Source of the DNA: an uncultured Actinomycetes bacterium
GTDB taxonomy: Bacteria > SZUA-79 > Acidulodesulfobacterales > Acidulodesulfobacteraceae
NCBI GenBank assembly: GCA_964631685.1
Contig: CAZVZU010000007.1
Span: 26,092 to 90,091, forward strand
Direction: 5' to 3'
DNA: 64,000 nucleotides
Shown: piece by piece, positions 1 through 64,000 of the stretch
How positions within the stretch are numbered: position 1 is the first letter of the stretch
Layout of the letters: every line of letters starts with the position of its first letter
Program-made: the position numbers and the translations under genes
Notes under the pieces: model-generated
The model's input: only the letters and a program-made list of their open reading frames with translations
The model's database searches: none
Told to the model about the DNA's origin: nothing

Positions 1-994
1 AATAACCGACAAGGTGATTACTAAGCTTAAGAACCAAAATATAAAAATATTAGAATACGAAGAAAATATAAGGGAGCTTAATACGACATTAAGACACAAG
101 GGCGGAGTAGTTCGTCCTGCCAGATCCCAGGAATCTAAACGGATAGAGAGCATAAATAAGCTTATAAACGAATATAAATCCAAGATAATGTTGATAGAAT
201 ATGAGGTAGGGGTCCCAAGGGATGAACTGCAAGGTATTGTTGAAGCGATAAAGATTGGAGAGGAAAAATCTAAGGTTGCAAAGACCGAGCTTGTTGAGGC
301 AAATTTAAGGCTCGTGGTGTCTATTGCAAAGAAGTATTCAAATAGAGGGTTGCAGTTTTTGGATCTTATACAGGAAGGCAATATCGGACTTATGAAGGCT
401 GTTGAGAAATTCCAATATCAAAGAGGATATAAATTTTCAACATATGCAACGTGGTGGATAAGGCAAGCGATAACTCGCGCTATTGCCGATCAGGCTAGAA
501 CGATAAGAATTCCCGTTCATATGATTGAAACGATTAATAAATTAATAAGAACATCCAGATCTTTAGTTCAAGATATCGGAAGGGAACCTGTACCGGAAGA
601 GATTGCGGAAAGGATGGATCTTCCTATAGACAAGGTCAGAAAGGTTTTGAAAATAGCAAAGGAGCCAATATCCTTAGAGACTCCGATAGGTGAGGAAGAA
701 GACAGTCACTTGGGGGATTTTATTGAGGATAAATCTACCGTTCTTCCATTAGAAGCGGCCATTAATACTGACCTTGAGGAGCAGACAGGAAAGGTCTTGT
801 CCACGCTCACCGAAAGAGAGGAAAAGGTGTTACGTATGCGGTTTGGCATCGGAAGAAAGTCTGATCATACATTAGAGGAAGTCGGGCAGGAGTTTGGGGT
901 TACGCGAGAAAGAATTAGACAGATAGAGGCTAAAGCATTAAGGAAGCTTAGACATCCAAGTCGTTCCAAAAGACTTAAAACATTTGCAAAGTAG
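1..994 (+). CDS. rpoD: RNA polymerase primary sigma factor (sigma-70 family), 5' end cut by the window edge
   Basis: The frame stays open to position 2, with no stop upstream of 14. Region 2 is present ([16 protein letters not shown]; [29 protein letters not shown]), as are region 3 and the region 4.2 HTH ([30 protein letters not shown]). Confidence 0.93.
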
Positions 995-1003
995 TGGATT
1001 TTA

Positions 1004-1079
1004 GGGCCTATAGCTCAGCTGGTAGAGCGGCCGGCTCATAACCGGTTGGTCCCTGGTTCGAACCCGGGTGGGCCCACCA
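1004..1079 (+). tRNA. tRNA with CAT anticodon (elongator Met, or Ile2 if lysidine-modified)
   Basis: 76-nt cloverleaf: acceptor GGGCCTA/TGGGCCC, D arm GCTC-AGCTGGTA-GAGC, anticodon stem GCCGG/CCGGT with loop CTCATAA, T arm CCTGG-TTCGAAC-CCGGG, encoded CCA. The G1-C72 pair and the lack of a GGG/CCC anticodon stem argue against an initiator tRNA. Confidence 0.9.
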
Positions 1080-1087
1080 TTTTAAAA

Positions 1088-2206
1088 ATGTCATTATTAA
1101 TAAAAGATGTCGTTGATAAATTAGAGAGTTTGATCCCGCTACGCCTTCAGGAAAAATGGGATAACTCGGGGTACCAGATAAAATTAATCAATGAGTGTCT
1201 TTCTGGTATCATAACATCATTAGATCCAACGGAGAGGTGTGTCAATCTTGCGGTCGAGAGGGGTTTTAACCTTATCTTGATTCATCATCCTGTTTTTTTT
1301 CACCCTGCACGTTCGGTGGATTTAGATTCCGAGGACGGTAAAGTTTTTAGTTTACTTGTTAAAAATAGAATATGTGTCTATTCGATGCATACCAATTTGG
1401 ATTCCTCGCGATATTCAATGAGCCGTTACATTGCGAATAAGCTTGGCGTTAGAGAGGTCTTACCCTTAAAACCTTGTAAGGGCAAGTTATATAAGTTTTC
1501 TGTTTTTATTCCAAAGGGGTACGTAAAACAGGTGAGAGATATCCTTTTTAAATATGCAAATCCCAAAATAGGAAACTATGAAAATTGTTCCTTTGAAAGC
1601 AGAGGGATTGGTTCCTTCAAACCTCTTTCGGAAGCAAACCCCTTTAGTGGTAATCGCGGGGAGACGTCATTTGTTTCTGAGTCCAAACTCGAGATTATAA
1701 TTGATGAAAAAGACATAGACGAAACAATAGAAGCGCTTAAAAATACCCACCCTTACGAAGAAGTTGCTTTTGATTTGTACCCCCTTTATGATATTAGAAG
1801 TAATATTTATGACGGTATGGGGGCTATGGGAAGTTTTCATTCAAAATCCTATTTTAATTTTAAAAATCTATTAGAGAAAATAAATAATGAATTTAATCCT
1901 TTGTTTATGCACTATTGCGGAGGGTTAAATAAAGAGATTAAAAAGGTTGCCGTTGTTTCTGGAAGCGGGTTTTCGTTTATAGATGAGGCCCTCAAAAATA
2001 ATTGTGATGTTTTAATATCTTCCGAGCTAACGCACAGCAATGCTATAAAGGCAAATAAAAACGGCATTTGTTTAGTGGAACTTTCGCATTTTGATACGGA
2101 GCATCATTTTACAACTATTCTTAGAGATATCTTAATGAAAGAGTTTGATACCCCTGTAATAGAAAATAATGGGGATAATAATCCGTTTTTTAACTATAAA
2201 TTATAA
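1088..2206 (+). CDS. NIF3 family dinuclear-metal-centre protein (YqfO/GTP cyclohydrolase 1 type 2 homologue) with inserted PII-like domain
   Basis: NIF3 motifs LILIHHPVFF, MHTNLD and ELSHFDTEHHF. The start was moved to ATG 1088 because the 1046 start in the ORF track lies inside the tRNA. Confidence 0.85.
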   Translation: MSLLIKDVVDKLESLIPLRLQEKWDNSGYQIKLINECLSGIITSLDPTERCVNLAVERGFNLILIHHPVFFHPARSVDLDSEDGKVFSLLVKNRICVYSMHTNLDSSRYSMSRYIANKLGVREVLPLKPCKGKLYKFSVFIPKGYVKQVRDILFKYANPKIGNYENCSFESRGIGSFKPLSEANPFSGNRGETSFVSESKLEIIIDEKDIDETIEALKNTHPYEEVAFDLYPLYDIRSNIYDGMGAMGSFHSKSYFNFKNLLEKINNEFNPLFMHYCGGLNKEIKKVAVVSGSGFSFIDEALKNNCDVLISSELTHSNAIKANKNGICLVELSHFDTEHHFTTILRDILMKEFDTPVIENNGDNNPFFNYKL

Positions 2207-2218
2207 AGGAGGAGCGAT

Positions 2219-3001
2219 TTGAACGAGCAGATTTCATTTGTTATAGAGGTCCAAAATATTGATATGCATTTGTTGAAATTCAAGGAAGGTGCAAAAAGAA
2301 TATTAAGCAACATTGAGGAGATCAAGCTTGCCATCAATACAAAGAAAGAAAGGCATGAAAGGCTAAAGGAAGAGTCCGGGGAATTAAATAAAAAAATAGT
2401 TGCAGAAGAAATTAACGGAAAATTGTATGATGACAGAGTAGCTAAAATGAAAGATGCTCAAAAGCTTATTCAGACCAATAAAGAATACAACGCAATGCAA
2501 AAAAGTATAAGAGACAATGAAGCGTTGAAAAAGAAATCGGACGACGATATATTGTCTTTTTTAACCGATAAAGATGCATTGAATGATGAGATGTCGCAAC
2601 TACAAAATGAGATTAATGAGTTATCGGACAACCTTGCCAAAAAGAATAATGAATACAAGGAACAAGAGCTAGAGCTGAATTCTGTAAAAAAAGATTTTGA
2701 CGACAAAAAAATTGCACTTGTTGATAAAATAAAAAAAGAGTATTATGCTGTGTATGAAACGATAAAGAAGAGCAATAAATTGCCCGCCATAATTCCAGTG
2801 ACGCAGTCAGGTGCTTGTACCGGGTGTTATAGGATGCTTCCTCCCCAGCAATTTAACGAGCTTTTATCTGAAGCATTATTTATGCAGTGTCCGATTTGTT
2901 CAAGAATACTTTACGTGGAGAAGGATAAGGATGCCCTCGTAGAGACTGTGCCTGACCAAACTTTTGTTTCGAAAGGAAAGAAAAAAACAGCAAAAAAGTA
3001 A
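2219..3001 (+). CDS. Coiled-coil protein with C-terminal C4 zinc ribbon (COG1579-like)
   Basis: TTG start preceded by GGAGG. A long K/E-rich coiled coil is followed by CTGCYRMLPP...QCPICSRIL. It directly follows NIF3, a common pairing. Confidence 0.75.
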   Translation: MNEQISFVIEVQNIDMHLLKFKEGAKRILSNIEEIKLAINTKKERHERLKEESGELNKKIVAEEINGKLYDDRVAKMKDAQKLIQTNKEYNAMQKSIRDNEALKKKSDDDILSFLTDKDALNDEMSQLQNEINELSDNLAKKNNEYKEQELELNSVKKDFDDKKIALVDKIKKEYYAVYETIKKSNKLPAIIPVTQSGACTGCYRMLPPQQFNELLSEALFMQCPICSRILYVEKDKDALVETVPDQTFVSKGKKKTAKK

Positions 3002-3101
3002 GTTTAGCATTGATGTATACCGTCAATAGGAACTATATTTTCTATCAGGAAATTTTTGTAAATTGTAAATTATAACATAAACTGTTAAAATAAAAGACAG
3101 T

Positions 3102-3444
3102 TCGCAAGCAAAAACAGTTAGTCGCAAAGATCTTTATTAATGAGGTTTTTGAGGAAAGTCCGGGCTCCGCAGAGCATAACGCCGCTTTATACCGGTAAAG
3201 GTAACTTTAAGGAAAGCGCAACAGAAAATATACCGCTGTAATGATTTATCATCACAGTAAGGGTGAAATGGCGAGGTAAGAGCTCACCTGGGCGCTGTGT
3301 AAATAGCGACCATTGCAAGCCCCGTTAGGAGCAAGAACAAATAGGAAAACTTTAAGGTTGCTCGCCTTCTATGGTTTTCGGGTTGTTCGCATTACAGAGA
3401 AATGACTAATTCATACAGAACCCGGCTTATGGGTTTGCTTGCGA
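3102..3444 (+). ncRNA. rnpB: RNase P RNA, bacterial type A
   Basis: Universal motifs GAGGAAAGTCCGGGC (3151 region), AGGGTGAAATGGCGAGGTAAGAGCTCACC and ACAGAACCCGGCTTAT (3415-3430). The P1 stem pairs CGCAAGCAAA (3103-3112) with TTTGCTTGCG (3434-3443). Confidence 0.92.
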
Positions 3445-3468
3445 TTATCAAATATATCAACCACGTTA

Positions 3469-5274
3469 ATGGAAATTAAAAACGTAAGAAATTTTTCAAT
3501 TATAGCGCATATAGACCACGGAAAATCCACCCTTGCCGATAGATTTCTTGACTTTACCGGAGCAATAACCGAAAGAGAAAAAGTTGCACAGTTCCTCGAT
3601 AATATGGAGCTTGAACGTGAAAGAGGGATTACAATAAAAGCCCAAACCGTCCGGCTAAATTATACTTACAAGGGGGAGCATTATTTACTTAATCTCATTG
3701 ATACGCCTGGTCACGTGGATTTTTCCTACGAGGTTTCAAAGTCTCTAGCCGCATGCGAGGGTGCGCTCCTTGTTGTTGACGCTACGCAGGGTGTTGAGGC
3801 GCAGACACTTGCTAATGTCTACATTGCCTCCGATATGAATTTAGCTATCATTCCGGTTATAAACAAAATTGACTTACCAAGCGCAGATACCGAAAAAACA
3901 AAGGGAGAGATCGAGGAAGTTGTCGGACTTGACGCCGAGAATGCTATCTTGGCAAGTGCTAAAGAAGGTATAGGCATAAGGGAGATACTTGAGACGATAA
4001 TAGATGAAGTTCCTGCACCAAAGGGTGAACCGACTGCTCCCCTCAAGGCCTTAATCTTTGATTCATGGTTTGATGTATATCAAGGGGTCGTAGCGCTTGT
4101 TAGAATATTTGACGGTAATGTTGTTCCGGGAGACAATATAATGCTTATGAGTTCAGGCGCTTCCTACGAGGTTCAAAAAGTGGGTATTTACAGTCCATAT
4201 ATGACGGAATTAGGCCGCTTGAGTGCCGGAGATGTTGGTTTTATTATTGCAAATATAAAAGATACCGCCAGATTTAAAATAGGGGATACTATTACCCTAA
4301 AAAAAACCCCCGCCGATGTTCCTCTGCGCGGTTTTAAAGAGCCAAAACCTATGGTGTTTGCAGGAATTTATCCTATAGATGCAAGCGATTACGGCGAATT
4401 TAAAGATTCAATCGAGAAACTTAAACTTAACGATCCCTCGTTTTCCTACGAACCGGAGAGCTCTCTTGCCTTAGGATTTGGATTTAGATGCGGATTTCTG
4501 GGACTTTTACACATGGAAATAATAGTTGAGAGACTGGAAAGGGAGTATAATCTTGATTTAATTTCGACATCACCTACCGTTCTTTATAATATTGTTACAA
4601 AAACAGGCGAAGTGAGGCAGGCGCTTAATCCTATGAAGTTTCCGCCGTCTGATGCAGTTTCTATTCAGGATGTTGACTATATTGAGGAGCCTTTTATCAG
4701 GGCTAATATTTATGTTCCAACACAATTCTTGGGTAAGATCATGGCTCTTTGTATTGAAAAAAGAGGGCAACAGGTTGAGTTAAAATATATCACTAAAAAT
4801 AGGGTTCAACTCGTTTACGATTTGCCGCTGTCCGAGATGGTTCTAGATTTTTACGACCAGCTCAAATCAATGTCGAAAGGTTATGCATCTTTTGATTATG
4901 AGATTAATGGTTATAGGGCGTCAAATATGATAAAGCTTGAGATTCTCGTTAACAAGGATCCTATTGATGCTCTTTCTGTTATTGTCCATAGGGATAAGGC
5001 CTATACTCGCGGAAAAAATATCGTTGAAAAACTTAGAACTCTGATCCCGAGGCAATTGTTCGAGGTCGTTCTTCAGGCACAAATAGGGTCTAAGATTATA
5101 GCAAGAGAAGAAATTAAAGCTTTAAGGAAAAATGTCCTTGCAAAGTGTTACGGCGGCGATATTACCAGGAAGAGAAAGCTGCTGGAAAAGCAAAAAGAAG
5201 GCAAAAAGAAGATGAAAAATATAGGTTCGGTGGAAATTCCCCAGGAGGCGTTTCTTTCTATACTTAAAGTATAG
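3469..5274 (+). CDS. lepA: Elongation factor 4 (translational GTPase LepA)
   Basis: [21 protein letters not shown]1 motif, [13 protein letters not shown], and the LepA-specific C-terminus ([23 protein letters not shown]). ATG 3469 was chosen because the track start at 3439 overlaps the rnpB P1 stem. Confidence 0.95.
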
Positions 5275-5287
5275 AAAACTTTTACCT

Positions 5288-6886
5288 TTAATTTGATTTT
5301 CTTCCTCTATTGCCCTTCACAAACATAGCGCATATTGCCCCCAAGGTACACAAATAACCCAAAATCATATAAACATCACCGTATGCGCCGATTAGAGATA
5401 ATTCATGAATTAAATAATCAAGAATTTTGATAGGGTTGGATGGGTGTCCGATCGCCCTGGTTATGGAGTTTCCATTTTTCATTATGTTTTCACGCAGAAT
5501 ATTTATTATATGGCTAAATGCATAAAAATTGTAGTTAATATCCTTCGTGTATTGATTTAAATGGTAAATCTGTCTTATCACAAGCTCGCTTCCCGACCAC
5601 GCTATGCCAAACGATGCGCCTATCTGGAATAAAACATTATACAGCGCCGATGCGTCGGGTATCTGTTCTGAGCTGGCAGAATTTATCACAACCATCATAA
5701 CCGGTGCGTTTATAAGGCCTACGCCTACCCCTCTGATAAATTGATTATAGACAATAAACGGGATAGATGTTTGCAGTGAGATGCTCCCTAATTGAAAATT
5801 TGCCAAGGCAAAAATCAGCATACCTGCCACAAGTAAATATTTAGGACCATATTTATATTTATCGGCAATTTTTCCCGCAACAGGTGATATAACGGCAACG
5901 GCAACGGCAAACGGCACCATTAAATATCCGGCATGCATTGCGTTGTAGCCGAGTATATCTTCGATAAATATAGGCAATAAAAAAAGTGTACTAAAAATAC
6001 TGCCGGCCCTTATCATATTGACAATATTTCCGGATAAAAAATTATTATTTTTAAATAAAGAATAATCCATTAGATAACGATTGGAGAATATTTCGACAAT
6101 TATAAATGAGACTAGTGCGATTCCGCATATTAATTCAATTGATATGATTGAAGGGGAATTCCATCCTAATGCTTGTCCCTCATTCAAAACATACAGCAGG
6201 GTACCAAGGCTTATTGCGATTAGAATAAAACCCGCATAGTCAAACTTCTTTGTAAATGGTTTCAGCGGTGTATCTTTTTTGAGTAGTAAAAAGGAGGCCA
6301 AAAGCAAAAGTATCCCGATAGGGACATTGAAATAAAATATCATTCTCCAATCTACATAGTCTACGAAATATCCGCCTATGATGGGCCCTAATGCCGGGGC
6401 GACCATTATTCCGATAGTCCATATTCCCATGGCAGTTCCTCTCTCGGATGCCTTGAAATATTTCGCTATTAAACTAATGGAAATAGGTATAAGCCCGGCC
6501 CCCCCGATGCCTTGGATAACTCTAAATAGGATCAAAAAGTTATAAGATGGGGCAAAGCCGCAAAAGGCTGAACCGATAAGGAAACAGATGATGGATATTA
6601 TAAACGGTATCTTTAACCCGTATTTTCTACTCAGGTAACTTGTGAGAAGTATAATGATAGAGTATGTTATCGTGTAAGCAATCATAACCCAATCAATGGT
6701 TGTGACATTTACGCCAAAGTGTGACATCATTGTCGGTAATGCAACGATTACAATATTGATATCCAATATTGCCATAAAGGAGGCCGTAACGGATATTGCA
6801 AGTATAAGCCACTTGGAATGAATACGTTTACTCTTGCCCTTATTCAACGATATTTCTGCGTGATTCTTTATATCCAAATTTTCCAT
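5288..6886 (-). CDS. MFS transporter, 14-TMS DHA2 (EmrB/QacA-like) drug:H+ antiporter family
   Basis: 532 aa and highly hydrophobic. The N-terminus FMAILDINIVIVALPTM is typical of EmrB-type MFS proteins, and the length fits 14 TMS. Confidence 0.82.
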   Translation of the reverse strand: MENLDIKNHAEISLNKGKSKRIHSKWLILAISVTASFMAILDINIVIVALPTMMSHFGVNVTTIDWVMIAYTITYSIIILLTSYLSRKYGLKIPFIISIICFLIGSAFCGFAPSYNFLILFRVIQGIGGAGLIPISISLIAKYFKASERGTAMGIWTIGIMVAPALGPIIGGYFVDYVDWRMIFYFNVPIGILLLLASFLLLKKDTPLKPFTKKFDYAGFILIAISLGTLLYVLNEGQALGWNSPSIISIELICGIALVSFIIVEIFSNRYLMDYSLFKNNNFLSGNIVNMIRAGSIFSTLFLLPIFIEDILGYNAMHAGYLMVPFAVAVAVISPVAGKIADKYKYGPKYLLVAGMLIFALANFQLGSISLQTSIPFIVYNQFIRGVGVGLINAPVMMVVINSASSEQIPDASALYNVLFQIGASFGIAWSGSELVIRQIYHLNQYTKDINYNFYAFSHIINILRENIMKNGNSITRAIGHPSNPIKILDYLIHELSLIGAYGDVYMILGYLCTLGAICAMFVKGNRGRKSN

Positions 6887-7098
6887 TTCAGGGGGTTTAA
6901 ACTAATAAGATATTAGCGGTAAAATTAATCGGATTGCTTATATTATATATCAACGAAATTAATTTTGAAACCGCGGCGTATATCGGCAGGTTTTAATTTA
7001 TAGACTTCAAATAAAAAAATTGATATAATTTGAAAGGTTATCGATCGGTTTATTGTACATATTTTATCAGTTTAATTTAAAATTATTACATTTACTTT

Positions 7099-7764
7099 AT
7101 GCGTAAAAATACTTTATGGGATTATTTCAAGGCAATAGTTGTAGCAATAATTATTGCTCTTTTTTTCAGAACATTTATTGTGCAAGCATTTAAGATACCC
7201 TCTGGCTCGATGGAGCCGGATCTTGTGCCCGGAGACCATATATTAGTTAATAAGTTTGTTTACGGTATTCATGTCCCCTTCACAAAGTCTATTATTCGTA
7301 TGTCTCATCCTAAAACGGGGCAGGTAATAGTCTTTAAGTTTCCTTATGCAAATAGGTATAATCTTCAACCGGGGATTGATTTCATAAAAAGGGTTGTTGG
7401 AACGCCAGGAGATAAAATTCAGATTATTAATAATAGGGTTTATATAAACGATCACCTATATTATTGCAAGAGTGCCAGATGGATATCGAATAATATAATG
7501 TCTGGCTATGATTCTCCAAGGGATAATTATGGACCCGTAATAGTTCCAAAGGGCAAGCTTTTTGTTATGGGAGACAATAGGGATGATAGTTTAGATTCAA
7601 GATATTGGGGTTTTGTGCCGTATAGAGATGTTATAGGACAAGCGTTTATTATTTACTTCTCGTGGAATCTCAGAAATCATTTTGATGTTTATTATAAAAG
7701 ATTTTTTAAAAGGATTCCAGACTGTTCCTTTAAATATAAGGCAGGTAAAATGACAAATGGTTAA
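7099..7764 (+). CDS. lepB: Signal peptidase I
   Basis: N-terminal TM, catalytic Ser box IPSGSMEPDL, Lys box DFIKRVVGTPGD, and GDNRDDSLDSRYWGFV. Confidence 0.9.
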   Translation: MRKNTLWDYFKAIVVAIIIALFFRTFIVQAFKIPSGSMEPDLVPGDHILVNKFVYGIHVPFTKSIIRMSHPKTGQVIVFKFPYANRYNLQPGIDFIKRVVGTPGDKIQIINNRVYINDHLYYCKSARWISNNIMSGYDSPRDNYGPVIVPKGKLFVMGDNRDDSLDSRYWGFVPYRDVIGQAFIIYFSWNLRNHFDVYYKRFFKRIPDCSFKYKAGKMTNG

Positions 7765-8329
7765 ATTGGGTGATTTTAAAAGATCAAACAAAGGCATGCT
7801 TTTTGATAATTTTGCAACAAGCGATATTTTAAACGGTTTTATAGATTCCATTTTAAGGGCAATAGAAGATAAACTGAATCCGACTTTTGATTTAGCCAAC
7901 ATCGTTATAATAGGCATAAAGGAGGGGGGAGTCCCATTGGCTAATCTAATAAAGGAAGATATCAAGGATCGTTTTAGGGTAGATTGTGAAATTGGCTACA
8001 TAGACATGACCCTGTATAGGGATGATCCCTTTAGAATAAAAAAATCGGTTAAATCGACAGAGTTACCGTTTGATATAGAAGGCAAGGATATTATTTTAGT
8101 CGACGATGTGATAAATAGCGGCAGGACGGTCAGGGCGACGATAGACGAGATTTTTGATTTTGGGAGACCTAATAGCATTAAACTCGCAGTTTTTATTGAT
8201 AAAGGCGGAAGAGAGTTGCCTATATGTGCGGATTTTGTGGGAAAGAAGATTAGAGCGGGAAAGAATAATAATATACATGTGGATATTTTGAGCAAAGAAA
8301 AATGTGTTGATAAAGTTATTAAAAAATAA
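7757..8329 (+). CDS. pyrR: PyrR bifunctional pyrimidine regulatory protein / uracil phosphoribosyltransferase
   Basis: PRPP-binding loop ILVDDVINSGRTVRA, about 190 aa, sits directly upstream of pyrB. It overlaps the lepB stop by 8 nt. Confidence 0.85.
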   Translation: MVKLGDFKRSNKGMLFDNFATSDILNGFIDSILRAIEDKLNPTFDLANIVIIGIKEGGVPLANLIKEDIKDRFRVDCEIGYIDMTLYRDDPFRIKKSVKSTELPFDIEGKDIILVDDVINSGRTVRATIDEIFDFGRPNSIKLAVFIDKGGRELPICADFVGKKIRAGKNNNIHVDILSKEKCVDKVIKK

Positions 8330-8343
8330 TATTCTAATTTTCA

Positions 8344-9279
8344 ATGAGCTTCGATAAAAAAGACCTCATTTCTGTTAACGATCTTACCGAGTCCGATATC
8401 TATTATTTCATAGAGACCGCAAGGGAATTCAAAAAAATATCATTAAAAAATATAAAAAAGGTTCCAACTTTAAGGGGCAAAACCGTTGTCAATCTTTTTT
8501 ACGAACCATCCACGAGAACAAGGGCATCGTTTGAGATTGCGCAAAAGAGACTAAGCGCAGATTTGTTAAATATAAGTATTCCGCAGAGTTCGGTTGCAAA
8601 GGGAGAAAGTTTAAAGGATACGATACTGAATTTAGAAGCCATGAAACCGGATGCATTCGTTGTAAGGCATTATGAATCCGGCGCGCCGCATTTTATATCC
8701 AAAATAACAAATGCATCTGTCATAAATGCAGGTGATGGTATAAACGAGCATCCGACCCAATGTCTTTTAGATATTATGACTATCTTGGAGGAAAAGGAGG
8801 ATATACGCTCTCTTAAAGTGGCGATTATAGGTGATATTTACCACTCTAGGGTCGCAAGATCTAATATGTACGGGCTATCTAAGCTTGGGGCGGATATTTA
8901 TTTATATGGGCCACATTCCCTCTTGCCCAGGCGTAAGGATTTTCAGAATCTATGGAATGTGAAATTTGCAAAGAATATAAATGAAGCGGTGAAAAATGCA
9001 GATGTTATAATAATGCTCAGAATTCAAAAGGAAAGGGATAGTCATCATTCAATACCGTCTATGGAAGAGTATAGGAATTTTTTTAAATTAACAACAGATC
9101 TATTATCCTTGGCATCAAAGGATGTAATAGTGCTTCATCCTGGTCCCGTAAATCGTGATGTTGAAATAGCAGGCAGTATCATTAATGCAAATAAAACCCG
9201 TATTCTAAGGCAGGTTGAAAACGGTGTGGCGATAAGAATGGCATGCCTTTATATTTTACTTGGTGCACAAAAAAATTAA
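8344..9279 (+). CDS. pyrB: Aspartate carbamoyltransferase catalytic subunit
   Basis: FYEPSTRTRASFE carbamoyl-phosphate motif, HPTQ, HPGPVNR. Confidence 0.95.
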   Translation: MSFDKKDLISVNDLTESDIYYFIETAREFKKISLKNIKKVPTLRGKTVVNLFYEPSTRTRASFEIAQKRLSADLLNISIPQSSVAKGESLKDTILNLEAMKPDAFVVRHYESGAPHFISKITNASVINAGDGINEHPTQCLLDIMTILEEKEDIRSLKVAIIGDIYHSRVARSNMYGLSKLGADIYLYGPHSLLPRRKDFQNLWNVKFAKNINEAVKNADVIIMLRIQKERDSHHSIPSMEEYRNFFKLTTDLLSLASKDVIVLHPGPVNRDVEIAGSIINANKTRILRQVENGVAIRMACLYILLGAQKN

Positions 9280-9283
9280 GTAT

Positions 9284-10561
9284 ATGCGGAAATTTATCAT
9301 AAAAAATGGGATAGTCGTAGACCCGTCTACCGAGACCGAGGTTAAAAGGGATATTTATATAGAAAATGGGGTAATAAAGGACTTCATAGGAACAAAAATC
9401 GCGAAAGATATTGCAATAGTGGATGTGACAAATATGGTTGTTTTGCCTGGACTGATAGACATGCACGTTCACCTGAGGGAGCCGGGTTTTGAATATAAAG
9501 AAAACATTAAGTCTGGAATGGAGGCGGCGATAGCCGGCGGGTTCACATCTATTTGTTGCATGCCGAACAGCAATCCCTCAAATGATTCTAAAGCCGTAAA
9601 CAGTTTTTTACTTAATAGCGCAAGGTCTCTCAATTTGCTCAATCTTTTTCCTATCGGAGCTATTTCAAAGGGTTTAGATGGAATATCTTTGGCCAATATA
9701 GGTGAGTTGAAAGAATCCGGCGCAGTTGCAATAAGTGACGATGGAAACCCTGTGGAGAATAGTTCGCTTATGGCCGGCGCGCTTTTGTATGCCAAAACAT
9801 TTGATTTGCCGGTTATCTCTCACAGTGAGGATGTTACATTGCGGGGAAAAGGCGTGATGAACGAGGGCGTTATCTCACAAAGGCTTGGGGTTGCCGGAAT
9901 TCCCAGTATTGCCGAAGACATAGGTGTCGCAAGGGATGTGATGCTTGCCGAATATTATGATGCAACGCTTCATATTGCGCATGTTTCCACTAAAGGCTCA
10001 ATTGATATAATCAGACGGGCAAAAAAGGCGGGCGTAGCTATTACATGCGAAACCTGTCCGCATTATTTTACCCTTTCAGAGGATTCGCTTTTAGGCTATA
10101 ATACAAATGCTAAAATGAATCCTCCATTAAGAACGGAAGAAGATGTTATCGCTGTAAAAGAGGCTTTGTCGGATGGAACGATAGATGTTGTGGCGTCCGA
10201 TCATGCTCCTCACACAGAAGATGAAAAGGATACCACATTGGACGATGCGCCATTTGGGATTATAGGACTACAAACATCGCTCCCCTTAACATTAAGGTTG
10301 TACAACGAGAAAAGATTAACGCTAACGGATATATCAAAGCTCATGTCCTTCAACCCCGCAAAAATTTTGAATTTGGGTGATAGAGGGGCTATAAAAAACG
10401 GGTTTATAGGGGATATAACTATTATTGATGTTAATAAAAAGTGGATATTCACAAAAGACAAGATTAAATCGATTAGTAAAAATTCTCCTTTTATCAATAT
10501 GAATTTTATTGGATTACCCATGTATGTCGTTGTTAATGCCAATTTATTCAAGGTAAATTGA
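9284..10561 (+). CDS. pyrC: Dihydroorotase
   Basis: LPGLIDMHVHLREPG metal-binding HxH motif and VASDHAPH. ATG 9284 was chosen because it lies just after the pyrB stop; the track start at 9260 overlaps pyrB. Confidence 0.9.
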   Translation: MRKFIIKNGIVVDPSTETEVKRDIYIENGVIKDFIGTKIAKDIAIVDVTNMVVLPGLIDMHVHLREPGFEYKENIKSGMEAAIAGGFTSICCMPNSNPSNDSKAVNSFLLNSARSLNLLNLFPIGAISKGLDGISLANIGELKESGAVAISDDGNPVENSSLMAGALLYAKTFDLPVISHSEDVTLRGKGVMNEGVISQRLGVAGIPSIAEDIGVARDVMLAEYYDATLHIAHVSTKGSIDIIRRAKKAGVAITCETCPHYFTLSEDSLLGYNTNAKMNPPLRTEEDVIAVKEALSDGTIDVVASDHAPHTEDEKDTTLDDAPFGIIGLQTSLPLTLRLYNEKRLTLTDISKLMSFNPAKILNLGDRGAIKNGFIGDITIIDVNKKWIFTKDKIKSISKNSPFINMNFIGLPMYVVVNANLFKVN

Positions 10562-10585
10562 TTATCCTAAATTTAAATTATAAAT

Positions 10586-11698
10586 ATGAGTAATCTAAAT
10601 AAAGAGAAAGCCCTGCTTATGTTAGATACGGGGAAATATTACGAGGGGTACTACGAGGGCAAGGTAATAGAATCCGGTGGCGAGATAGTTTTTAATACCG
10701 CTATGAACGGTTACCAAGAATTAATTACCGATCCTTCGTATAATGGGCAGGTTGTTCTTATGACCTATCCTATGATTGGTAATTACGGTATAAACGATAC
10801 GGATTGTGAATCGGAAAGGGTATGGGTATCGGGTCTTGTAACAAAAAATTATGTCGAGGAATTTTCCCACTTCAGTGCCTCAAAAAGTCTGTCTGAATTT
10901 ATCAATGCTCACGGTTTTCCGCTTATTTCGGGGATCGATACAAGATACTTAGCGATAAATCTAAGGAAGGAGGGTTCGATCAATGTGTATATTGCCCCGA
11001 AAGAATCAGGGATTACATGTATCAGGAGTAAACTTGCCCGTTTACCGAGGATGGAGGGCTTAAACCTTGTAAAAAATGTTTCTACTACCAAAGTTTACGC
11101 TAAAATGGTTGAATCTGCCGAGTTTAACGTAACAATAATAGATTATGGCGTTAAGCGCAATACCATAAGATGCTTAAATGCTTTAAATGCAAATGTGACG
11201 GTTGTTCCCCATGTATTTTCCAAACAAGAGATACTTAAAACCAAACCGGACGGAATTATTCTATCGAATGGACCGGGTGACCCTAAAACTATGAAAGCAG
11301 AAATAGAAATATTAAAGAGTTTGCTAGGCGAAAAACCAATTTTCGGAATATGCTTAGGGCACCAATTGTTGGCTTTATCGTTTGGACTTGATACATATAA
11401 GCTTAAATTCGGACATCACGGAATAAATCATCCCGTTAAAAACCTTAAAACCTCAAATGTAGAGATAACTTCTCAGAATCACGGTTTTTGCGTCAGCTTA
11501 TCAAGCGCTACCAATTATATATCAAAAGACACAAAATTAACGCACGTAAGCCTAAACGATAATACAGTTGAAGGTATCAAAAATGTGCCCTTAAAGGCGT
11601 TTTCAGTTCAATATCATCCTGAAAGCTCTCCCGGACCGAGGGATTCTAGATATCTTTTTTCAGAGTTTAAAGAGTTATGTTTGAGTAATAAAAAATAA
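10586..11698 (+). CDS. carA: Carbamoyl-phosphate synthase small (glutaminase) subunit
   Basis: GNYGIN, the class I amidotransferase triad region GICLGHQLL, and QYHPESSPGP. Confidence 0.95.
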   Translation: MSNLNKEKALLMLDTGKYYEGYYEGKVIESGGEIVFNTAMNGYQELITDPSYNGQVVLMTYPMIGNYGINDTDCESERVWVSGLVTKNYVEEFSHFSASKSLSEFINAHGFPLISGIDTRYLAINLRKEGSINVYIAPKESGITCIRSKLARLPRMEGLNLVKNVSTTKVYAKMVESAEFNVTIIDYGVKRNTIRCLNALNANVTVVPHVFSKQEILKTKPDGIILSNGPGDPKTMKAEIEILKSLLGEKPIFGICLGHQLLALSFGLDTYKLKFGHHGINHPVKNLKTSNVEITSQNHGFCVSLSSATNYISKDTKLTHVSLNDNTVEGIKNVPLKAFSVQYHPESSPGPRDSRYLFSEFKELCLSNKK

Positions 11699-11738
11699 TT
11701 TTTAATTGTTCCGGGCAGTTTGGTGAAAATTTACACAA

Positions 11739-12680
11739 ATGAAACTAAAGTCAGCGTATTCATTACCGGCATACTCGGCTCTTTCCGATAAGGAATTTTC
11801 GGAGAAGATTGATGGGCTTTATGATTTGATGCGCCCATGCGAACTTTGTCCCAGAAGGTGCAGGGCAGATAGGATGGGCGGAGAAAAGGGCTTGTGTGGT
11901 GCAGGGGATAAATTAAGGATCGCAAGTATTAACCTTCACTTTGGGGAAGAGCCTCCTGTATCCGGCATAACCGGTTCAGGGGCAATATTTTTTAGCGGAT
12001 GTCCACTAAAGTGTAAATTTTGCCAGAATTATCCGATTAGCAGATATTGCATCGGAAATTTATATGACACAAAAGAGCTTGCGGAGGGCATGTTCAAGCT
12101 CCAGGAAAAAGGTGCCTGCAACATTAATTTAGTTTCATCTTCTCATTTTATGCCATTTGTTGCGGAGTCTATATTTTTATCAAAAAAGATGGGGCTTTCT
12201 ATCCCGATAGTTTATAACAGTTCAGGATATGAGTCTGAAACATTACTTGATTTATTAAATGAGATTGTTGATATATATCTTCCTGATATTAAATATTCAA
12301 GTAATAAAGATGCGCTAAGATATTCGGGGGTTAAGGATTATGTCGAGGTAAACAAATTGGCCCTAAGGAATATGTATAATCAGGTTAAGGAACTTGTTGT
12401 TAATGAGCAGGGTGTTGCTGTTTCTGGTCTTATGATCAGACACCTTGCGTTACCTGCCGGAATAAGCGGATATAAGGATTCTTTTAAATTTATCGCAGAA
12501 GAGCTTGGCGAAGATATTCCCGTGAGCCTTATGAAGCAATATTTTCCGGCGTACAAGGCGATCTATAATTCAAATATCAATAGAAAAATAACCGATGAGG
12601 AGTACGCGGAAGCTATTTTAGATATGACGAATGCAAATTTAACGGGATATTTTCAGGAGGACAGTTCTTTAATATTTTAA
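11739..12680 (+). CDS. Radical SAM protein, PflX-like (pyruvate formate-lyase activase homologue, COG1313-like)
   Basis: [10 protein letters not shown] CxxxCxxC radical SAM motif, plus an N-terminal extra Cys cluster [12 protein letters not shown]...GLCG. Confidence 0.8.
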
Positions 12681-12708
12681 CCAAAAAATTGAATTATTTA
12701 ATAAAATT

Positions 12709-15700
12709 ATGCCTAAAAGAAGTGATATAAAGAAAATTTTAGTGATAGGCTCCGGTCCTATCGTGATAGGGCAGGCGGCGGAATTTGATTATTCCGGTAC
12801 GCAGGGGGCGAAAGCCTTACTAGAGGAAGGCTATGAGGTTATACTTGTAAATTCCAATCCGGCGACCATAATGACTGATCCCGACTACGCGAGCAAAACC
12901 TATATTGAGCCATTAACAAGGAAATTTCTTGCAAAAATTATAGAAAAAGAAAGGCCAGATAGTATATTACCTACACTTGGCGGGCAGACTGCCCTTAACT
13001 TAACGCTAGAACTGCACGAAGACGGAGTTTTACAACAGTATGGATTAAAAATTTTAGGCGCAAGTGTTGATGCTATCAGAAAATCAGAAGATAGAAGATA
13101 TTTTAAGAAAAGTATGGAAGCAATAGGGGTGCCCGTTTTAGAAGGTGATTTTGCCGCCGGAATGGATGATGCCTATGATGTTCAAAAAGGCATTGGCTTC
13201 CCTATAATTATAAGACCATCTTTTACACTTGGAGGAACAGGTGGAAGCATTGCGTATAATATAGAAGAGTTTGCGGAGTTTGCATTAAATGGAATAAAGG
13301 CAAGTCCCGTTGGCGAGATATTAATTGAGAAGTCGGTTATAGGGTATAAAGAGGTTGAGCTTGAGGTTATGACGGATAAGAATAGAAATACTATAATCAT
13401 ATGTTCTATAGAAAATTTTGATCCTATGGGTATCCATACGGGGGACTCTATTACCGTTGCACCGGTCCAAACCTTAAACGATAATGATTTGCAGAAACTC
13501 CGCGATTATTCTGTGAAGATTATGCGGGAGATAGGGGTCGAAACAGGGGGTTCTAATATTCAATTTGCCCTTGATCCTAATTCCGATAAAGTGTATGTCA
13601 TAGAGATGAATCCCAGGGTTTCGAGAAGCTCAAGTTTGGCGTCAAAGGCGACCGGATTTGCAATAGCTAAGATTGCGGCAAAGTTAGCGGTGGGCTATAC
13701 TTTGGATGAAATTACCAATGATATTACAAAGAAGACACTTGCATGTTTTGAACCGTCAATAGACTATGTTGTTACGAAAATGCCCCGTTTTACATTTGAA
13801 AAGTTTCCTCAAACCGATAATATCTTGACGACTCACATGAAGTCGGTTGGTGAGGTCATGGCAATAGGTGGGACATTTATAAGCTCACTTCAAAAAGCTT
13901 CTAGGTCGCTAGAAAATGGTAATTACGGGATTGAATCTCTTTACGGATTAGATTTATTATCTTGCAGTGATGTTGCTAAGAAACAGGATGTGGATGTAAT
14001 CAAAGAGGAAATAAAGCATCTAATAAAGAATAGCGATTACAAGAGGCTCTTTTTGATAGCCGATGCCATTAGGATAAACCTCACCATTAATGAGATTCAT
14101 GAACTGTCCAAAATAGATAAATGGTTTTTAAACCAGATTAAACTTATCATAGAACTTGAAAGAAGTCTTTTTTCTATTCAAGATATAAGGGATAATATCC
14201 CGCTTCTTAGAGAAGCCAAAGAATTTGGATTCTCTAACTGGATTATCGCAAAGTTAACCGCAAAATGCAAAGACGGAAGGCATATTTCCCCCGAAGATTA
14301 TTTAAAAAAAGATGGGAAAACGATATCCTTAATTAAGGAAGTCGAGATGCAGGTATTCGATACTTGTGAGAAAAATAATATACTAAGGGTTTACAAAAAA
14401 GTAGATACATGCGCTGCCGAATTTGAGGCTGCTACGCCCTATATGTATTCATCTTATGATAAGTTTAACGAGGTTGAGCCGTTAGAGGGTAAAAAGGTGG
14501 TTATTTTAGGGAGCGGTCCAAATAGAATAGGGCAGGGGATAGAATTTGACTATTGTTGCGTTCACTGCGCTTTGGCTCTGGAGGAAAGCGGTTATTCTTC
14601 AATAATGGTTAATTGCAATCCCGAAACTGTTTCAACGGACTATGATACATCATCAAGATTGTATTTTGAGCCGTTAACGGCGGAAAATGTTATGAGTATT
14701 GAATCTGCAGAAGATAATCCGCCGGTTATATTACAATTTGGCGGGCAAACGCCTCTTAAGTTAGCCAAAGAATTTGACTCAATAGGTATCAAAATACTTG
14801 GGACTCCCTTTAAATATATAGATATGGCAGAAGATAGAGAGAAGTTTAAGGAAATAATTAAGGCTTTAAACCTGTCTCAGCCGAATAGTTCTATGGCATT
14901 TAACGAGGAGGATGTTTATAAAAATTCTACCCTAATCGGGTTTCCAGTTCTACTCAGGCCATCTTATGTTTTGGGCGGTAGAGCTATGGAAGTTATCCAT
15001 AATAAGGATAATCTGCGTAAATATATCGAAAAGATATCTAAGCAAGATATTTCTTTTCCTATTCTGATAGATAAATTTTTAGAAGATGCTATCGAGGTAG
15101 ATGTTGATGCTCTAAGCGACTCTAAATCCGTTTATATTGCTGGAATAATGGAACATATAGAGGAAGCTGGCGTTCATTCGGGGGACAGTGCGTGTTCATT
15201 GCCGGCATTTTCTTTGGATAGTGGTACTATCGAAAGGATAAAAGATATAACGGAAACGATTTGTCTTGAATTTAAAATTATGGGGCTTATTAATATTCAA
15301 TATGCTGTCAAAAACAATGATATTTATATTATAGAGGTTAATCCAAGGGCATCAAGGACTATACCGTTTGTTGGCAAGGCGACAGGCGTTCCGGTTGCTA
15401 AGCTTGCTACCAAAATTCTTTTGGGGGAAAAGCTTGATTCGTTCGGGCTCGGCAGGTCGTTTAACATAGATTATTACTGCGTTAAAGAGGCTGTATTTCC
15501 ATTTTCTAAATTCTCTAATGTTGACCCCGTGCTTGGGCCGGAAATGCGTTCTACAGGCGAGGTAATGGGAATAGATAAAAGTTTCGGAATGGCCTATGCT
15601 AAATCTCAAATAGCCGCCGGGCAAAATCTTCCGTTATCGGGCACCGTTTTAATAAGCGTTAAGGATGAGGATAAAAAATATTTAAGAGATATTTCAATGC

Positions 15701-16038
15701 CCTTGATAGATATGGGTTTTAATATATTTGCCACTAAGGGGACGTCGGAGTATTTAGATAGATTAAATATTAAAAATAAAAAAATAAATAAGGTAAAAGA
15801 GGGCAGACCGCACATAATTGACGCTCTTAAGAATAAGGAAATTGCAATGATTTTCAATACGCCAAGAGGGATGAAATCCTTGGAGGATTCATATATAATA
15901 AGAAGAAGTGCCATAGAGTTTTCCTTGCCTTATTGTACGACAATTAGGGGCGCTGTTGCTTCATGTTTGGCAATAAAGGCATTAAGGGAGCAAGACCTGT
16001 CAGTTACGGCGTTGCAGGATTACTATAAAGACATATAA
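12709..16038 (+). CDS. carB: Carbamoyl-phosphate synthase large subunit
   Basis: Duplicated ATP-grasp halves ([23 protein letters not shown] and [23 protein letters not shown]), with an MGS-like C-terminal domain. Confidence 0.97.
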
Positions 16039-16056
16039 TGTAGGAGGTGAATAGCA

Positions 16057-16542
16057 TTGTCAATGATAGATAAATCTTTTCCGATCACAAAGGAAGGTTA
16101 TAGTAATATCGTTAAAGAGTTAAAACGACTAAAATCGGTGGAAAGGCCGGCTAATATTAAGGCGATAGAAGAGGCCATAGCTCACGGAGACTTATCCGAG
16201 AATGCGGAGTATCACGCCGCAAAGGAAAAACAAAGTTTCCTTGCAGGAAAGATATTGGAATTAGAGGATAAAATAGCAAGGGCAAATGTTGTGGATACAT
16301 CTAAAATTTGCGAGGAAAAGGTTGTTTTTGGCGCATTTGTAAGATTGTTTGATTTAGACACCGGCAAGGAGGTAGAGTATCGAATTGTCGGAGATACCGA
16401 ATCTGATATAAAAAAATGCAAGATTTCGCTTAGCTCTCCTATTGCCAGGGCATTAATAGGCAGATGTGTGGGGGATGAGGTAGTTATAAATGTTCCTAAG
16501 GGTGTCAAGGAATTTGAAATTCTTGACATTAGGTACAGTTAA
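16057..16542 (+). CDS. greA: Transcription elongation factor GreA
   Basis: GDLSENAEYHAAKE motif, and the C-terminal domain ISLSSPIARALIG. TTG start lies 9 nt after GGAGG; ATG 16063 is an alternative. Confidence 0.9.
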   Translation: MSMIDKSFPITKEGYSNIVKELKRLKSVERPANIKAIEEAIAHGDLSENAEYHAAKEKQSFLAGKILELEDKIARANVVDTSKICEEKVVFGAFVRLFDLDTGKEVEYRIVGDTESDIKKCKISLSSPIARALIGRCVGDEVVINVPKGVKEFEILDIRYS

Positions 16543-16616
16543 TGGTAGCATGTATATGCTACGTGATGGTTTAGTGAAAAATTAAATACTGTGTATTCGT
16601 ATATACAAGGGAGGGT

Positions 16617-16853
16617 TTGATAATGGCTTTAGATCGAGATCAAGTATTAAAGGTGTTAGATGAGATTAGGCCGTCTTTGCAATTTGACGGAGGAGATGTT
16701 GAGTTGGTAGATATTTTGGACGATGGAACTATTAATGTCAGGCTCAAGGGTGCCTGCGCCGGTTGCATGGGTTCCATAATGACATTAAAGGGCGGAATCG
16801 AGCGCTTGCTTAAAGAGCGTATACCTGAGGTGAAAGAGGTTAACGCGGTCTAA
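16617..16853 (+). CDS. NifU C-terminal-domain (Nfu-type) Fe-S cluster scaffold/carrier protein
   Basis: 78 aa with DGGDVELVDI and GACAGCMGS (CxxC), typical of the NifU-like domain. Confidence 0.85.
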   Translation: MIMALDRDQVLKVLDEIRPSLQFDGGDVELVDILDDGTINVRLKGACAGCMGSIMTLKGGIERLLKERIPEVKEVNAV

Positions 16854-16885
16854 GTTTGTGCCGCTTTTATTTTGATTATATATTA

Positions 16886-16915
16886 GGCCCGCCTGTAAGG
16901 TGGGCTTTTTGTTTT
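16886..16915. terminator. Rho-independent terminator between convergent nfu-like and alr genes
   Basis: GGCCCGCC-TGTAA-GGTGGGC hairpin followed by TTTTTGTTTT. Confidence 0.65.
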
Positions 16916-18036
16916 CAGGATGTGTATGTTTTTGTATTGGATTTTCCTAAGTTGAGGCATATTTCATACGGAATCGTTTGGGCTTTTAATGCTATTTCTT
17001 TTAAATCAATACTGTTTGTAAGTCCTTTTCCCACAATTATGGCCTCATCGCCTACTTTTACACCGCTTATTTTTGTTATATCCACAACCGTCATATTCAT
17101 CGTCACCCTGCCCAAAATGTCTGCGAATTGGTCCCTTATTAAAACCCTACCGATGTTGGATAGTAGTCTAGGTATGCCGTTATCGTAACCGGCGGCTATA
17201 GTAGCTGTTAGCATGTTGCAAGGAGACTTAAATGTGTTATCGTAAGATATAAATGTTCCTTTTTTTATCTTACGAATCTGTATGATCTTAGATTTCAATG
17301 TCATTAACTGTTTAAGATTTAAATTTGGATAGCTTTCCGAATTTGGATTTATACCGTAAAGCGATACCCCTGGTCTTACAGTATTGGAGAAATCGGTTGT
17401 TATTTTATTATTTAAGAGTGCAGAGCTTGCGCTTATATGGACGTAGCGAGGCGCAATATTCATCTTTTTAAATTTTGTTAATGTATTTTTATAATTTTTG
17501 AGCTGAAAATCTGTATATTCGATATCATTTCCAGCAGATGATAAGTGGCTAAAAAAACCTTCCATATTGAGGCAATGTTTATTTTCTTTTATAATTTCTA
17601 TCGCTTTGTCCACATCCGAATCGTTAAGCCCTAGCCTATTCATTCCGGAATTATACTGTATATGTAAGTTCACAGGTGTTCTAACCTCTTTTACTTTATT
17701 TAAGAGTATTTTAAGGTAGTCCAAACTAAAGACGGCAATACTTAAATCCATGTCGCATGCTTCTTTTATATCATGATCATGAATGCCCGTTAGCATTAAA
17801 AGCTTTGCGCAAGGGTGGTTTTTGTGAATAGTAAATGCCTCTTCCATATGGATGATTCCAAAAAAGTTTATGCCGTTTTCAATAAGCGTATTGGCAGTAT
17901 GAACAATTCCATGACCATATGCATCGGATTTTAGGATTGCAATTATGGTTTTGGTTTTGGCTAACCTGAGTGATTTTATTTGATATATATTGTGTTTTAA
18001 ATTTTTTAGATTTATGAAAAGTGAGGTATCGCTCAT
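16915..18036 (-). CDS. alr: Alanine racemase
   Basis: PLP-lysine motif AILKSDAYGHG, about 370 aa, and the C-terminal beta domain YEICLNLGK. Confidence 0.9.
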   Translation of the reverse strand: MSDTSLFINLKNLKHNIYQIKSLRLAKTKTIIAILKSDAYGHGIVHTANTLIENGINFFGIIHMEEAFTIHKNHPCAKLLMLTGIHDHDIKEACDMDLSIAVFSLDYLKILLNKVKEVRTPVNLHIQYNSGMNRLGLNDSDVDKAIEIIKENKHCLNMEGFFSHLSSAGNDIEYTDFQLKNYKNTLTKFKKMNIAPRYVHISASSALLNNKITTDFSNTVRPGVSLYGINPNSESYPNLNLKQLMTLKSKIIQIRKIKKGTFISYDNTFKSPCNMLTATIAAGYDNGIPRLLSNIGRVLIRDQFADILGRVTMNMTVVDITKISGVKVGDEAIIVGKGLTNSIDLKEIALKAQTIPYEICLNLGKSNTKTYTS

Positions 18037-18191
18037 AAGAATTTTAATATCCTATTTTTAGTTAGTTTAAGTTGACTATGTATGAATTATATAAAAATCT
18101 TTATAAATAAACAATCTTATGTTAAAATCTACGGTGTTACAGTGTCGTAGCAATGATATAATCTTAGTTTAATTACACAACAGAGGACAAA

Positions 18192-19595
18192 ATGGATATA
18201 GAAAATATGAATTTCAACAGCATTATTGCAAATGCAAAAGTAAATGAAGAAGACTTTGTGGATATATTTATAGAATCTAAGGCATCTACCTTGCTGTCAA
18301 ACGAGGGGAAGAGGCTTGAAAAAGCAATCAGCGGAATAATTCAAGGGGCAGGTCTTCGGCTTATTTCAAACAAAAAGACATATTATGCTTATACAAATAA
18401 TTTAAATGAGAAAAATCTCATACAAATCGCAAAAAATTTAAAAAAAGCTGCATATAGTAATAGAAAAAATATGGATGAAATTGCCCCCTTAAACTTTAAC
18501 GAGAAACACTCAAGGGTAGATTTTCAAATCATTAGGGATGTAACTAGTGTTCCGATAGAAGAAAAATTGAAAAAGGTAGAGCCTGCCGTTAAATTTTCAT
18601 GGGATTTCGATAAAAGGGTTGTCCAGGTAAATGTTACCTATGTAGATTATAAGCAAGATGTAGTGATAGTAAATTCACTTGGAGATTTCGTAAGGGATTA
18701 TAGAGAGAATTTAGTATTTTTAACGCAGGTTGTAGTATCTAACGAAAAAAAGGTAGAGGTCGGATATGATGTATCGGGGGGATTTGTAGGTTTTGAGTTT
18801 TTCGATGATGTTGCAGTGGAAGATATTGCGAAAAGGGCTTTAGAGCGTGCGTTGACCCAGCTTGATGCGCCATTTGCGCCATCAGGAACCATGCCTGTGG
18901 TATTATCTAGTGAAGCTGGTGGAACGATGATACACGAGGCTATTGGCCACGGATTGGAAGCAGATATTGCCGGGAGTGGTTTGAGCGTTTATTCCGGCAA
19001 GATCGGAGAGCAGGTAACATCAAAATTAATAACAGTCATAGATGACTCTTCTTTAGCCGGCAAACGGGGTTTTTACAGATTTGATGACGAGGGAACGTTC
19101 TCAGATAAAAATATACTCGTGAAGGACGGTGTGTTAAAAAAATATATGACCGATAGGTTATCCAATATTAAATACGGGTATGAACTCACCGGAAACGGCA
19201 GGAGACAGTCTTACGAGAACTATCCTATAGTCAGAATGTCCAATACTATGATAGCATCTGGCAATTCTCTACCGGAAGATATTATAAAAAGTGTCGATGA
19301 TGGTCTTTTCGTGAAAAAGATGGGCGGAGGACAAGTTAATACGGTTACGGGAGATTTTGTGTTTGATGTTACGGAAGGATATGCCATAAAAAATGGGAAA
19401 CTATGCAATGCGGTTAGCGGTGCGACTCTTATGGGAAATGGACCTAAGGTTTTGGAAAACATAGATATGGTGGGTAATGATTTAGGATTTGGTATCGGAA
19501 CATGCGGTAAGGATGGGCAAGGTGTTCCTGTAGCGGATGCCCAACCGACACTGAGAATTCCGTCGATCGTTGTTGGCGGAAAAAGCAACGGGTAG
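18192..19595 (+). CDS. tldD: TldD family metalloprotease
   Basis: HEAIGHGLEAD zinc motif and a Gly-rich C-terminal domain (GGQVNTVTGDF). Confidence 0.88.
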   Translation: MDIENMNFNSIIANAKVNEEDFVDIFIESKASTLLSNEGKRLEKAISGIIQGAGLRLISNKKTYYAYTNNLNEKNLIQIAKNLKKAAYSNRKNMDEIAPLNFNEKHSRVDFQIIRDVTSVPIEEKLKKVEPAVKFSWDFDKRVVQVNVTYVDYKQDVVIVNSLGDFVRDYRENLVFLTQVVVSNEKKVEVGYDVSGGFVGFEFFDDVAVEDIAKRALERALTQLDAPFAPSGTMPVVLSSEAGGTMIHEAIGHGLEADIAGSGLSVYSGKIGEQVTSKLITVIDDSSLAGKRGFYRFDDEGTFSDKNILVKDGVLKKYMTDRLSNIKYGYELTGNGRRQSYENYPIVRMSNTMIASGNSLPEDIIKSVDDGLFVKKMGGGQVNTVTGDFVFDVTEGYAIKNGKLCNAVSGATLMGNGPKVLENIDMVGNDLGFGIGTCGKDGQGVPVADAQPTLRIPSIVVGGKSNG

Positions 19596-19657
19596 CCAGT
19601 TTGGAACCCAAATTACACAGATGATTTTTGATTTATTTATAATGGGGATTTCTATGC

Positions 19658-21049
19658 ATGGAAAGAATGAAAGATTGGAAGTCATATCAAAAGATACTTA
19701 ATAGACGGAAAAGAAAAAAAAATCATTTTATATCTTCAATAAAAGTAATTGGATTTTTAATTTTTTTTATTATTTTAATCTATGGTTTTTATAGATTTTT
19801 CTACTTTGGCAAATCATATATCCTGACTCATAGCAAGCGGTTGCGGGGAACGGGCATAAGGCATATAAGCTTTATTAATAACAAACATGAAGCGGGTCGG
19901 GTTGGTTCTAATATTTTTTTAAATACAGGGTTTTCTGTACATTCCCTAAAGACTTATTTTAAATATTATCCCCCAATTTTTAATAAGATTAGGGATGGGC
20001 ATTACATTCAAAAGATAGACGGTTACACGATTGTGTATACTATAATGCCGATAATTCAAAAAGAGGCAGAGAAAACTTTTAAAAAGTATGCCGTTCCATA
20101 TGGAATTTTAGTAGCAATAAACCCCGACACCGGTGCGATCTTGGCGCTATCGTCTCATTCACGTAATCAAGAAATAGGGAATGTAATTCCAACCCTCATC
20201 ACGTATCCCGCGGGTTCATTGACCAAGATAATAACGGCATCTGCCGCTATAGAAGCAAAGGGTTTTTATCCGGGATTCAATATTCGTTTTAACGGTGTGC
20301 TTTACGGGACCAATAAAATTTACTGGAAACAGGGCATCGACAAGGGATTACACTCAATATCCTTCAGTATGGCATTTGCGAAGTCTTGCGACATTGCCTT
20401 TGGCAAGGTAACAGGATTTTATTTGGGCAAAAGCTTGTTAGAGAAATATTTTAAAAAATTTTATTTCAACAGCGAGATACCCTTCATCTTAGATATTCGA
20501 AAAAGCGAGGCTGATATACCCAATAGATTTTACCAATTGGAACTCACCGGTGCCGGCTTTAAGAATGTAAAAATTACTCCGCTCCAAGCTGCATTAATCT
20601 CTGGCGTTATTATTAACAGAGGAAGGCTTATGAAGCCCTATATCATTGATAAGATAATAGGTCCGAATGGAAAAACCGTCTATGTCCACGGAAAAGCCAA
20701 GGTGATGGGCAGTCCAATAACGGCAAAAACCGCCTCCGTTTTAAGGCAAATGATGGTAAAAACCATCACAAAGGGCGTAGGCCATCCTGATTTTTACAAT
20801 GTGCTCGATAAATATATGCTCCCGGGCATTACAGTAGGCGGCAAAACAGGGACCATTTCCGGCAATAGTCCTGCGGGCCTATATCAATGGTTTACGGGAT
20901 TTGGCGAGATCGGAGGCAAAAAAATTGCCGTCTCATCCCTTGTAGTAGAAAATCCCACATGGAAAATAACGGGTGGAGGGGTTGCAGAAAAGATCATTTT
21001 TGCATACTTTTATAAGCATAATGGGTTAAAGGTTGCGGCCTCTAGTTGA
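19658..21049 (+). CDS. Penicillin-binding protein, transpeptidase domain (short class B-like)
   Basis: N-terminal TM, SxxK (GSLTK) and KTG (GGKTGT). The middle motif reads SCD rather than the usual SxN. Confidence 0.78.
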   Translation: MERMKDWKSYQKILNRRKRKKNHFISSIKVIGFLIFFIILIYGFYRFFYFGKSYILTHSKRLRGTGIRHISFINNKHEAGRVGSNIFLNTGFSVHSLKTYFKYYPPIFNKIRDGHYIQKIDGYTIVYTIMPIIQKEAEKTFKKYAVPYGILVAINPDTGAILALSSHSRNQEIGNVIPTLITYPAGSLTKIITASAAIEAKGFYPGFNIRFNGVLYGTNKIYWKQGIDKGLHSISFSMAFAKSCDIAFGKVTGFYLGKSLLEKYFKKFYFNSEIPFILDIRKSEADIPNRFYQLELTGAGFKNVKITPLQAALISGVIINRGRLMKPYIIDKIIGPNGKTVYVHGKAKVMGSPITAKTASVLRQMMVKTITKGVGHPDFYNVLDKYMLPGITVGGKTGTISGNSPAGLYQWFTGFGEIGGKKIAVSSLVVENPTWKITGGGVAEKIIFAYFYKHNGLKVAASS

Positions 21050-21139
21050 ATCTTGATATACCGATTCATATACATATGCTACCTTAATTTTAATACTTAA
21101 GTTAGTCTTTTTGACGCAACCGGTCCTTGGTTTTATGCC

Positions 21140-22505
21140 CTTTTGGCATTACACTTAATGCGGTTGAAATGGCCTTGAACATAATGCATCTAGCAATTTT
21201 TGGTTTTCAACTTTAAGGAAGCGAGGTATTTTTTAATTTAACCCTCACCGCACCAATGGTTTTACGGTATTGGAATTAAGGATATACATGTAAGTTTATC
21301 TCATGAAGAGGTCTTGATTGCATATGACCCTGTAAAAATTAGTAAGGGGGCCATAGAAAAAACTCTAACGGATCTTTGCTATTCCATCAGGGATCCCCGA
21401 AAGGTAAAAGCCTTTGAAGAGCAGGAAGCGGAGATGCAACTTGCTAAGAAATATTTAATTAGCCCTTTTATTCTTGTTTTTATTTCTCTTAGTCTTATGA
21501 TTTTTATGTGGTCAGGTAGCAGGCTAAAGTGGTTTGGTTGGTTAATGTCGGCCTTAGCGCTTGTAACAATGTTTGGACCGGGACGGCACATACAGAAAAA
21601 AGCATGGCAATCTTTAAAAAGGGGTATCCTTAATCAGTATAACTTGTTAGAATTTGGGGCATTTGCAGGGTTAATAGGCGGTTTCATCGGTTTTTTCGTT
21701 TCAAATTTTCCAATAGCGGATTTTTTTGCAGTATCCGTTTTCATAACAAGCTATCATATAGTAAGCGGTTTTGTTAGTTTATCGGTAAGGGCCAAGGCTT
21801 CCCGGGCCACTCAAAAATTATTGGATTTACAACCTAAAACAGCTATTGTTGTTATAAACGGAAAGGAGGTTGTTAGGAAGATTAGCGAGTTAAGGATTGG
21901 CGATTTAGTGAGAGTAAAGCCCGGAGATATAATTCCGGTGGACGGCATTGTTGTCAGAGGAGAAAGTGCGACCGATGAATCCATTGTGACGGGGGAATCA
22001 ATGCCTATTGAAAAGAAGAAGGAAGATGAGGTTGTCGGTGCTTCGATTAATCAGTTCGGTTCATTAGATGTCAAGGTAAATAAGGTTGGATATGAAACAT
22101 TTTTACGACAAGTGGTCAAGCATCTAGAAGAGTCCAGGGCATTAAAGCCCAATATCTTAATAATCGTTGACAAGGCGCTGAAGGTTTTCGTTCCGGGTGT
22201 TCTCATCTTTCGGGCAATGTTTGCCGCCCTTGCCGTTCTTGTTATGGATTATCCTTGCGCACTGGGAATGGCCATGCCCCTTGCTTTAATCAGGGGAGGC
22301 AGGATAGCCGCAAAAAAAAGGAATACTGATGCGTTCGGGAGAAGCATTTCAGGTATTTTCTAAAATTAGCAAGATTGTACTTGAGAAAACAGGCACAATC
22401 ACGCAAGGAAAACCGGCGGTCGTGGAAGTAGTAAATTATGATCATGACAAACAGAGCGTCTTATCCTATCAAATGAATGTTGTAGCTTTATTACAATATT
22501 GTTAA
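21140..22505 (+). pseudogene. Heavy-metal (CopA-type, P1B) P-type ATPase pseudogene: degraded HMA domain, frameshift, truncated after the phosphorylation motif
   Basis: HMA-like remnants occur in mixed frames upstream of 21314. The actuator motif TGESMP is intact. TM6 CPC reads YPC (DYPCALGMAMP). The frame breaks at the A8 run 22312-22319. The shifted frame continues GILMRSGEAFQVFSKISKIVLEKTGTITQGKP (DKTGT has become EKTGT) and stops at 22503-22505, so the N domain, most of the P domain and the last TMs are missing. Confidence 0.8.
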
Positions 22506-22783
22506 TTTTTTGTTGCAATTTCTTAAAGGGCGGTATGTTTCTGAAAATATAGACAAAATTGTGCTACAGTAAAAGCAGAAGAATGATTACCACTTGTAAT
22601 GGCATAAGAGTTTGCGAGAAATGTGGTTTTAATACTAAAAGTATAAAGCATAATATCTATTAACTACCGCATATTCTTTAATTTGGGATCGTCATTTTTT
22701 CAGCAGTAGGAAACGATATGCTTGATATAATCTTGGCTTGTCCAAAAATGTAAATATCTCATAACTTAAGTGCTGTCATAGAA

Positions 22784-22915
22784 TTACTCTTCAACGCTTA
22801 TCTCTACGCTTTCAGGCAAATTATCACAATATTTTTCAAACCAAAATAGTGATTCCTGTACCATGCTGATTTCCAATACATAATTTCCCGGTGTCGCAGG
22901 GGTTTTTAATCTCAT
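22784..22915 (-). other. Displaced reading frame encoding the probable original C-terminus of the 22836..24152 gene
   Basis: The alternative frame reads (V)MRLKTPATPGNYVLEISMVQESLFWFEKYCDNLPESVEISVEE*. The pattern PG.Y.LE..MVQE...WF matches the end of the module that begins in the main frame (HWKNIDG...DGDRTPL). Confidence 0.55.
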
Positions 22916-24152
22916 AACCTATATCCGTGTAAGAAAATGGGAACAGCGGGGTAATGAGGGGCGTTCTATCGCCGTCATAAATTGCATATGTACCATCGAT
23001 ATTTTTCCAATGATAAGCCATATTAATAGGAAATGGCATAATTGACTGCATTGTCATATCGTTATGATTTTCGACCTTAACGGTTAATTCATAATCGGTG
23101 TTGATCTTCATCTTTTTGGAGATATGTTCAACTGTTAATCCAACTTTTAGTTTATGTGTATTCAGAGGTTTCTGTTCCGTTAACAATGACATGTATTGTC
23201 TGGACTTATACGCGTCTATTATTAGGTTTTTCTCTAAAAACAGGTTGTTGATTGGCAGGGGAATATTACTAAATTTACCCTTCTCAATTAAACATACGCT
23301 ATAAATCTCCGGGAATGGAAGAACTATCTCGCGTACAATCTCTTTATTTACGGTATCGTACACAGCAACCTTTGCGTTTCCGATATTATCTGTCCTATTG
23401 GTGCTGATCCCCACAAACATATACCTGCCGCTGAATTGCAATCCTCTTGTGAAGCCGTCAAACAAAACCTCCTCAATATCGCCGTCTTTATCTCGGAAAA
23501 GAACGCTTTTTGTTTCGGAATTGCACACTGCAATCTTGTTTCCAAATTCATAAGGGTTGTGAGGCATGGACAGCCCATCCCATATTTTTTCCTTTGTCTG
23601 GATATCCATAATGAACCCCGTCCCTTTGGTGGGGGTTTTGCCCCAACCAAAGTCATCGTCGCATATGTTAAAAGCTGAAATACAGATCTTGCCATTTATT
23701 ACATTTAAGCAGTTTATATGCCAAGCATTGCCGTCCCCGGGAAATTTTATTCTCTTAACAACTTGAAAGGTTTTTTCATCCAAACAAACTATCTCGTTAG
23801 TGCCGGAAGATACTATATATATTACGCTACTATGGACGAAGATATCATGGGGGTCAGATATACCGTGGTAAACCAAATGCAAAGGATCTAATGGCGAGCT
23901 ACTGCCTGCTACAAGATGAGCATCCTCATAAACCACCATTTCCAACACACTACTTGTAACATACGGCCTATGGCGCATCAACCTGTATAGCTTGTTACTG
24001 TGAATTCCGATGCCTACGGAACTTAGCTCATCTATAACGCTTAATCTTGCTCCCCTTACCCGGACTAATCCGAAATTGGAGTCGTCCTTGGAACTCCCGT
24101 AGCAAGAAATAAGAATATCGTAATCTTCGATATTAAACCGATCATTTACCAT
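22836..24152 (-). CDS. Hypothetical protein, DUF4915/TIGR03032-like beta-propeller-type N-terminal region plus C-terminal beta-sandwich module; 3' end appears frameshifted
   Basis: Strong RBS (TAAGGAG) before ATG 24152. The repetitive beta-strand-like pattern was assigned from memory of the family, not by a search. The natural C-terminus lies in another frame (see next feature). Confidence 0.5.
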   Translation of the reverse strand: MVNDRFNIEDYDILISCYGSSKDDSNFGLVRVRGARLSVIDELSSVGIGIHSNKLYRLMRHRPYVTSSVLEMVVYEDAHLVAGSSSPLDPLHLVYHGISDPHDIFVHSSVIYIVSSGTNEIVCLDEKTFQVVKRIKFPGDGNAWHINCLNVINGKICISAFNICDDDFGWGKTPTKGTGFIMDIQTKEKIWDGLSMPHNPYEFGNKIAVCNSETKSVLFRDKDGDIEEVLFDGFTRGLQFSGRYMFVGISTNRTDNIGNAKVAVYDTVNKEIVREIVLPFPEIYSVCLIEKGKFSNIPLPINNLFLEKNLIIDAYKSRQYMSLLTEQKPLNTHKLKVGLTVEHISKKMKINTDYELTVKVENHNDMTMQSIMPFPINMAYHWKNIDGTYAIYDGDRTPLITPLFPFSYTDIGYEIKNPCDTGKLCIGNQHGTGITILV

Positions 24153-24189
24153 TGTGATATTTTCTCCTTACAGATTAAAGATTAACATA

Positions 24190-24475
24190 TGAAACCATGG
24201 CGGCGATACTATTATTCCAAACACGAAAGCAAACATTAGCAGAATGATAGAAATAGGTTTCGGTTTGCTTGCCCAAATTTATTAAAGTCTCGCGAGAGGC
24301 AAAGACCCAGTGCTTGATAAATAACAATATAATATTATAGGAGTAATTTGTCAAGGTTGCAGAAGAGCTTTCTAAGTGCGAAATCATCGTTGTTTGCCAC
24401 ATTTGCCCGTAAGAAATAGGGGTATTTATAACCCTTTTTATATGTACCTGCTCTGAATTTTTCAATATCCATCAT
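24190..24475 (-). pseudogene. Possible Fic-family N-terminal (Fic_N-like) gene remnant with in-frame stops
   Basis: The minus-strand frame from ATG 24475 reads MMDIEKFRAGTYKKGYKYPYF...LDKLLL*YYIVIYQALGLCLSRDFNKFGQANRNLFLSFC*... This resembles the F(K/R)(A/S)G.Y..GY.Y..F ... ALG.L ... N..LF pattern of Fic N-termini. The 96-aa track ORF (24175..24465) lies in a different frame of the same DNA. Confidence 0.4.
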
Positions 24476-24606
24476 TTTTCTTAAAGTAAAATATAAATCG
24501 TATATCAAGAGATGCTAATGAGATCACTGCGTCATGATGGCAGGATGCTTTTACGAAAGAGTCAAATAACCGCGCTAAAGTGGCAATTAAAAGCACTGGT
24601 TTTGAT

Positions 24607-24647
24607 TATCCCGCCGGTTAACTTTATTTTTGTTAACCGGCGGGATA
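24607..24647. terminator. Perfect 16-bp inverted repeat (stem-loop) just downstream of the P-type ATPase gene
   Basis: TATCCCGCCGGTTAAC-N9-GTTAACCGGCGGGATA. There is no clear U-tract on either side, so its role as a terminator is inferred from position only. Confidence 0.45.
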
Positions 24648-24655
24648 GATATAAA

Positions 24656-26989
24656 TTACGCATATTTTTTCAAGATCGGTACCTTTATAAAATCTAGCAA
24701 AACCATAAAGATCAATGTATAAATTATCGAATACAAGATCAAAATTAATGGAATTGGCGAAACCAACCAGCCGTATATCACCATTAGTGTCGCAAGGGCT
24801 ATGCCACCGAATTCAGCTATTAAAAGAGCCAGTGACGGCATAGAGTTCCATAAATGCGATCTTTCCCGGACTAAGAATATATTTGCATGACCCGAATAGA
24901 CCAATCCTAGAAATACGAGAGAGTCTAGCGCTGCCGGCGATAAATTAAGTATTTTCCAGCCCCACAGATAGATTCCAAAAATATATACGAGCCAGCCAAG
25001 CGAAAATGCCAGCGAAATTTCCATAAGTTCCCTTACGTTCCATTTATTAGGTTTTTTGGAGTATCTCACATTGTCCGTCGAAAGAGACATTGTTACGAAG
25101 TCATTCGTGAAAATAAGCAGAAGAATTACAAGCGGCGTAGCATCAAATTTTCCGAATAGCAGAAGTCCAAGTGCTAAAAATAACCCTATTTGTATGGTTT
25201 TAACTATCTTGTTTGATATGTACGAAAAGAGCCTTTGATAAACCTGCCGTCCTGTTTTTACCGCGCTTATCATGCCCGATAAACCCGGACTAGTAAGGAC
25301 AAGGCTTGCAGAAGCCTTTGCTACGTCGGTAGCATTGGATACTGCAATACCAACTTGTGCCTGTTTGAGTGCCGGTGCATCGTTAACGCCATCGCCAGTC
25401 ATTCCTATAACCTCTTTCCCTCCTTTTTGCAACGCCTTAACAAGATTATATTTATCTTCAGGAAAAATGCCTCCGTACACTTCACAGTTCAAGACCTCAG
25501 GTTTTAGTTCAACCTTTCCTTTTTCTTTTAGGCCGTTATAATCGCAAATTTCCCCGTTTATACCCAATTTTTCTGCAATATAGATTGCGGTGGCAGAATT
25601 ATCACCCGTTAGCATTCTGGTATCAACGCTTAACTCACGTAACTTAGCTATCACCTCTTTTGAATCTGGACGCGGTGGATCGGATAAAGCCAATAACCCA
25701 TAAAATTTAGGGGTGGCTCCCTCTTCTCCGCCCAAAACAGCTATTGTTCTTTCGCCCCTTCTGGCGAACTCTTCGGACTCCTTTTCCCAGTCAATGCTTG
25801 GATCAAATTCTTTTATGATTAAGGGCGAACCCTTTATTGCCATATAATTTTTTCCACCTTCTTCGTAGCGGGCTTCGGAACGCTTGTTAGCGGGGTCAAA
25901 CGGAATAAATTTAGTTTTTTTGGGAATGTCTACATTTAGCTCCTTTGCTTTATCCAGAATAACCTTATCTATGGCATCCATGGTTGCTTCTTCGGAAGCA
26001 AGGGATGCCATTTTTATTAAGTCGCTCTCGCTAAAATTATTGTGAGGACGAATTGTGGACAGAGTGAGCTCGTTTTTGGTTAGTGTTCCTGTCTTGTCGC
26101 TACACAAAATTTCCATTGCGGCGGAATCTTGGATGGCGCTCAGTCTTGTAGTCAAAACGTGCTCTTTTGACAGCGCTAGAGAACCAATTGCATTTGACAG
26201 TGTAAATGTTGGTGGAAGTGCAACTGGAATAGAAGCGATAAGCAATATAAGCGCAAATGGTAATACTTCTTCCATTGGAATGCCGGTGATCGCCGCAAAT
26301 ATAATTATCGCAATTACAAGCAAACCGTCCATGACAAGAAGATATTTAACTATAGACATAATTAGCATTTCTGCTTGGCTTGGAACCTTGGCTAATTTTA
26401 CAAGCTCTGTTGTTTTTCCAAAATAGCTTTTAGTGCCCGTTGCCGAGACCACGCCGCTTACCTCTCCCCTTTTTATAATAGAGCCGGAGTATATCGTATC
26501 CCCTTCCCCTTTCTCTATAGGTAAGGATTCTCCGGTTAATGCGGATTGGTCGACGCCTACGTTTCCCTCTGCGATTTCTAAGTCTGCCGGGGCAAAATCG
26601 CCCATACGCAGGCGAATGTAATCTCCGGGAACCAACTCTCTTGCCGGTAACATGAGCCAGTTACCATCCCTTAAAACCCTTGCCATTACCTGCAGGTTAT
26701 TTCGTAGTAACTCTACGGCGTTTTGGGCTTTTCGTTCATGAAAAAAACCTAAAACAGCATTAAAGAGAAGTAAAAAACCGATTATCACGGCATTTAGGAC
26801 TTTTCCAAAGGCTAATTCTATTAGGAGGGTAGCTTCAAGCATCCATGCTATAAAGCCCCAAAATTTAGATAAAAAAAGTAAAATAGGGCTGCGATGGTCA
26901 TCTGCAACCTCATTAGGGCCGTACTGCTCGAAAAGTTTTTTTGCTTCTTCGCTGGTCAGCCCCTTGGAATGATTCTGGTTCGTTGGCAT
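24656..26989 (-). CDS. P-type ATPase, plasma-membrane proton-pump-like (P3A-like) subfamily
   Basis: GLTSEEAKKLFEQYGPNEV N-terminus, TGESLP, CSDKTGTLTKNELT, MLTGDNSATA, GIFPEDKYNLVKALQ and MTGDGVNDAPALKQAQVGIAV. There is no HMA domain or CPC motif. The subfamily call comes from motif flavour only. Confidence 0.88.
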   Translation of the reverse strand: MPTNQNHSKGLTSEEAKKLFEQYGPNEVADDHRSPILLFLSKFWGFIAWMLEATLLIELAFGKVLNAVIIGFLLLFNAVLGFFHERKAQNAVELLRNNLQVMARVLRDGNWLMLPARELVPGDYIRLRMGDFAPADLEIAEGNVGVDQSALTGESLPIEKGEGDTIYSGSIIKRGEVSGVVSATGTKSYFGKTTELVKLAKVPSQAEMLIMSIVKYLLVMDGLLVIAIIIFAAITGIPMEEVLPFALILLIASIPVALPPTFTLSNAIGSLALSKEHVLTTRLSAIQDSAAMEILCSDKTGTLTKNELTLSTIRPHNNFSESDLIKMASLASEEATMDAIDKVILDKAKELNVDIPKKTKFIPFDPANKRSEARYEEGGKNYMAIKGSPLIIKEFDPSIDWEKESEEFARRGERTIAVLGGEEGATPKFYGLLALSDPPRPDSKEVIAKLRELSVDTRMLTGDNSATAIYIAEKLGINGEICDYNGLKEKGKVELKPEVLNCEVYGGIFPEDKYNLVKALQKGGKEVIGMTGDGVNDAPALKQAQVGIAVSNATDVAKASASLVLTSPGLSGMISAVKTGRQVYQRLFSYISNKIVKTIQIGLFLALGLLLFGKFDATPLVILLLIFTNDFVTMSLSTDNVRYSKKPNKWNVRELMEISLAFSLGWLVYIFGIYLWGWKILNLSPAALDSLVFLGLVYSGHANIFLVRERSHLWNSMPSLALLIAEFGGIALATLMVIYGWLVSPIPLILILYSIIYTLIFMVLLDFIKVPILKKYA

Positions 26990-27138
26990 AAATTAAACCT
27001 CCTGTAAAAGTTAATTTTAGTTACCGCTAAACGCATTTTACCAAATAATATTTGTCGCTCTTTCGACTATATGCACAATTTTCATCTTATTGCAAGGTTT
27101 TTTTAAACCATGCGCATCACAAATAAGTAATATTTTCC

Positions 27139-27201
27139 TTGACAAATAGACGTAATTATAAGATACTTGTATGCGCTATACATTACAAATTTAGTAATGT
27201 A
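27139..27201 (+). promoter_or_regulatory. Candidate promoter (TTGACA-N17-GATACT) and 7-bp inverted repeat operator-like site upstream of the Nramp gene
   Basis: TTGACA lies at 27139-27144. TACATTA-N9-TAATGTA lies at 27179-27201, between the promoter-like hexamers and the AAGGAG RBS. Confidence 0.3.
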
Positions 27202-27233
27202 TTTAAGGAATTTATTATTAAGGAGCATTTGAT

Positions 27234-28592
27234 TTGACGGGCGATAAATATATAGAAGATGAATATCTTGAAGAGGGAAAAACGGTAACGGGGGAAGATG
27301 GCAATAGGAAGAGAAACAGAAGGGGATACGGACATAAAAGAAATAGAATCAGTATATTCAGTAAAAGGTATTTTTATAGAACATTACATTTTCTTAAGGT
27401 TTTGGGGCCTGGATTTGTTGTAATGATTGCAGATATGGATGCAGGTTCGGTCACAACAGCGGGCGTTTCGGGGGCAAGGTGGGGATATAAATTGATTCCG
27501 CTTCAAATTTTATTAATCCCGATACTCTATCTCATTCAGTCTATGACGTCAAGACTTGCTTGTGTTACAAGAAAGGGGCATGGAGAGCTTATAAGGGAGT
27601 TTTATGGTGAAAAATGGGCCATGTTTGCCACAGCTACCCTTTTCGTTGTCGTTTTTTCTGCTTTAATAACGGAATTTTCTGGTATTGCCGCAAGCGGGGA
27701 AATCTTCGGGATTCCGAAGATTTTTACCGTTGGAATAAGTTTTTTGATACTATTTTTTGTAGTTTTCACGGGTAGCTACAAAAGAGCAGAGAGCATTGCC
27801 CTTATTTTTTCTTTATCCGGATTTATATTTATACCCGCTGCAATTTTCGCTCATCCCAATCTTCACGAAGTAGTTTTCAACGGCCTATTATCAAAGCAGC
27901 CGTTAGGCAACAGAAACTATATATGGTTAATAGCTGCAAACGCTGGCGCGGTTATAATGCCGTGGATGATTTATTATCAGCAAAGCGCAACAGTTGATAA
28001 AAATCTATGTAAAAAAGATCTCAAGTTGGCCGCTACAGATACATTAGTAGGTAGTATAGCTACCCAGATTCTTATGATTGCAGTGATAGTGATGACGGCG
28101 GCTACGCTTTATAAAACCGGGATTGAACCCTCGACCGCCAAGGCTATCGGAACATCTTTAATACCGATGGCGGGAAAATATGCAGGACTTTTTTTTGCAA
28201 TAGGACTTTACAGTTCAAGTCTTTTGGCGGCATTTGTGGTTTCCATGGCTTTTACTTGGGCAGCAGGGGAGACATGGGGATATAAACATAGCCTAAATCA
28301 TAAATTTCGCGAAGCAAAAGTCTTTTATTTTATATATATCGCTTTGATTTTTGTTTCGGCCGTGGTTGTTCTATTACCGGGACTTCCGCTTGTTACTCTA
28401 ATGGTTGATGTAGAGGCATTTAACGGGTTTGTTCTACCTATTGTGTTGGGTTTTTTGATAATGCTTGCCGGTAGCAAAAGGATACTCGGGAAATATGTCT
28501 ATTCTAAACCGACGCTTGCAGTGGTGGGACTTTTAAGCATTGCCATGGTTGTTTTAGGCATAATAACCATTTTGCCACAAAATTGGTTTTAG
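27234..28592 (+). CDS. Nramp-family metal ion transporter homologue with non-canonical metal-site motifs
   Basis: TTG start lies 7 nt after AAGGAG. GPGFVVMIADMDAGSVTT aligns with the Nramp TM1 region and AGAVIMPWMIYYQQS with TM6. The protein has about 11 TMS and a basic N-terminal extension. Confidence 0.82.
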   Translation: MTGDKYIEDEYLEEGKTVTGEDGNRKRNRRGYGHKRNRISIFSKRYFYRTLHFLKVLGPGFVVMIADMDAGSVTTAGVSGARWGYKLIPLQILLIPILYLIQSMTSRLACVTRKGHGELIREFYGEKWAMFATATLFVVVFSALITEFSGIAASGEIFGIPKIFTVGISFLILFFVVFTGSYKRAESIALIFSLSGFIFIPAAIFAHPNLHEVVFNGLLSKQPLGNRNYIWLIAANAGAVIMPWMIYYQQSATVDKNLCKKDLKLAATDTLVGSIATQILMIAVIVMTAATLYKTGIEPSTAKAIGTSLIPMAGKYAGLFFAIGLYSSSLLAAFVVSMAFTWAAGETWGYKHSLNHKFREAKVFYFIYIALIFVSAVVVLLPGLPLVTLMVDVEAFNGFVLPIVLGFLIMLAGSKRILGKYVYSKPTLAVVGLLSIAMVVLGIITILPQNWF

Positions 28593-29590
28593 TTATATCC
28601 GTTTGGATTTTTTGACTGCCAATTCCAGCTATCCCTGCACATTTCGTCGATGCCCTTTGTTGCCTTCCAATCTAATACTTGTTTTGCTTTTGTAGCATCG
28701 GCATAGCACTTTGCTATATCCCCCGGTCTACGCGGCATAATTTTGTAATTTATTTGCCTGCCGGATGCTTTCGAAAAAGCATTAACCATATCTAAGACGC
28801 TGTAACCGTTACCTGTCCCAAGGTTTATTGCTTCGCACCGCGGTTTGTTTAAGATTTGGATAGCCCTCACGTGTCCTTTTGCCAAGTCAACTACATGAAT
28901 GTAGTCTCTAACGCCCGTTCCGTCATGTGTATCATAGTCATTACCAAAAATAGAAAGATATTTTCTCTTTTTTATTGCTACTTGAGTTATAAAGGGCATG
29001 AGATTATTAGGAATACCTTGCGGGTCTTCGCCGATTGTTCCGCTTTTATGTGCGCCTACGGGATTAAAGTATCTCAATATAGATATGGACCAGCTATCGT
29101 CAGATACATAAAGGTCTCTGAGTATATCCTCAATAATTAATTTAGTTCGCCCATACGGATTGGTTGTACGAAGTGGGTGGCCCTCTGTGAGCGGCAAAAA
29201 ATCAGGATCGCCGTAAACAGTAGCGGATGAGCTAAATACTATTTTTTTTATGTCGTTTTTCCGCATAGCATTTAAAAGACAAAGTGTACCTTGCACATTA
29301 TTGCCGTAGTAGTCCAACGGTTTTTCAACCGACTCTCCGACTGCCTTAAATCCTGCGAAGTGTATCACGGCATCGGAGCCTTCAAGTGCGTGGCTCAGTT
29401 TATTTTCATCTCGCACATTGCCCTCTATGAAGTCGACAGATTTATCTGTTATTTTTTCTATTCTCTCTATTGCTTTTAGTGAAGAATTTGACAGATCGTC
29501 GTAAACGACAACGTCATATCCTTCACTAAGCAACTCAATGCATGTGTGGGACCCTATATATCCTGCACCCCCGGTAATAAATATCTTCAT
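28589..29590 (-). CDS. galE: UDP-glucose 4-epimerase
   Basis: ITGGAGYIGSH Rossmann motif, SSSATVYG, the YxxxK region PYGRTK, and the C-terminus WNWQSKNPNGY. Confidence 0.9.
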   Translation of the reverse strand: MKIFITGGAGYIGSHTCIELLSEGYDVVVYDDLSNSSLKAIERIEKITDKSVDFIEGNVRDENKLSHALEGSDAVIHFAGFKAVGESVEKPLDYYGNNVQGTLCLLNAMRKNDIKKIVFSSSATVYGDPDFLPLTEGHPLRTTNPYGRTKLIIEDILRDLYVSDDSWSISILRYFNPVGAHKSGTIGEDPQGIPNNLMPFITQVAIKKRKYLSIFGNDYDTHDGTGVRDYIHVVDLAKGHVRAIQILNKPRCEAINLGTGNGYSVLDMVNAFSKASGRQINYKIMPRRPGDIAKCYADATKAKQVLDWKATKGIDEMCRDSWNWQSKNPNGYN

Positions 29591-29799
29591 AATACCTCCA
29601 CCCTTCTTTTATTAAAAAATTGATAACCTTAACGAATAACAAATGTTTTGACCGAATTGCCGGTGATGAAATATTCGCCGGTGAGTTAGCGCTCTTTTGG
29701 TACAACTATATGCAAACACAGCCAACGGCAATTATATCATTGAACAATATGTAACTAAAGAAGTTTTGTTGTTTTGTAGTTAGAGATGAAGCGAAACGC

Positions 29800-29842
29800 C
29801 TGATTTAAAAATATGGATACCGCTCATATATTTTTAAATCAG
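29800..29842. terminator. 15-bp perfect inverted repeat downstream (3') of tRNA-Arg(TCT)
   Basis: CTGATTTAAAAATAT-N13-ATATTTTTAAATCAG. It is A/T-only, so stability is modest. Function is inferred from position. Confidence 0.35.
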
Positions 29843-29883
29843 TAGGCAAGTTAGTTAAACAGTTTATTTACTGCGGTTTTTTA

Positions 29884-29960
29884 TGGTGCGTCCAGCGGGA
29901 CTCGAACCCACGACCCACAGCTTAGAAGGCTGTTGCTCTATCCAGCTGAGCTATAGACGC
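29884..29960 (-). tRNA. tRNA-Arg (anticodon TCT)
   Basis: Reverse complement: acceptor GCGTCTA/TGGACGC, D arm GCTC-AGCTGGATA-GAGC, anticodon loop CTTCTAA, T arm GTGGG-TTCGAGT-CCCGC, encoded ACCA. Confidence 0.92.
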
Positions 29961-30210
29961 ACTGAAAAATTAGACCCTGCTCTGGAAGTATGCTATCATT
30001 TTGGCACAATTTTGTCAAATCAATAAAAGCCGCTTTGAACCAAAAATTAGTAAATTTTTTTCACACCTATAATCGTAACATCAATTTCATAAAAGTTTAA
30101 TTTAATCGTAATAAAAGCGTCACAATATGGCAATATTAAAAATATATAATTGGTTCATCAATTAATTTAATAGAAATATTCAAGATATTCCTTCTGCTAA
30201 TAACTTTTGG

Positions 30211-31788
30211 ATGTTTATCATGATGAACAAGATATTGAATAGATTAAAAGTAATTTTCTCAGTTTATACGCCAATAGTCGTAATTTTTCTAATTATATCC
30301 CTGATATTTAATATAAATATTGATTCGGCGTTTAGCGATGGGTACGGAAATTTAAATATATTTCTTAAAAAATACAATATAAGCCTAAAGAAGCCAAAAT
30401 ATACCATAATAAAAGCTAAGAATGGGATGAAAAACGAGATACTTAATCTAAGTCAGAGAAAGGTCTATCCTGCGGCTCTTAAGAAAAAGGTTTCGTTGGC
30501 CGGAGATGGAAGTGTGAAATCAGCCTTAATGCTATTATCTCGCGAGATTAATATGCCGATAATCATTCACCATGGGTTTCCGAATAAATTAAACAATGAC
30601 GTATATTACGACAATTTACCCCTGTATAAGGTTTTAGACGGGCTCATAACTGCTAACGGTTTCAAATATGTATATCACAGCGGAGTAATATCTGTTTATA
30701 CAACGGAAGAAAAAATATTTCACATTCCTCAGTCAGATCTTATATCGTCATTTTCCTCGGTTGTCGGAATGAGTCGAAACAGCGGTGGGGGCAATCAAAG
30801 TGCATCCGGTTTAAGTGGCGGACAGAATGCTGCGGTCAACCCCACTTCATCCGGTTCGTTATCGTTAAGGCTTTCGGAATCATATAGCCTGTATAGTATT
30901 ATTTCAAAAAACATAAAGGAAATGCTTACAAAAACCGGAAAATACTTTATCAATCCAAAGGATGGTTTGATATGGGTTAAAGACCGGGTTTCCAACGTTA
31001 AAGCAGTTTCCAAATATATAAGGGGCATAAATAAGGCTTTTTCGAAACAGGTTTTTTTAAAGGTAGAGGTTATAGATGTGACCTTGAGTAAGGGATTTCA
31101 AATGGGAATAAATTGGAACTTATTATTTAAACAGGCATTTAAATCCAATATCCTAGGCATTAATGCCATTTCTTTTTCAGCGCAGCTTGCTTCAGGAAAC
31201 AGTATTAGTAATTTGCCCTATATAGGTTTTACCGGCAGGGGTAGTAGTAGGGCAATAATGGATGCCCTAAAGACTCAAGGCACAGCCGATGTTATATCGC
31301 AACCGAGACTCATATTGATGGATGGACAAACAAGGCTTATATCCTCAGGAACAATTACGCCTTATATCTCAAGCATTAAAACTATGGAACTGAGTTTGTC
31401 ACAAACAGAAACTTATCCCGTGGTATCACAGATTCAAACCGGGCTTTCCATATCGTTTACACCACATATAAACTTTAAAAATAATACTGTTTCCGTTACG
31501 TTAAGCCTGATTGATAATATAATTACAGGCTACCGTTCTTTCACCATTAACGGAGAAAGTTTTAGCAATCCGATAGTGGAGACAAAAAGTCTCTCTGATA
31601 CGGTAAACGTTAAATCAGGATCCACAATACTTGTTGGCGGTATCATAACCGCAAGAAAGATGAGAAACACTTACGAAATCCCCTTATTAGCGCAAATTCC
31701 CTTTATTGGAAGCTTATTTAAATCGGAACATGATACCACTAGAAAAGAGGATCTATTAATAATGCTAACGCCAGAAATAATAGAATAA
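30211..31788 (+). CDS. Secretin (GspD/PilQ/MshL superfamily), short form
   Basis: Signal/TM at the N-terminus, then an N0-like domain (VSLAGDGSVKSALMLLSREINMPII...LYKVLDGLITANGF), a Gly/Ser linker and an N1-like domain. The secretin core reads VISQPRLILMDGQTRLISSG and VGGIITARKMRNTYEIPLLAQIPFIGSLFK...LLIMLTPEII. Confidence 0.85.
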   Translation: MFIMMNKILNRLKVIFSVYTPIVVIFLIISLIFNINIDSAFSDGYGNLNIFLKKYNISLKKPKYTIIKAKNGMKNEILNLSQRKVYPAALKKKVSLAGDGSVKSALMLLSREINMPIIIHHGFPNKLNNDVYYDNLPLYKVLDGLITANGFKYVYHSGVISVYTTEEKIFHIPQSDLISSFSSVVGMSRNSGGGNQSASGLSGGQNAAVNPTSSGSLSLRLSESYSLYSIISKNIKEMLTKTGKYFINPKDGLIWVKDRVSNVKAVSKYIRGINKAFSKQVFLKVEVIDVTLSKGFQMGINWNLLFKQAFKSNILGINAISFSAQLASGNSISNLPYIGFTGRGSSRAIMDALKTQGTADVISQPRLILMDGQTRLISSGTITPYISSIKTMELSLSQTETYPVVSQIQTGLSISFTPHINFKNNTVSVTLSLIDNIITGYRSFTINGESFSNPIVETKSLSDTVNVKSGSTILVGGIITARKMRNTYEIPLLAQIPFIGSLFKSEHDTTRKEDLLIMLTPEIIE

Positions 31789-31813
31789 GAAATATCTAAC
31801 GGTCTATATTGTC

Positions 31814-33502
31814 ATGAAAATTGGAGAGTATTTAATATCTAAGGGAAAATTAACAAAAGAACAGCTGAGAGATGCCCTATTCATTCGAACGATAACCGGA
31901 AAAAGGCTAGGCGAGATATTAATAGAAAAGGGTTATGTAAATGATACGGATATTGCGATTTATTTAGCTAAGGTTACCGGAAGGCGGTATTTTAGTGAAT
32001 TAAATAGTGAAATAGTGGATAAAAATGAAAGCGAGAGACTGGGTTTTGCCTTTCTTTATGATATTCCGGCGATAGTAATTAAAGAGGACGGTTTGAATTA
32101 CATAATTTGTGGCGGGATAACGGGAAGCCTTTCCGAAAGGATGGCTTTTGATAATCGCATGAGTGGTTTTAAATTGGGAATATCGACAAAACGCAAGATT
32201 TATGAGGCATTGAATAGAACATTTATCAATAAATCTGTTTTTTCAGAAAAAGAAATTTTAAATGAAGCATTAGAAGTTGCATTATTAAAAGGTTCTCCTA
32301 ATGTAAGGATCAAACGATCGGAAAATTTTTACTTAGTAATCATAGATACAGATAATGGACACGAGACGATGAGGGCATTAGATTTGGCATCGGGTCAAAG
32401 AATAATAAATATCATAGCGACAAACTGTCAGGTTACACTTAAAAAAGGGGAAGGCTTGGATGCCAAATTTATTTTTATCTCAAATGTATATAAAGGGGCC
32501 AAGGTTAATGTAAGGGTTGTATTCTTACCCATTTCTTCGAAATTAGATAAGGAGTTGGCACTATTTGATGCGGTCATGAGAATTCATGGGTTAAATGAGG
32601 TTTTTGATTTAAGATACATAGGATTTTCTGATGCAAAGGCAGAAACACTAAAAAAATCATATACCTATCCCAACGGTTTTATAATCTCTACAGGGCCCAC
32701 AGGTTCAGGGAAGACAACGACATTTTATGCGATACTAAAACTTTTAGCCCAAAAGAAAAAGTCGATTATAACCATAGAGGATCCTGTTGAAATAGAGCTA
32801 AAAGAACCCAATATAACGCAAATGAATATATCGAAAGATTTTGGTTATGCGGAAGCTACCCGTGTTATGCTTAGAAGTGAACCCGACATAATGATGATTG
32901 GCGAAATAAGAGATGAAATAACGGCTAAATATGCATTGATTGCTGCAGAAACGGGCCACCTAGTTCTTGCGACTATTCACGCGAATACGTCACTTTCTGT
33001 GTTTAGAAGGTTTAAATCCTTAGGTATTGACATAGTACAGTTTTTTGCTCTTGCAAGAATGATAACCGCTCAAAGACTCTATAATCCTCTTTGCCGCGAC
33101 TGCAAGAAAAGATTAGAAATAGACGCTTTACCTCCATTATTCGAACATGCCCTAAAAGAAAATTTAAGATTTACCCTCGATATTATAGCTTTAGTTGATC
33201 CTGATTTTAGAAATTCAGAGCGGGTGGTTAACTTTCATTCGGTTTATGTGAGAGGTGAAAAGTTTTGCAATAAATGCGGAGGCGGGGGGTATATGAAAAG
33301 AAAACCCATGATTGAAACCGCAGAGTTTAACGATGCCGTGAAGGGAAAAGTGTTTAATGATCCGACGATATTGCTGAATAATTATAAGTTAGAGCAAGTA
33401 TTGATGAGTTTGGCAGATTTTAAATCGTTAAAAATTCAGGCTCTTCAGTCATTGATTGACGGAGAAATAGATCCGATAACATATTTTAACCTGTCGGGGT
33501 AA
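31814..33502 (+). CDS. GspE/PilB/MshE-type secretion ATPase with N-terminal T2SSE_N (MshEN-like) domain
   Basis: Walker A GPTGSGKTTT, Asp box IITIEDPVE, Walker B MMIGEIRD, His box GHLVLATIHAN, tetra-Cys CRDC...CNKC, and the N-terminal tandem RLGxxLIxxG motifs. Confidence 0.92.
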   Translation: MKIGEYLISKGKLTKEQLRDALFIRTITGKRLGEILIEKGYVNDTDIAIYLAKVTGRRYFSELNSEIVDKNESERLGFAFLYDIPAIVIKEDGLNYIICGGITGSLSERMAFDNRMSGFKLGISTKRKIYEALNRTFINKSVFSEKEILNEALEVALLKGSPNVRIKRSENFYLVIIDTDNGHETMRALDLASGQRIINIIATNCQVTLKKGEGLDAKFIFISNVYKGAKVNVRVVFLPISSKLDKELALFDAVMRIHGLNEVFDLRYIGFSDAKAETLKKSYTYPNGFIISTGPTGSGKTTTFYAILKLLAQKKKSIITIEDPVEIELKEPNITQMNISKDFGYAEATRVMLRSEPDIMMIGEIRDEITAKYALIAAETGHLVLATIHANTSLSVFRRFKSLGIDIVQFFALARMITAQRLYNPLCRDCKKRLEIDALPPLFEHALKENLRFTLDIIALVDPDFRNSERVVNFHSVYVRGEKFCNKCGGGGYMKRKPMIETAEFNDAVKGKVFNDPTILLNNYKLEQVLMSLADFKSLKIQALQSLIDGEIDPITYFNLSG

Positions 33503-33513
33503 TCATATATACA

Positions 33514-34788
33514 ATGAGAAACTTTTTGGTCAAATATTACACGCCGTCTGGCGTTAGCCTAGTGCAAAACATCCACGGACATGGGGCGAGAGAGGTCAAA
33601 GAAAGGCTTATTCAAGACGGCTATATGCCTATTTTTGTGATATCGAATATATTTTTAGATATTATACATCCATTGCAAAATGGGGGAATGAAAAATAAAG
33701 AACTCTCTAAATTTTTTATGGAACTTCATCATCTTACCAACGCGACGGGACAAGTAGGGAAGGCTTTTTTCTATATGAACAAAGAGGATAAAAAGCTCGA
33801 ACATAATGAAAGACACAAAATAATATATAGTTTTACATGGCTTTACCGTAATCACAGACAATCAAAATTTAAAAATAAGAAAAAATTTATTAAGCATGTT
33901 ATATCCGCGCTCAATAAAGGACAAACAATACGGGATGTCTTTGCATCAAATTATTTCGATGAAATAGTGCTGTCTTTGCTTGATTTAGCATCTTCTAGCG
34001 GGGATTATCCTGAGATATTTCTAAAAAATGCAGAGTATTTCGATGTAAAAAATGGACGCATAAAAAGCGTGATAGGGGTGATGGCTTATCCAGTATTCCT
34101 TTTCTTTTTATTATCCTTGGCTTTTTTAGTTTTCTTGTATTATGTAATTCCTACATTTGCTTTATTTTTTAGTCAATTTCGCCACATCAATGATTCTACG
34201 AGAAACGTCTTGAATATTTTTATGTATATAAAGAGCGTATTTGTATATTATGCGATATTTTTGGTGACCATATTGGTTTTGTTGGTTTCAAACTTATGGG
34301 ATCTAAAGACAAAGATTATGTCCTTTGCTGTAAATATCCCTCAAGTCGGCAACATTTTCAGATATAACTACTTACATTGGTTCTTCTACCAATTTTCCGT
34401 AATGATTTCATCGGGACTTACAATAACAGCCATATTGGATTATTTCAGGAGAAATGTTGCTAATCAATTTTTTAGTCACAAAATCAATATAATCTATGGA
34501 AAATTAATGGATGGGTTTACTCTGCATGAATCTCTTAATAATGCTGATTTATTGGAGGAAGAGGATATAGATTCTATCAAATATGCTGAACTAGGTGGGT
34601 TTTTACCGAAAACTATCATGAGGTTGTCAAATGAATTTAAAGAGAAATCAGATTTATCAATGCAAATATTTACTAAAGGGCTATTTTTGTTGGCCATGGT
34701 CTCGGTTGTAATATTTTTATTCCTGATGTTTTTTGTGCTTCTTTTGCCACTTATTCGCGGCATGATAAGCCTGCCGGGCAGTTACTAA
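33514..34788 (+). CDS. GspF/PilC-type inner-membrane platform protein (diverged)
   Basis: The N-terminus YYTPSGVSLVQNIHGHGAREVKERLIQDGYMPIFV is typical of PilC/GspF. Two internal repeats each end in an (E/S)SGxxP-type segment (ASSSGDYPEIF; AELGGFLPKTI), and about 3 TM segments are present. Confidence 0.78.
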   Translation: MRNFLVKYYTPSGVSLVQNIHGHGAREVKERLIQDGYMPIFVISNIFLDIIHPLQNGGMKNKELSKFFMELHHLTNATGQVGKAFFYMNKEDKKLEHNERHKIIYSFTWLYRNHRQSKFKNKKKFIKHVISALNKGQTIRDVFASNYFDEIVLSLLDLASSSGDYPEIFLKNAEYFDVKNGRIKSVIGVMAYPVFLFFLLSLAFLVFLYYVIPTFALFFSQFRHINDSTRNVLNIFMYIKSVFVYYAIFLVTILVLLVSNLWDLKTKIMSFAVNIPQVGNIFRYNYLHWFFYQFSVMISSGLTITAILDYFRRNVANQFFSHKINIIYGKLMDGFTLHESLNNADLLEEEDIDSIKYAELGGFLPKTIMRLSNEFKEKSDLSMQIFTKGLFLLAMVSVVIFLFLMFFVLLLPLIRGMISLPGSY

Positions 34789-34871
34789 TGCTTTTTTTGT
34801 TGCCGTATATAAAGCGGATTGTAATTTTAATATTTGATGGAAAATATAACATTTAGTGAGGAGGTTGGAAT

Positions 34872-35468
34872 ATGAGAGCGATATGTGAATTTCAAAATAC
34901 TGATTACCGTGATGATGCAGGCTTTACTTTAATGGAAATAATAGTTGCAATGATAGTAGTCGGGATACTATCTGCCGGCGGGCTTATGGTTTACAACGGC
35001 TTAATTGAATCATCCAATGTTACGGCCACGGTTCAGGCTATCTCTAAGATCGAATCTGCTGTGAATTCTTATGCGCAGGTGAACGGAGGAAGCATTGTCC
35101 CTCCAACCGGAGTTTCCTTGCCCCATGCAATGCAGGATGATTCCTTGATTCCCTCTTCATATACGGTAAATGGCGATAATGTAACGCCCCCAAATCCGGG
35201 GTTCGTACAGTCATATTATATATTTATAGGCTCTAATCCGGGGCAGTATAATTATGCTATAGGGATAATAGCACCGCAAATGACCAATGCACAGGCATTA
35301 AATATTTGTAATTCTGTGGAAAATTCAATTTCAGGGGTTAGTAGTAGCAAAAACGTGGAATTCAATATAGGTAATGGTCGGACCTGTCTGGACGATTTGT
35401 TTAATAGTGATGTTGGTAATGTGAATAATTCTATCTTCAACGGTAATTTAACATTCACATTCAATTAA
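34872..35468 (+). CDS. Type IV pilin / major pseudopilin-like protein with class III signal peptide
   Basis: GAGGAGG RBS. A 17-aa leader ends in G, followed by FTLMEIIVAMIVVGILSAGGLMVY (Phe+1, Glu+5). Confidence 0.8.
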   Translation: MRAICEFQNTDYRDDAGFTLMEIIVAMIVVGILSAGGLMVYNGLIESSNVTATVQAISKIESAVNSYAQVNGGSIVPPTGVSLPHAMQDDSLIPSSYTVNGDNVTPPNPGFVQSYYIFIGSNPGQYNYAIGIIAPQMTNAQALNICNSVENSISGVSSSKNVEFNIGNGRTCLDDLFNSDVGNVNNSIFNGNLTFTFN

Positions 35469-35483
35469 TGGGGGGCGATAATT

Positions 35484-36167
35484 ATGCAAAACGAGACTCG
35501 GTCTGTTTTTCATCCATTTTGGCGCAAGCTAAATTTTGTGTTTATAATTATATTTATATTGGGATTCATGTTCCCCTTTCCTGGATTGTCATATGCTTTT
35601 AGCAACGGAGAAATTTACAATAAAGAGGCGCAAAATATCGTGAATACTGCAGATTTAATTATAAAGGCGGAACATGCATATTCACAAAATATTGGAAGCG
35701 GAGAATTTACCGGCTTGCTGAATCTTGAGCGAGAGAAACCTCCTTACTTAAGCCACATGGCAGTTTATAGTTATAATAATTCCGAATGCGTAAGAAAAAT
35801 ATTGATGCAAGGCAAGGTTTATATATGTGTCAATTCCACGGATGCAAAATTAAATATTTTTATGCCTGCCGATCTTGCCTCTTTAGATTTAGTGGTACGC
35901 GAAATCAGCAAAGGTGTTACAGGTCAAAGGGATCGAATATATGATAATAAAGGCATGCCCGCAATCTCTCTTGGGTTAGATAGCCATTCTCTTTCGCCTA
36001 CATCAATCGGCAACAGGATATCTCCGATCGGTTCTGCCAATGTAAGCCTTAATGCTAATGGCGGAACAACATATACAAATACAAACTGTAAAAGGGGCAA
36101 TAATATCATTGCTCGGATTGAAACCGTTATAGTCAATCTTTTTGTATCGGCACTAAGCCTTTTCTAA
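35484..36167 (+). CDS. Hypothetical exported protein, pilin-head-like with Sec-type signal peptide
   Basis: GGGGGG RBS. The N-terminal hydrophobic segment ends LSYA/FS. The segment after it, NIVNTADLIIKAEHAYSQNIG, resembles the post-TM helix of both flanking pilin-like ORFs. Confidence 0.5.
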   Translation: MQNETRSVFHPFWRKLNFVFIIIFILGFMFPFPGLSYAFSNGEIYNKEAQNIVNTADLIIKAEHAYSQNIGSGEFTGLLNLEREKPPYLSHMAVYSYNNSECVRKILMQGKVYICVNSTDAKLNIFMPADLASLDLVVREISKGVTGQRDRIYDNKGMPAISLGLDSHSLSPTSIGNRISPIGSANVSLNANGGTTYTNTNCKRGNNIIARIETVIVNLFVSALSLF

Positions 36168-36203
36168 TTTGTGTACTTTTATCTTAATTTTTGGGGAAAT
36201 ATC

Positions 36204-37208
36204 ATGAAAAATAAATTTAACGGGATGTTCTTTAGAATTGCGGCTGTCCGCAATAAAAATAATAAAGGCTTTTCCCTTGTAGGAATTATTATTTCTATGG
36301 TTGTGCTTGGCATATTGACAATGTCAGCCATACCCACGCTAAAAGGAATCCTGTATAAAAATCAAGCAAATCATGTGTCAATTTTGGCAAATATTTTGAT
36401 TAATGCGGAAAGTACCTATGTAAATAACAATAATCAATTTAAGGGGATTGGCGGACTTCAGGCGGCTGGCTACCTGGCACAGGGACTGGGTATGGATTTT
36501 GTGGATAATAATCCTCACACAGATTGTATATACGGAACTATTACGGCAAAAGATGATACGAAGATATGTCTCATCGTGAATAATACGAACCGAAATGGGA
36601 TCTTGCGGGAGATAAGTTACACTTTAACTGTAACATCGAACTCAACTGTTCCGTCATCCAACTATTACGGTTATTATTCGGAAATTAGACGCAATATACC
36701 GGGTAGCTCAATTATTCATAAAAATGAGGTGGAGTATATAGATCCTATTGTATTGGGTGATACACAAGGTATCTACGGCCGATATATTGGAAAAAATTTC
36801 TATATAACAGGAGAGGTTTGCTATATCACTGAACATGCCTATATGAATACAGGGAGAGGCCATAAATACACAAGAACATACAGCGAAGGTGGATTGTTGC
36901 TATATTTTGTAGTCGAGGCCATAAATGGTAACAATGCAATATTAAGTTATGCCAATAAGCCTTCTTCCGTATGTACTTCTGATAAAAGTTTTACTAATAG
37001 TGCCGGTGACACATATTCTTATACTTCTTGGGTGGGCGGAGCATTTCAGAATGCTTATTTGCCGCAAATATGGGGGACCGTTAAATATTTGTATTGGCAT
37101 GGTGAAATGAGTCATGTGCCTGTCGAGTCTCCTGGTTATGAAATTGAGATACCGGCCAGTTATCTGCCACACTTAATAAATATAAATCAGTTGAATACCG
37201 CTAATTAA
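36204..37208 (+). CDS. Large prepilin-like protein lacking Glu+5 (GspK-like by size and N-terminus)
   Basis: A leader ending NNKG is followed by FSLVGIIISMVVLGILTMSAIP, where position +5 is Gly. The precursor is about 334 aa from ATG 36204; GTG 36171 is an alternative start. Confidence 0.55.
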   Translation: MKNKFNGMFFRIAAVRNKNNKGFSLVGIIISMVVLGILTMSAIPTLKGILYKNQANHVSILANILINAESTYVNNNNQFKGIGGLQAAGYLAQGLGMDFVDNNPHTDCIYGTITAKDDTKICLIVNNTNRNGILREISYTLTVTSNSTVPSSNYYGYYSEIRRNIPGSSIIHKNEVEYIDPIVLGDTQGIYGRYIGKNFYITGEVCYITEHAYMNTGRGHKYTRTYSEGGLLLYFVVEAINGNNAILSYANKPSSVCTSDKSFTNSAGDTYSYTSWVGGAFQNAYLPQIWGTVKYLYWHGEMSHVPVESPGYEIEIPASYLPHLININQLNTAN

Positions 37209-37222
37209 TAAAAAATAAAATT

Positions 37223-38536
37223 GTGATGAAATATAATTCAAATAACAAAAAAGGGATTAAGTGTATTTCTAGTGAAAAGTTAAATCGGATACATGTAGAT
37301 TTGGCGGAACCATCTTTATATCACTGTCTAATTTTTATTGAGGATTATGGTTTATATCAGTTTTTTAGCGGAAATCAATCTGTCTTTTCCAATGATAATC
37401 CGTGCAAAGAAAACAACACAAAGGTTGCCGTTATCTCTAAAAATATTTATTCTTCAAGTATCCCAGGCAATAACAATAATAATATACTTGCGGGTAGTAG
37501 CAATAAATTTTTTAAAAAATCGATAAATTTTAAACACATCAGGCAATATTACAAAAATGAATCTTACTTTTTATTTGAATGCGATACGGATAAATATGGA
37601 ATTTATCATACTCTTCCGGCAAATATTCAGAAATATTATTCACTCGGCATTGTAGACCTTGTTATTCCTTATGAATATTTGGTTATTTTATTCTTAAACT
37701 ATAAACTCACGGCGACTGCGGGACGACAGACTGTAAGAGGGCAATCTCATTTACTGTTTATTGAGGAAACAGATAAAATTTATAAAGCAGTGGCGGTGGT
37801 CAATGGACTTAATGTGTCACAGGTAATTAGTTTTAAAGATGACACACTTAAAGAAAATTTAAATTTTTTACAAACAGAACTTAACTCTAAAAAGATCAAA
37901 ATAGATAAAATTTTCACGAACAGCAATGACATTAAACCAGCATTAAATGGATTATTTTTAGACGCGGAGATTATCAGTTTTGAAATAAAGGAATTCTTTG
38001 ATTTTTTCAATAATATAAAACGGGACTCTATCCCTCATTTTGAAAATTTAGAAATTAAGGTTAAAGAATTAAAACACAAAAAAAATGTACGTAATAATTT
38101 GTTTATGGCAATTTTACTGACATATTTAATTGTCATTATAACCGGGATTACCTACTTGAATAACGTAATTGTAATAAAAAAAACGGGCATAATTCACTTA
38201 AACAGTAGAATAGTGATACTTAATGACAAAATATCAGATCAAAAAGCTAAATCATATATTAATAAAATCCTGACGCCATCTAATATTGCCGGCTATCTTA
38301 AAAAACTCATTGTAATATTGCCGAAAAATACAAAGATTAAAAATATCACGATAGTAAGGTCAAAAAAGGGTTATATATTTCGTGGTAAGGGTTTTTTTCT
38401 TGGCGGATACGGGGAATTCGTGAAAGATTATAATAAAATTGCAGAGAAATCATCAATATTTAAAATGTTCAACATAAGTTTTAACATTGATAAATTTGAC
38501 CAGCCAAGTTTTCAATTTATTATGGTTATAAGATGA
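37223..38536 (+). CDS. Hypothetical bitopic membrane protein, GspL / PilM-PilN-fusion-like topology
   Basis: About 290 aa of cytoplasmic region, a single TM (LFMAILLTYLIVIITGITYL), then about 125 aa with a coiled segment and a PilN-like alternating beta pattern. No motif-level identification is possible. Confidence 0.42.
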   Translation: MMKYNSNNKKGIKCISSEKLNRIHVDLAEPSLYHCLIFIEDYGLYQFFSGNQSVFSNDNPCKENNTKVAVISKNIYSSSIPGNNNNNILAGSSNKFFKKSINFKHIRQYYKNESYFLFECDTDKYGIYHTLPANIQKYYSLGIVDLVIPYEYLVILFLNYKLTATAGRQTVRGQSHLLFIEETDKIYKAVAVVNGLNVSQVISFKDDTLKENLNFLQTELNSKKIKIDKIFTNSNDIKPALNGLFLDAEIISFEIKEFFDFFNNIKRDSIPHFENLEIKVKELKHKKNVRNNLFMAILLTYLIVIITGITYLNNVIVIKKTGIIHLNSRIVILNDKISDQKAKSYINKILTPSNIAGYLKKLIVILPKNTKIKNITIVRSKKGYIFRGKGFFLGGYGEFVKDYNKIAEKSSIFKMFNISFNIDKFDQPSFQFIMVIR

Positions 38537-39189
38537 AAAATTTAGAAGACAAAAAAATATTATTAGTATTTTTTTTATTATTTCTGGCATGTTATTTTTC
38601 TATTTTTGCACTGTTTCCCTTAATCAAGCAGTATTACCATGTAAATTATAGGTATAGCAATAAAGTGGATACCGTACAAGTATTAAAAATGAAATTGAAT
38701 AGCATGAAGAAAATAAAGCTTATTAAATTTAAAGTCGGATACCATAAACTTTCCACATATCTTTTGACTATATTATCCTATATGAGTTACCTGCAAAATA
38801 TCGGTCTCAATGTTAACGTTAAACTTAAAAATGTTGGTGAAACGAGGATTTCTACGTATGATCCGAAATTGGCTAAGCTTATAAGCAAAAATAGGAACAT
38901 CTTTAAAATACAAAATGCACCGAGGTTCAAAAATAGATTTGGCCATGCAGATTTTATTGGCGGCAGTAAGATTAGAAAGTTTAAATATAATGATATAAAA
39001 AAATATATAGCATATGAAAGATTGACTATAATTTTAAACAAGGTTCCGAATATTAATGTAATATTTTCCCTACTAAAGATATTTAGATTATTTCCGATAG
39101 AAATTAAAAAAATTTCTATCAGTACAGATAGGAACATTGGCGTTATCTTTAATTTAAGATTAATAAACTTAAGTAAATTTTGTGAATAG
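38533..39189 (+). CDS. Hypothetical N-terminally anchored protein, GspM/PilO-like topology
   Basis: ATGA start/stop overlap with the upstream gene. A single N-terminal TM (ILLVFFLLFLACYFSIFALFPLI) is followed by a basic, K/N-rich remainder. Confidence 0.4.
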   Translation: MKNLEDKKILLVFFLLFLACYFSIFALFPLIKQYYHVNYRYSNKVDTVQVLKMKLNSMKKIKLIKFKVGYHKLSTYLLTILSYMSYLQNIGLNVNVKLKNVGETRISTYDPKLAKLISKNRNIFKIQNAPRFKNRFGHADFIGGSKIRKFKYNDIKKYIAYERLTIILNKVPNINVIFSLLKIFRLFPIEIKKISISTDRNIGVIFNLRLINLSKFCE

Positions 39190-39191
39190 CT

Positions 39192-39842
39192 ATGGATTTT
39201 AAAATTAGAAGGTTTTTTATCAAAGTAGCAAAGTATGCCATATCCGTGCTCATTATTGTTTCGTTCTTTATATTGATTTTAAATATTTTTATCAAGGTAA
39301 TGAGCCCTGCCAGCACTATTATGCTAAATATAGGGCATAATGACGAGACGAGTAGGCTACTTGATAAAAAGTCAATAAAGTATAGTTCCGCAAATAAAGG
39401 CAATAAAAAGTTAAATCTCCATAAATGGTCAAAACCAATTCGGTTAAAAGATCTTTTTAAGCCATCTTGCAATTTGTCCGATAGTAAAAAATTTAATTTA
39501 CCGTTTGTTCCGGTGCGCAAATATGGAACTATGTGGCAAAATAATCATGTAAAACCCGCACATGATTCTCCAAATGGAGTTTTTTCCGAAACTTACAATA
39601 AATCAGGCCGATATGTGCCTAATTTCGCCAAGGGCATGCGGCGTAAATTGGGTCCAAATGCATCCAATTTTTCTGTGCTGTTTGCAACAAATAAAATTGC
39701 CCTGGTCGAGATAGACGGAAAGAAATATTACGTGCGTCCTGGAATAAATATAAAAGGAAATTATATTTTGGGCGTAAGTTTATATGGCCTGAGGTATTCT
39801 TATGCCGGGAAAGTAAAAACAAAACATTTAAGTATTAATTAA
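39192..39842 (+). CDS. Hypothetical N-terminally anchored protein with GspC-HR/PilP-like C-terminal beta domain
   Basis: Starts 2 nt after the upstream stop. It has an N-terminal TM, and the C-terminus ALVEIDGKKYYVRPGINIKGNYILGVSLYGLRY follows the PilP/GspC pattern (value seen, G.Y.V..G..I....V..I). Confidence 0.42.
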   Translation: MDFKIRRFFIKVAKYAISVLIIVSFFILILNIFIKVMSPASTIMLNIGHNDETSRLLDKKSIKYSSANKGNKKLNLHKWSKPIRLKDLFKPSCNLSDSKKFNLPFVPVRKYGTMWQNNHVKPAHDSPNGVFSETYNKSGRYVPNFAKGMRRKLGPNASNFSVLFATNKIALVEIDGKKYYVRPGINIKGNYILGVSLYGLRYSYAGKVKTKHLSIN

Positions 39843-39936
39843 TTTTTTCAAAGCGGATATTGTTACTTTATTTTGGAATAGTTCGAATACACGCAAAAAA
39901 TTATTTCAATAATTATGATATAATAAAGGAGATTTA

Positions 39937-40320
39937 ATGGAACCTATAAAAAGAGCCAATGAAATCATGAAAACAATTTGGTCTATTTCGCCCGAAAAGT
40001 ATTTTGATACTAAATTTGAATATCAAGAGAGATTTTTCAACGAAAAATTTCATGGTTCTCAAATTCAGATTGATGACCTGTCCGAACAGAACAAGGCTGA
40101 ACATTTAGCATTAGACAAGAAGATTGATGACCTGTCCGAACAGAACAAGGCTGAACATTTAGCATTAGACAAGAAGATTGATGACCTGTCTGAACGGAAC
40201 AATACTGAACATGCCAATCTAGGAAAGAGAATTGATCGTAATTTTCAAATGACATTTTCTGTCCTTGGTTTAATCGTTGCCATGCTCGGCCTATTAGTTG
40301 CCCTACACTTTATCTCTTAA
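39937..40320 (+). CDS. Tail-anchored coiled-coil protein with 18-aa tandem repeats (DUF1640-like architecture)
   Basis: AGGAG RBS. IDDLSEQNKAEHLALDKK occurs twice exactly, with one diverged copy. The C-terminal TM is FSVLGLIVAMLGLLVALHFI. Confidence 0.6.
   Translation: MEPIKRANEIMKTIWSISPEKYFDTKFEYQERFFNEKFHGSQIQIDDLSEQNKAEHLALDKKIDDLSEQNKAEHLALDKKIDDLSERNNTEHANLGKRIDRNFQMTFSVLGLIVAMLGLLVALHFIS
40069..40230 (+). repeat. 54-bp tandem repeat, two identical copies plus one diverged copy, in-frame within the CDS
   Basis: 40069-40122 and 40123-40176 are identical base for base. 40177-40230 shares the first 14 nt and scattered positions after that. Confidence 0.95.
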
Positions 40321-40455
40321 TGTTTTAAAATGGACATTTTGTCTATGATGTAGAAGTGCTGTTCATGAAGTATGTTTTTTATCTCGAATTAATGTACGCA
40401 GTTTTGATAAGTTTATCGGAAATAAAAAAATCGGCAAAAGGGGGTCCGTATAAGA

Positions 40456-41136
40456 TTAAATCAGGGCAAGAGTGAGGGCATCTATTGAGATCAACTTTAA
40501 ATAGGATACGATGTTGGAATAGTAAATTACTTGGTTTTCTCCGGCATCAATATTAATGTCTCTACCTAGTATGTCTATCGAAAATTCATTTAATATCTTG
40601 TGACTTAATGATACGATTTTCTTTAATTTTGCTGTTATTATCCTTGTCGTGCTTGTATTATGATTTTTTTGAAAAAATATATCTATATTTTCTTTAAAAA
40701 AAGAACTTACCGTGAGGGCGAAGTCGGGAATATGACCTTGCTTGCTGAATATCGGATAATGATAAAGTTCATTAATATTGTAGTTTATCAATACTAACGA
40801 ATTACTTGTATTTTTTAATATGTTAGAGAACCTGATTAGTCGCATAACGTTTAAGATTAAATCTTCTGAATTGTCATCTTGTTGTTTTCTGAAGGACTGC
40901 CATATGGCGTTTTTAATGCTGATTTTGTTTCTGTACAATGTTAAAACAGAGCGGGTGAGTTCATTTATTTCATTAAATATTTCACTCGTTTCGTTGTGCA
41001 CCAAATCGTAAAAGTTCAACTCATGCGGCTTATAGTTATTAGAAATAAGCTCGCTCAGTGTCTCTTCTAAGTTCTGCTCAACGATGCTTGAGAATTCACT
41101 TACTTTAATTGATATTTCTTTTATTTTATGTATCAT
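40456..41136 (-). CDS. Hypothetical all-helical cytoplasmic protein, no family recognised
   Basis: A 226-aa ORF kept open in very AT-rich DNA, with no TM segment or motif I can name. A PhoU/DUF47-like helical repeat was considered but is not supported. Confidence 0.45.
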   Translation of the reverse strand: MIHKIKEISIKVSEFSSIVEQNLEETLSELISNNYKPHELNFYDLVHNETSEIFNEINELTRSVLTLYRNKISIKNAIWQSFRKQQDDNSEDLILNVMRLIRFSNILKNTSNSLVLINYNINELYHYPIFSKQGHIPDFALTVSSFFKENIDIFFQKNHNTSTTRIITAKLKKIVSLSHKILNEFSIDILGRDINIDAGENQVIYYSNIVSYLKLISIDALTLALI

Positions 41137-41200
41137 ATATAATTATACATAATTATTAATAATTATAAAATGATATTATTAGGTTTATAATTATTATTAT

Positions 41201-41277
41201 GTGTCCGTAGCTCATCTGGATAGAGTGCAGGACTCCGACTCCTGAGGTAGAGGGTTCGAATCCCTCCGGACACACCA
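41201..41277 (+). tRNA. tRNA-Arg (anticodon CCG)
   Basis: Acceptor GTGTCCG/CGGACAC, D arm GCTC-ATCTGGATA-GAGT, anticodon stem CAGGA/TCCTG with loop CTCCGAC, T arm GAGGG-TTCGAAT-CCCTC, encoded ACCA. Confidence 0.92.
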
Positions 41278-41389
41278 TAACTGCATTTAATAAATGTGCG
41301 TTGAACTGTTTAGTAGATTCGTCTATTTTAAATTGTGGTTCCGTAAATATTTCTTGCATTTTAGTCCGATATTATTTAAAATTTCTGTC

Positions 41390-41887
41390 ATGGATAAACA
41401 TGACGACCGGTTTGTTGTGAAAATAGATCAAGTAATGTCATCGAATAATCTTTATAATAAAAAAAACAACAGTACAAGGGATTATACCGTTGAAATAGAA
41501 GGCTCTCAAGATGGCGCTGGTGAAGAGCCGTTTTTAAGCACAAGAAACAATAAAGATGATTCAGCTTCACAAGGCAATACTTTTTTTTTGGGGGAGGATA
41601 AAAATTATAAAATTCGCAGAATAGAGATAGCACCGAAGGGCATTATTAAGCTTCACAAGCATTTCCACAAAAATGAATTTTTATATGTTTTAAACGGTAC
41701 TGCAATTATTCGTAACGAATCTCAACCTACAAACCTCCTCGTTAATGAATTTATAAATATCCCTAAACTTTCTCCGCATAGCATCGAGAATCAGGGAGTT
41801 ATCAACCTAATACTTTTGGAAATTCAAAATGGTGAGTATCTGGGTGACGACGATATCCTAATTATGCAGGATAATGTCTTATTGTAA
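41390..41887 (+). CDS. Cupin-domain protein, mannose-6-phosphate isomerase type II C-terminal-like
   Basis: KLHKHFHKNEFLYVLNGTAII...IPKLSPHSIENQG...LLEIQNGEYLGDDDI matches the ManC-type cupin pattern. ATG 41390 was chosen because the track start at 41294 sits just downstream of tRNA-Arg (41201..41277) and only adds a hydrophobic, unconserved extension. Confidence 0.7.
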   Translation: MDKHDDRFVVKIDQVMSSNNLYNKKNNSTRDYTVEIEGSQDGAGEEPFLSTRNNKDDSASQGNTFFLGEDKNYKIRRIEIAPKGIIKLHKHFHKNEFLYVLNGTAIIRNESQPTNLLVNEFINIPKLSPHSIENQGVINLILLEIQNGEYLGDDDILIMQDNVLL

Positions 41888-41957
41888 GCTGTCTTGTTGC
41901 CCTCTTTGTTTAACATTATCAATGCGTACGTAACGTAATAAAAATAATAACAATAAA

Positions 41958-43463
41958 ATGATTTCGGTTCCAATATCCATTAATTTCGGCACAGATGGCT
42001 TCAGAGGCATTATAGGGGATAATTTTACATTTGAGGTCGTTAATCGTATAAGTTTATCTTTAGGACGATACATAAGAAACAATGCTACAAAACCTATCGC
42101 GGTCACAATGAACGACTGTACCGTCGCGATAGGATATGATACGCGATTTTTATCGGGAGAGTTTGCGTTTGTTGCGGCAGAGGCCCTTGCTTCTATGGGC
42201 ATAAAAGTTGTGTTGAGCGATCATTTTTGTCCTTCCCCCGTTTTATCTTATTTTGTTAAGAATCATTTGTGTAGTTTAGGCATGATGATAACCGCAAGTC
42301 ATAATCCGTACATGTTTAATGGCATTAAATTTAAAAGTGCCTTCGGAAGTTCTATGCTTGAAGCCGACGTTAAAGAGATAGAAATTATTGCCAATAGTTC
42401 TAACTTCAATAAGGAAACTCGGCATGAAGGTTATTATATTGCCCCTGATAGACTTGATTCTGGCAATAATTTTGAATACATTGATTTTAAAAATAACTAT
42501 ATAAAACACGTGATACGTTACGTCGAGTTTGATACCGTCGTAAGTAATGCAGGCAAAGATTTATTAAATAAACTGGAAATTACGATTGATCCTATGTTTG
42601 GTGCTGGTATCGGATATCTATCGAGCATACTGGAGAGATTCTCTATTAAACATAATTCTATAAACGATAATGTCAACCCATTGTTTCCCGGCTTGAATCC
42701 GGAGCCTATTGATAAAAATTTGTCTAAATTAAAATTGTCCGTAAAAGAAAAGGGTATGAAAAATAAATTTGCGGTTGGTTTTGCTACGGATGGGGATGCC
42801 GATAGAATAGGCGCCGTAGATTTCGAAGGTAATTTTATTGATTCGCATAAAATTTTTTCTATTATCCTTAATTTTCTTGTTGAGGAAGGACATTCAGGGA
42901 GCGTAGTTAAAACCGTTTCCGTATCCAAATCCATCGACGATATCTGTAAAAAATATAATTTAAAGTTATTTGAAGTGCCGATCGGCTTTAAAAATATAGC
43001 TAAGCTTATGATAGATATGTCTAATGATGTGTTTATAGGAGGAGAAGAGTCCGGGGGAATAGGTATTTCCTCCCATTTGCCAGAGAGAGATGGTACACTT
43101 ATAGCCTTAATGATATTGAAGATTATGATTGTTCGTCAAAAAACATTGAACGAGCTTTTGTTCGATATTTTCAATGGGACTTATCCATATGTGTATAAAC
43201 GGGAAGATCTATATTTGCACAAAGAAAAAAAAGAACTTTTGATTAAAAATTTAAAAAATAACAGTTTTAAAATACCCATGAAAGAAGACGTAATTTCTAC
43301 TAATTTTACAGATGGGTTTAAATTTGAGTATAAAGACAACTCATGGCTTTTAATACGTCCATCTGGAACAGAATCACTCCTTAGGATTTACTCAGAAAGT
43401 AAGGACAAAAATAAAGCAAGTGAGTTAATAGGTAGCGTAAAGGATGAGATATGCAATTTTTAA
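41958..43463 (+). CDS. Phosphoglucomutase/phosphomannomutase family protein
   Basis: Active-site TASHNPYMFNGIKF, metal loop FATDGDADRIGAVD, sugar loop GGEESGG, and the phosphate-binding region RPSGTESLLRIY. Confidence 0.9.
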   Translation: MISVPISINFGTDGFRGIIGDNFTFEVVNRISLSLGRYIRNNATKPIAVTMNDCTVAIGYDTRFLSGEFAFVAAEALASMGIKVVLSDHFCPSPVLSYFVKNHLCSLGMMITASHNPYMFNGIKFKSAFGSSMLEADVKEIEIIANSSNFNKETRHEGYYIAPDRLDSGNNFEYIDFKNNYIKHVIRYVEFDTVVSNAGKDLLNKLEITIDPMFGAGIGYLSSILERFSIKHNSINDNVNPLFPGLNPEPIDKNLSKLKLSVKEKGMKNKFAVGFATDGDADRIGAVDFEGNFIDSHKIFSIILNFLVEEGHSGSVVKTVSVSKSIDDICKKYNLKLFEVPIGFKNIAKLMIDMSNDVFIGGEESGGIGISSHLPERDGTLIALMILKIMIVRQKTLNELLFDIFNGTYPYVYKREDLYLHKEKKELLIKNLKNNSFKIPMKEDVISTNFTDGFKFEYKDNSWLLIRPSGTESLLRIYSESKDKNKASELIGSVKDEICNF

Positions 43464-43579
43464 AAAAGAAGATTTCTGTTTTTAAAATATACATAAAATG
43501 ATATAATGGGTTGCTGTGGCTGTCTATGTGGGATAGTTGCAACTATTACAAATCTAAATAAATTTGAGGGCTGTTGATA

Positions 43580-44881
43580 ATGAGTGAAATTATTGATGTG
43601 AGGGGCAGGCAGATATTGGATTCAAGAGGGAATCCTACCGTTAGTGCAAAAGTGTCGCTAGAGAGTGGCATAAGTGGTGTTGCCTGTGTGCCATCCGGGG
43701 CTTCAACCGGCGAATATGAGGCTTATGAAAAAAGAGATAACGACAGTTCGGTCTATGGCGGAAAATCGGTACATTCTGCAGTAGAGGGAATAAATGATAT
43801 TATAGCAAAATCTTTAAACGGGATAGATAGTTATTCGCAGCGACTTGTGGATGATATAATGATGAACCTTGATGGTACTCAAAATAAATCCAATTTGGGA
43901 GCCAATGCAATTTTGGCGGTATCGCTAGCAACAGCCGTGGCTTCCGCGAATGAGTTGGAGATTCCGATTTACCGTTACTTGGGTGGGGTTAATGCACGTG
44001 TTTTACCCGTTCCTATGATGAATATATTGAATGGCGGAAAACACGCAAATAATATGCTTGATTTTCAAGAGTTTATGATTGTTCCAGCCGGTGCAAAATC
44101 TTTTGAAGAAGCCTTGAGAATGGGAGCGGAGGTCTATCATGAGCTAAAAAAGGTGTTGAGTGGCAGGAATATGTCTACCTGCGTCGGTGACGAGGGCGGA
44201 TTCGCACCGCATCTTCAAAACAACATGGAAGCAATAGTCTTAATAATGGAAGCGATAGAAAAGGCGAGATACCAACCTGGAAGAGATATCTTTATTGCCA
44301 TTGATCCTGCGGCAAGTGAGTTTTATGTTAATGGTAAATATGTTTTAAAAGAGGCAGGAAAGGAGACAATATTGGATGCGGACGAGATGGTTGCGATGTA
44401 TGCCGGATACGTTGAAAGGTTTCCAATTATATCCATAGAAGACGGCATGGCAGAGGATGATTTCAACGGTTTTTCCCTATTACTTAAAGAACTAGGTGAT
44501 AAGATTCAGATAATCGGGGACGATTTGACCGTCACAGACACAACTCGCATAATGAAGGCTGTTGATTCGCATTCAATCAATTCTGTTTTAATTAAGCTTA
44601 ATCAAATAGGTACGTTATCCCAGACATTGGATGCAATTGAATTGACTCAAAGAAATAATATGAGCGCTTTAATATCGCACCGCTCAGGGGAAACAGAGGA
44701 TACGTTTATAGCAGATTTATCCGTTTCTACTAACACGGGTTTAATTAAAACCGGTGCTCCTGCACGTTCCGAGCGAGTGGCAAAGTACAATAGGCTTTTG
44801 CAGATAGAGGAAGAATTAGGTTCAAATTCTTCATATTTAGGGCTTAAGGCGTTTAAGGGCGCAGGAAGTCGTTTGAGTTAG
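43580..44881 (+). CDS. eno: Enolase
   Basis: [10 protein letters not shown], the family core motif [20 protein letters not shown] and [19 protein letters not shown] 43580 is preferred over TTG 43574. Confidence 0.97.
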
Positions 44882-44927
44882 GCAAATATAGTTATAAATT
44901 AATATCAAATAAACACAAAAAACTTAA

Positions 44928-45206
<279 letters not shown>

Positions 45207-45247
45207 TCTATTCGAATTTATCTAAATCTTAATCGCGGGGCCAATAA

Positions 45248-45943
45248 GTGTCAATAGGCAAAGAAGATATCAAGGAATATGAATCCCATTATGAGTTAAA
45301 TGCGCTGAATAAAACAGAACCGTGGCGTTTATTTAGGATTATGGGGGAATTTGTCGATGGATTCGATATCTTGCCGACACTGACCCCTGCGATAACTATT
45401 TATGGAAGTGCCAGGGTAGAAGAAAACAGCGATGTTTACCAGAAAACTAAGGAAATTGCATATAGGTTGGCCTTGAGAGGTTTCTCTATCATTTCTGGTG
45501 GTGGGCAAGGAGTTATGGAAGCCGCAAATAGGGGATGCAGAGAAGCAAAGGAACAGCATAATTTGAATGTGAGTTCTGCGGGGCTTAACATTAAGCTACC
45601 ACGAGAACAAGTGGTTAACAAATATGCAGATGTTACGCTTGAATTCAGGTATTTTTTCGTAAGGAAGGTTATGCTTGTGAGATATGCTTCCGCCTATATC
45701 ATGATGCCCGGAGGTTTTGGAACACTCGATGAGCTTTTTGAGACCGTAGAATTAATTCAAACCAACAAGACAAGACCATTCCCTGTTGTTTTATATGGTT
45801 CAAGTTATTGGAGCGGACTTCTTGATTGGATCAAAAACTACACACTTGCCAATTCTTACATTTCGGAGAAAGATTTTGAAATACTCAAGGTTATGGACAA
45901 TGTCGACGATATAGTCAAGTATGTAACATCCTTTAACTTGTAA
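45248..45943 (+). CDS. LOG family protein (TIGR00730; cytokinin riboside 5'-monophosphate phosphoribohydrolase-like)
   Basis: [13 protein letters not shown] and [12 protein letters not shown] signature motifs. Confidence 0.85.
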
Positions 45944-45956
45944 CGGTTCTAAAATA

Positions 45957-46505
45957 ATGATTAAAAATGATAAATGGATAGAAAAAATGGCTAAAGAGTT
46001 TGATATGATTAGCCCTTATGAAAACTCCCAAGTCAGAGAAGGTGTCATATCTTACGGGGTTTCCTCTTACGGTTACGATTTGAGAATATCAAGTGAATTC
46101 AAGATATTCACCAATATAAACAATAGCATCATAGATCCAAAAAAGTTTAGTGCCAAGTCCTTTGTCGATTTAGTGGCCGATGAATGCATTATCCCTCCTA
46201 ATTCCTTTGTCTTAGGAAGATCGGTCGAATATTTTAAGATTCCAAGGAATGTCGTTACTATTTGCATCGGAAAATCGACTTACGCAAGGTGTGGGATAGT
46301 GGTTAATGTTACGCCGTTTGAACCGGAATGGGAAGGATTTGTTACCCTAGAAATTTCTAATACTACGCCCCTTCCCGCAAAGATTTACGCCAATGAGGGG
46401 ATAGCGCAGGTTCTTTTTTTTGAAGGAGAGGAGCCTAAGATATCTTACAAGGATAAACATGGTAAATATCAGGCTCAGGTTGGCATAACCCTTCCGCGTT
46501 TATAA
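45957..46505 (+). CDS. dcd: dCTP deaminase
   Basis: [37 protein letters not shown] and [12 protein letters not shown]. Confidence 0.92.
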
Positions 46506-46520
46506 TTCTATATGGTATAG

Positions 46521-47315
46521 CTATTTTATTATCCTTTTTCTGATGAAAAAAATAGCAGAATAAAAGAATAAAAGAATAAAAGCTATCATGATACCGGAAT
46601 AGGCAAATACCATAGGGTGGAGCTTACCTTCGCCAAGGAGTCTTATCGCACTGACGGTGTAGTAAAGCGGCATAATGTAAATAAAATATTTTACAAAATG
46701 AGGAAGAGAAGAAACGGGATAAAAGACTCCGGAAAAAAGGAACATGGTTGATATTGCAATCGTGAAATAGTACGAAAAGAAATCGTAAGAGGGCGAAAAT
46801 GAGGTTATTAGAAGGGACAAAGATGAAAACAGCAGTCCGTTTAGCAGTATAATTACGAGAATCAGTAACGCTAGGGGAGTCATTATCCAGCCAAAAATTA
46901 TCCCTATTACTAAAACTGCAGTACCACTTATAAATGCTTTGGCTGTTCCCCATAGAATCTCACCCAGAACAATATCTTCTATGCTCACGGGAGTAAGAAG
47001 GATAGCCTCATATATTCCATTTGTAACCATTCTGGTATACGCTCCGAACGTCGATTCGAATGCTGCCGCATACATTGATGATGATGCTATTATTCCAGGC
47101 ACGATATACTCAACATAAGTTATGCCGTCTATGTGATGTATAAATTTTCCTATGCCAAACCCAAGCGCTGCTAAATACAAGAGGGGCTCGAGTATATTGC
47201 CTATTAGACTCGGTTTGTAATATCGCAACCACACCACAAGGTTTCTATAAAAAACGGTAAGGGACTTTAAGCTTAGATTGGCGTTTATATTATTTATTGT
47301 GTGTATTAATTTCAC
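46521..47315 (-). CDS. ABC-2 type transporter permease
   Basis: A 264-aa protein with about 6 TMS, directly abutting the upstream ATPase gene (stop 47316, start 47315). Confidence 0.8.
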   Translation of the reverse strand: MKLIHTINNINANLSLKSLTVFYRNLVVWLRYYKPSLIGNILEPLLYLAALGFGIGKFIHHIDGITYVEYIVPGIIASSSMYAAAFESTFGAYTRMVTNGIYEAILLTPVSIEDIVLGEILWGTAKAFISGTAVLVIGIIFGWIMTPLALLILVIILLNGLLFSSLSLLITSFSPSYDFFSYYFTIAISTMFLFSGVFYPVSSLPHFVKYFIYIMPLYYTVSAIRLLGEGKLHPMVFAYSGIMIAFILLFFYSAIFFIRKRIIK

Positions 47316-48038
47316 TTATGTTTTGGCTATATCGAGGAATATTTCCTCTAAAGTTTTTTTATTCAAGGTAATATCGCTTATCTTTCCGTTTTTAACTATA
47401 CGTCCGTGGTTTAGTATTATCATATTCTTAAACAATTTTTCCGCTTCCTCCATATAATGTGTGGACATCAGTATGGTAATCCCGCTTTTGTTCAAAAGTT
47501 GTAACTTATTCCAAATATTTTGCCGGTATTCAGGGTCAAGTCCGACCGTCGGTTCGTCTAATATAATTAAATCGGGATCGTTTATTAATGACCTTGCTAT
47601 CGTAACGCGCCTCCTTAAGCCTCCCGACAAACTTGATACCTTAGAATATTTTTTTTCATTCAAGTTAAAAAAATCCAGAAGTTCATTTGATTTTTCTGCT
47701 GATTTTTTTCTATGGATACCAAAGTACATAGAATATATCGTTAAATTTTCTAACACACTCAAATCCTCGTCTAAATTGTCATCTTGAGGAACAATCCCAA
47801 GATTATATTTAATTTTTCTATAGTCGTATTTTAGATCTAAATTTTGAATGTGTATAGAGCCCGATGTAGGAGTTACGAGATGATAAAGTATTTTTAAAAG
47901 GGTTGATTTTCCCGCACCATTCGGTCCGATAAGTCCAAAAAAATCTCCGGGTTTTACGTTGAATGTGATATCGTTAAGTGCAGTAAAATTATTAAACATT
48001 TTGTTTAAATTTTTTACCGTTACGATATAATTTTGCAT
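47316..48038 (-). CDS. ABC transporter ATP-binding protein
   Basis: Walker A GPNGAGKST, signature LSGGLRRR, Walker B LIILDEPT. The start was set at ATG 48038, which follows GGAGAGGG. The longer track ORF adds an implausible N-terminus. Confidence 0.9.
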   Translation of the reverse strand: MQNYIVTVKNLNKMFNNFTALNDITFNVKPGDFFGLIGPNGAGKSTLLKILYHLVTPTSGSIHIQNLDLKYDYRKIKYNLGIVPQDDNLDEDLSVLENLTIYSMYFGIHRKKSAEKSNELLDFFNLNEKKYSKVSSLSGGLRRRVTIARSLINDPDLIILDEPTVGLDPEYRQNIWNKLQLLNKSGITILMSTHYMEEAEKLFKNMIILNHGRIVKNGKISDITLNKKTLEEIFLDIAKT

Positions 48039-48309
48039 TCCCTCTCCCTTGCAGCATATATACCGCATATCGATAAAATGCGGATGATACCTTATTATAT
48101 AATTATTAAGCATAAAAATAAATGTGATAGACATACATATGAAATTATTATAATAATTTTTAAAACGAAGATAGAATTAAAAATATGAAAATAGTTGAAA
48201 TTTAAAGAAATTTTCAGTAATATAAATAGATTTAAAGAAAAAGACAAATATATCTATTTATACGCAATAATTAGCCGTATTAACCATAGAATTTAATAAA
48301 TTTGCGCAA

Positions 48310-48338
48310 TTGTTTTTTTAAAAACATAAGTGTATCAT
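48310..48338 (+). promoter_or_regulatory. Candidate sigma-70 promoter of groES-groEL (TTGTTT-N17-TATCAT)
   Basis: The hexamers have 17-nt spacing and end 9 nt before the CIRCE element, which is the classical arrangement. Confidence 0.45.
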
Positions 48339-48347
48339 AAAAAGCGA

Positions 48348-48374
48348 TTAGCACTTAGGGGGTTGAAGTGCTAA
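48348..48374 (+). promoter_or_regulatory. CIRCE operator (HrcA binding site)
   Basis: TTAGCACTT-N9-AAGTGCTAA versus the consensus TTAGCACTC-N9-GAGTGCTAA. It lies 63 nt upstream of groES. Confidence 0.88.
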
Positions 48375-48436
48375 AATTAGACAAGATAATTTAAGATTAA
48401 TGAAAAAATTTAAACAATCAATAAAGGAGGTTATCT

Positions 48437-48727
48437 ATGAAAGTTAAGCCATTACAAGACAGAATTTTAGTTTCAAGACTAAAGGGAGAAGAAAAAACCA
48501 AGGGAGGGTTATTTATTCCCGATTCCGCAAAGGAGAAGCCGATGCAGGGAGAAGTTGTAGCAGCCGGCGGCGGTAGAATCACTGAGGACGGAAAGAAGAT
48601 TCCTATGGATGTTAAGGTCGGAGATATAGTTTTATTTGCTAAATATTCCGGCAACGAGGTGAAAATAGACGATAAAGAGTATCTTATCATGAAGGAAGAT
48701 GATGTTTTAGCTGTTGTAGAAAAGTAA
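48437..48727 (+). CDS. groES: Co-chaperonin GroES
   Basis: [22 protein letters not shown], and a 96-aa length. AGGAGG RBS. Confidence 0.97.
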
Positions 48728-48772
48728 AAATAATAAAAACTTTCAAGGTTGAAACTACTATTAATTAAATAA

Positions 48773-50449
<1,677 letters not shown>

Positions 50450-50516
50450 TAGCAAGTAAGCAGATTTAATAATTTATCTAATTCCTGTCTACAAGACGGG
50501 GAATTCGTATCAGTTA

Positions 50517-50570
50517 CAAATGCCGAAAACGCGGGGGAGTATTTCTTGCTTTTCGGCATTTGTATTTTGT
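50517..50570 (+). terminator. Stem-loop with T-rich tail downstream of groEL
   Basis: CAAATGCCGAAAA ... TTTTCGGCATTTG (13 bp, about 20-nt loop) followed by TATTTTGT. Confidence 0.55.
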
Positions 50571-50574
50571 GATA

Positions 50575-50603
50575 TTGACTTTTTTTTCGTAATAGTTTAG
50601 AAT
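50575..50603 (+). promoter_or_regulatory. Candidate sigma-70 promoter (TTGACT-N17-TAGAAT) immediately upstream of moaB
   Basis: Good hexamers with 17-nt spacing. The -10 element ends only 9 nt before ATG 50613. Confidence 0.35.
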
Positions 50604-50612
50604 TCAACTATT

Positions 50613-51137
50613 ATGGGGCATTTGGAGCATAAAAATGATGCGGAGGCTAAAAAACCGCTAAACGTTTATGTGGTAACCTTGAGTGATACAAGGGGCGAAG
50701 ATAACGATGAAAGCGGAAAATACATAAAAGAAAGGGTTTTGTCGACTTTGTGCAAAATTTCGGGGTATAAAATTTTAAGAGACGATAAGGACGATTTAGA
50801 GGGTCTTATTGTTAATGTTTGTAACGAGAGTGCTACTCCTATGACAGATGCCGTCATTATAAACGGCGGAACAGGCGTTTCTCTTAGGGATATTACTTAT
50901 GAAACCCTACATGACTTGTACGACAAAGAATTATACGGTTTTGGAGAGCTGTTTAGAAGTTTAAGTTATGATAAAATAGGGTCTTCCGCTATAATGTCTA
51001 GGGCATCCGCGGGGATCTATAATAAAAAGATTATTTTTTCTATCCCCGGTTCCTTGAATGCCGTAAGACTAGCTATGGACAAGATAATACTCAATGAAAT
51101 CGGCCATATTCATTATGAGATTTCAAAACATCTTTAG
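50613..51137 (+). CDS. moaB: Molybdenum cofactor biosynthesis protein B (MoaB/MogA family)
   Basis: MoCF_biosynth domain: INGGTGVSLRDIT and IFSIPGS. 174 aa. Confidence 0.85.
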   Translation: MGHLEHKNDAEAKKPLNVYVVTLSDTRGEDNDESGKYIKERVLSTLCKISGYKILRDDKDDLEGLIVNVCNESATPMTDAVIINGGTGVSLRDITYETLHDLYDKELYGFGELFRSLSYDKIGSSAIMSRASAGIYNKKIIFSIPGSLNAVRLAMDKIILNEIGHIHYEISKHL

Positions 51138-51138
51138 A

Positions 51139-51855
51139 ATGATGAATACGATAAATGTTAAAATACGACTTTTTGCTGCTTTTAAAGAATTAATTGGGAA
51201 AAGTCAAATTGATTTACCCCTTCCTGAAAATTCGTCGGTTAGAGATGCCGTTAAAATCCTAGAGGTATCTTATCCTAAAATAAAGGATATTCTTACTGTT
51301 TCTAAGTTTGCCGTTAATTTGGAGTATCAAGATATTGAGATGAAATTGTCAGATGGGGACGAGATAACCGTTATTATGCCAGTAAGCGGGGGAATTTTGC
51401 ATAATGTTGGCGAAGGACCGTTTAAATCATCAGAAATTGGCAACAAAGTCCTTATAGAAATTATTCCTGACAAAATTAATACTATGACGGTGCTTGATTT
51501 TATATCTGTTCCCTCTGCGGGTTCTGTGCTTTTGTTTAACGGAACCGTAAGAGATAATGAGGATGGTGAACCCGTAAAGTATCTATTTTATGAAGCATAT
51601 AAGGAAATGGCCATAAAAGAAATGCAAAAATTAATAAATAAATCATTTAGCGAATATGAACTCTTAAGGATTGCTGTAATACATAGGGTAGGAAGAATAA
51701 ATATAGGTGACATCTCTATATCGATCGGGGTTTCAAGCCCTCATAGAAAAGATTCATATTTGGCATCAAAGTTCTTAATAGATAATATAAAGGAAACTGT
51801 TCCTATTTGGAAAAAAGAGACGCTTAGTAGCTTATCTAAATGGAAACGAATCTGA
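51139..51855 (+). CDS. Fused molybdopterin synthase: MoaD-like sulfur carrier + MoaE catalytic subunit
   Basis: The N-terminal beta-grasp (VKIRLFAAFKELIG...) ends in PVSGG at aa 81-85. It runs on without a stop into the MoaE signature (FNGTVRDN..., SSPHRKDSYLASKFLIDNIKETVPIWKKE). Confidence 0.85.
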   Translation: MMNTINVKIRLFAAFKELIGKSQIDLPLPENSSVRDAVKILEVSYPKIKDILTVSKFAVNLEYQDIEMKLSDGDEITVIMPVSGGILHNVGEGPFKSSEIGNKVLIEIIPDKINTMTVLDFISVPSAGSVLLFNGTVRDNEDGEPVKYLFYEAYKEMAIKEMQKLINKSFSEYELLRIAVIHRVGRINIGDISISIGVSSPHRKDSYLASKFLIDNIKETVPIWKKETLSSLSKWKRI

Positions 51856-51886
51856 AATTATTTAAAAATAAGGAATAATCAATCAT

Positions 51887-54847
51887 ATGAATGAGCTGTC
51901 TCTCGGTATAGATATAGGTTCCACGACGGTTAAATTTGCGATATTGGATAAAAACCTTAATGTAATTGAAAAAAACTATATTAGGTCCAATGGAGAGTCT
52001 TCTAGAACAGTATATAATATACTAAAAGAAGTGTTTAGTAAGTATTCCGAGGAATCATTTTACTCTATCGGGGCTACGGGTTCGGGTTCAAGGACAATTG
52101 GCGATATTCTGGGGATACCGAATATCAATGAGCTTGTTGCTCAAACCGAGGCGATAAAGCACTTGTATCCCGATGTTAGAACGGTCATAGAGATGGGAGG
52201 GCAAGATTCAAAATTTCTTATCTTAAGGAGAAATAAAGAAACGGATGAGCTTTTTCTTGAAGATTTTGAATTGAACGATTTGTGTGCGGCAGGGACGGGT
52301 TCTTTCCTTGACCAGCAGGCGGAAAGGCTTAATATTGATATTGAAAATGAATTTGGACGACTTGCATTAGAATCAAAAAATCCTGCAAAAATTGCAGGAA
52401 GGTGTACTGTTTTTGCCAAGTCGGATATGATCCATCTTCAGCAGGTTTCAACACCTATTTCCGATATAGTGGCAGGGTTGTGCTATGCGGTTGCAAGAAC
52501 ATTTATCGGAACAATTGCAAAGGGGAAGAAATTTGAAAAACCTATCATTTTCCAAGGCGGTGTTGCATATAATAAAGGAATGATAAAAGCATTTGAGGAT
52601 ATTTTAGGGCTTAAAAAAGGCGAGCTTATAATACCTGAACACCATACGGTTATGTCAGCTATAGGGATTGCAATGATATCCCGTAGGGAAAAAAGATTAA
52701 AATTCAACGGACTTGGCACCCTCAAAAAATTTATTGAACAAAACAGATTAACCGGCAGGTATCGTGAAAAATTAGAAGAACATATATCCAGAAATGGTTG
52801 CGCAAATTCTAACGGTGTTGATATCTTGAGGGCTTATTCCGACCTTACCGTTCCTATTTATATAGGGGTTGATACCGGGTCTGTTTCAACTAATATTGTT
52901 TTATTAGATGAAAACCAAAAGCTTTTAATTAAGAAATATAAGAAAACTAGTGGCAAACCCATAGAGACTGTCAGGAATGCGCTATATGAGATATTGACAA
53001 GCTTAAAGGCCTACAATATACATGTAGAAGTTAAGGGAGTTTGTACTACAGGTTCGGGAAGATATTTGATTGCGGACTACATTGGTGCGGATATCGTAAA
53101 AAATGAAATAACGGCTCAGGCGAAAGCGGCTGTTTTCATAGATAAGGATGTGGACACAATTTTTGAAATCGGTGGCCAAGATTCTAAATACATAAGGATT
53201 GATAATGGTGTTGTTATCGATTTTGAAATGAATAAAGCATGCGCAGCAGGTACGGGATCGTTTTTAGAGGAACAAGCTCAAAAACTTAATATCGATATAA
53301 TCAAAGAGTTTTCGGAAAAAGCGTTTAATGCAAGTAGTTCTTGTAACCTTGGCGATAGATGTACTGTTTTTATGGAATCGGACCTTGTTTCCCATCAGCA
53401 AAAGGGTGCTAATAAGGATCAACTCATAGCGGGGCTTGCATACTCTATTGTGGAAAATTATTTAAATAAAGTTGTTCTTGGAAAACCGGTGGGAAAGCAC
53501 ATTTTTTTCCAAGGGGGTGTTGCATTAAACTCGGCGGTTGTGAGCGCTTTTGAAGCTATTTTAAATAAAAAAATTATTATTCCAGACCATAATGAAGTTA
53601 CCGGAGCCATCGGTAGCGCTCTCATAGCATTTGAGCATCATGGGCAATCTAAATTTGCCGGTTTTGATTTAAGGGACAGGCAATATTTTCAAGAATCGTT
53701 TGAATGCAAAAAATGCACGAACTTATGTGATGTGAATAAAGTTACGGTTGAACAGGAACCGGCACATTATTATGGAGCGAGGTGCGATATATTTGAAATT
53801 GACAAAGGAAAGAGAAAAAAAGGCGAGAATTTTTTTAATTTTAGAAAAGAACTGTTATGCAGGGATTATTCTAAAGAAAATGAAAACGACTATTCAAAAC
53901 CTCGTATTGGTATTCCCTTGTGTCTTGAGACTTACGACCTATTTCCTTTTTACAATACATTTTTTAGCAAAATCGGTTTCAACATTATTTTATCCGACGA
54001 AACTAATAGGCAAATTGTAAATTTATCCAATGCATTATCGGTATCGGATACCTGTTTCCCTGTCAAGATAGCACTAGGGCATATTAGAAATCTCATAGAT
54101 AAAGGGATAGACGCCCTATTTTTGCCTGCACTGGTAAATAGGGAAAAAAATCACGATTTTCAGGCAAATACGTATCAATGTCCGTATATTCAGGGTATTC
54201 CTTTTACTACAAAATCGCTTTTAGATTTTGATAAAATAAATTGCGTAATGCCCCAGATACGTTTATTTGAAAACAATCGCGATCATAAGCTCACTATAGA
54301 GAGCATGGCAAAGCAATTAAAGAGTTTCCATATTCCAAAGGGTAAGCTCACAAGCGCTTTTAATGATGCGATGGAAAAGCAAAAAAGATTTTTTGAATTG
54401 TTAAAAATTAAAGGGCGGGAGGTTTTAGAGAAATATGATGATATAACTGTGTTAGTTGGCAGGCCCTATAATACACAAGATGAGGGTATTAATCTTTCTA
54501 TCCCAAATAAGATAGCTACCCTGGGTAAAACCGTTATTCCGATGGATTTTCTTGATCTCAGCGTGGTTTCAATACAGGGCGAACATGACAATATGTTCTG
54601 GCATTCCGGCCATAAGATTTTATCAGCGGCCAAAATAATAATGGATAACCCAAAATTGAATGCTATCTATCTCACGAATTACGCTTGTGGCCCTGATTCA
54701 TTTATTAAAAGTTTTTTTGCAGACTATATGAAATCCAAACCGTTTCTCGAATTAGAAATAGATGAACACAGTGCAGATACGGGATATATTACAAGGCTTG
54801 AGGCTTTTTTCGACAGTATAAGTGAATTTAAAACAGTAACGGCTTAG
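51887..54847 (+). CDS. Tandem BcrAD/BadFG-type ATPase ('CoA-substrate-specific enzyme activase') with C-terminal DUF2229-like domain
   Basis: Two ATPase modules, each with GIDIGSTT/GVDTGSVS, GGQDSK and CAAGTGSFL(D/E)(Q/E)QA. They are followed by about 330 aa typical of the long activase fusions. Confidence 0.82.
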   Translation: MNELSLGIDIGSTTVKFAILDKNLNVIEKNYIRSNGESSRTVYNILKEVFSKYSEESFYSIGATGSGSRTIGDILGIPNINELVAQTEAIKHLYPDVRTVIEMGGQDSKFLILRRNKETDELFLEDFELNDLCAAGTGSFLDQQAERLNIDIENEFGRLALESKNPAKIAGRCTVFAKSDMIHLQQVSTPISDIVAGLCYAVARTFIGTIAKGKKFEKPIIFQGGVAYNKGMIKAFEDILGLKKGELIIPEHHTVMSAIGIAMISRREKRLKFNGLGTLKKFIEQNRLTGRYREKLEEHISRNGCANSNGVDILRAYSDLTVPIYIGVDTGSVSTNIVLLDENQKLLIKKYKKTSGKPIETVRNALYEILTSLKAYNIHVEVKGVCTTGSGRYLIADYIGADIVKNEITAQAKAAVFIDKDVDTIFEIGGQDSKYIRIDNGVVIDFEMNKACAAGTGSFLEEQAQKLNIDIIKEFSEKAFNASSSCNLGDRCTVFMESDLVSHQQKGANKDQLIAGLAYSIVENYLNKVVLGKPVGKHIFFQGGVALNSAVVSAFEAILNKKIIIPDHNEVTGAIGSALIAFEHHGQSKFAGFDLRDRQYFQESFECKKCTNLCDVNKVTVEQEPAHYYGARCDIFEIDKGKRKKGENFFNFRKELLCRDYSKENENDYSKPRIGIPLCLETYDLFPFYNTFFSKIGFNIILSDETNRQIVNLSNALSVSDTCFPVKIALGHIRNLIDKGIDALFLPALVNREKNHDFQANTYQCPYIQGIPFTTKSLLDFDKINCVMPQIRLFENNRDHKLTIESMAKQLKSFHIPKGKLTSAFNDAMEKQKRFFELLKIKGREVLEKYDDITVLVGRPYNTQDEGINLSIPNKIATLGKTVIPMDFLDLSVVSIQGEHDNMFWHSGHKILSAAKIIMDNPKLNAIYLTNYACGPDSFIKSFFADYMKSKPFLELEIDEHSADTGYITRLEAFFDSISEFKTVTA

Positions 54848-54871
54848 TTGTAAATGGAATGGATGGTACCT

Positions 54872-55474
54872 TTATATCTCGTTTGTAACATAATCGTAGC
54901 CAGCTAGAATTGCTTTTATGCTATTTTTATTTTCAGCATCATTTTTTGATAATGAGGCAAGTTCACCACAGACCAAATTGGTATCAAGAAGCTCGCTTTT
55001 TGCTATAAATGCCCCTATTAATGCAATATAGGGACTGACTTTGTTTTTTCCCATCATTTCTGTGTTTATTACCTTTTCTACGGGAATTTTATATATATTA
55101 TCAGTTTTTTCCCTTAATTTTTCTGTTACCATATCGTTATCGGCAAGAAAATAGTTGCAAACGTTAAATGCCGAATAGTTGGAAAAAATCAGGGTATCTT
55201 TATTTATAAACGGTAAATAGTTTAACAACGAATGAAAATCCAAGCTAATTATGGCGTCAATGTATGGAGAGCAACTTGTTGATTTAAATTGTCCGACCCT
55301 TATAATGGAATGCGTAGGGCTATAGTTCGAAATATTAGATAAAGGCTTAATTGAAAGCGACACATTAAAATTTTCTTTTTTTAATGCAAGATAAATCAAT
55401 TGGCTTAAAGTCTTTATTTCCTTAAAATCAGAACCGTTTAGTATTAGACTGTAATTTATATTTTTCATCGTCAA
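54872..55474 (-). CDS. IorB / 2-oxoacid:ferredoxin oxidoreductase gamma-domain-like protein, motifs degenerate
   Basis: Size (200 aa) and hydrophobic pattern follow IorB. However, the N-terminal GxGGQG reads LNGSDF and the RGG region is absent. Confidence 0.45.
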   Translation of the reverse strand: MTMKNINYSLILNGSDFKEIKTLSQLIYLALKKENFNVSLSIKPLSNISNYSPTHSIIRVGQFKSTSCSPYIDAIISLDFHSLLNYLPFINKDTLIFSNYSAFNVCNYFLADNDMVTEKLREKTDNIYKIPVEKVINTEMMGKNKVSPYIALIGAFIAKSELLDTNLVCGELASLSKNDAENKNSIKAILAGYDYVTNEI

Positions 55475-55484
55475 TCACACGTTT

Positions 55485-57239
55485 TTATTTAATATTTATT
55501 TTACTTTCTAGGGATTTTTTTATTCTAACCCTTTTTCTTTTTTTTAATTTTATAGCATTATGAGGGCAAATATCTATGCACAGATTACAAAGTGTGCATA
55601 TCGACCCGTCAATAATTACATTTTTATCTTCGGCTATCATAATTGCGGGACATTTTGTCAGCTGATAACAGAGTCTGCATTCAAATTTTTTACAAGTGTT
55701 GTTGTCGATATAAAGATATTTTAAGTAGTTTAGATTTCTCCCGTTTTTTGCATTATTTTCACAACTATTACCTAAAAATATAAGGAAGGAATCATATTTT
55801 TCTTTTATATCTTGGAAGCGAATACCCTCTTTGAGAACCACTTTTTTAATTGATTTTAGTAATGGATTTTTTATAATGTCGTTGATATTATAAGCGGTAT
55901 CATTGACAGATTTATAAACAACGATCGTCATCTTAAACTTAGAATTTAAATTGTTTACAGTCTTCGCAAACATGCTTATCTGTTCTGTAAATCTTGAAAA
56001 TGAAACAAAAATGTACAACGTTTTATTCAAATCCCTTGGGTTTAAATTTGTTGCAAAATAAAGAGGATTCTTAATCGTTAATAAATTAGGGAAAGAATAT
56101 TTTAGAGAACTTGACTTTACCAGTGCAAAGCATTCATCATCCCCGATTAGAAAATTTTTTGCCGCAGATTTATCATCTTTTAGTTTATGCAAAAAGGTAA
56201 ATAAATTGCATCCTATGCAAAAAGTTGATTCAACCTCAATATTTGATAACACAAAATCATTAATGCAGAACCAGCAATTATTTTCTTCGGATGCAAACCT
56301 CAAATGTTCATACCTTAAAACAGATTTGCTACTTTTGACAAATTTTACAAGCGGATAACGCAAAATATGATAATCGTCAAAAATATAAATGTTTTTGTAA
56401 TAATCGTTACAGTGGTTCTTGATCACATCGTTGAGTTCGTCAGTCTCAAAAGGGTTTAGCAGATTAAAAAGGATAATATCCGAATTTTCCGAGAATTCGG
56501 TATCTTCAAGAATTTTATGGAAATTTTTTGCATCGGAAAAAACAAGATTATCGCTGTTTTTTCCTTTAAATATTTCGAAAGATTTTCCAATATTCTTGAA
56601 GTATCTGAGACTTTGCTTTAAGCCAATATCTAATTTTTTACCGGCACCGTAACTATTTTTAGTTTTCAATTGAAGTGACTGTTTCTTTTCCGTTCTCTCG
56701 GTATATGCTTCACGTTTACCAAGTTTAAATTCATACAACGCTGATTCGTCTAGGTATATTAAAACGGGTAATTTCAGCCTCTCAGAGAGTTCGAAATAAC
56801 GAGACAAGGATTCCGAAAAATCATCTATTTTGTAATAATTATATATCGGAAATATGTTTTTTAGATTGGAATAAAAATTCTGAACATTCTTTTTTTTAAA
56901 AAGAATTAAAACAATGCCGCCGTTTAAATTTTCGTTATTAAAAAAATATTTTTCTAAGTAATTAAAATTAAAAAAAGATTGATCAGAAGCTAGGCACATA
57001 ATCCTCTGGTGTATTACACTAAGAGAATAAATTGAAGTCCAGAGAAGGTCCGTATTGGAATATGTTTTCAAGCATGATAAATTTAATCTTTCAGGTAACA
57101 GAGGTGCCAGGTTGTCGTCAAAGAAAATATTTTTTATTCCACTGTTCACTGCGCTTTTCGACAGAAACTCAGTTCCGCTTATAAGTTCATTATTTCTTTT
57201 TTCAAGATGCAGGCTTGTATTTTTCTTAAATATTCGCAT
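55485..57239 (-). CDS. IorA (indolepyruvate:ferredoxin oxidoreductase alpha)-like protein, TPP-site motifs degenerate, C-terminal 2x[4Fe-4S]-like segment
   Basis: The layout matches IorA: N-terminal ISGTEFLSKSAVNSGI, GGIVLILF, FCIGCN...LIGDDECFALV, and the C-terminal CKKFECRLCYQLTKCP + CTLCNLCIDICP. The canonical GNEA, YPGTP and GDIGCYTLG residues are not conserved. Confidence 0.5.
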   Translation of the reverse strand: MRIFKKNTSLHLEKRNNELISGTEFLSKSAVNSGIKNIFFDDNLAPLLPERLNLSCLKTYSNTDLLWTSIYSLSVIHQRIMCLASDQSFFNFNYLEKYFFNNENLNGGIVLILFKKKNVQNFYSNLKNIFPIYNYYKIDDFSESLSRYFELSERLKLPVLIYLDESALYEFKLGKREAYTERTEKKQSLQLKTKNSYGAGKKLDIGLKQSLRYFKNIGKSFEIFKGKNSDNLVFSDAKNFHKILEDTEFSENSDIILFNLLNPFETDELNDVIKNHCNDYYKNIYIFDDYHILRYPLVKFVKSSKSVLRYEHLRFASEENNCWFCINDFVLSNIEVESTFCIGCNLFTFLHKLKDDKSAAKNFLIGDDECFALVKSSSLKYSFPNLLTIKNPLYFATNLNPRDLNKTLYIFVSFSRFTEQISMFAKTVNNLNSKFKMTIVVYKSVNDTAYNINDIIKNPLLKSIKKVVLKEGIRFQDIKEKYDSFLIFLGNSCENNAKNGRNLNYLKYLYIDNNTCKKFECRLCYQLTKCPAIMIAEDKNVIIDGSICTLCNLCIDICPHNAIKLKKRKRVRIKKSLESKINIK

Positions 57240-57585
57240 AATAATCCGTTAATTTAGATTGATCTACATAGATATCACGCTTATGCGTTAACGGTACATG
57301 ATACCATAATATTTGATTATAAGGAAGAACAAAAAATATTCTAAATACCCGTTGATTTTTTAAGCGAAATTTATATCAAAAAAAACAAAAAATGTGTTAC
57401 AATGTCAAATTACGTAAGTTTGAGGTTAGAACATGAATGTGCGTAAGATATTCGACTGCTACTCATTTATTCTCTATCAAAGGGTCGGGAATGGACGGCC
57501 TTTTGCCTATGGACGCGCAACATGAGGTTTTTAGATCTGCATAAAAACTAAATTTTCTTAAAAAATATTATTAGGGGGGTATCTT

Positions 57586-58473
57586 TTGCATCAGATAATT
57601 TATTACTTTATTGCATTTTTATGGGCTATATTCACTGGTTTCATGTTTTCGGCAACGGGAGCAGCGGGCGGTATACTTTCAAGTTTTGGATTTATCACTA
57701 TCTTAAATGTTCCTGTCGCTAATTCCGTAAAGGTAATGAGCGAGATACTCGTGCTGATATCACCCATTATTATTTTATTTTTTTATTTAAGGCAGGAAAG
57801 GTTCAGAAAATTAAGAAAAGTACTGTTTTTTGTTGGTTTTACACTTGGAATAGGCGCTGTTTTAGGGGCGCTGTTCGGTTCATGGTTTTCTAAAACATAC
57901 ATGTCTAACCTTAAGTCTTTCAAATATTTTTTCGGATACATAGCCTTTATGGTGGCTGCGTTAATGATTTATAAAGTCATCAGACAAAGAGGAAACAAGG
58001 ATAAGCGAAAGGCAGATTGTGATATCCATGAATCCGATATACTAAAAGAAGGAGAAATGAGTAAATTTTCGTTCAAAAAAATTAATTTTAAGGTTGACGG
58101 TAAATATTATTCTATATATCCTATTTTTATATTTTTTGTCGGTTTTTTGGTGGCAGTCCTTGCGGCCGGGTTCGGGGTTGGCGGCGGTTTTTTATTTGTT
58201 CCGTTTTTAACGGATATAATAGGATTCCCAGTTTTTTTGGCGGCGGCGATAAGCGTTTTATCTGTTTTAATCATAGCCATTGTGAGTGTTTCTGTTTATG
58301 TTTCAATGGGCGCTCCTGTGATCGTACCTCTTCTGGCTGTGAGTGTGGTAGGGATTTTAATAGGCTCCACAATAGGACCGAAGCTTTCCAAGCATGTTAA
58401 TAATGAATGGCTAAGATATGCCGTGATAGGTTTATTAATTTTTATAGGCATAGCATATGTATTTAAGCCTTAA
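57586..58473 (+). CDS. TauE/SafE (DUF81) family anion exporter-type membrane protein
   Basis: TTG start after GGGGGG. Two 4-TMS halves carry Gly-rich motifs (GAAGGILSSFGF; GFGVGGGFLFVPFL). Confidence 0.78.
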   Translation: MHQIIYYFIAFLWAIFTGFMFSATGAAGGILSSFGFITILNVPVANSVKVMSEILVLISPIIILFFYLRQERFRKLRKVLFFVGFTLGIGAVLGALFGSWFSKTYMSNLKSFKYFFGYIAFMVAALMIYKVIRQRGNKDKRKADCDIHESDILKEGEMSKFSFKKINFKVDGKYYSIYPIFIFFVGFLVAVLAAGFGVGGGFLFVPFLTDIIGFPVFLAAAISVLSVLIIAIVSVSVYVSMGAPVIVPLLAVSVVGILIGSTIGPKLSKHVNNEWLRYAVIGLLIFIGIAYVFKP

Positions 58474-58489
58474 ACGCGGATAGGATATG

Positions 58490-60286
58490 TTACGATTTTC
58501 CGGTTTCTCCGTATGATTTAATTCCAAGTTCTTCAAGTTGTTTATTTCTGACGGACGAAGGTGCGTCAGACAATGGACAGTACGCTTTTTGTGTTTTAGG
58601 GAAGGCTATAACGTCCCTGATAGAATCTTCATTTCTGAGGATCATTAATATTCTGTCAATACCGAAGGCAATGCCGCCATGTGGCGGGGCCCCGAAGCTT
58701 AATGCGTTGAGCAGAAATCCAAATTTAAGCCTCGCATCCTCAGGTGATATGGAAAGAATTTTAAAAATTTTATTTTGTAATGCAGGATTGTGAATTCTAA
58801 TACTGCCTCCTCCAATTTCTTCTCCGTTAAGAACGAGGTCATAGCTGTCGGATTTAACGGATAAAGGGTTTGTTTCTAGAATGTCTAAATCGTTTGCAGA
58901 GGGAGAAGTGAATGGGTGGTGGACCGAAACAATCTTTTTTTCTTCTTCTGAGTGTTCAAATAGTGGAAAGTTAACAACCCACAGAAGATCGAAAGTTTTC
59001 TCAGGGATAAGCCCATATTTTTTTGCTAGATAAAGCCTAAGTTTTCCCAGAACGGAATTAGCTATCTTTTTCGTATCGGCTTGATAAAATATGATATCCC
59101 CGTTTTTTGCCGATAATTTTTCAATTAGTTCTATCCTCTCTTTATCTGTAATGAATTTGGATATTCCACCTTCCAATGCTTTGTCTGAACCGACCTTGGT
59201 CCATGCGAGACCCTTGCCGCCATAATCTTTAATAATTGATAAAAGTCCGTCTATATCCTTTCTTGAAAGGATATTTGCTCCATTCGGCAGGCATATTGCT
59301 TTTATAGTTCCACCCTTATGCAATGCGTCTCTGAATACGTTCAGGGATGCATTCGCAAAAACATCGGATAAACAAGCGATTGTTAACTCAAACCTTGTAT
59401 CGGGCTTATCGCTTCCATACTTATCCATGGCCTCTTCATAATCCAATATTTTAAAGGGTATATTGATTTTTATATCAAGTAATGTTTCAAATATATTGAC
59501 GAAAAATTCTTCGGTAACCGCCATGATATCGTCCATTTCCACAAAAGACATCTCCATATCCAATTGTGTAAATTCCGGTTGTCTGTCCGCCCTCAAATCT
59601 TCATCCCTAAAGCATCTGACAATTTGATAATATTTTTCAAAACCACTAACCATAAGAATCTGCTTGAATAACTGCGGAGATTGTGGAAGCGCGAAAAAAT
59701 GACCGCGATTCAGCCTGGAAGGGACCAAAAAATCCCTCGAGCCTTCGGGTGTGCTTTTTGTTAGAAAAGGAGTTTCTATGTCCAAAAAACCCCTCTTATT
59801 CAAGAATTCTCTTATTAAAAATGTAAATTTAGACCTAAATATGAGATTATCTTTTAATCCCTTTCTTCTTAAATCCAGATATCTGTATTTAAGCCTTATC
59901 AGTTCGTTTACCTCTGTTTCTTCCTCTATTTGAAACGGGAGGGTTTCGCAGGTATTAAGTATTATCGCTGAGTTTACTAAAAGTTCAATTTTACCAGTCT
60001 TCAGTTGTTCGTTTTCGGTTCCCTCCGGCCTTTTTCTCACAATACCGGTGACGGATAGAACATATTCATTTTTCAGCTTTTTTGCTATTGCGAATAGGTC
60101 TTTTTCAATATTTTCATCGAATACTATCTGTATGATTCCGGAGTAATCTCTTAAATCTATAAATATTAATCCGCCGTGGTCTCTGTGGCGCATGACCCAG
60201 CCTTTAAGCGTATACTCTTTTCCTATACCCTTTTCGTTAATGTTTTCGCATAATGTTCTGTTGCATTTTTCCATAATCTTATTCAA
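58490..60286 (-). CDS. aspS: Aspartyl-tRNA synthetase
   Basis: OB-fold N-terminus (GWVMRHRDHGGLIFIDLRD), class II motif 2 FRDEDLRADRQPEFTQLD, and motif 3 GGIAFGIDRILM. Confidence 0.97.
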   Translation of the reverse strand: MNKIMEKCNRTLCENINEKGIGKEYTLKGWVMRHRDHGGLIFIDLRDYSGIIQIVFDENIEKDLFAIAKKLKNEYVLSVTGIVRKRPEGTENEQLKTGKIELLVNSAIILNTCETLPFQIEEETEVNELIRLKYRYLDLRRKGLKDNLIFRSKFTFLIREFLNKRGFLDIETPFLTKSTPEGSRDFLVPSRLNRGHFFALPQSPQLFKQILMVSGFEKYYQIVRCFRDEDLRADRQPEFTQLDMEMSFVEMDDIMAVTEEFFVNIFETLLDIKINIPFKILDYEEAMDKYGSDKPDTRFELTIACLSDVFANASLNVFRDALHKGGTIKAICLPNGANILSRKDIDGLLSIIKDYGGKGLAWTKVGSDKALEGGISKFITDKERIELIEKLSAKNGDIIFYQADTKKIANSVLGKLRLYLAKKYGLIPEKTFDLLWVVNFPLFEHSEEEKKIVSVHHPFTSPSANDLDILETNPLSVKSDSYDLVLNGEEIGGGSIRIHNPALQNKIFKILSISPEDARLKFGFLLNALSFGAPPHGGIAFGIDRILMILRNEDSIRDVIAFPKTQKAYCPLSDAPSSVRNKQLEELGIKSYGETGKS

Positions 60287-60374
60287 GACCTCTCTGTCTG
60301 TAAAAGTATAAATAACATTAAAAAACAGGATGGATATAAAAATTTAGTCTTTTAGTTTATACCTTTGCAGTGTA

Positions 60375-61211
60375 TTATGTCAATAAAAATTTATCCATCT
60401 CCCTTTCTAATGCATAATTTTTAAATAACAAGTTGATATGATTTTCTGATTCTATCTCGTTGATTGACGAATTATCAAATTTTTCGCTGAGTTCTTTTAC
60501 GCATGCATAATTTATAATTTGATCTTTTTTTGAATATACCAAATCAAAAAAGATCTTTTGCCTATTAATATTGTATGTATAATCTTTCCGGAAATTGCTG
60601 CTAAAATATCTTACATATTTAAAATCGTTTATTATTACTTGAGGGAGTGTTCTTTGTATGTCAACCATGGCATTTTTTAAAATATTTTTATCGCAAGTCG
60701 AATATGCATCTTTTAAGAATATTTTTATGGTTCTGTCGAACGATTTTTCCATGCTTTTTATAAAATCGTCTGTTATTTGAATATTATGACAGCCCGCTAT
60801 CAGCATAACCCTGCTTGTTTTATGTGGGTATAGATATGCATATTCTAAGGAAATTTGCGCGCCCATGGAGTGACCAATTAAAATAAGCCCGGTATCTTTA
60901 TTGAGTAGTCTTGATGTAATATTATTTATACTTTTAGCATAATATCTAATTCCTTCGCTAACGGGAATATCGTTCATCCTTGTATCAACGCGATCTTTTT
61001 CGATTATAGATCTAAAATGAAATGGCAGGTCTACAACCAGAACACTAAAATTTTCGCCATATTTTTTTTTTATGTAATCGTAAATGGAAAGCATTGAAAG
61101 GTGGTTGCCACCGGCTCCGTGAATCAAGACGATGGCTTTAGGCTTAGTTTTATGTCGGCATTTGTGTAGCAAATAAAAGGTTTTTACGTCTTCTGTTTTA
61201 ATGTACGACAT
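60375..61211 (-). CDS. Alpha/beta-fold hydrolase
   Basis: HGAGGN oxyanion region and the nucleophile elbow GHSMGA. Confidence 0.72.
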   Translation of the reverse strand: MSYIKTEDVKTFYLLHKCRHKTKPKAIVLIHGAGGNHLSMLSIYDYIKKKYGENFSVLVVDLPFHFRSIIEKDRVDTRMNDIPVSEGIRYYAKSINNITSRLLNKDTGLILIGHSMGAQISLEYAYLYPHKTSRVMLIAGCHNIQITDDFIKSMEKSFDRTIKIFLKDAYSTCDKNILKNAMVDIQRTLPQVIINDFKYVRYFSSNFRKDYTYNINRQKIFFDLVYSKKDQIINYACVKELSEKFDNSSINEIESENHINLLFKNYALEREMDKFLLT

Positions 61212-61306
61212 TATTTAAAAAATAGTTGAATTATGGTATATTTAACAGTTAGGTATTATGTGTGATTAATAGACTGCCTACGATTATAACACAATAAAAT
61301 AGCATA

Positions 61307-62194
61307 ATGATTTTCATAAAAAAATTAATATATTATTACTACCAAAAAAGACTTAAAAAGGATATTTCACACCAAAAAAAACCAAGGCATATCGGAATTA
61401 TTCTTGACGGCAACAGAAGGTATGCGGAGAAATACGGGCTTGAAAGCATCTCTAGAGGACACAAAAAAGGTGCAGATAAGCTAGAAGAGGTTTTATCGTG
61501 GTGTATTGAACTAGATATTAATATAGTTACCGTTTGGGCTTTTTCCACCGATAATTTTAAAAGGAGCGAGTCCGAGGTAGACTATTTGTTTAAAATCATA
61601 AAATACCAGCTTGAGTGTTATATTAATTCAAAATTTGTTGATGAAAATAAAATAAGGGTTTCTGTTATCGGCAAAAGAGCCCTTCTTCCAAAAGACCTCA
61701 TAACCGTGATAGAAAGGTTGGAAGAGAAGACGAAGAATTATTCCAACCTTAGGCTTTATATTGCATTGGGATACGGCGGAAGGCAGGAGATATGCGACGC
61801 TTTTATAAAGTTTATTTCTGATAACATTTCTGATGTAATTGAATGTGGTTGCGCAGATGATATATCGGATGCGGACGGTAGTACGACCTTTCAGAGTAAA
61901 TCTGAACAATTTCTTGAGGGAATAGAATCAAATAAGGATGCTGGTAAATTTAGCTATCTATCCGATATCGTTACAATAGAAAACATATCTAAGTATCTTT
62001 ATGTAAAAGACTCTCCCGATCCTGATTTAATTATTAGAACGAGCGGCGAAGTTCGACTTTCGGGATTTCTTTTGTGGCAAAGTGTTTACAGCGAGTTTTA
62101 TTTTTGCGATGCTTATTGGCCGGAATTTAGAGAAATAGATTTTTTAAGAGCTATAAGAAGTTATCAATCTCGTCATGTTCGTGCCGGGGAGTGA
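61307..62194 (+). CDS. uppS: cis-Prenyltransferase (undecaprenyl diphosphate synthase family) with internal insertion
   Basis: HIGIILDGNRRYA, WAFSTDNFKR and LIIRTSGEVRLSGFLLWQSVYSEFYF. Confidence 0.85.
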   Translation: MIFIKKLIYYYYQKRLKKDISHQKKPRHIGIILDGNRRYAEKYGLESISRGHKKGADKLEEVLSWCIELDINIVTVWAFSTDNFKRSESEVDYLFKIIKYQLECYINSKFVDENKIRVSVIGKRALLPKDLITVIERLEEKTKNYSNLRLYIALGYGGRQEICDAFIKFISDNISDVIECGCADDISDADGSTTFQSKSEQFLEGIESNKDAGKFSYLSDIVTIENISKYLYVKDSPDPDLIIRTSGEVRLSGFLLWQSVYSEFYFCDAYWPEFREIDFLRAIRSYQSRHVRAGE

Positions 62195-62263
62195 TTCATA
62201 TCGCGACCTTGCTTTTGGGTATGGCTATATATCCTGAATCACCTAAATATTTTGAGGGTACAA

Positions 62264-63421
62264 ATGGCTTTTAACAAGACGCAAAAAAAGACTATTATGG
62301 CAATGAGTTCCGTTGTTGGATTGAGGATGCTCGCCGTATTTCTTGTTTTGCCCATTTTTGTCCTTTTTGCTGAAAAATTTACGTCAAATCTTATTTTAAT
62401 AGGGTTGGCTTTCGGTATATACGGGCTCTCAAGGGCAATATTTCAGATACCCTTTGGTTATTTTTCCGATAAAATAGGAAGAAAAAATGTGCTGTTTTTT
62501 GGAATGTTATTATTCGGCATCTTGACGTTTATAATAGGGTTCTCCTCCAATATTTATGAACTGATTTCCTTGAGATTCTTGCAAGGAGTTGCGGCCGAAA
62601 GTTCCGTTGCTTTTGCGCTGGTGTCTGATACGGTTTCGGAAAAGGATAGGACGAAAGCTTTGGCTTTTTTGGGCATGCCTATAGGATTAAGTTTTGTCGT
62701 GGGTATAGTTTTAGGGCCGTTTTTATCGTTTTATTTCGGTTACCCGTTTTTATTTTATCTCTCCGGTATCCTGGGTATGCTGTCTGCTTTTTCCATATTA
62801 ATATGGGTAGAAGAACCGAAAAGTCGAAAAATGCTTAAAGAGATAGAAATTTCCTTCAAAGACGTTATAAAAATAGTAAAGAATAAAACATTGGCGAACC
62901 TCTCTATCCAGGGCTTTTTATTATCATTTTTCATGACCATTTTCTTTTTTAGTATGCCGTTAATAGTCAAAAATGAGATTGGAACGGGTTATTACTATAA
63001 GATTCTTATTCCTATGGTAATCTTCTCGCTTTTTGCGATGATGAAGGCATCAAAGAAAGCCGATATGGGATATGAAACAAAACTTTTAAAGCTTAGCTAC
63101 ATTTTAATGGCTGCTTCAAGCCTCTTTATTTTTTCAAATTTTGCCGGCTATATGTTACCAATAATTATTGTAGGCGGCATTCTTTTTTTTACTGGTTTTT
63201 CAATTACGGAACCGATAATGCCTTCGTTGGTTTCAGCAACATCGGATAAATCTTTTATTGGAACGTCAATGGGGATTTACAATACATTCCAATTTTCCGG
63301 AAGTTTTTTTGGTGGAAGCATTGCGGGTTTATTATTTAAATATTATTACGGTTTGATTCCGGCTATACTCGCTATATCTTCATTAGCCTGTTATTTTTTG
63401 ATAATGAGGTTAAAAAAATAA
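62264..63421 (+). CDS. MFS transporter (12 TMS)
   Basis: GYFSDKIGRKN motif-A-like loop between TM2 and TM3. ATG 62264 lies 5 nt after GAGGG. Confidence 0.8.
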   Translation: MAFNKTQKKTIMAMSSVVGLRMLAVFLVLPIFVLFAEKFTSNLILIGLAFGIYGLSRAIFQIPFGYFSDKIGRKNVLFFGMLLFGILTFIIGFSSNIYELISLRFLQGVAAESSVAFALVSDTVSEKDRTKALAFLGMPIGLSFVVGIVLGPFLSFYFGYPFLFYLSGILGMLSAFSILIWVEEPKSRKMLKEIEISFKDVIKIVKNKTLANLSIQGFLLSFFMTIFFFSMPLIVKNEIGTGYYYKILIPMVIFSLFAMMKASKKADMGYETKLLKLSYILMAASSLFIFSNFAGYMLPIIIVGGILFFTGFSITEPIMPSLVSATSDKSFIGTSMGIYNTFQFSGSFFGGSIAGLLFKYYYGLIPAILAISSLACYFLIMRLKK

Positions 63422-63608
63422 ACTAAGGTTACAGCAGTATGTTTGCAGTAGAGATATTTTAAATTATGTAGATTTTGAGATGTCTGATATCGTAGCTTTG
63501 ACGGAACTGCCAAGTTCGGTGTAATTTGATTAAAAGCCTGATATGTGTTTAAATACACATAAGTAAAGATATGTTTACATCTCATACATTATTAAGGAGG
63601 CAAGGATA

Positions 63609-64000
63609 ATGGTTTATGATTTAGTTATAATCGGTGGGGGACCGGCAGGGTTGTCCGCGGCAATATATGGACTTAGAGCTCGGCTTAATCTTATTTTAAT
63701 AGAAAAAATGGCCATTGGTGGTCAGATTGCACTTTCTGATAATATCGGAAATTACCCCGGCTTTCCGTCCCTTTCCGGTGCTGAACTTATACAAAAATTT
63801 GAGGAACATGCGTTAGGGCTCGGTCTAAATATTGTTTATGATGAAATCAAAGATATAACCGACGGAGGCAGGTGTAAGACTATAAGAGGTGCAGAAAGGA
63901 CTTATAAAGCAAAGACCGTCATTATAGCCGTTGGTGCGTCCCCTAAAAAAATTAATATACCTGGGGAGAAGGAATTTACCGGAAGGGGAGTGTCATATTG
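63609..64000 (+). CDS. trxB: Thioredoxin-disulfide reductase, 3' end cut by the window edge
   Basis: AGGAGG RBS. YDLVIIGGGPAGLSAAIY FAD motif, then NYPGFP. The frame stays open to the window end. Confidence 0.88.
   Translation, partial: MVYDLVIIGGGPAGLSAAIYGLRARLNLILIEKMAIGGQIALSDNIGNYPGFPSLSGAELIQKFEEHALGLGLNIVYDEIKDITDGGRCKTIRGAERTYKAKTVIIAVGASPKKINIPGEKEFTGRGVSY

Follow-up and report, generated by a model that had tools for sequence, protein, structure and literature searches.

The window, a stretch of 64,000 nucleotides, carries a run of nine open reading frames on the plus strand (o1 to o9; Table 1), and these form one operon. The coordinates given in the initial annotation were all verified, as was the tight packing it described: from o1 to o9 the intergenic gaps are 25, 11, 83, 15, 3, 14, -4 and 2 nt, the -4 nt being an ATGA overlap at 38533 that joins o7 and o8.

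Table 1. Genes of the operon, with positions in the window and the basis of each assignment.
Gene	Product	Position	Strand	Basis
o1	secretin	30211..31788	+	Pfam Secretin
o2	assembly ATPase	31814..33502	+	Pfam T2SSE
o3	platform protein	33514..34788	+	Pfam T2SSF
o4	major prepilin	34872..35468	+	Pfam N_methyl
o5	pilin-derived accessory protein	35484..36167	+	hhalign vs o6 family
o6	large minor prepilin	36171..37208 (longest ORF)	+	Pfam N_methyl
o7	GspL-like bitopic assembly protein	37223..38536	+	AlphaFold model + Foldseek
o8	putative PilO/GspM-class bitopic protein	38533..39189	+	position + topology only
o9	putative PilP/GspC-HR-class connector	39192..39842	+	hhalign, weak profile support

The intactness of reading frames in AT-rich DNA had been read as a sign of selection, and the data bear this out. 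With the composition of each ORF taken into account, the chance probability of the stop-free runs is 1e-6 to 1e-20 per ORF, and across 34872-39842 the longest run observed is 443 codons versus a maximum of 149 codons in 200 shuffles. The AT-richness itself had been ascribed to all six distal genes; it holds for o7 and o8 (GC 0.285 and 0.260) but not for o4-o6 (0.37-0.40) or o9 (0.34), which lie within the range of the window, and the reported enrichment in Asn, Lys, Ile and Tyr is seen in o7-o9 (combined fraction 0.36-0.41) but not in o4-o5 (0.27-0.28).

The host lineage consists of uncultivated bacteria of acid mines and hydrothermal sites, and up to 12 related genomes at species level (Candidatus Acidulodesulfobacterium-type MAGs) repeat the nine-gene order. 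Wherever the contig is long enough, the ORFs in these 12 genomes are intact and the locus lies between genes for tRNA-Arg(tct) and tRNA-Arg(ccg); because all relatives carry it at this one site, the operon has been inherited vertically. All nine genes are under purifying selection (dN/dS 0.05-0.35 at unsaturated dS), and the distal genes, for which the initial annotation had proposed a synteny comparison, are conserved in order in the 12 genomes with dN/dS of 0.18-0.35 at dS 0.26-0.74. The view that the locus is a decaying or non-functional remnant, its distal ORFs gene-like in appearance only, could draw on four products without a family match, on the very AT-rich DNA of o7 and o8, and on the loss of both o5 and o6 in one relative (L003); it is effectively refuted by the intact ORFs, the low dN/dS, stop-free runs far above those of shuffles and the confident, recognisable fold predicted for o7 (see below), and we consider it extremely improbable. 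A pilA transcript, which may come from another gene than the pilin gene of the operon, is present in Acidulodesulfobacterales metatranscriptomes (PMC6776010).

The signatures noted earlier in the first three genes are all matched by Pfam. The outer-membrane secretin o1 (525 aa) carries an N-terminal signal/TM segment (residues 14-32). An N-domain region and a linker rich in Ser and Gly (~178-215) follow, and the secretin core occupies residues 352-525 (Pfam Secretin, 2.5e-33). Among NCBIfam models o1 scores highest with MshL (161.8 bits, under the cut-off of 250.2), followed by type IVb (T4b) PilN (121.9), GspD (118.5) and PilQ (111.4); the top PDB matches are PilQ, BfpB and GspD (~61-63 bits), and the top plasmid matches are PilN-family T4b secretins (24-26% identity). 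It is 59-65% identical in the relatives, with dN/dS of 0.13-0.18. The inner-membrane platform protein o3 (424 aa), of the GspF/PilC/ComGB family, matches Pfam T2SSF over two stretches (5.6e-21) and is 50-65% identical in the relatives; its best NCBIfam model is ComGB (118.2, below the cut-off of 240), with GspF at 76.1.

The assembly ATPase o2 (562 aa; Pfam T2SSE, 8e-58) belongs to the GspE/PilB/MshE class, with the Walker A motif GPTGSGKTT and a tetracysteine motif (CxxC...CxxC, 427-488) conserved in orthologues. The NCBIfam scores for PilB (183.9), GspE (177.6) and ComGA (163.7) are each far under cut-off; the top PDB match is Thermus PilF (163 bits), ahead of PilB and GspE (both ~137), and its core shares 41% identity with E. 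coli GspE versus 27.5% with T4b PilQ. Residues 2-53 (31817-31972) are predicted to form an MshE-type c-di-GMP-binding (MshEN) domain, the match to NCBIfam NF053729 (MshEN-related) scoring 52.8 bits, above the cut-off of 38. The initial annotation had overlooked both this domain and the tetracysteine motif. The MshEN motifs are conserved in o2 orthologues; each 24-residue motif is one position off the published relaxed pattern, and in the window copy Arg and Val replace the two ribose/phosphate-contacting Gln residues (PMC5013675). By its domain match o2 may bind c-di-GMP, with both motifs deviating from the published pattern. In Vibrio cholerae, MSHA pilus extension and attachment are controlled by c-di-GMP bound to MshE (PMC7096442). 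The reported lack of a prepilin peptidase and a PilT-type ATPase in the window is upheld: searches returned no A24 motif, GspO homologue, second T2SSE-type ATPase or PilT-like paralogue in the window, and no prepilin peptidase in the 10 kb flanks of relatives.

The major prepilin o4 (198 aa) has a class III signal (...DDAG/FTLMEIIVAM) with Gly-1, Phe+1 and Glu+5, and passes Pfam N_methyl (28.3 bits, cut-off 21.2). Mature o4 (~181 aa) exceeds E. coli GspG in length (annotated at 145 aa) and has two invariant Cys (146, 172), a disulfide-capable pair near the C-terminus; in PDB profile searches it matches type IV pilins over their N-terminal helix only. In most relatives it is the gene of the nine closest to the window copy (69-76% amino-acid identity), with a mean column identity of 80% and dN/dS of 0.05-0.11. 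A second prepilin is encoded by o6, whose longest ORF is 345 aa but whose start is probably 36204, because public gene calls give 334 aa. Its signal (KG/FSLVGIIISM) has Gly in place of Glu at +5 and also passes N_methyl (24.9 bits); the N-terminus aligns with that of o4 (hhalign E 1e-7), four Cys are invariant, and the 25 homologue clusters are all from this lineage. The AlphaFold model of o6, of low confidence (pLDDT 62), has a long helix at the N-terminus and a body rich in beta structure, and gave no significant Foldseek match. The product of o5 (227 aa; dN/dS 0.22-0.32) has hydrophobic segments at 18-36 and, at the C-terminus, 208-226, lacks a prepilin cleavage motif and matches nothing in Pfam or NCBIfam; it aligns with the o6 family over 83 columns (hhalign E 4.8e-5) with two invariant Cys in register, and judged by this alignment it is a paralogue of o6, of pilin ancestry and without the cleavage site. 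The window holds no further GFxxxE prepilin. The initial annotation missed both o6 as a prepilin and the ancestry of o5; it was right that nothing matches GspH/I/J-type minor pseudopilins, but a minor pilin and its paralogue do exist. Its statement that the six distal genes carry no recognisable signature likewise stands for o5, o7, o8 and o9 but not for o4 and o6.

The remaining three genes encode bitopic proteins. In o7, a TM segment (~293-311) separates an actin-like cytoplasmic domain (~32-275) from a periplasmic alpha-beta-beta repeat domain (355-436); orthologues start about 31 residues further in, so the true start is likely later than that of the longest ORF. There is no match in Pfam, NCBIfam or PDB sequences, and only 10 among 1.84 billion representatives. 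The AlphaFold model (pLDDT 73.3) matches, by Foldseek, BT_3980 (3e-7), PilM (2e-6) and the cytoplasmic domains of GspL, PulL and EpsL (2e-6 to 1e-5), with TM-scores (normalised to target) of 0.41-0.48 for the GspL/PulL/EpsL domains and 0.29-0.37 for PilM; the earlier label "L-like" is confirmed by this modelled structure, in which o7 appears as a GspL-like, fused PilM/PilN-like protein. The product of o8 (218 aa; TM 9-27; dN/dS 0.18-0.24) found no match in profile searches, and its homologue always lies directly 3' of the o7 homologue, whether in the relatives or the mobile-element clusters described below; position and topology point to a putative PilO/GspM-class partner of o7, as "M-like" had implied, with no support from homology. 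In o9 (216 aa), a TM segment (16-34) and a variable linker precede a conserved C-terminal beta domain (~158-210). The o9 family aligns with the T4b PilP profile at residues 175-207 (hhalign E 0.0029), with a single PilP at 0.024 and with the E. coli GspC HR region at 0.06, the control of o8 against PilP giving 0.49; a homologue lies directly upstream of the secretin in the mobile-element clusters. This weak profile support favours the proposed "C/P-like" assignment, in which o9 would link to the secretin as a protein of the PilP/GspC-HR class.

None of the components reaches an NCBIfam equivalog cut-off (MSHA, T4aP, T4bP, T2SS, Com), and which model scores best differs from gene to gene (MshL; PilB or GspE; ComGB). 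Assignment of the nine genes to a characterised subtype was rejected on these scores, in agreement with the initial view of a type IV filament system that is compact, highly diverged and outside those subtypes.

The sole relatives beyond the chromosomal clade, which had also escaped earlier notice, are clusters of the same components in L086-L089, rearranged as o7-o8-o9-secretin-pilins-ATPase-platform inside conjugative-element gene sets (TraG/T4CP, a CagX/VirB9-like gene, TrbI/VirB10, ParB, topoisomerase, integrase). Compared with the operon, their secretin is 42% identical, their ATPase 38% and their pilin 57% (N-terminus near-identical), and one such cluster shares a MAG with a chromosomal copy (locus-tag prefix ACYDDB). 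Together with the T4b mating-pilus PilN secretins as best plasmid matches of o1 and the competence protein ComGB as best model for o3, this could mean that the operon is a chromosomally fixed derivative, or the donor, of a conjugative-element pilus, and that it mediates contact between cells or exchange of DNA (stabilising mating pairs or taking up DNA) instead of attachment to surfaces. We regard this as quite unlikely: the locus is vertically inherited, its flanking genes are housekeeping only and include no conjugation genes (Pfam scan of 20 further ORFs in the window; precomputed Pfam entries for flanking genes), no ComEA/ComEC-type DNA-uptake genes occur among the part of the window ORFs covered by scan or precomputed Pfam, and o2 is nearer to GspE/PilB than to T4b PilQ. 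The type IVb conjugative (thin) pili of plasmids and ICEs (R64/pKLC102-type PilN-PilO2-PilP-PilQ-PilR-PilS) rank among the nearest known counterparts of the operon. Their PilN-family matches cover the o1 N-domain, the o9 C-terminus aligns weakly with their PilP, and the mobile relatives sit among T4SS genes as does the T4b cluster on pMP-R124; however, o2 has the predicted MshEN domain and the tetracysteine motif, o7 has no similarity to PilO2, Phe+1 is present in the pilin, whose leader is short in relatives, and the operon lacks a PilV shufflon adhesin, a PilT-like ATPase and a lytic transglycosylase.

A reduced type II secretion system, in which o4 would form a short periplasmic pseudopilus capped by o6, o7, o8 and o9 would serve as GspL, GspM and GspC, and exoproteins would be pushed through the o1 secretin, is a minority possibility, somewhat less improbable than a conjugative origin. 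The order D-E-F-pilin...L-like-M-like-C-like is close to gsp operons, and in Xanthomonas xps, as here with o9, the C-like gene follows M. Both the architecture and size of o7 and its TM-scores are GspL-like, and the large minor pilin o6 lacks Glu5, as does GspK. As is usual for GspG, o4 is the most conserved gene of its operon; this strong conservation and the gene order, resembling a T2SS pseudopilus, speak against a pilus. No retraction ATPase is linked, and MshEN-type ATPases are also present in T2SS (PMC5013675). Against this, every Gsp model is far under cut-off (GspD, GspE, GspF and GspG among them, with GspF below ComGB), there is no GspH/I/J/K set, and hhalign comparisons with E. coli GspC, GspK (o6), GspL (o7) and GspM (o8) are non-significant. 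The size of mature o4 and its C-terminal Cys pair are unlike GspG, o9 has no PDZ or coiled-coil module, and the nearest relatives are on conjugative elements, whose filaments serve cell contact, not secretion.

With type IVa pili (PilMNOPQ, PilBCD, PilT) the operon shares a functional set of secretin, PilP-like connector, PilN/PilO-like bitopic proteins and actin-like cytoplasmic protein, as well as an extension ATPase, a platform and a Phe+1/Glu+5 pilin with a C-terminal Cys pair; it differs in the fusion of PilM- and PilN-like parts, in PilB, PilC and PilQ scores far under cut-offs, in the absence of PilT/PilU from the window, and in being one compact operon without a PilE/V/W/X/FimU-type minor pilin set. 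The MSHA (mannose-sensitive haemagglutinin) system of Vibrio (mshIJKLMNEGF/mshBACDOPQ) resembles it in the best model for o1, the predicted MshE-type domain of o2, a single fused protein of PilM/PilN type with small bitopic proteins after it, and the lack of a linked retraction ATPase, and the o7-o8-o9-secretin order of the mobile relatives is I-J-K-L-like. However, o1 falls short of the MshL cut-off, there are no MshM (AAA) or MshN (TPR) equivalents, a single operon (secretin-ATPase-platform-pilins-o7-o8-o9) holds only three pilin-like genes, and o7, o8 and o9 have no sequence similarity to any described family.

We favour the reading of the locus as a type IV filament system that is so far unclassified and is most likely a pilus that only extends and responds to c-di-GMP; the operon probably encodes a complete, lineage-specific machine in which only the prepilin peptidase is missing and must come from a gene elsewhere. 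Because the operon has no linked retraction ATPase, the closest functional analogue would be an MSHA-type extension-driven adhesive pilus. By analogy with homologous systems, the o4 prepilin would be cut between Gly-1 and Phe+1 and kept in the inner membrane until use; an o2 hexamer would dock onto the o3 platform and the actin-like domain of o7, its N-terminal domain making polymerisation responsive to c-di-GMP; and the filament, primed or capped by the Glu5-less o6, probably with its paralogue o5, would leave the cell through the o1 secretin, to which the periplasmic parts of o7, o8 and o9 would connect the platform. So high is the divergence that the sequences of four parts of the machine (o5, o7, o8 and o9) find no match among known families, and the role of the machine in these bacteria may be surface attachment, plausibly to sulfide minerals or other cells.

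The nine forward-strand ORFs belong to a kind of system that is already known, as they include a GspE/PilB-type ATPase (o2), a GspF/PilC platform protein (o3) and a major prepilin with Gly-1, a hydrophobic residue at +1 and Glu+5 (o4), the general features of type IV filaments, alongside a secretin (o1), a pilin-derived protein (o5), a second prepilin (o6), a GspL-like protein (o7) and two proteins putatively of the PilO/GspM and PilP/GspC classes (o8 and o9). Each of the characterised systems, namely the MSHA pilus, the type II secretion system (T2SS), the type IVa and type IVb pili (T4aP, T4bP) and the Com pilus, fails at least one defining feature, and the accessory proteins are families confined to this lineage. 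We consider it probable that the operon encodes a complete type IV filament machine which polymerises o4 into a surface pilus via the o1 secretin. The ORF boundaries in the initial annotation are exact, and the tight packing reported there corresponds to successive intergenic distances of 25, 11, 83, 15, 3, 14, -4 and 2 nt.

Coordinates of the features discussed (window positions unless a locus is named; L003 is a chromosomal locus of a related genome, L086-L088 are mobile-element loci)
Feature	Position	Strand	Product
tRNA-Met	1004-1079		
RNase P RNA, bacterial class A	3105-3445	+	
ORF with E1-E2_ATPase actuator domain	21314-22363	+	349 aa
P-type ATPase, full-length	24656-26989	-	777 aa
Operon o1-o9	30211-39842	+	
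Six distal ORFs, o4-o9	34872-39842	+	
o6, start in public gene calls	36204	+	334 aa
Lowest-GC 2 kb block of the window	38001-40000		
o8	38533-39189	+	
ORF right behind the operon	39937-40320	+	127 aa
54-nt tandem repeat in that ORF	40067-40212		
ORF between o9 and tRNA-Arg(ccg)	40456-41136	-	226 aa
Region lacking o5 and o6	L003:13047-14824		
o4 stop; o7 start in that region	L003:13625; 13643		
Mobile-element pilus cluster	L088:7904-20884		
Mobile-element pilus cluster	L086:8798-18452		
Integrase accompanying the same cluster	L087:17433-18512		

The chance of a stop-free run as long as each ORF, calculated from its own base composition, is 1e-6 to 1e-20, and the longest such run observed across the six distal ORFs reaches 443 codons as against 149 codons across 200 shuffles. 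Among pairs in which dS is unsaturated (0.26-0.74), Nei-Gojobori dN/dS lies at 0.05-0.21 in o1-o4 and o6, and at 0.18-0.35 in o5 and o7-o9; judged by sequence comparison, all nine are genuine genes and evolve under selection. The idea that the operon is a decaying remnant is extremely improbable and effectively refuted. Of the six distal ORFs described as AT-rich, o7 (GC 0.285) and o8 (0.260) are really extreme, whereas o4-o6 lie at 0.37-0.40; similarly, the proposed richness in Asn, Lys, Ile and Tyr holds for o7-o9 (summed fraction 0.36-0.41) but falls to 0.27-0.33 in o4-o6. The lowest-GC 2 kb block of the window has a GC of 0.289, and a scan of the sequence for promoters and terminators gave the same counts as shuffled DNA.

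When one genome per GTDB species was scanned, 12 loci turned up whose ATPase shares 64-74% identity with o2, one of these loci being from Candidatus Acidulodesulfobacterium; the next matches showed 27-44% identity over the aligned segment, which usually covered part of the protein only. The nine-gene synteny is kept in relatives wherever the contig is long enough, except that L003 is without o5 and o6, and identity to the window copy is 38-48% for o7, 25-44% for o8 and 26-44% for o9. An identical operon is present in two metagenome assemblies at NCBI, GCA_006240915.1 and GCA_006240815.1, as well as in a JGI sample with the label SWIR1. Relatives with contigs reaching the flanks have the operon between tRNA-Arg(tct) and tRNA-Arg(ccg), with a conserved 226-aa gene and then pgm behind it. 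That the operon is an island recently inserted between the two tRNA genes was considered and rejected, as both of these flank it in the seven relatives with contigs reaching both sides; the conserved flanks therefore indicate a stable ancestral locus. Also rejected was an o8-o9 fusion or pseudogene in L003, where the stop codon is present.

Two further ORFs adjoin the operon. The first, right behind it, encodes a C-terminal TM segment and contains 2.7 copies of a tandem repeat, translated as an 18-residue coiled-coil-like repeat; its tblastn match is in L010 only, on a contig that stops just past the match. The second has no Pfam match and is kept beside the operon in seven relatives with contigs reaching beyond it.

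The core genes have Pfam matches to Secretin (o1, 2.5e-33), T2SSE (o2, 8e-58) and T2SSF (o3, 5.6e-21). None of the NCBIfam subtype models reached its cut-off for o1-o4, and the top-scoring models differ from gene to gene, which bears out the earlier view that no characterised subtype fits: the MSHA, T2SS, T4aP, T4bP and Com models all score below their cut-offs. Sequence searches of the PDB are equally undecided on subtype, since their matches spread over several systems, with Thermus PilF at 163 bits and both PilB and GspE at about 137 for o2, and PilQ, BfpB and GspD at 61-63 bits for o1.

NCBIfam subtype models compared with the core proteins and the major prepilin
Protein	Model	Score (bits)	Cut-off	Remark
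o1 secretin	MshL TIGR02519	161.8	250.2	top secretin model
o1 secretin	T4b PilN TIGR02520	121.9	287.7	
o1 secretin	GspD	118.5	351	
o1 secretin	PilQ	111.4	284.4	
o2 ATPase	PilB	183.9	675.7	
o2 ATPase	GspE	177.6	630	
o2 ATPase	ComGA	163.7	300	
o3 platform	ComGB	118.2	240	top platform model
o3 platform	GspF	76.1	424	
o3 platform	PilC	54.7	700	
o4 pilin	GspG	23.5	88.9	

The MSHA genes are laid out in two operons, I-J-K-L-M-N-E-G-F and B-A-C-D-O-P-Q, and their accessory products include MshM, an AAA ATPase, and MshN, a TPR protein. The operon studied here differs in having only nine genes, in the order secretin-ATPase-platform-pilins-o7-o8-o9, and no AAA or TPR domain, and o1 falls short of the MshL equivalog level even though MshL scores highest among the secretin models. 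One feature that the two have in common, at profile level and with binding predicted, is the N-terminal MshE-type c-di-GMP-binding domain (MshEN) on the ATPase. In o2 this domain occupies residues 2-53 (NF053729, 52.8 bits; cut-off 38); neither it nor a CxxC...CxxC motif kept in all orthologues was mentioned in the initial annotation. Two MshEN motifs of 24 residues can be made out, each one position off the relaxed pattern (Wang et al. 2016; PMC5013675). The terminal Gln residues of the motifs, which are ligand contacts (PMC5013675), are Arg and Val in the window's o2, and the first Gln is kept by most orthologues; c-di-GMP binding by this domain is plausible from its sequence.

A reduced T2SS would be in keeping with the gene order, the GspL-like o7 and the very conserved pilin, and the GspL-type architecture (actin-like cytoplasmic domain, one TM, periplasmic ferredoxin-like domain) is indeed found in o7 as a structural likeness only. 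Against this, the equivalog levels of GspD, GspE, GspF and GspG are not reached and there is a single further prepilin, o6, and no GspH/I/J/K set, and we regard such a system as unlikely. Compared with T4aP, the PilB, PilC and PilQ equivalog or subfamily levels are not reached, separate PilM and PilN proteins are absent, their parts being fused in o7 according to its predicted model, and there is no PilT-like paralogue within the window. With respect to T4bP, o1 lies below the cut-off of the PilN-family secretins, the ATPase is nearer GspE than PilQ (core identity 41% to GspE versus 27.5% to T4b PilQ), o7 gives no significant hhalign alignment with PilO2, and only o9, among the window products, shows a suggestive similarity, to PilP; T4bP clusters lying among T4SS genes are known, for example on pMP-R124, as in the mobile-element relatives of the operon. 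The Com pilus of monoderms has no secretin, in contrast to the operon, and the ComGA and ComGB cut-offs are not reached.

The class III signal of the major prepilin o4 (...G|FTLMEIIVAM) is a textbook one, its GFTLME motif being legible directly in the sequence, and the mature form, of about 181 aa, has two invariant Cys close to the C-terminus. Of the nine genes, o4 is in most relatives the one closest to its window copy at the amino-acid level (69-76% identity, dN/dS 0.05-0.11). In o6, with the prepilin signal KG|FSLVG, Gly replaces Glu at +5. The six distal genes had been described as lacking any signature; this stands for o5 and o7-o9, whereas two of the six do carry one, as o4 and o6 exceed the Pfam N_methyl cut-off. 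The absence of GspH/I/J minor pseudopilins likewise stands in that o6 matches no NCBIfam H, I, J or K model, although a further prepilin, o6 itself, exists; the GspH and GspJ matches come from o4 and are confined to its N-terminal helix. Comparison of o6 with E. coli GspK by hhalign was not significant, and its poor AlphaFold model (pLDDT 62) had no Foldseek match with E <0.1. The o5 product has a hydrophobic N-terminal segment without a prepilin cleavage motif, and the ~85 residues that follow this segment can be aligned to the o6 family (hhalign E 4.8e-5), a Cys pair being common to both. Both genes are cleanly absent from L003, with the other genes intact, and their joint loss suggests that the two genes work together as a module that can be dispensed with.

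No Pfam, NCBIfam or PDB-profile match was found for o7, o8 or o9, and the PDB profile searches stayed empty even with divergent mobile-element homologues added. All 23 homologue clusters of o7 come from this lineage, and an exhaustive search of its profile against 1.84 billion representative proteins returned only 10 matches at E ≤ 0.001, none with a known domain. The AlphaFold model of o7 (pLDDT 73.3) predicts a cytoplasmic pair of RNase H-like subdomains (~32-275), then a long helix that includes the TM segment (~293-311), and in the periplasm a domain of alpha-beta-beta repeats; in Foldseek, the cytoplasmic part matches BT_3980, PilM and the cytoplasmic domains of GspL/PulL/EpsL (E 3e-7 to 1e-5). 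The modelled fold and architecture thus bear out the "L-like" label given earlier. The size agrees best with GspL, PilM is an equally good match in fold, and sequence similarity is absent in both cases; on the model, o7 carries PilM- and PilN-like parts fused in one protein.

The single TM segments of o8 (9-27) and o9 (16-34) and their positions are those of the PilO/GspM and PilP/GspC classes, to which we putatively assign them. For o9 the assignment has suggestive additional evidence from its conserved C-terminal domain, which hhalign placed on the same core domain in all three comparisons: with a T4b PilP profile (E 0.0029), with one PilP sequence (0.024) and with the HR region of E. coli GspC (P 0.06); o8 against PilP, as a control, gave 0.49. 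Besides its HR domain GspC has a PDZ or coiled-coil domain; no PDZ match was found in o9. Comparisons with single E. coli GspC, GspK, GspL and GspM sequences were not significant, o8 resembled neither GspM nor PilP nor the periplasmic part of o7, and member-by-member Pfam scans of o8 and o9 orthologues and remote homologues gave nothing usable, one o9 orthologue matching T2SSB at E 0.12. In the window copy and its closest relative, L010, o8 has a periplasmic insertion of ~50 residues at about residues 101-164 (64 residues in the window copy), which other chromosomal orthologues are without.

The remotest o7 homologues, P0056 and P0057, lie in mobile-element clusters with the same components in another order: o7-like, o8-like, o9-like, secretin, pilins, ATPase, platform and a small ORF. 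Identity to the window proteins is 42% for the secretin, 38% for the ATPase over its full length including MshEN, 31-34% for the platform, 31-37% for o8 and 32% for the o9 C-terminus; one pilin is 57% identical with a near-identical N-terminus, and an o6-like pilin without Glu5 is also present. The o7-o8-o9-secretin order mirrors pilMNOPQ and mshIJKL, and so provides independent support for the roles given to o7-o9. Neighbouring genes encode TraG/T4CP, CagX/VirB9-like (8e-5), TrbI/VirB10, ParB, topoisomerase, AbiEii and integrase; in L088 the pilus genes are flanked on one side by the VirB9-like gene and on the other by the VirB10-like one, and in L086 an HD-GYP-type gene is directly upstream. 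One MAG appears to hold both chromosomal and mobile-element versions, because a mobile-element cluster and a chromosomal o7 orthologue have a locus-tag prefix in common. A cell-contact or DNA-exchange pilus, akin to these conjugative copies, is an explanation for the window operon that we hold to be quite improbable. Only tentatively do we propose that the operon and its mobile-element relatives might be a separate, unnamed branch of the superfamily, ranking with MSHA or T4bP and found only in Ca. Acidulodesulfobacteriota and their conjugative elements, with its own L/M/P-class proteins and a pilin-derived subunit, o5, that is not a prepilin, the machine having been exchanged between conjugative elements and a fixed site on the chromosome.

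As the initial annotation had stated, the window has no prepilin peptidase (neither an A24 motif nor a GspO homologue) and no PilT-type retraction ATPase, a second T2SSE-type ATPase not being found. The A24 peptidase was also absent from the 10 kb flanks of relatives and from Pfam scans of further window ORFs, and the window contains no further prepilin and no GGDEF, EAL, HD-GYP or PilZ motifs. Those of the other window ORFs that were scanned, or for which Pfam entries were precomputed, have housekeeping functions (sigma-70, signal peptidase I, pyrimidine synthesis, alanine racemase, P-type ATPases, Nramp, GalE, PGM and enolase). The supplements of the 2019 ISME paper contain no pil or gsp terms, and the reported pilA transcript is not tied to o4. 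The 349-aa ORF near the P-type ATPase gene has the actuator domain only, which may mean that a P-type ATPase gene has been truncated or split; an ordinary RNase P RNA (245 bits) adjoins tRNA-Met.

In the surface pilus that we favour, o2 would power assembly by acting on o3 and o7, with c-di-GMP probably gating the pilus; o6, with or without o5, would sit at the filament tip, and o7, o8 and o9 would bridge the envelope. By analogy, its closest functional counterpart would be the MSHA pilus, which needs the binding of c-di-GMP to MshE in order to extend and attach (PMC7096442).

The operon illustrates the extent of sequence drift that is possible in the accessory components of type IV filament machines. 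Since o7 goes unseen by Pfam, NCBIfam and PDB profiles and yet has a GspL/PilM fold in its model, profile tools will miss some systems of this sort in uncultivated phyla or assign them to the wrong class. For this acid-mine and hydrothermal lineage it offers a candidate attachment organelle, likely controlled by c-di-GMP, with an unusually conserved pilin. The paralogous clusters in conjugative elements of the same lineage are a concrete case for the exchange of filament machines between chromosome and mobile elements, and a separate branch, if real, would show in a worked case how a mating pilus was domesticated, or how a host pilus was captured.
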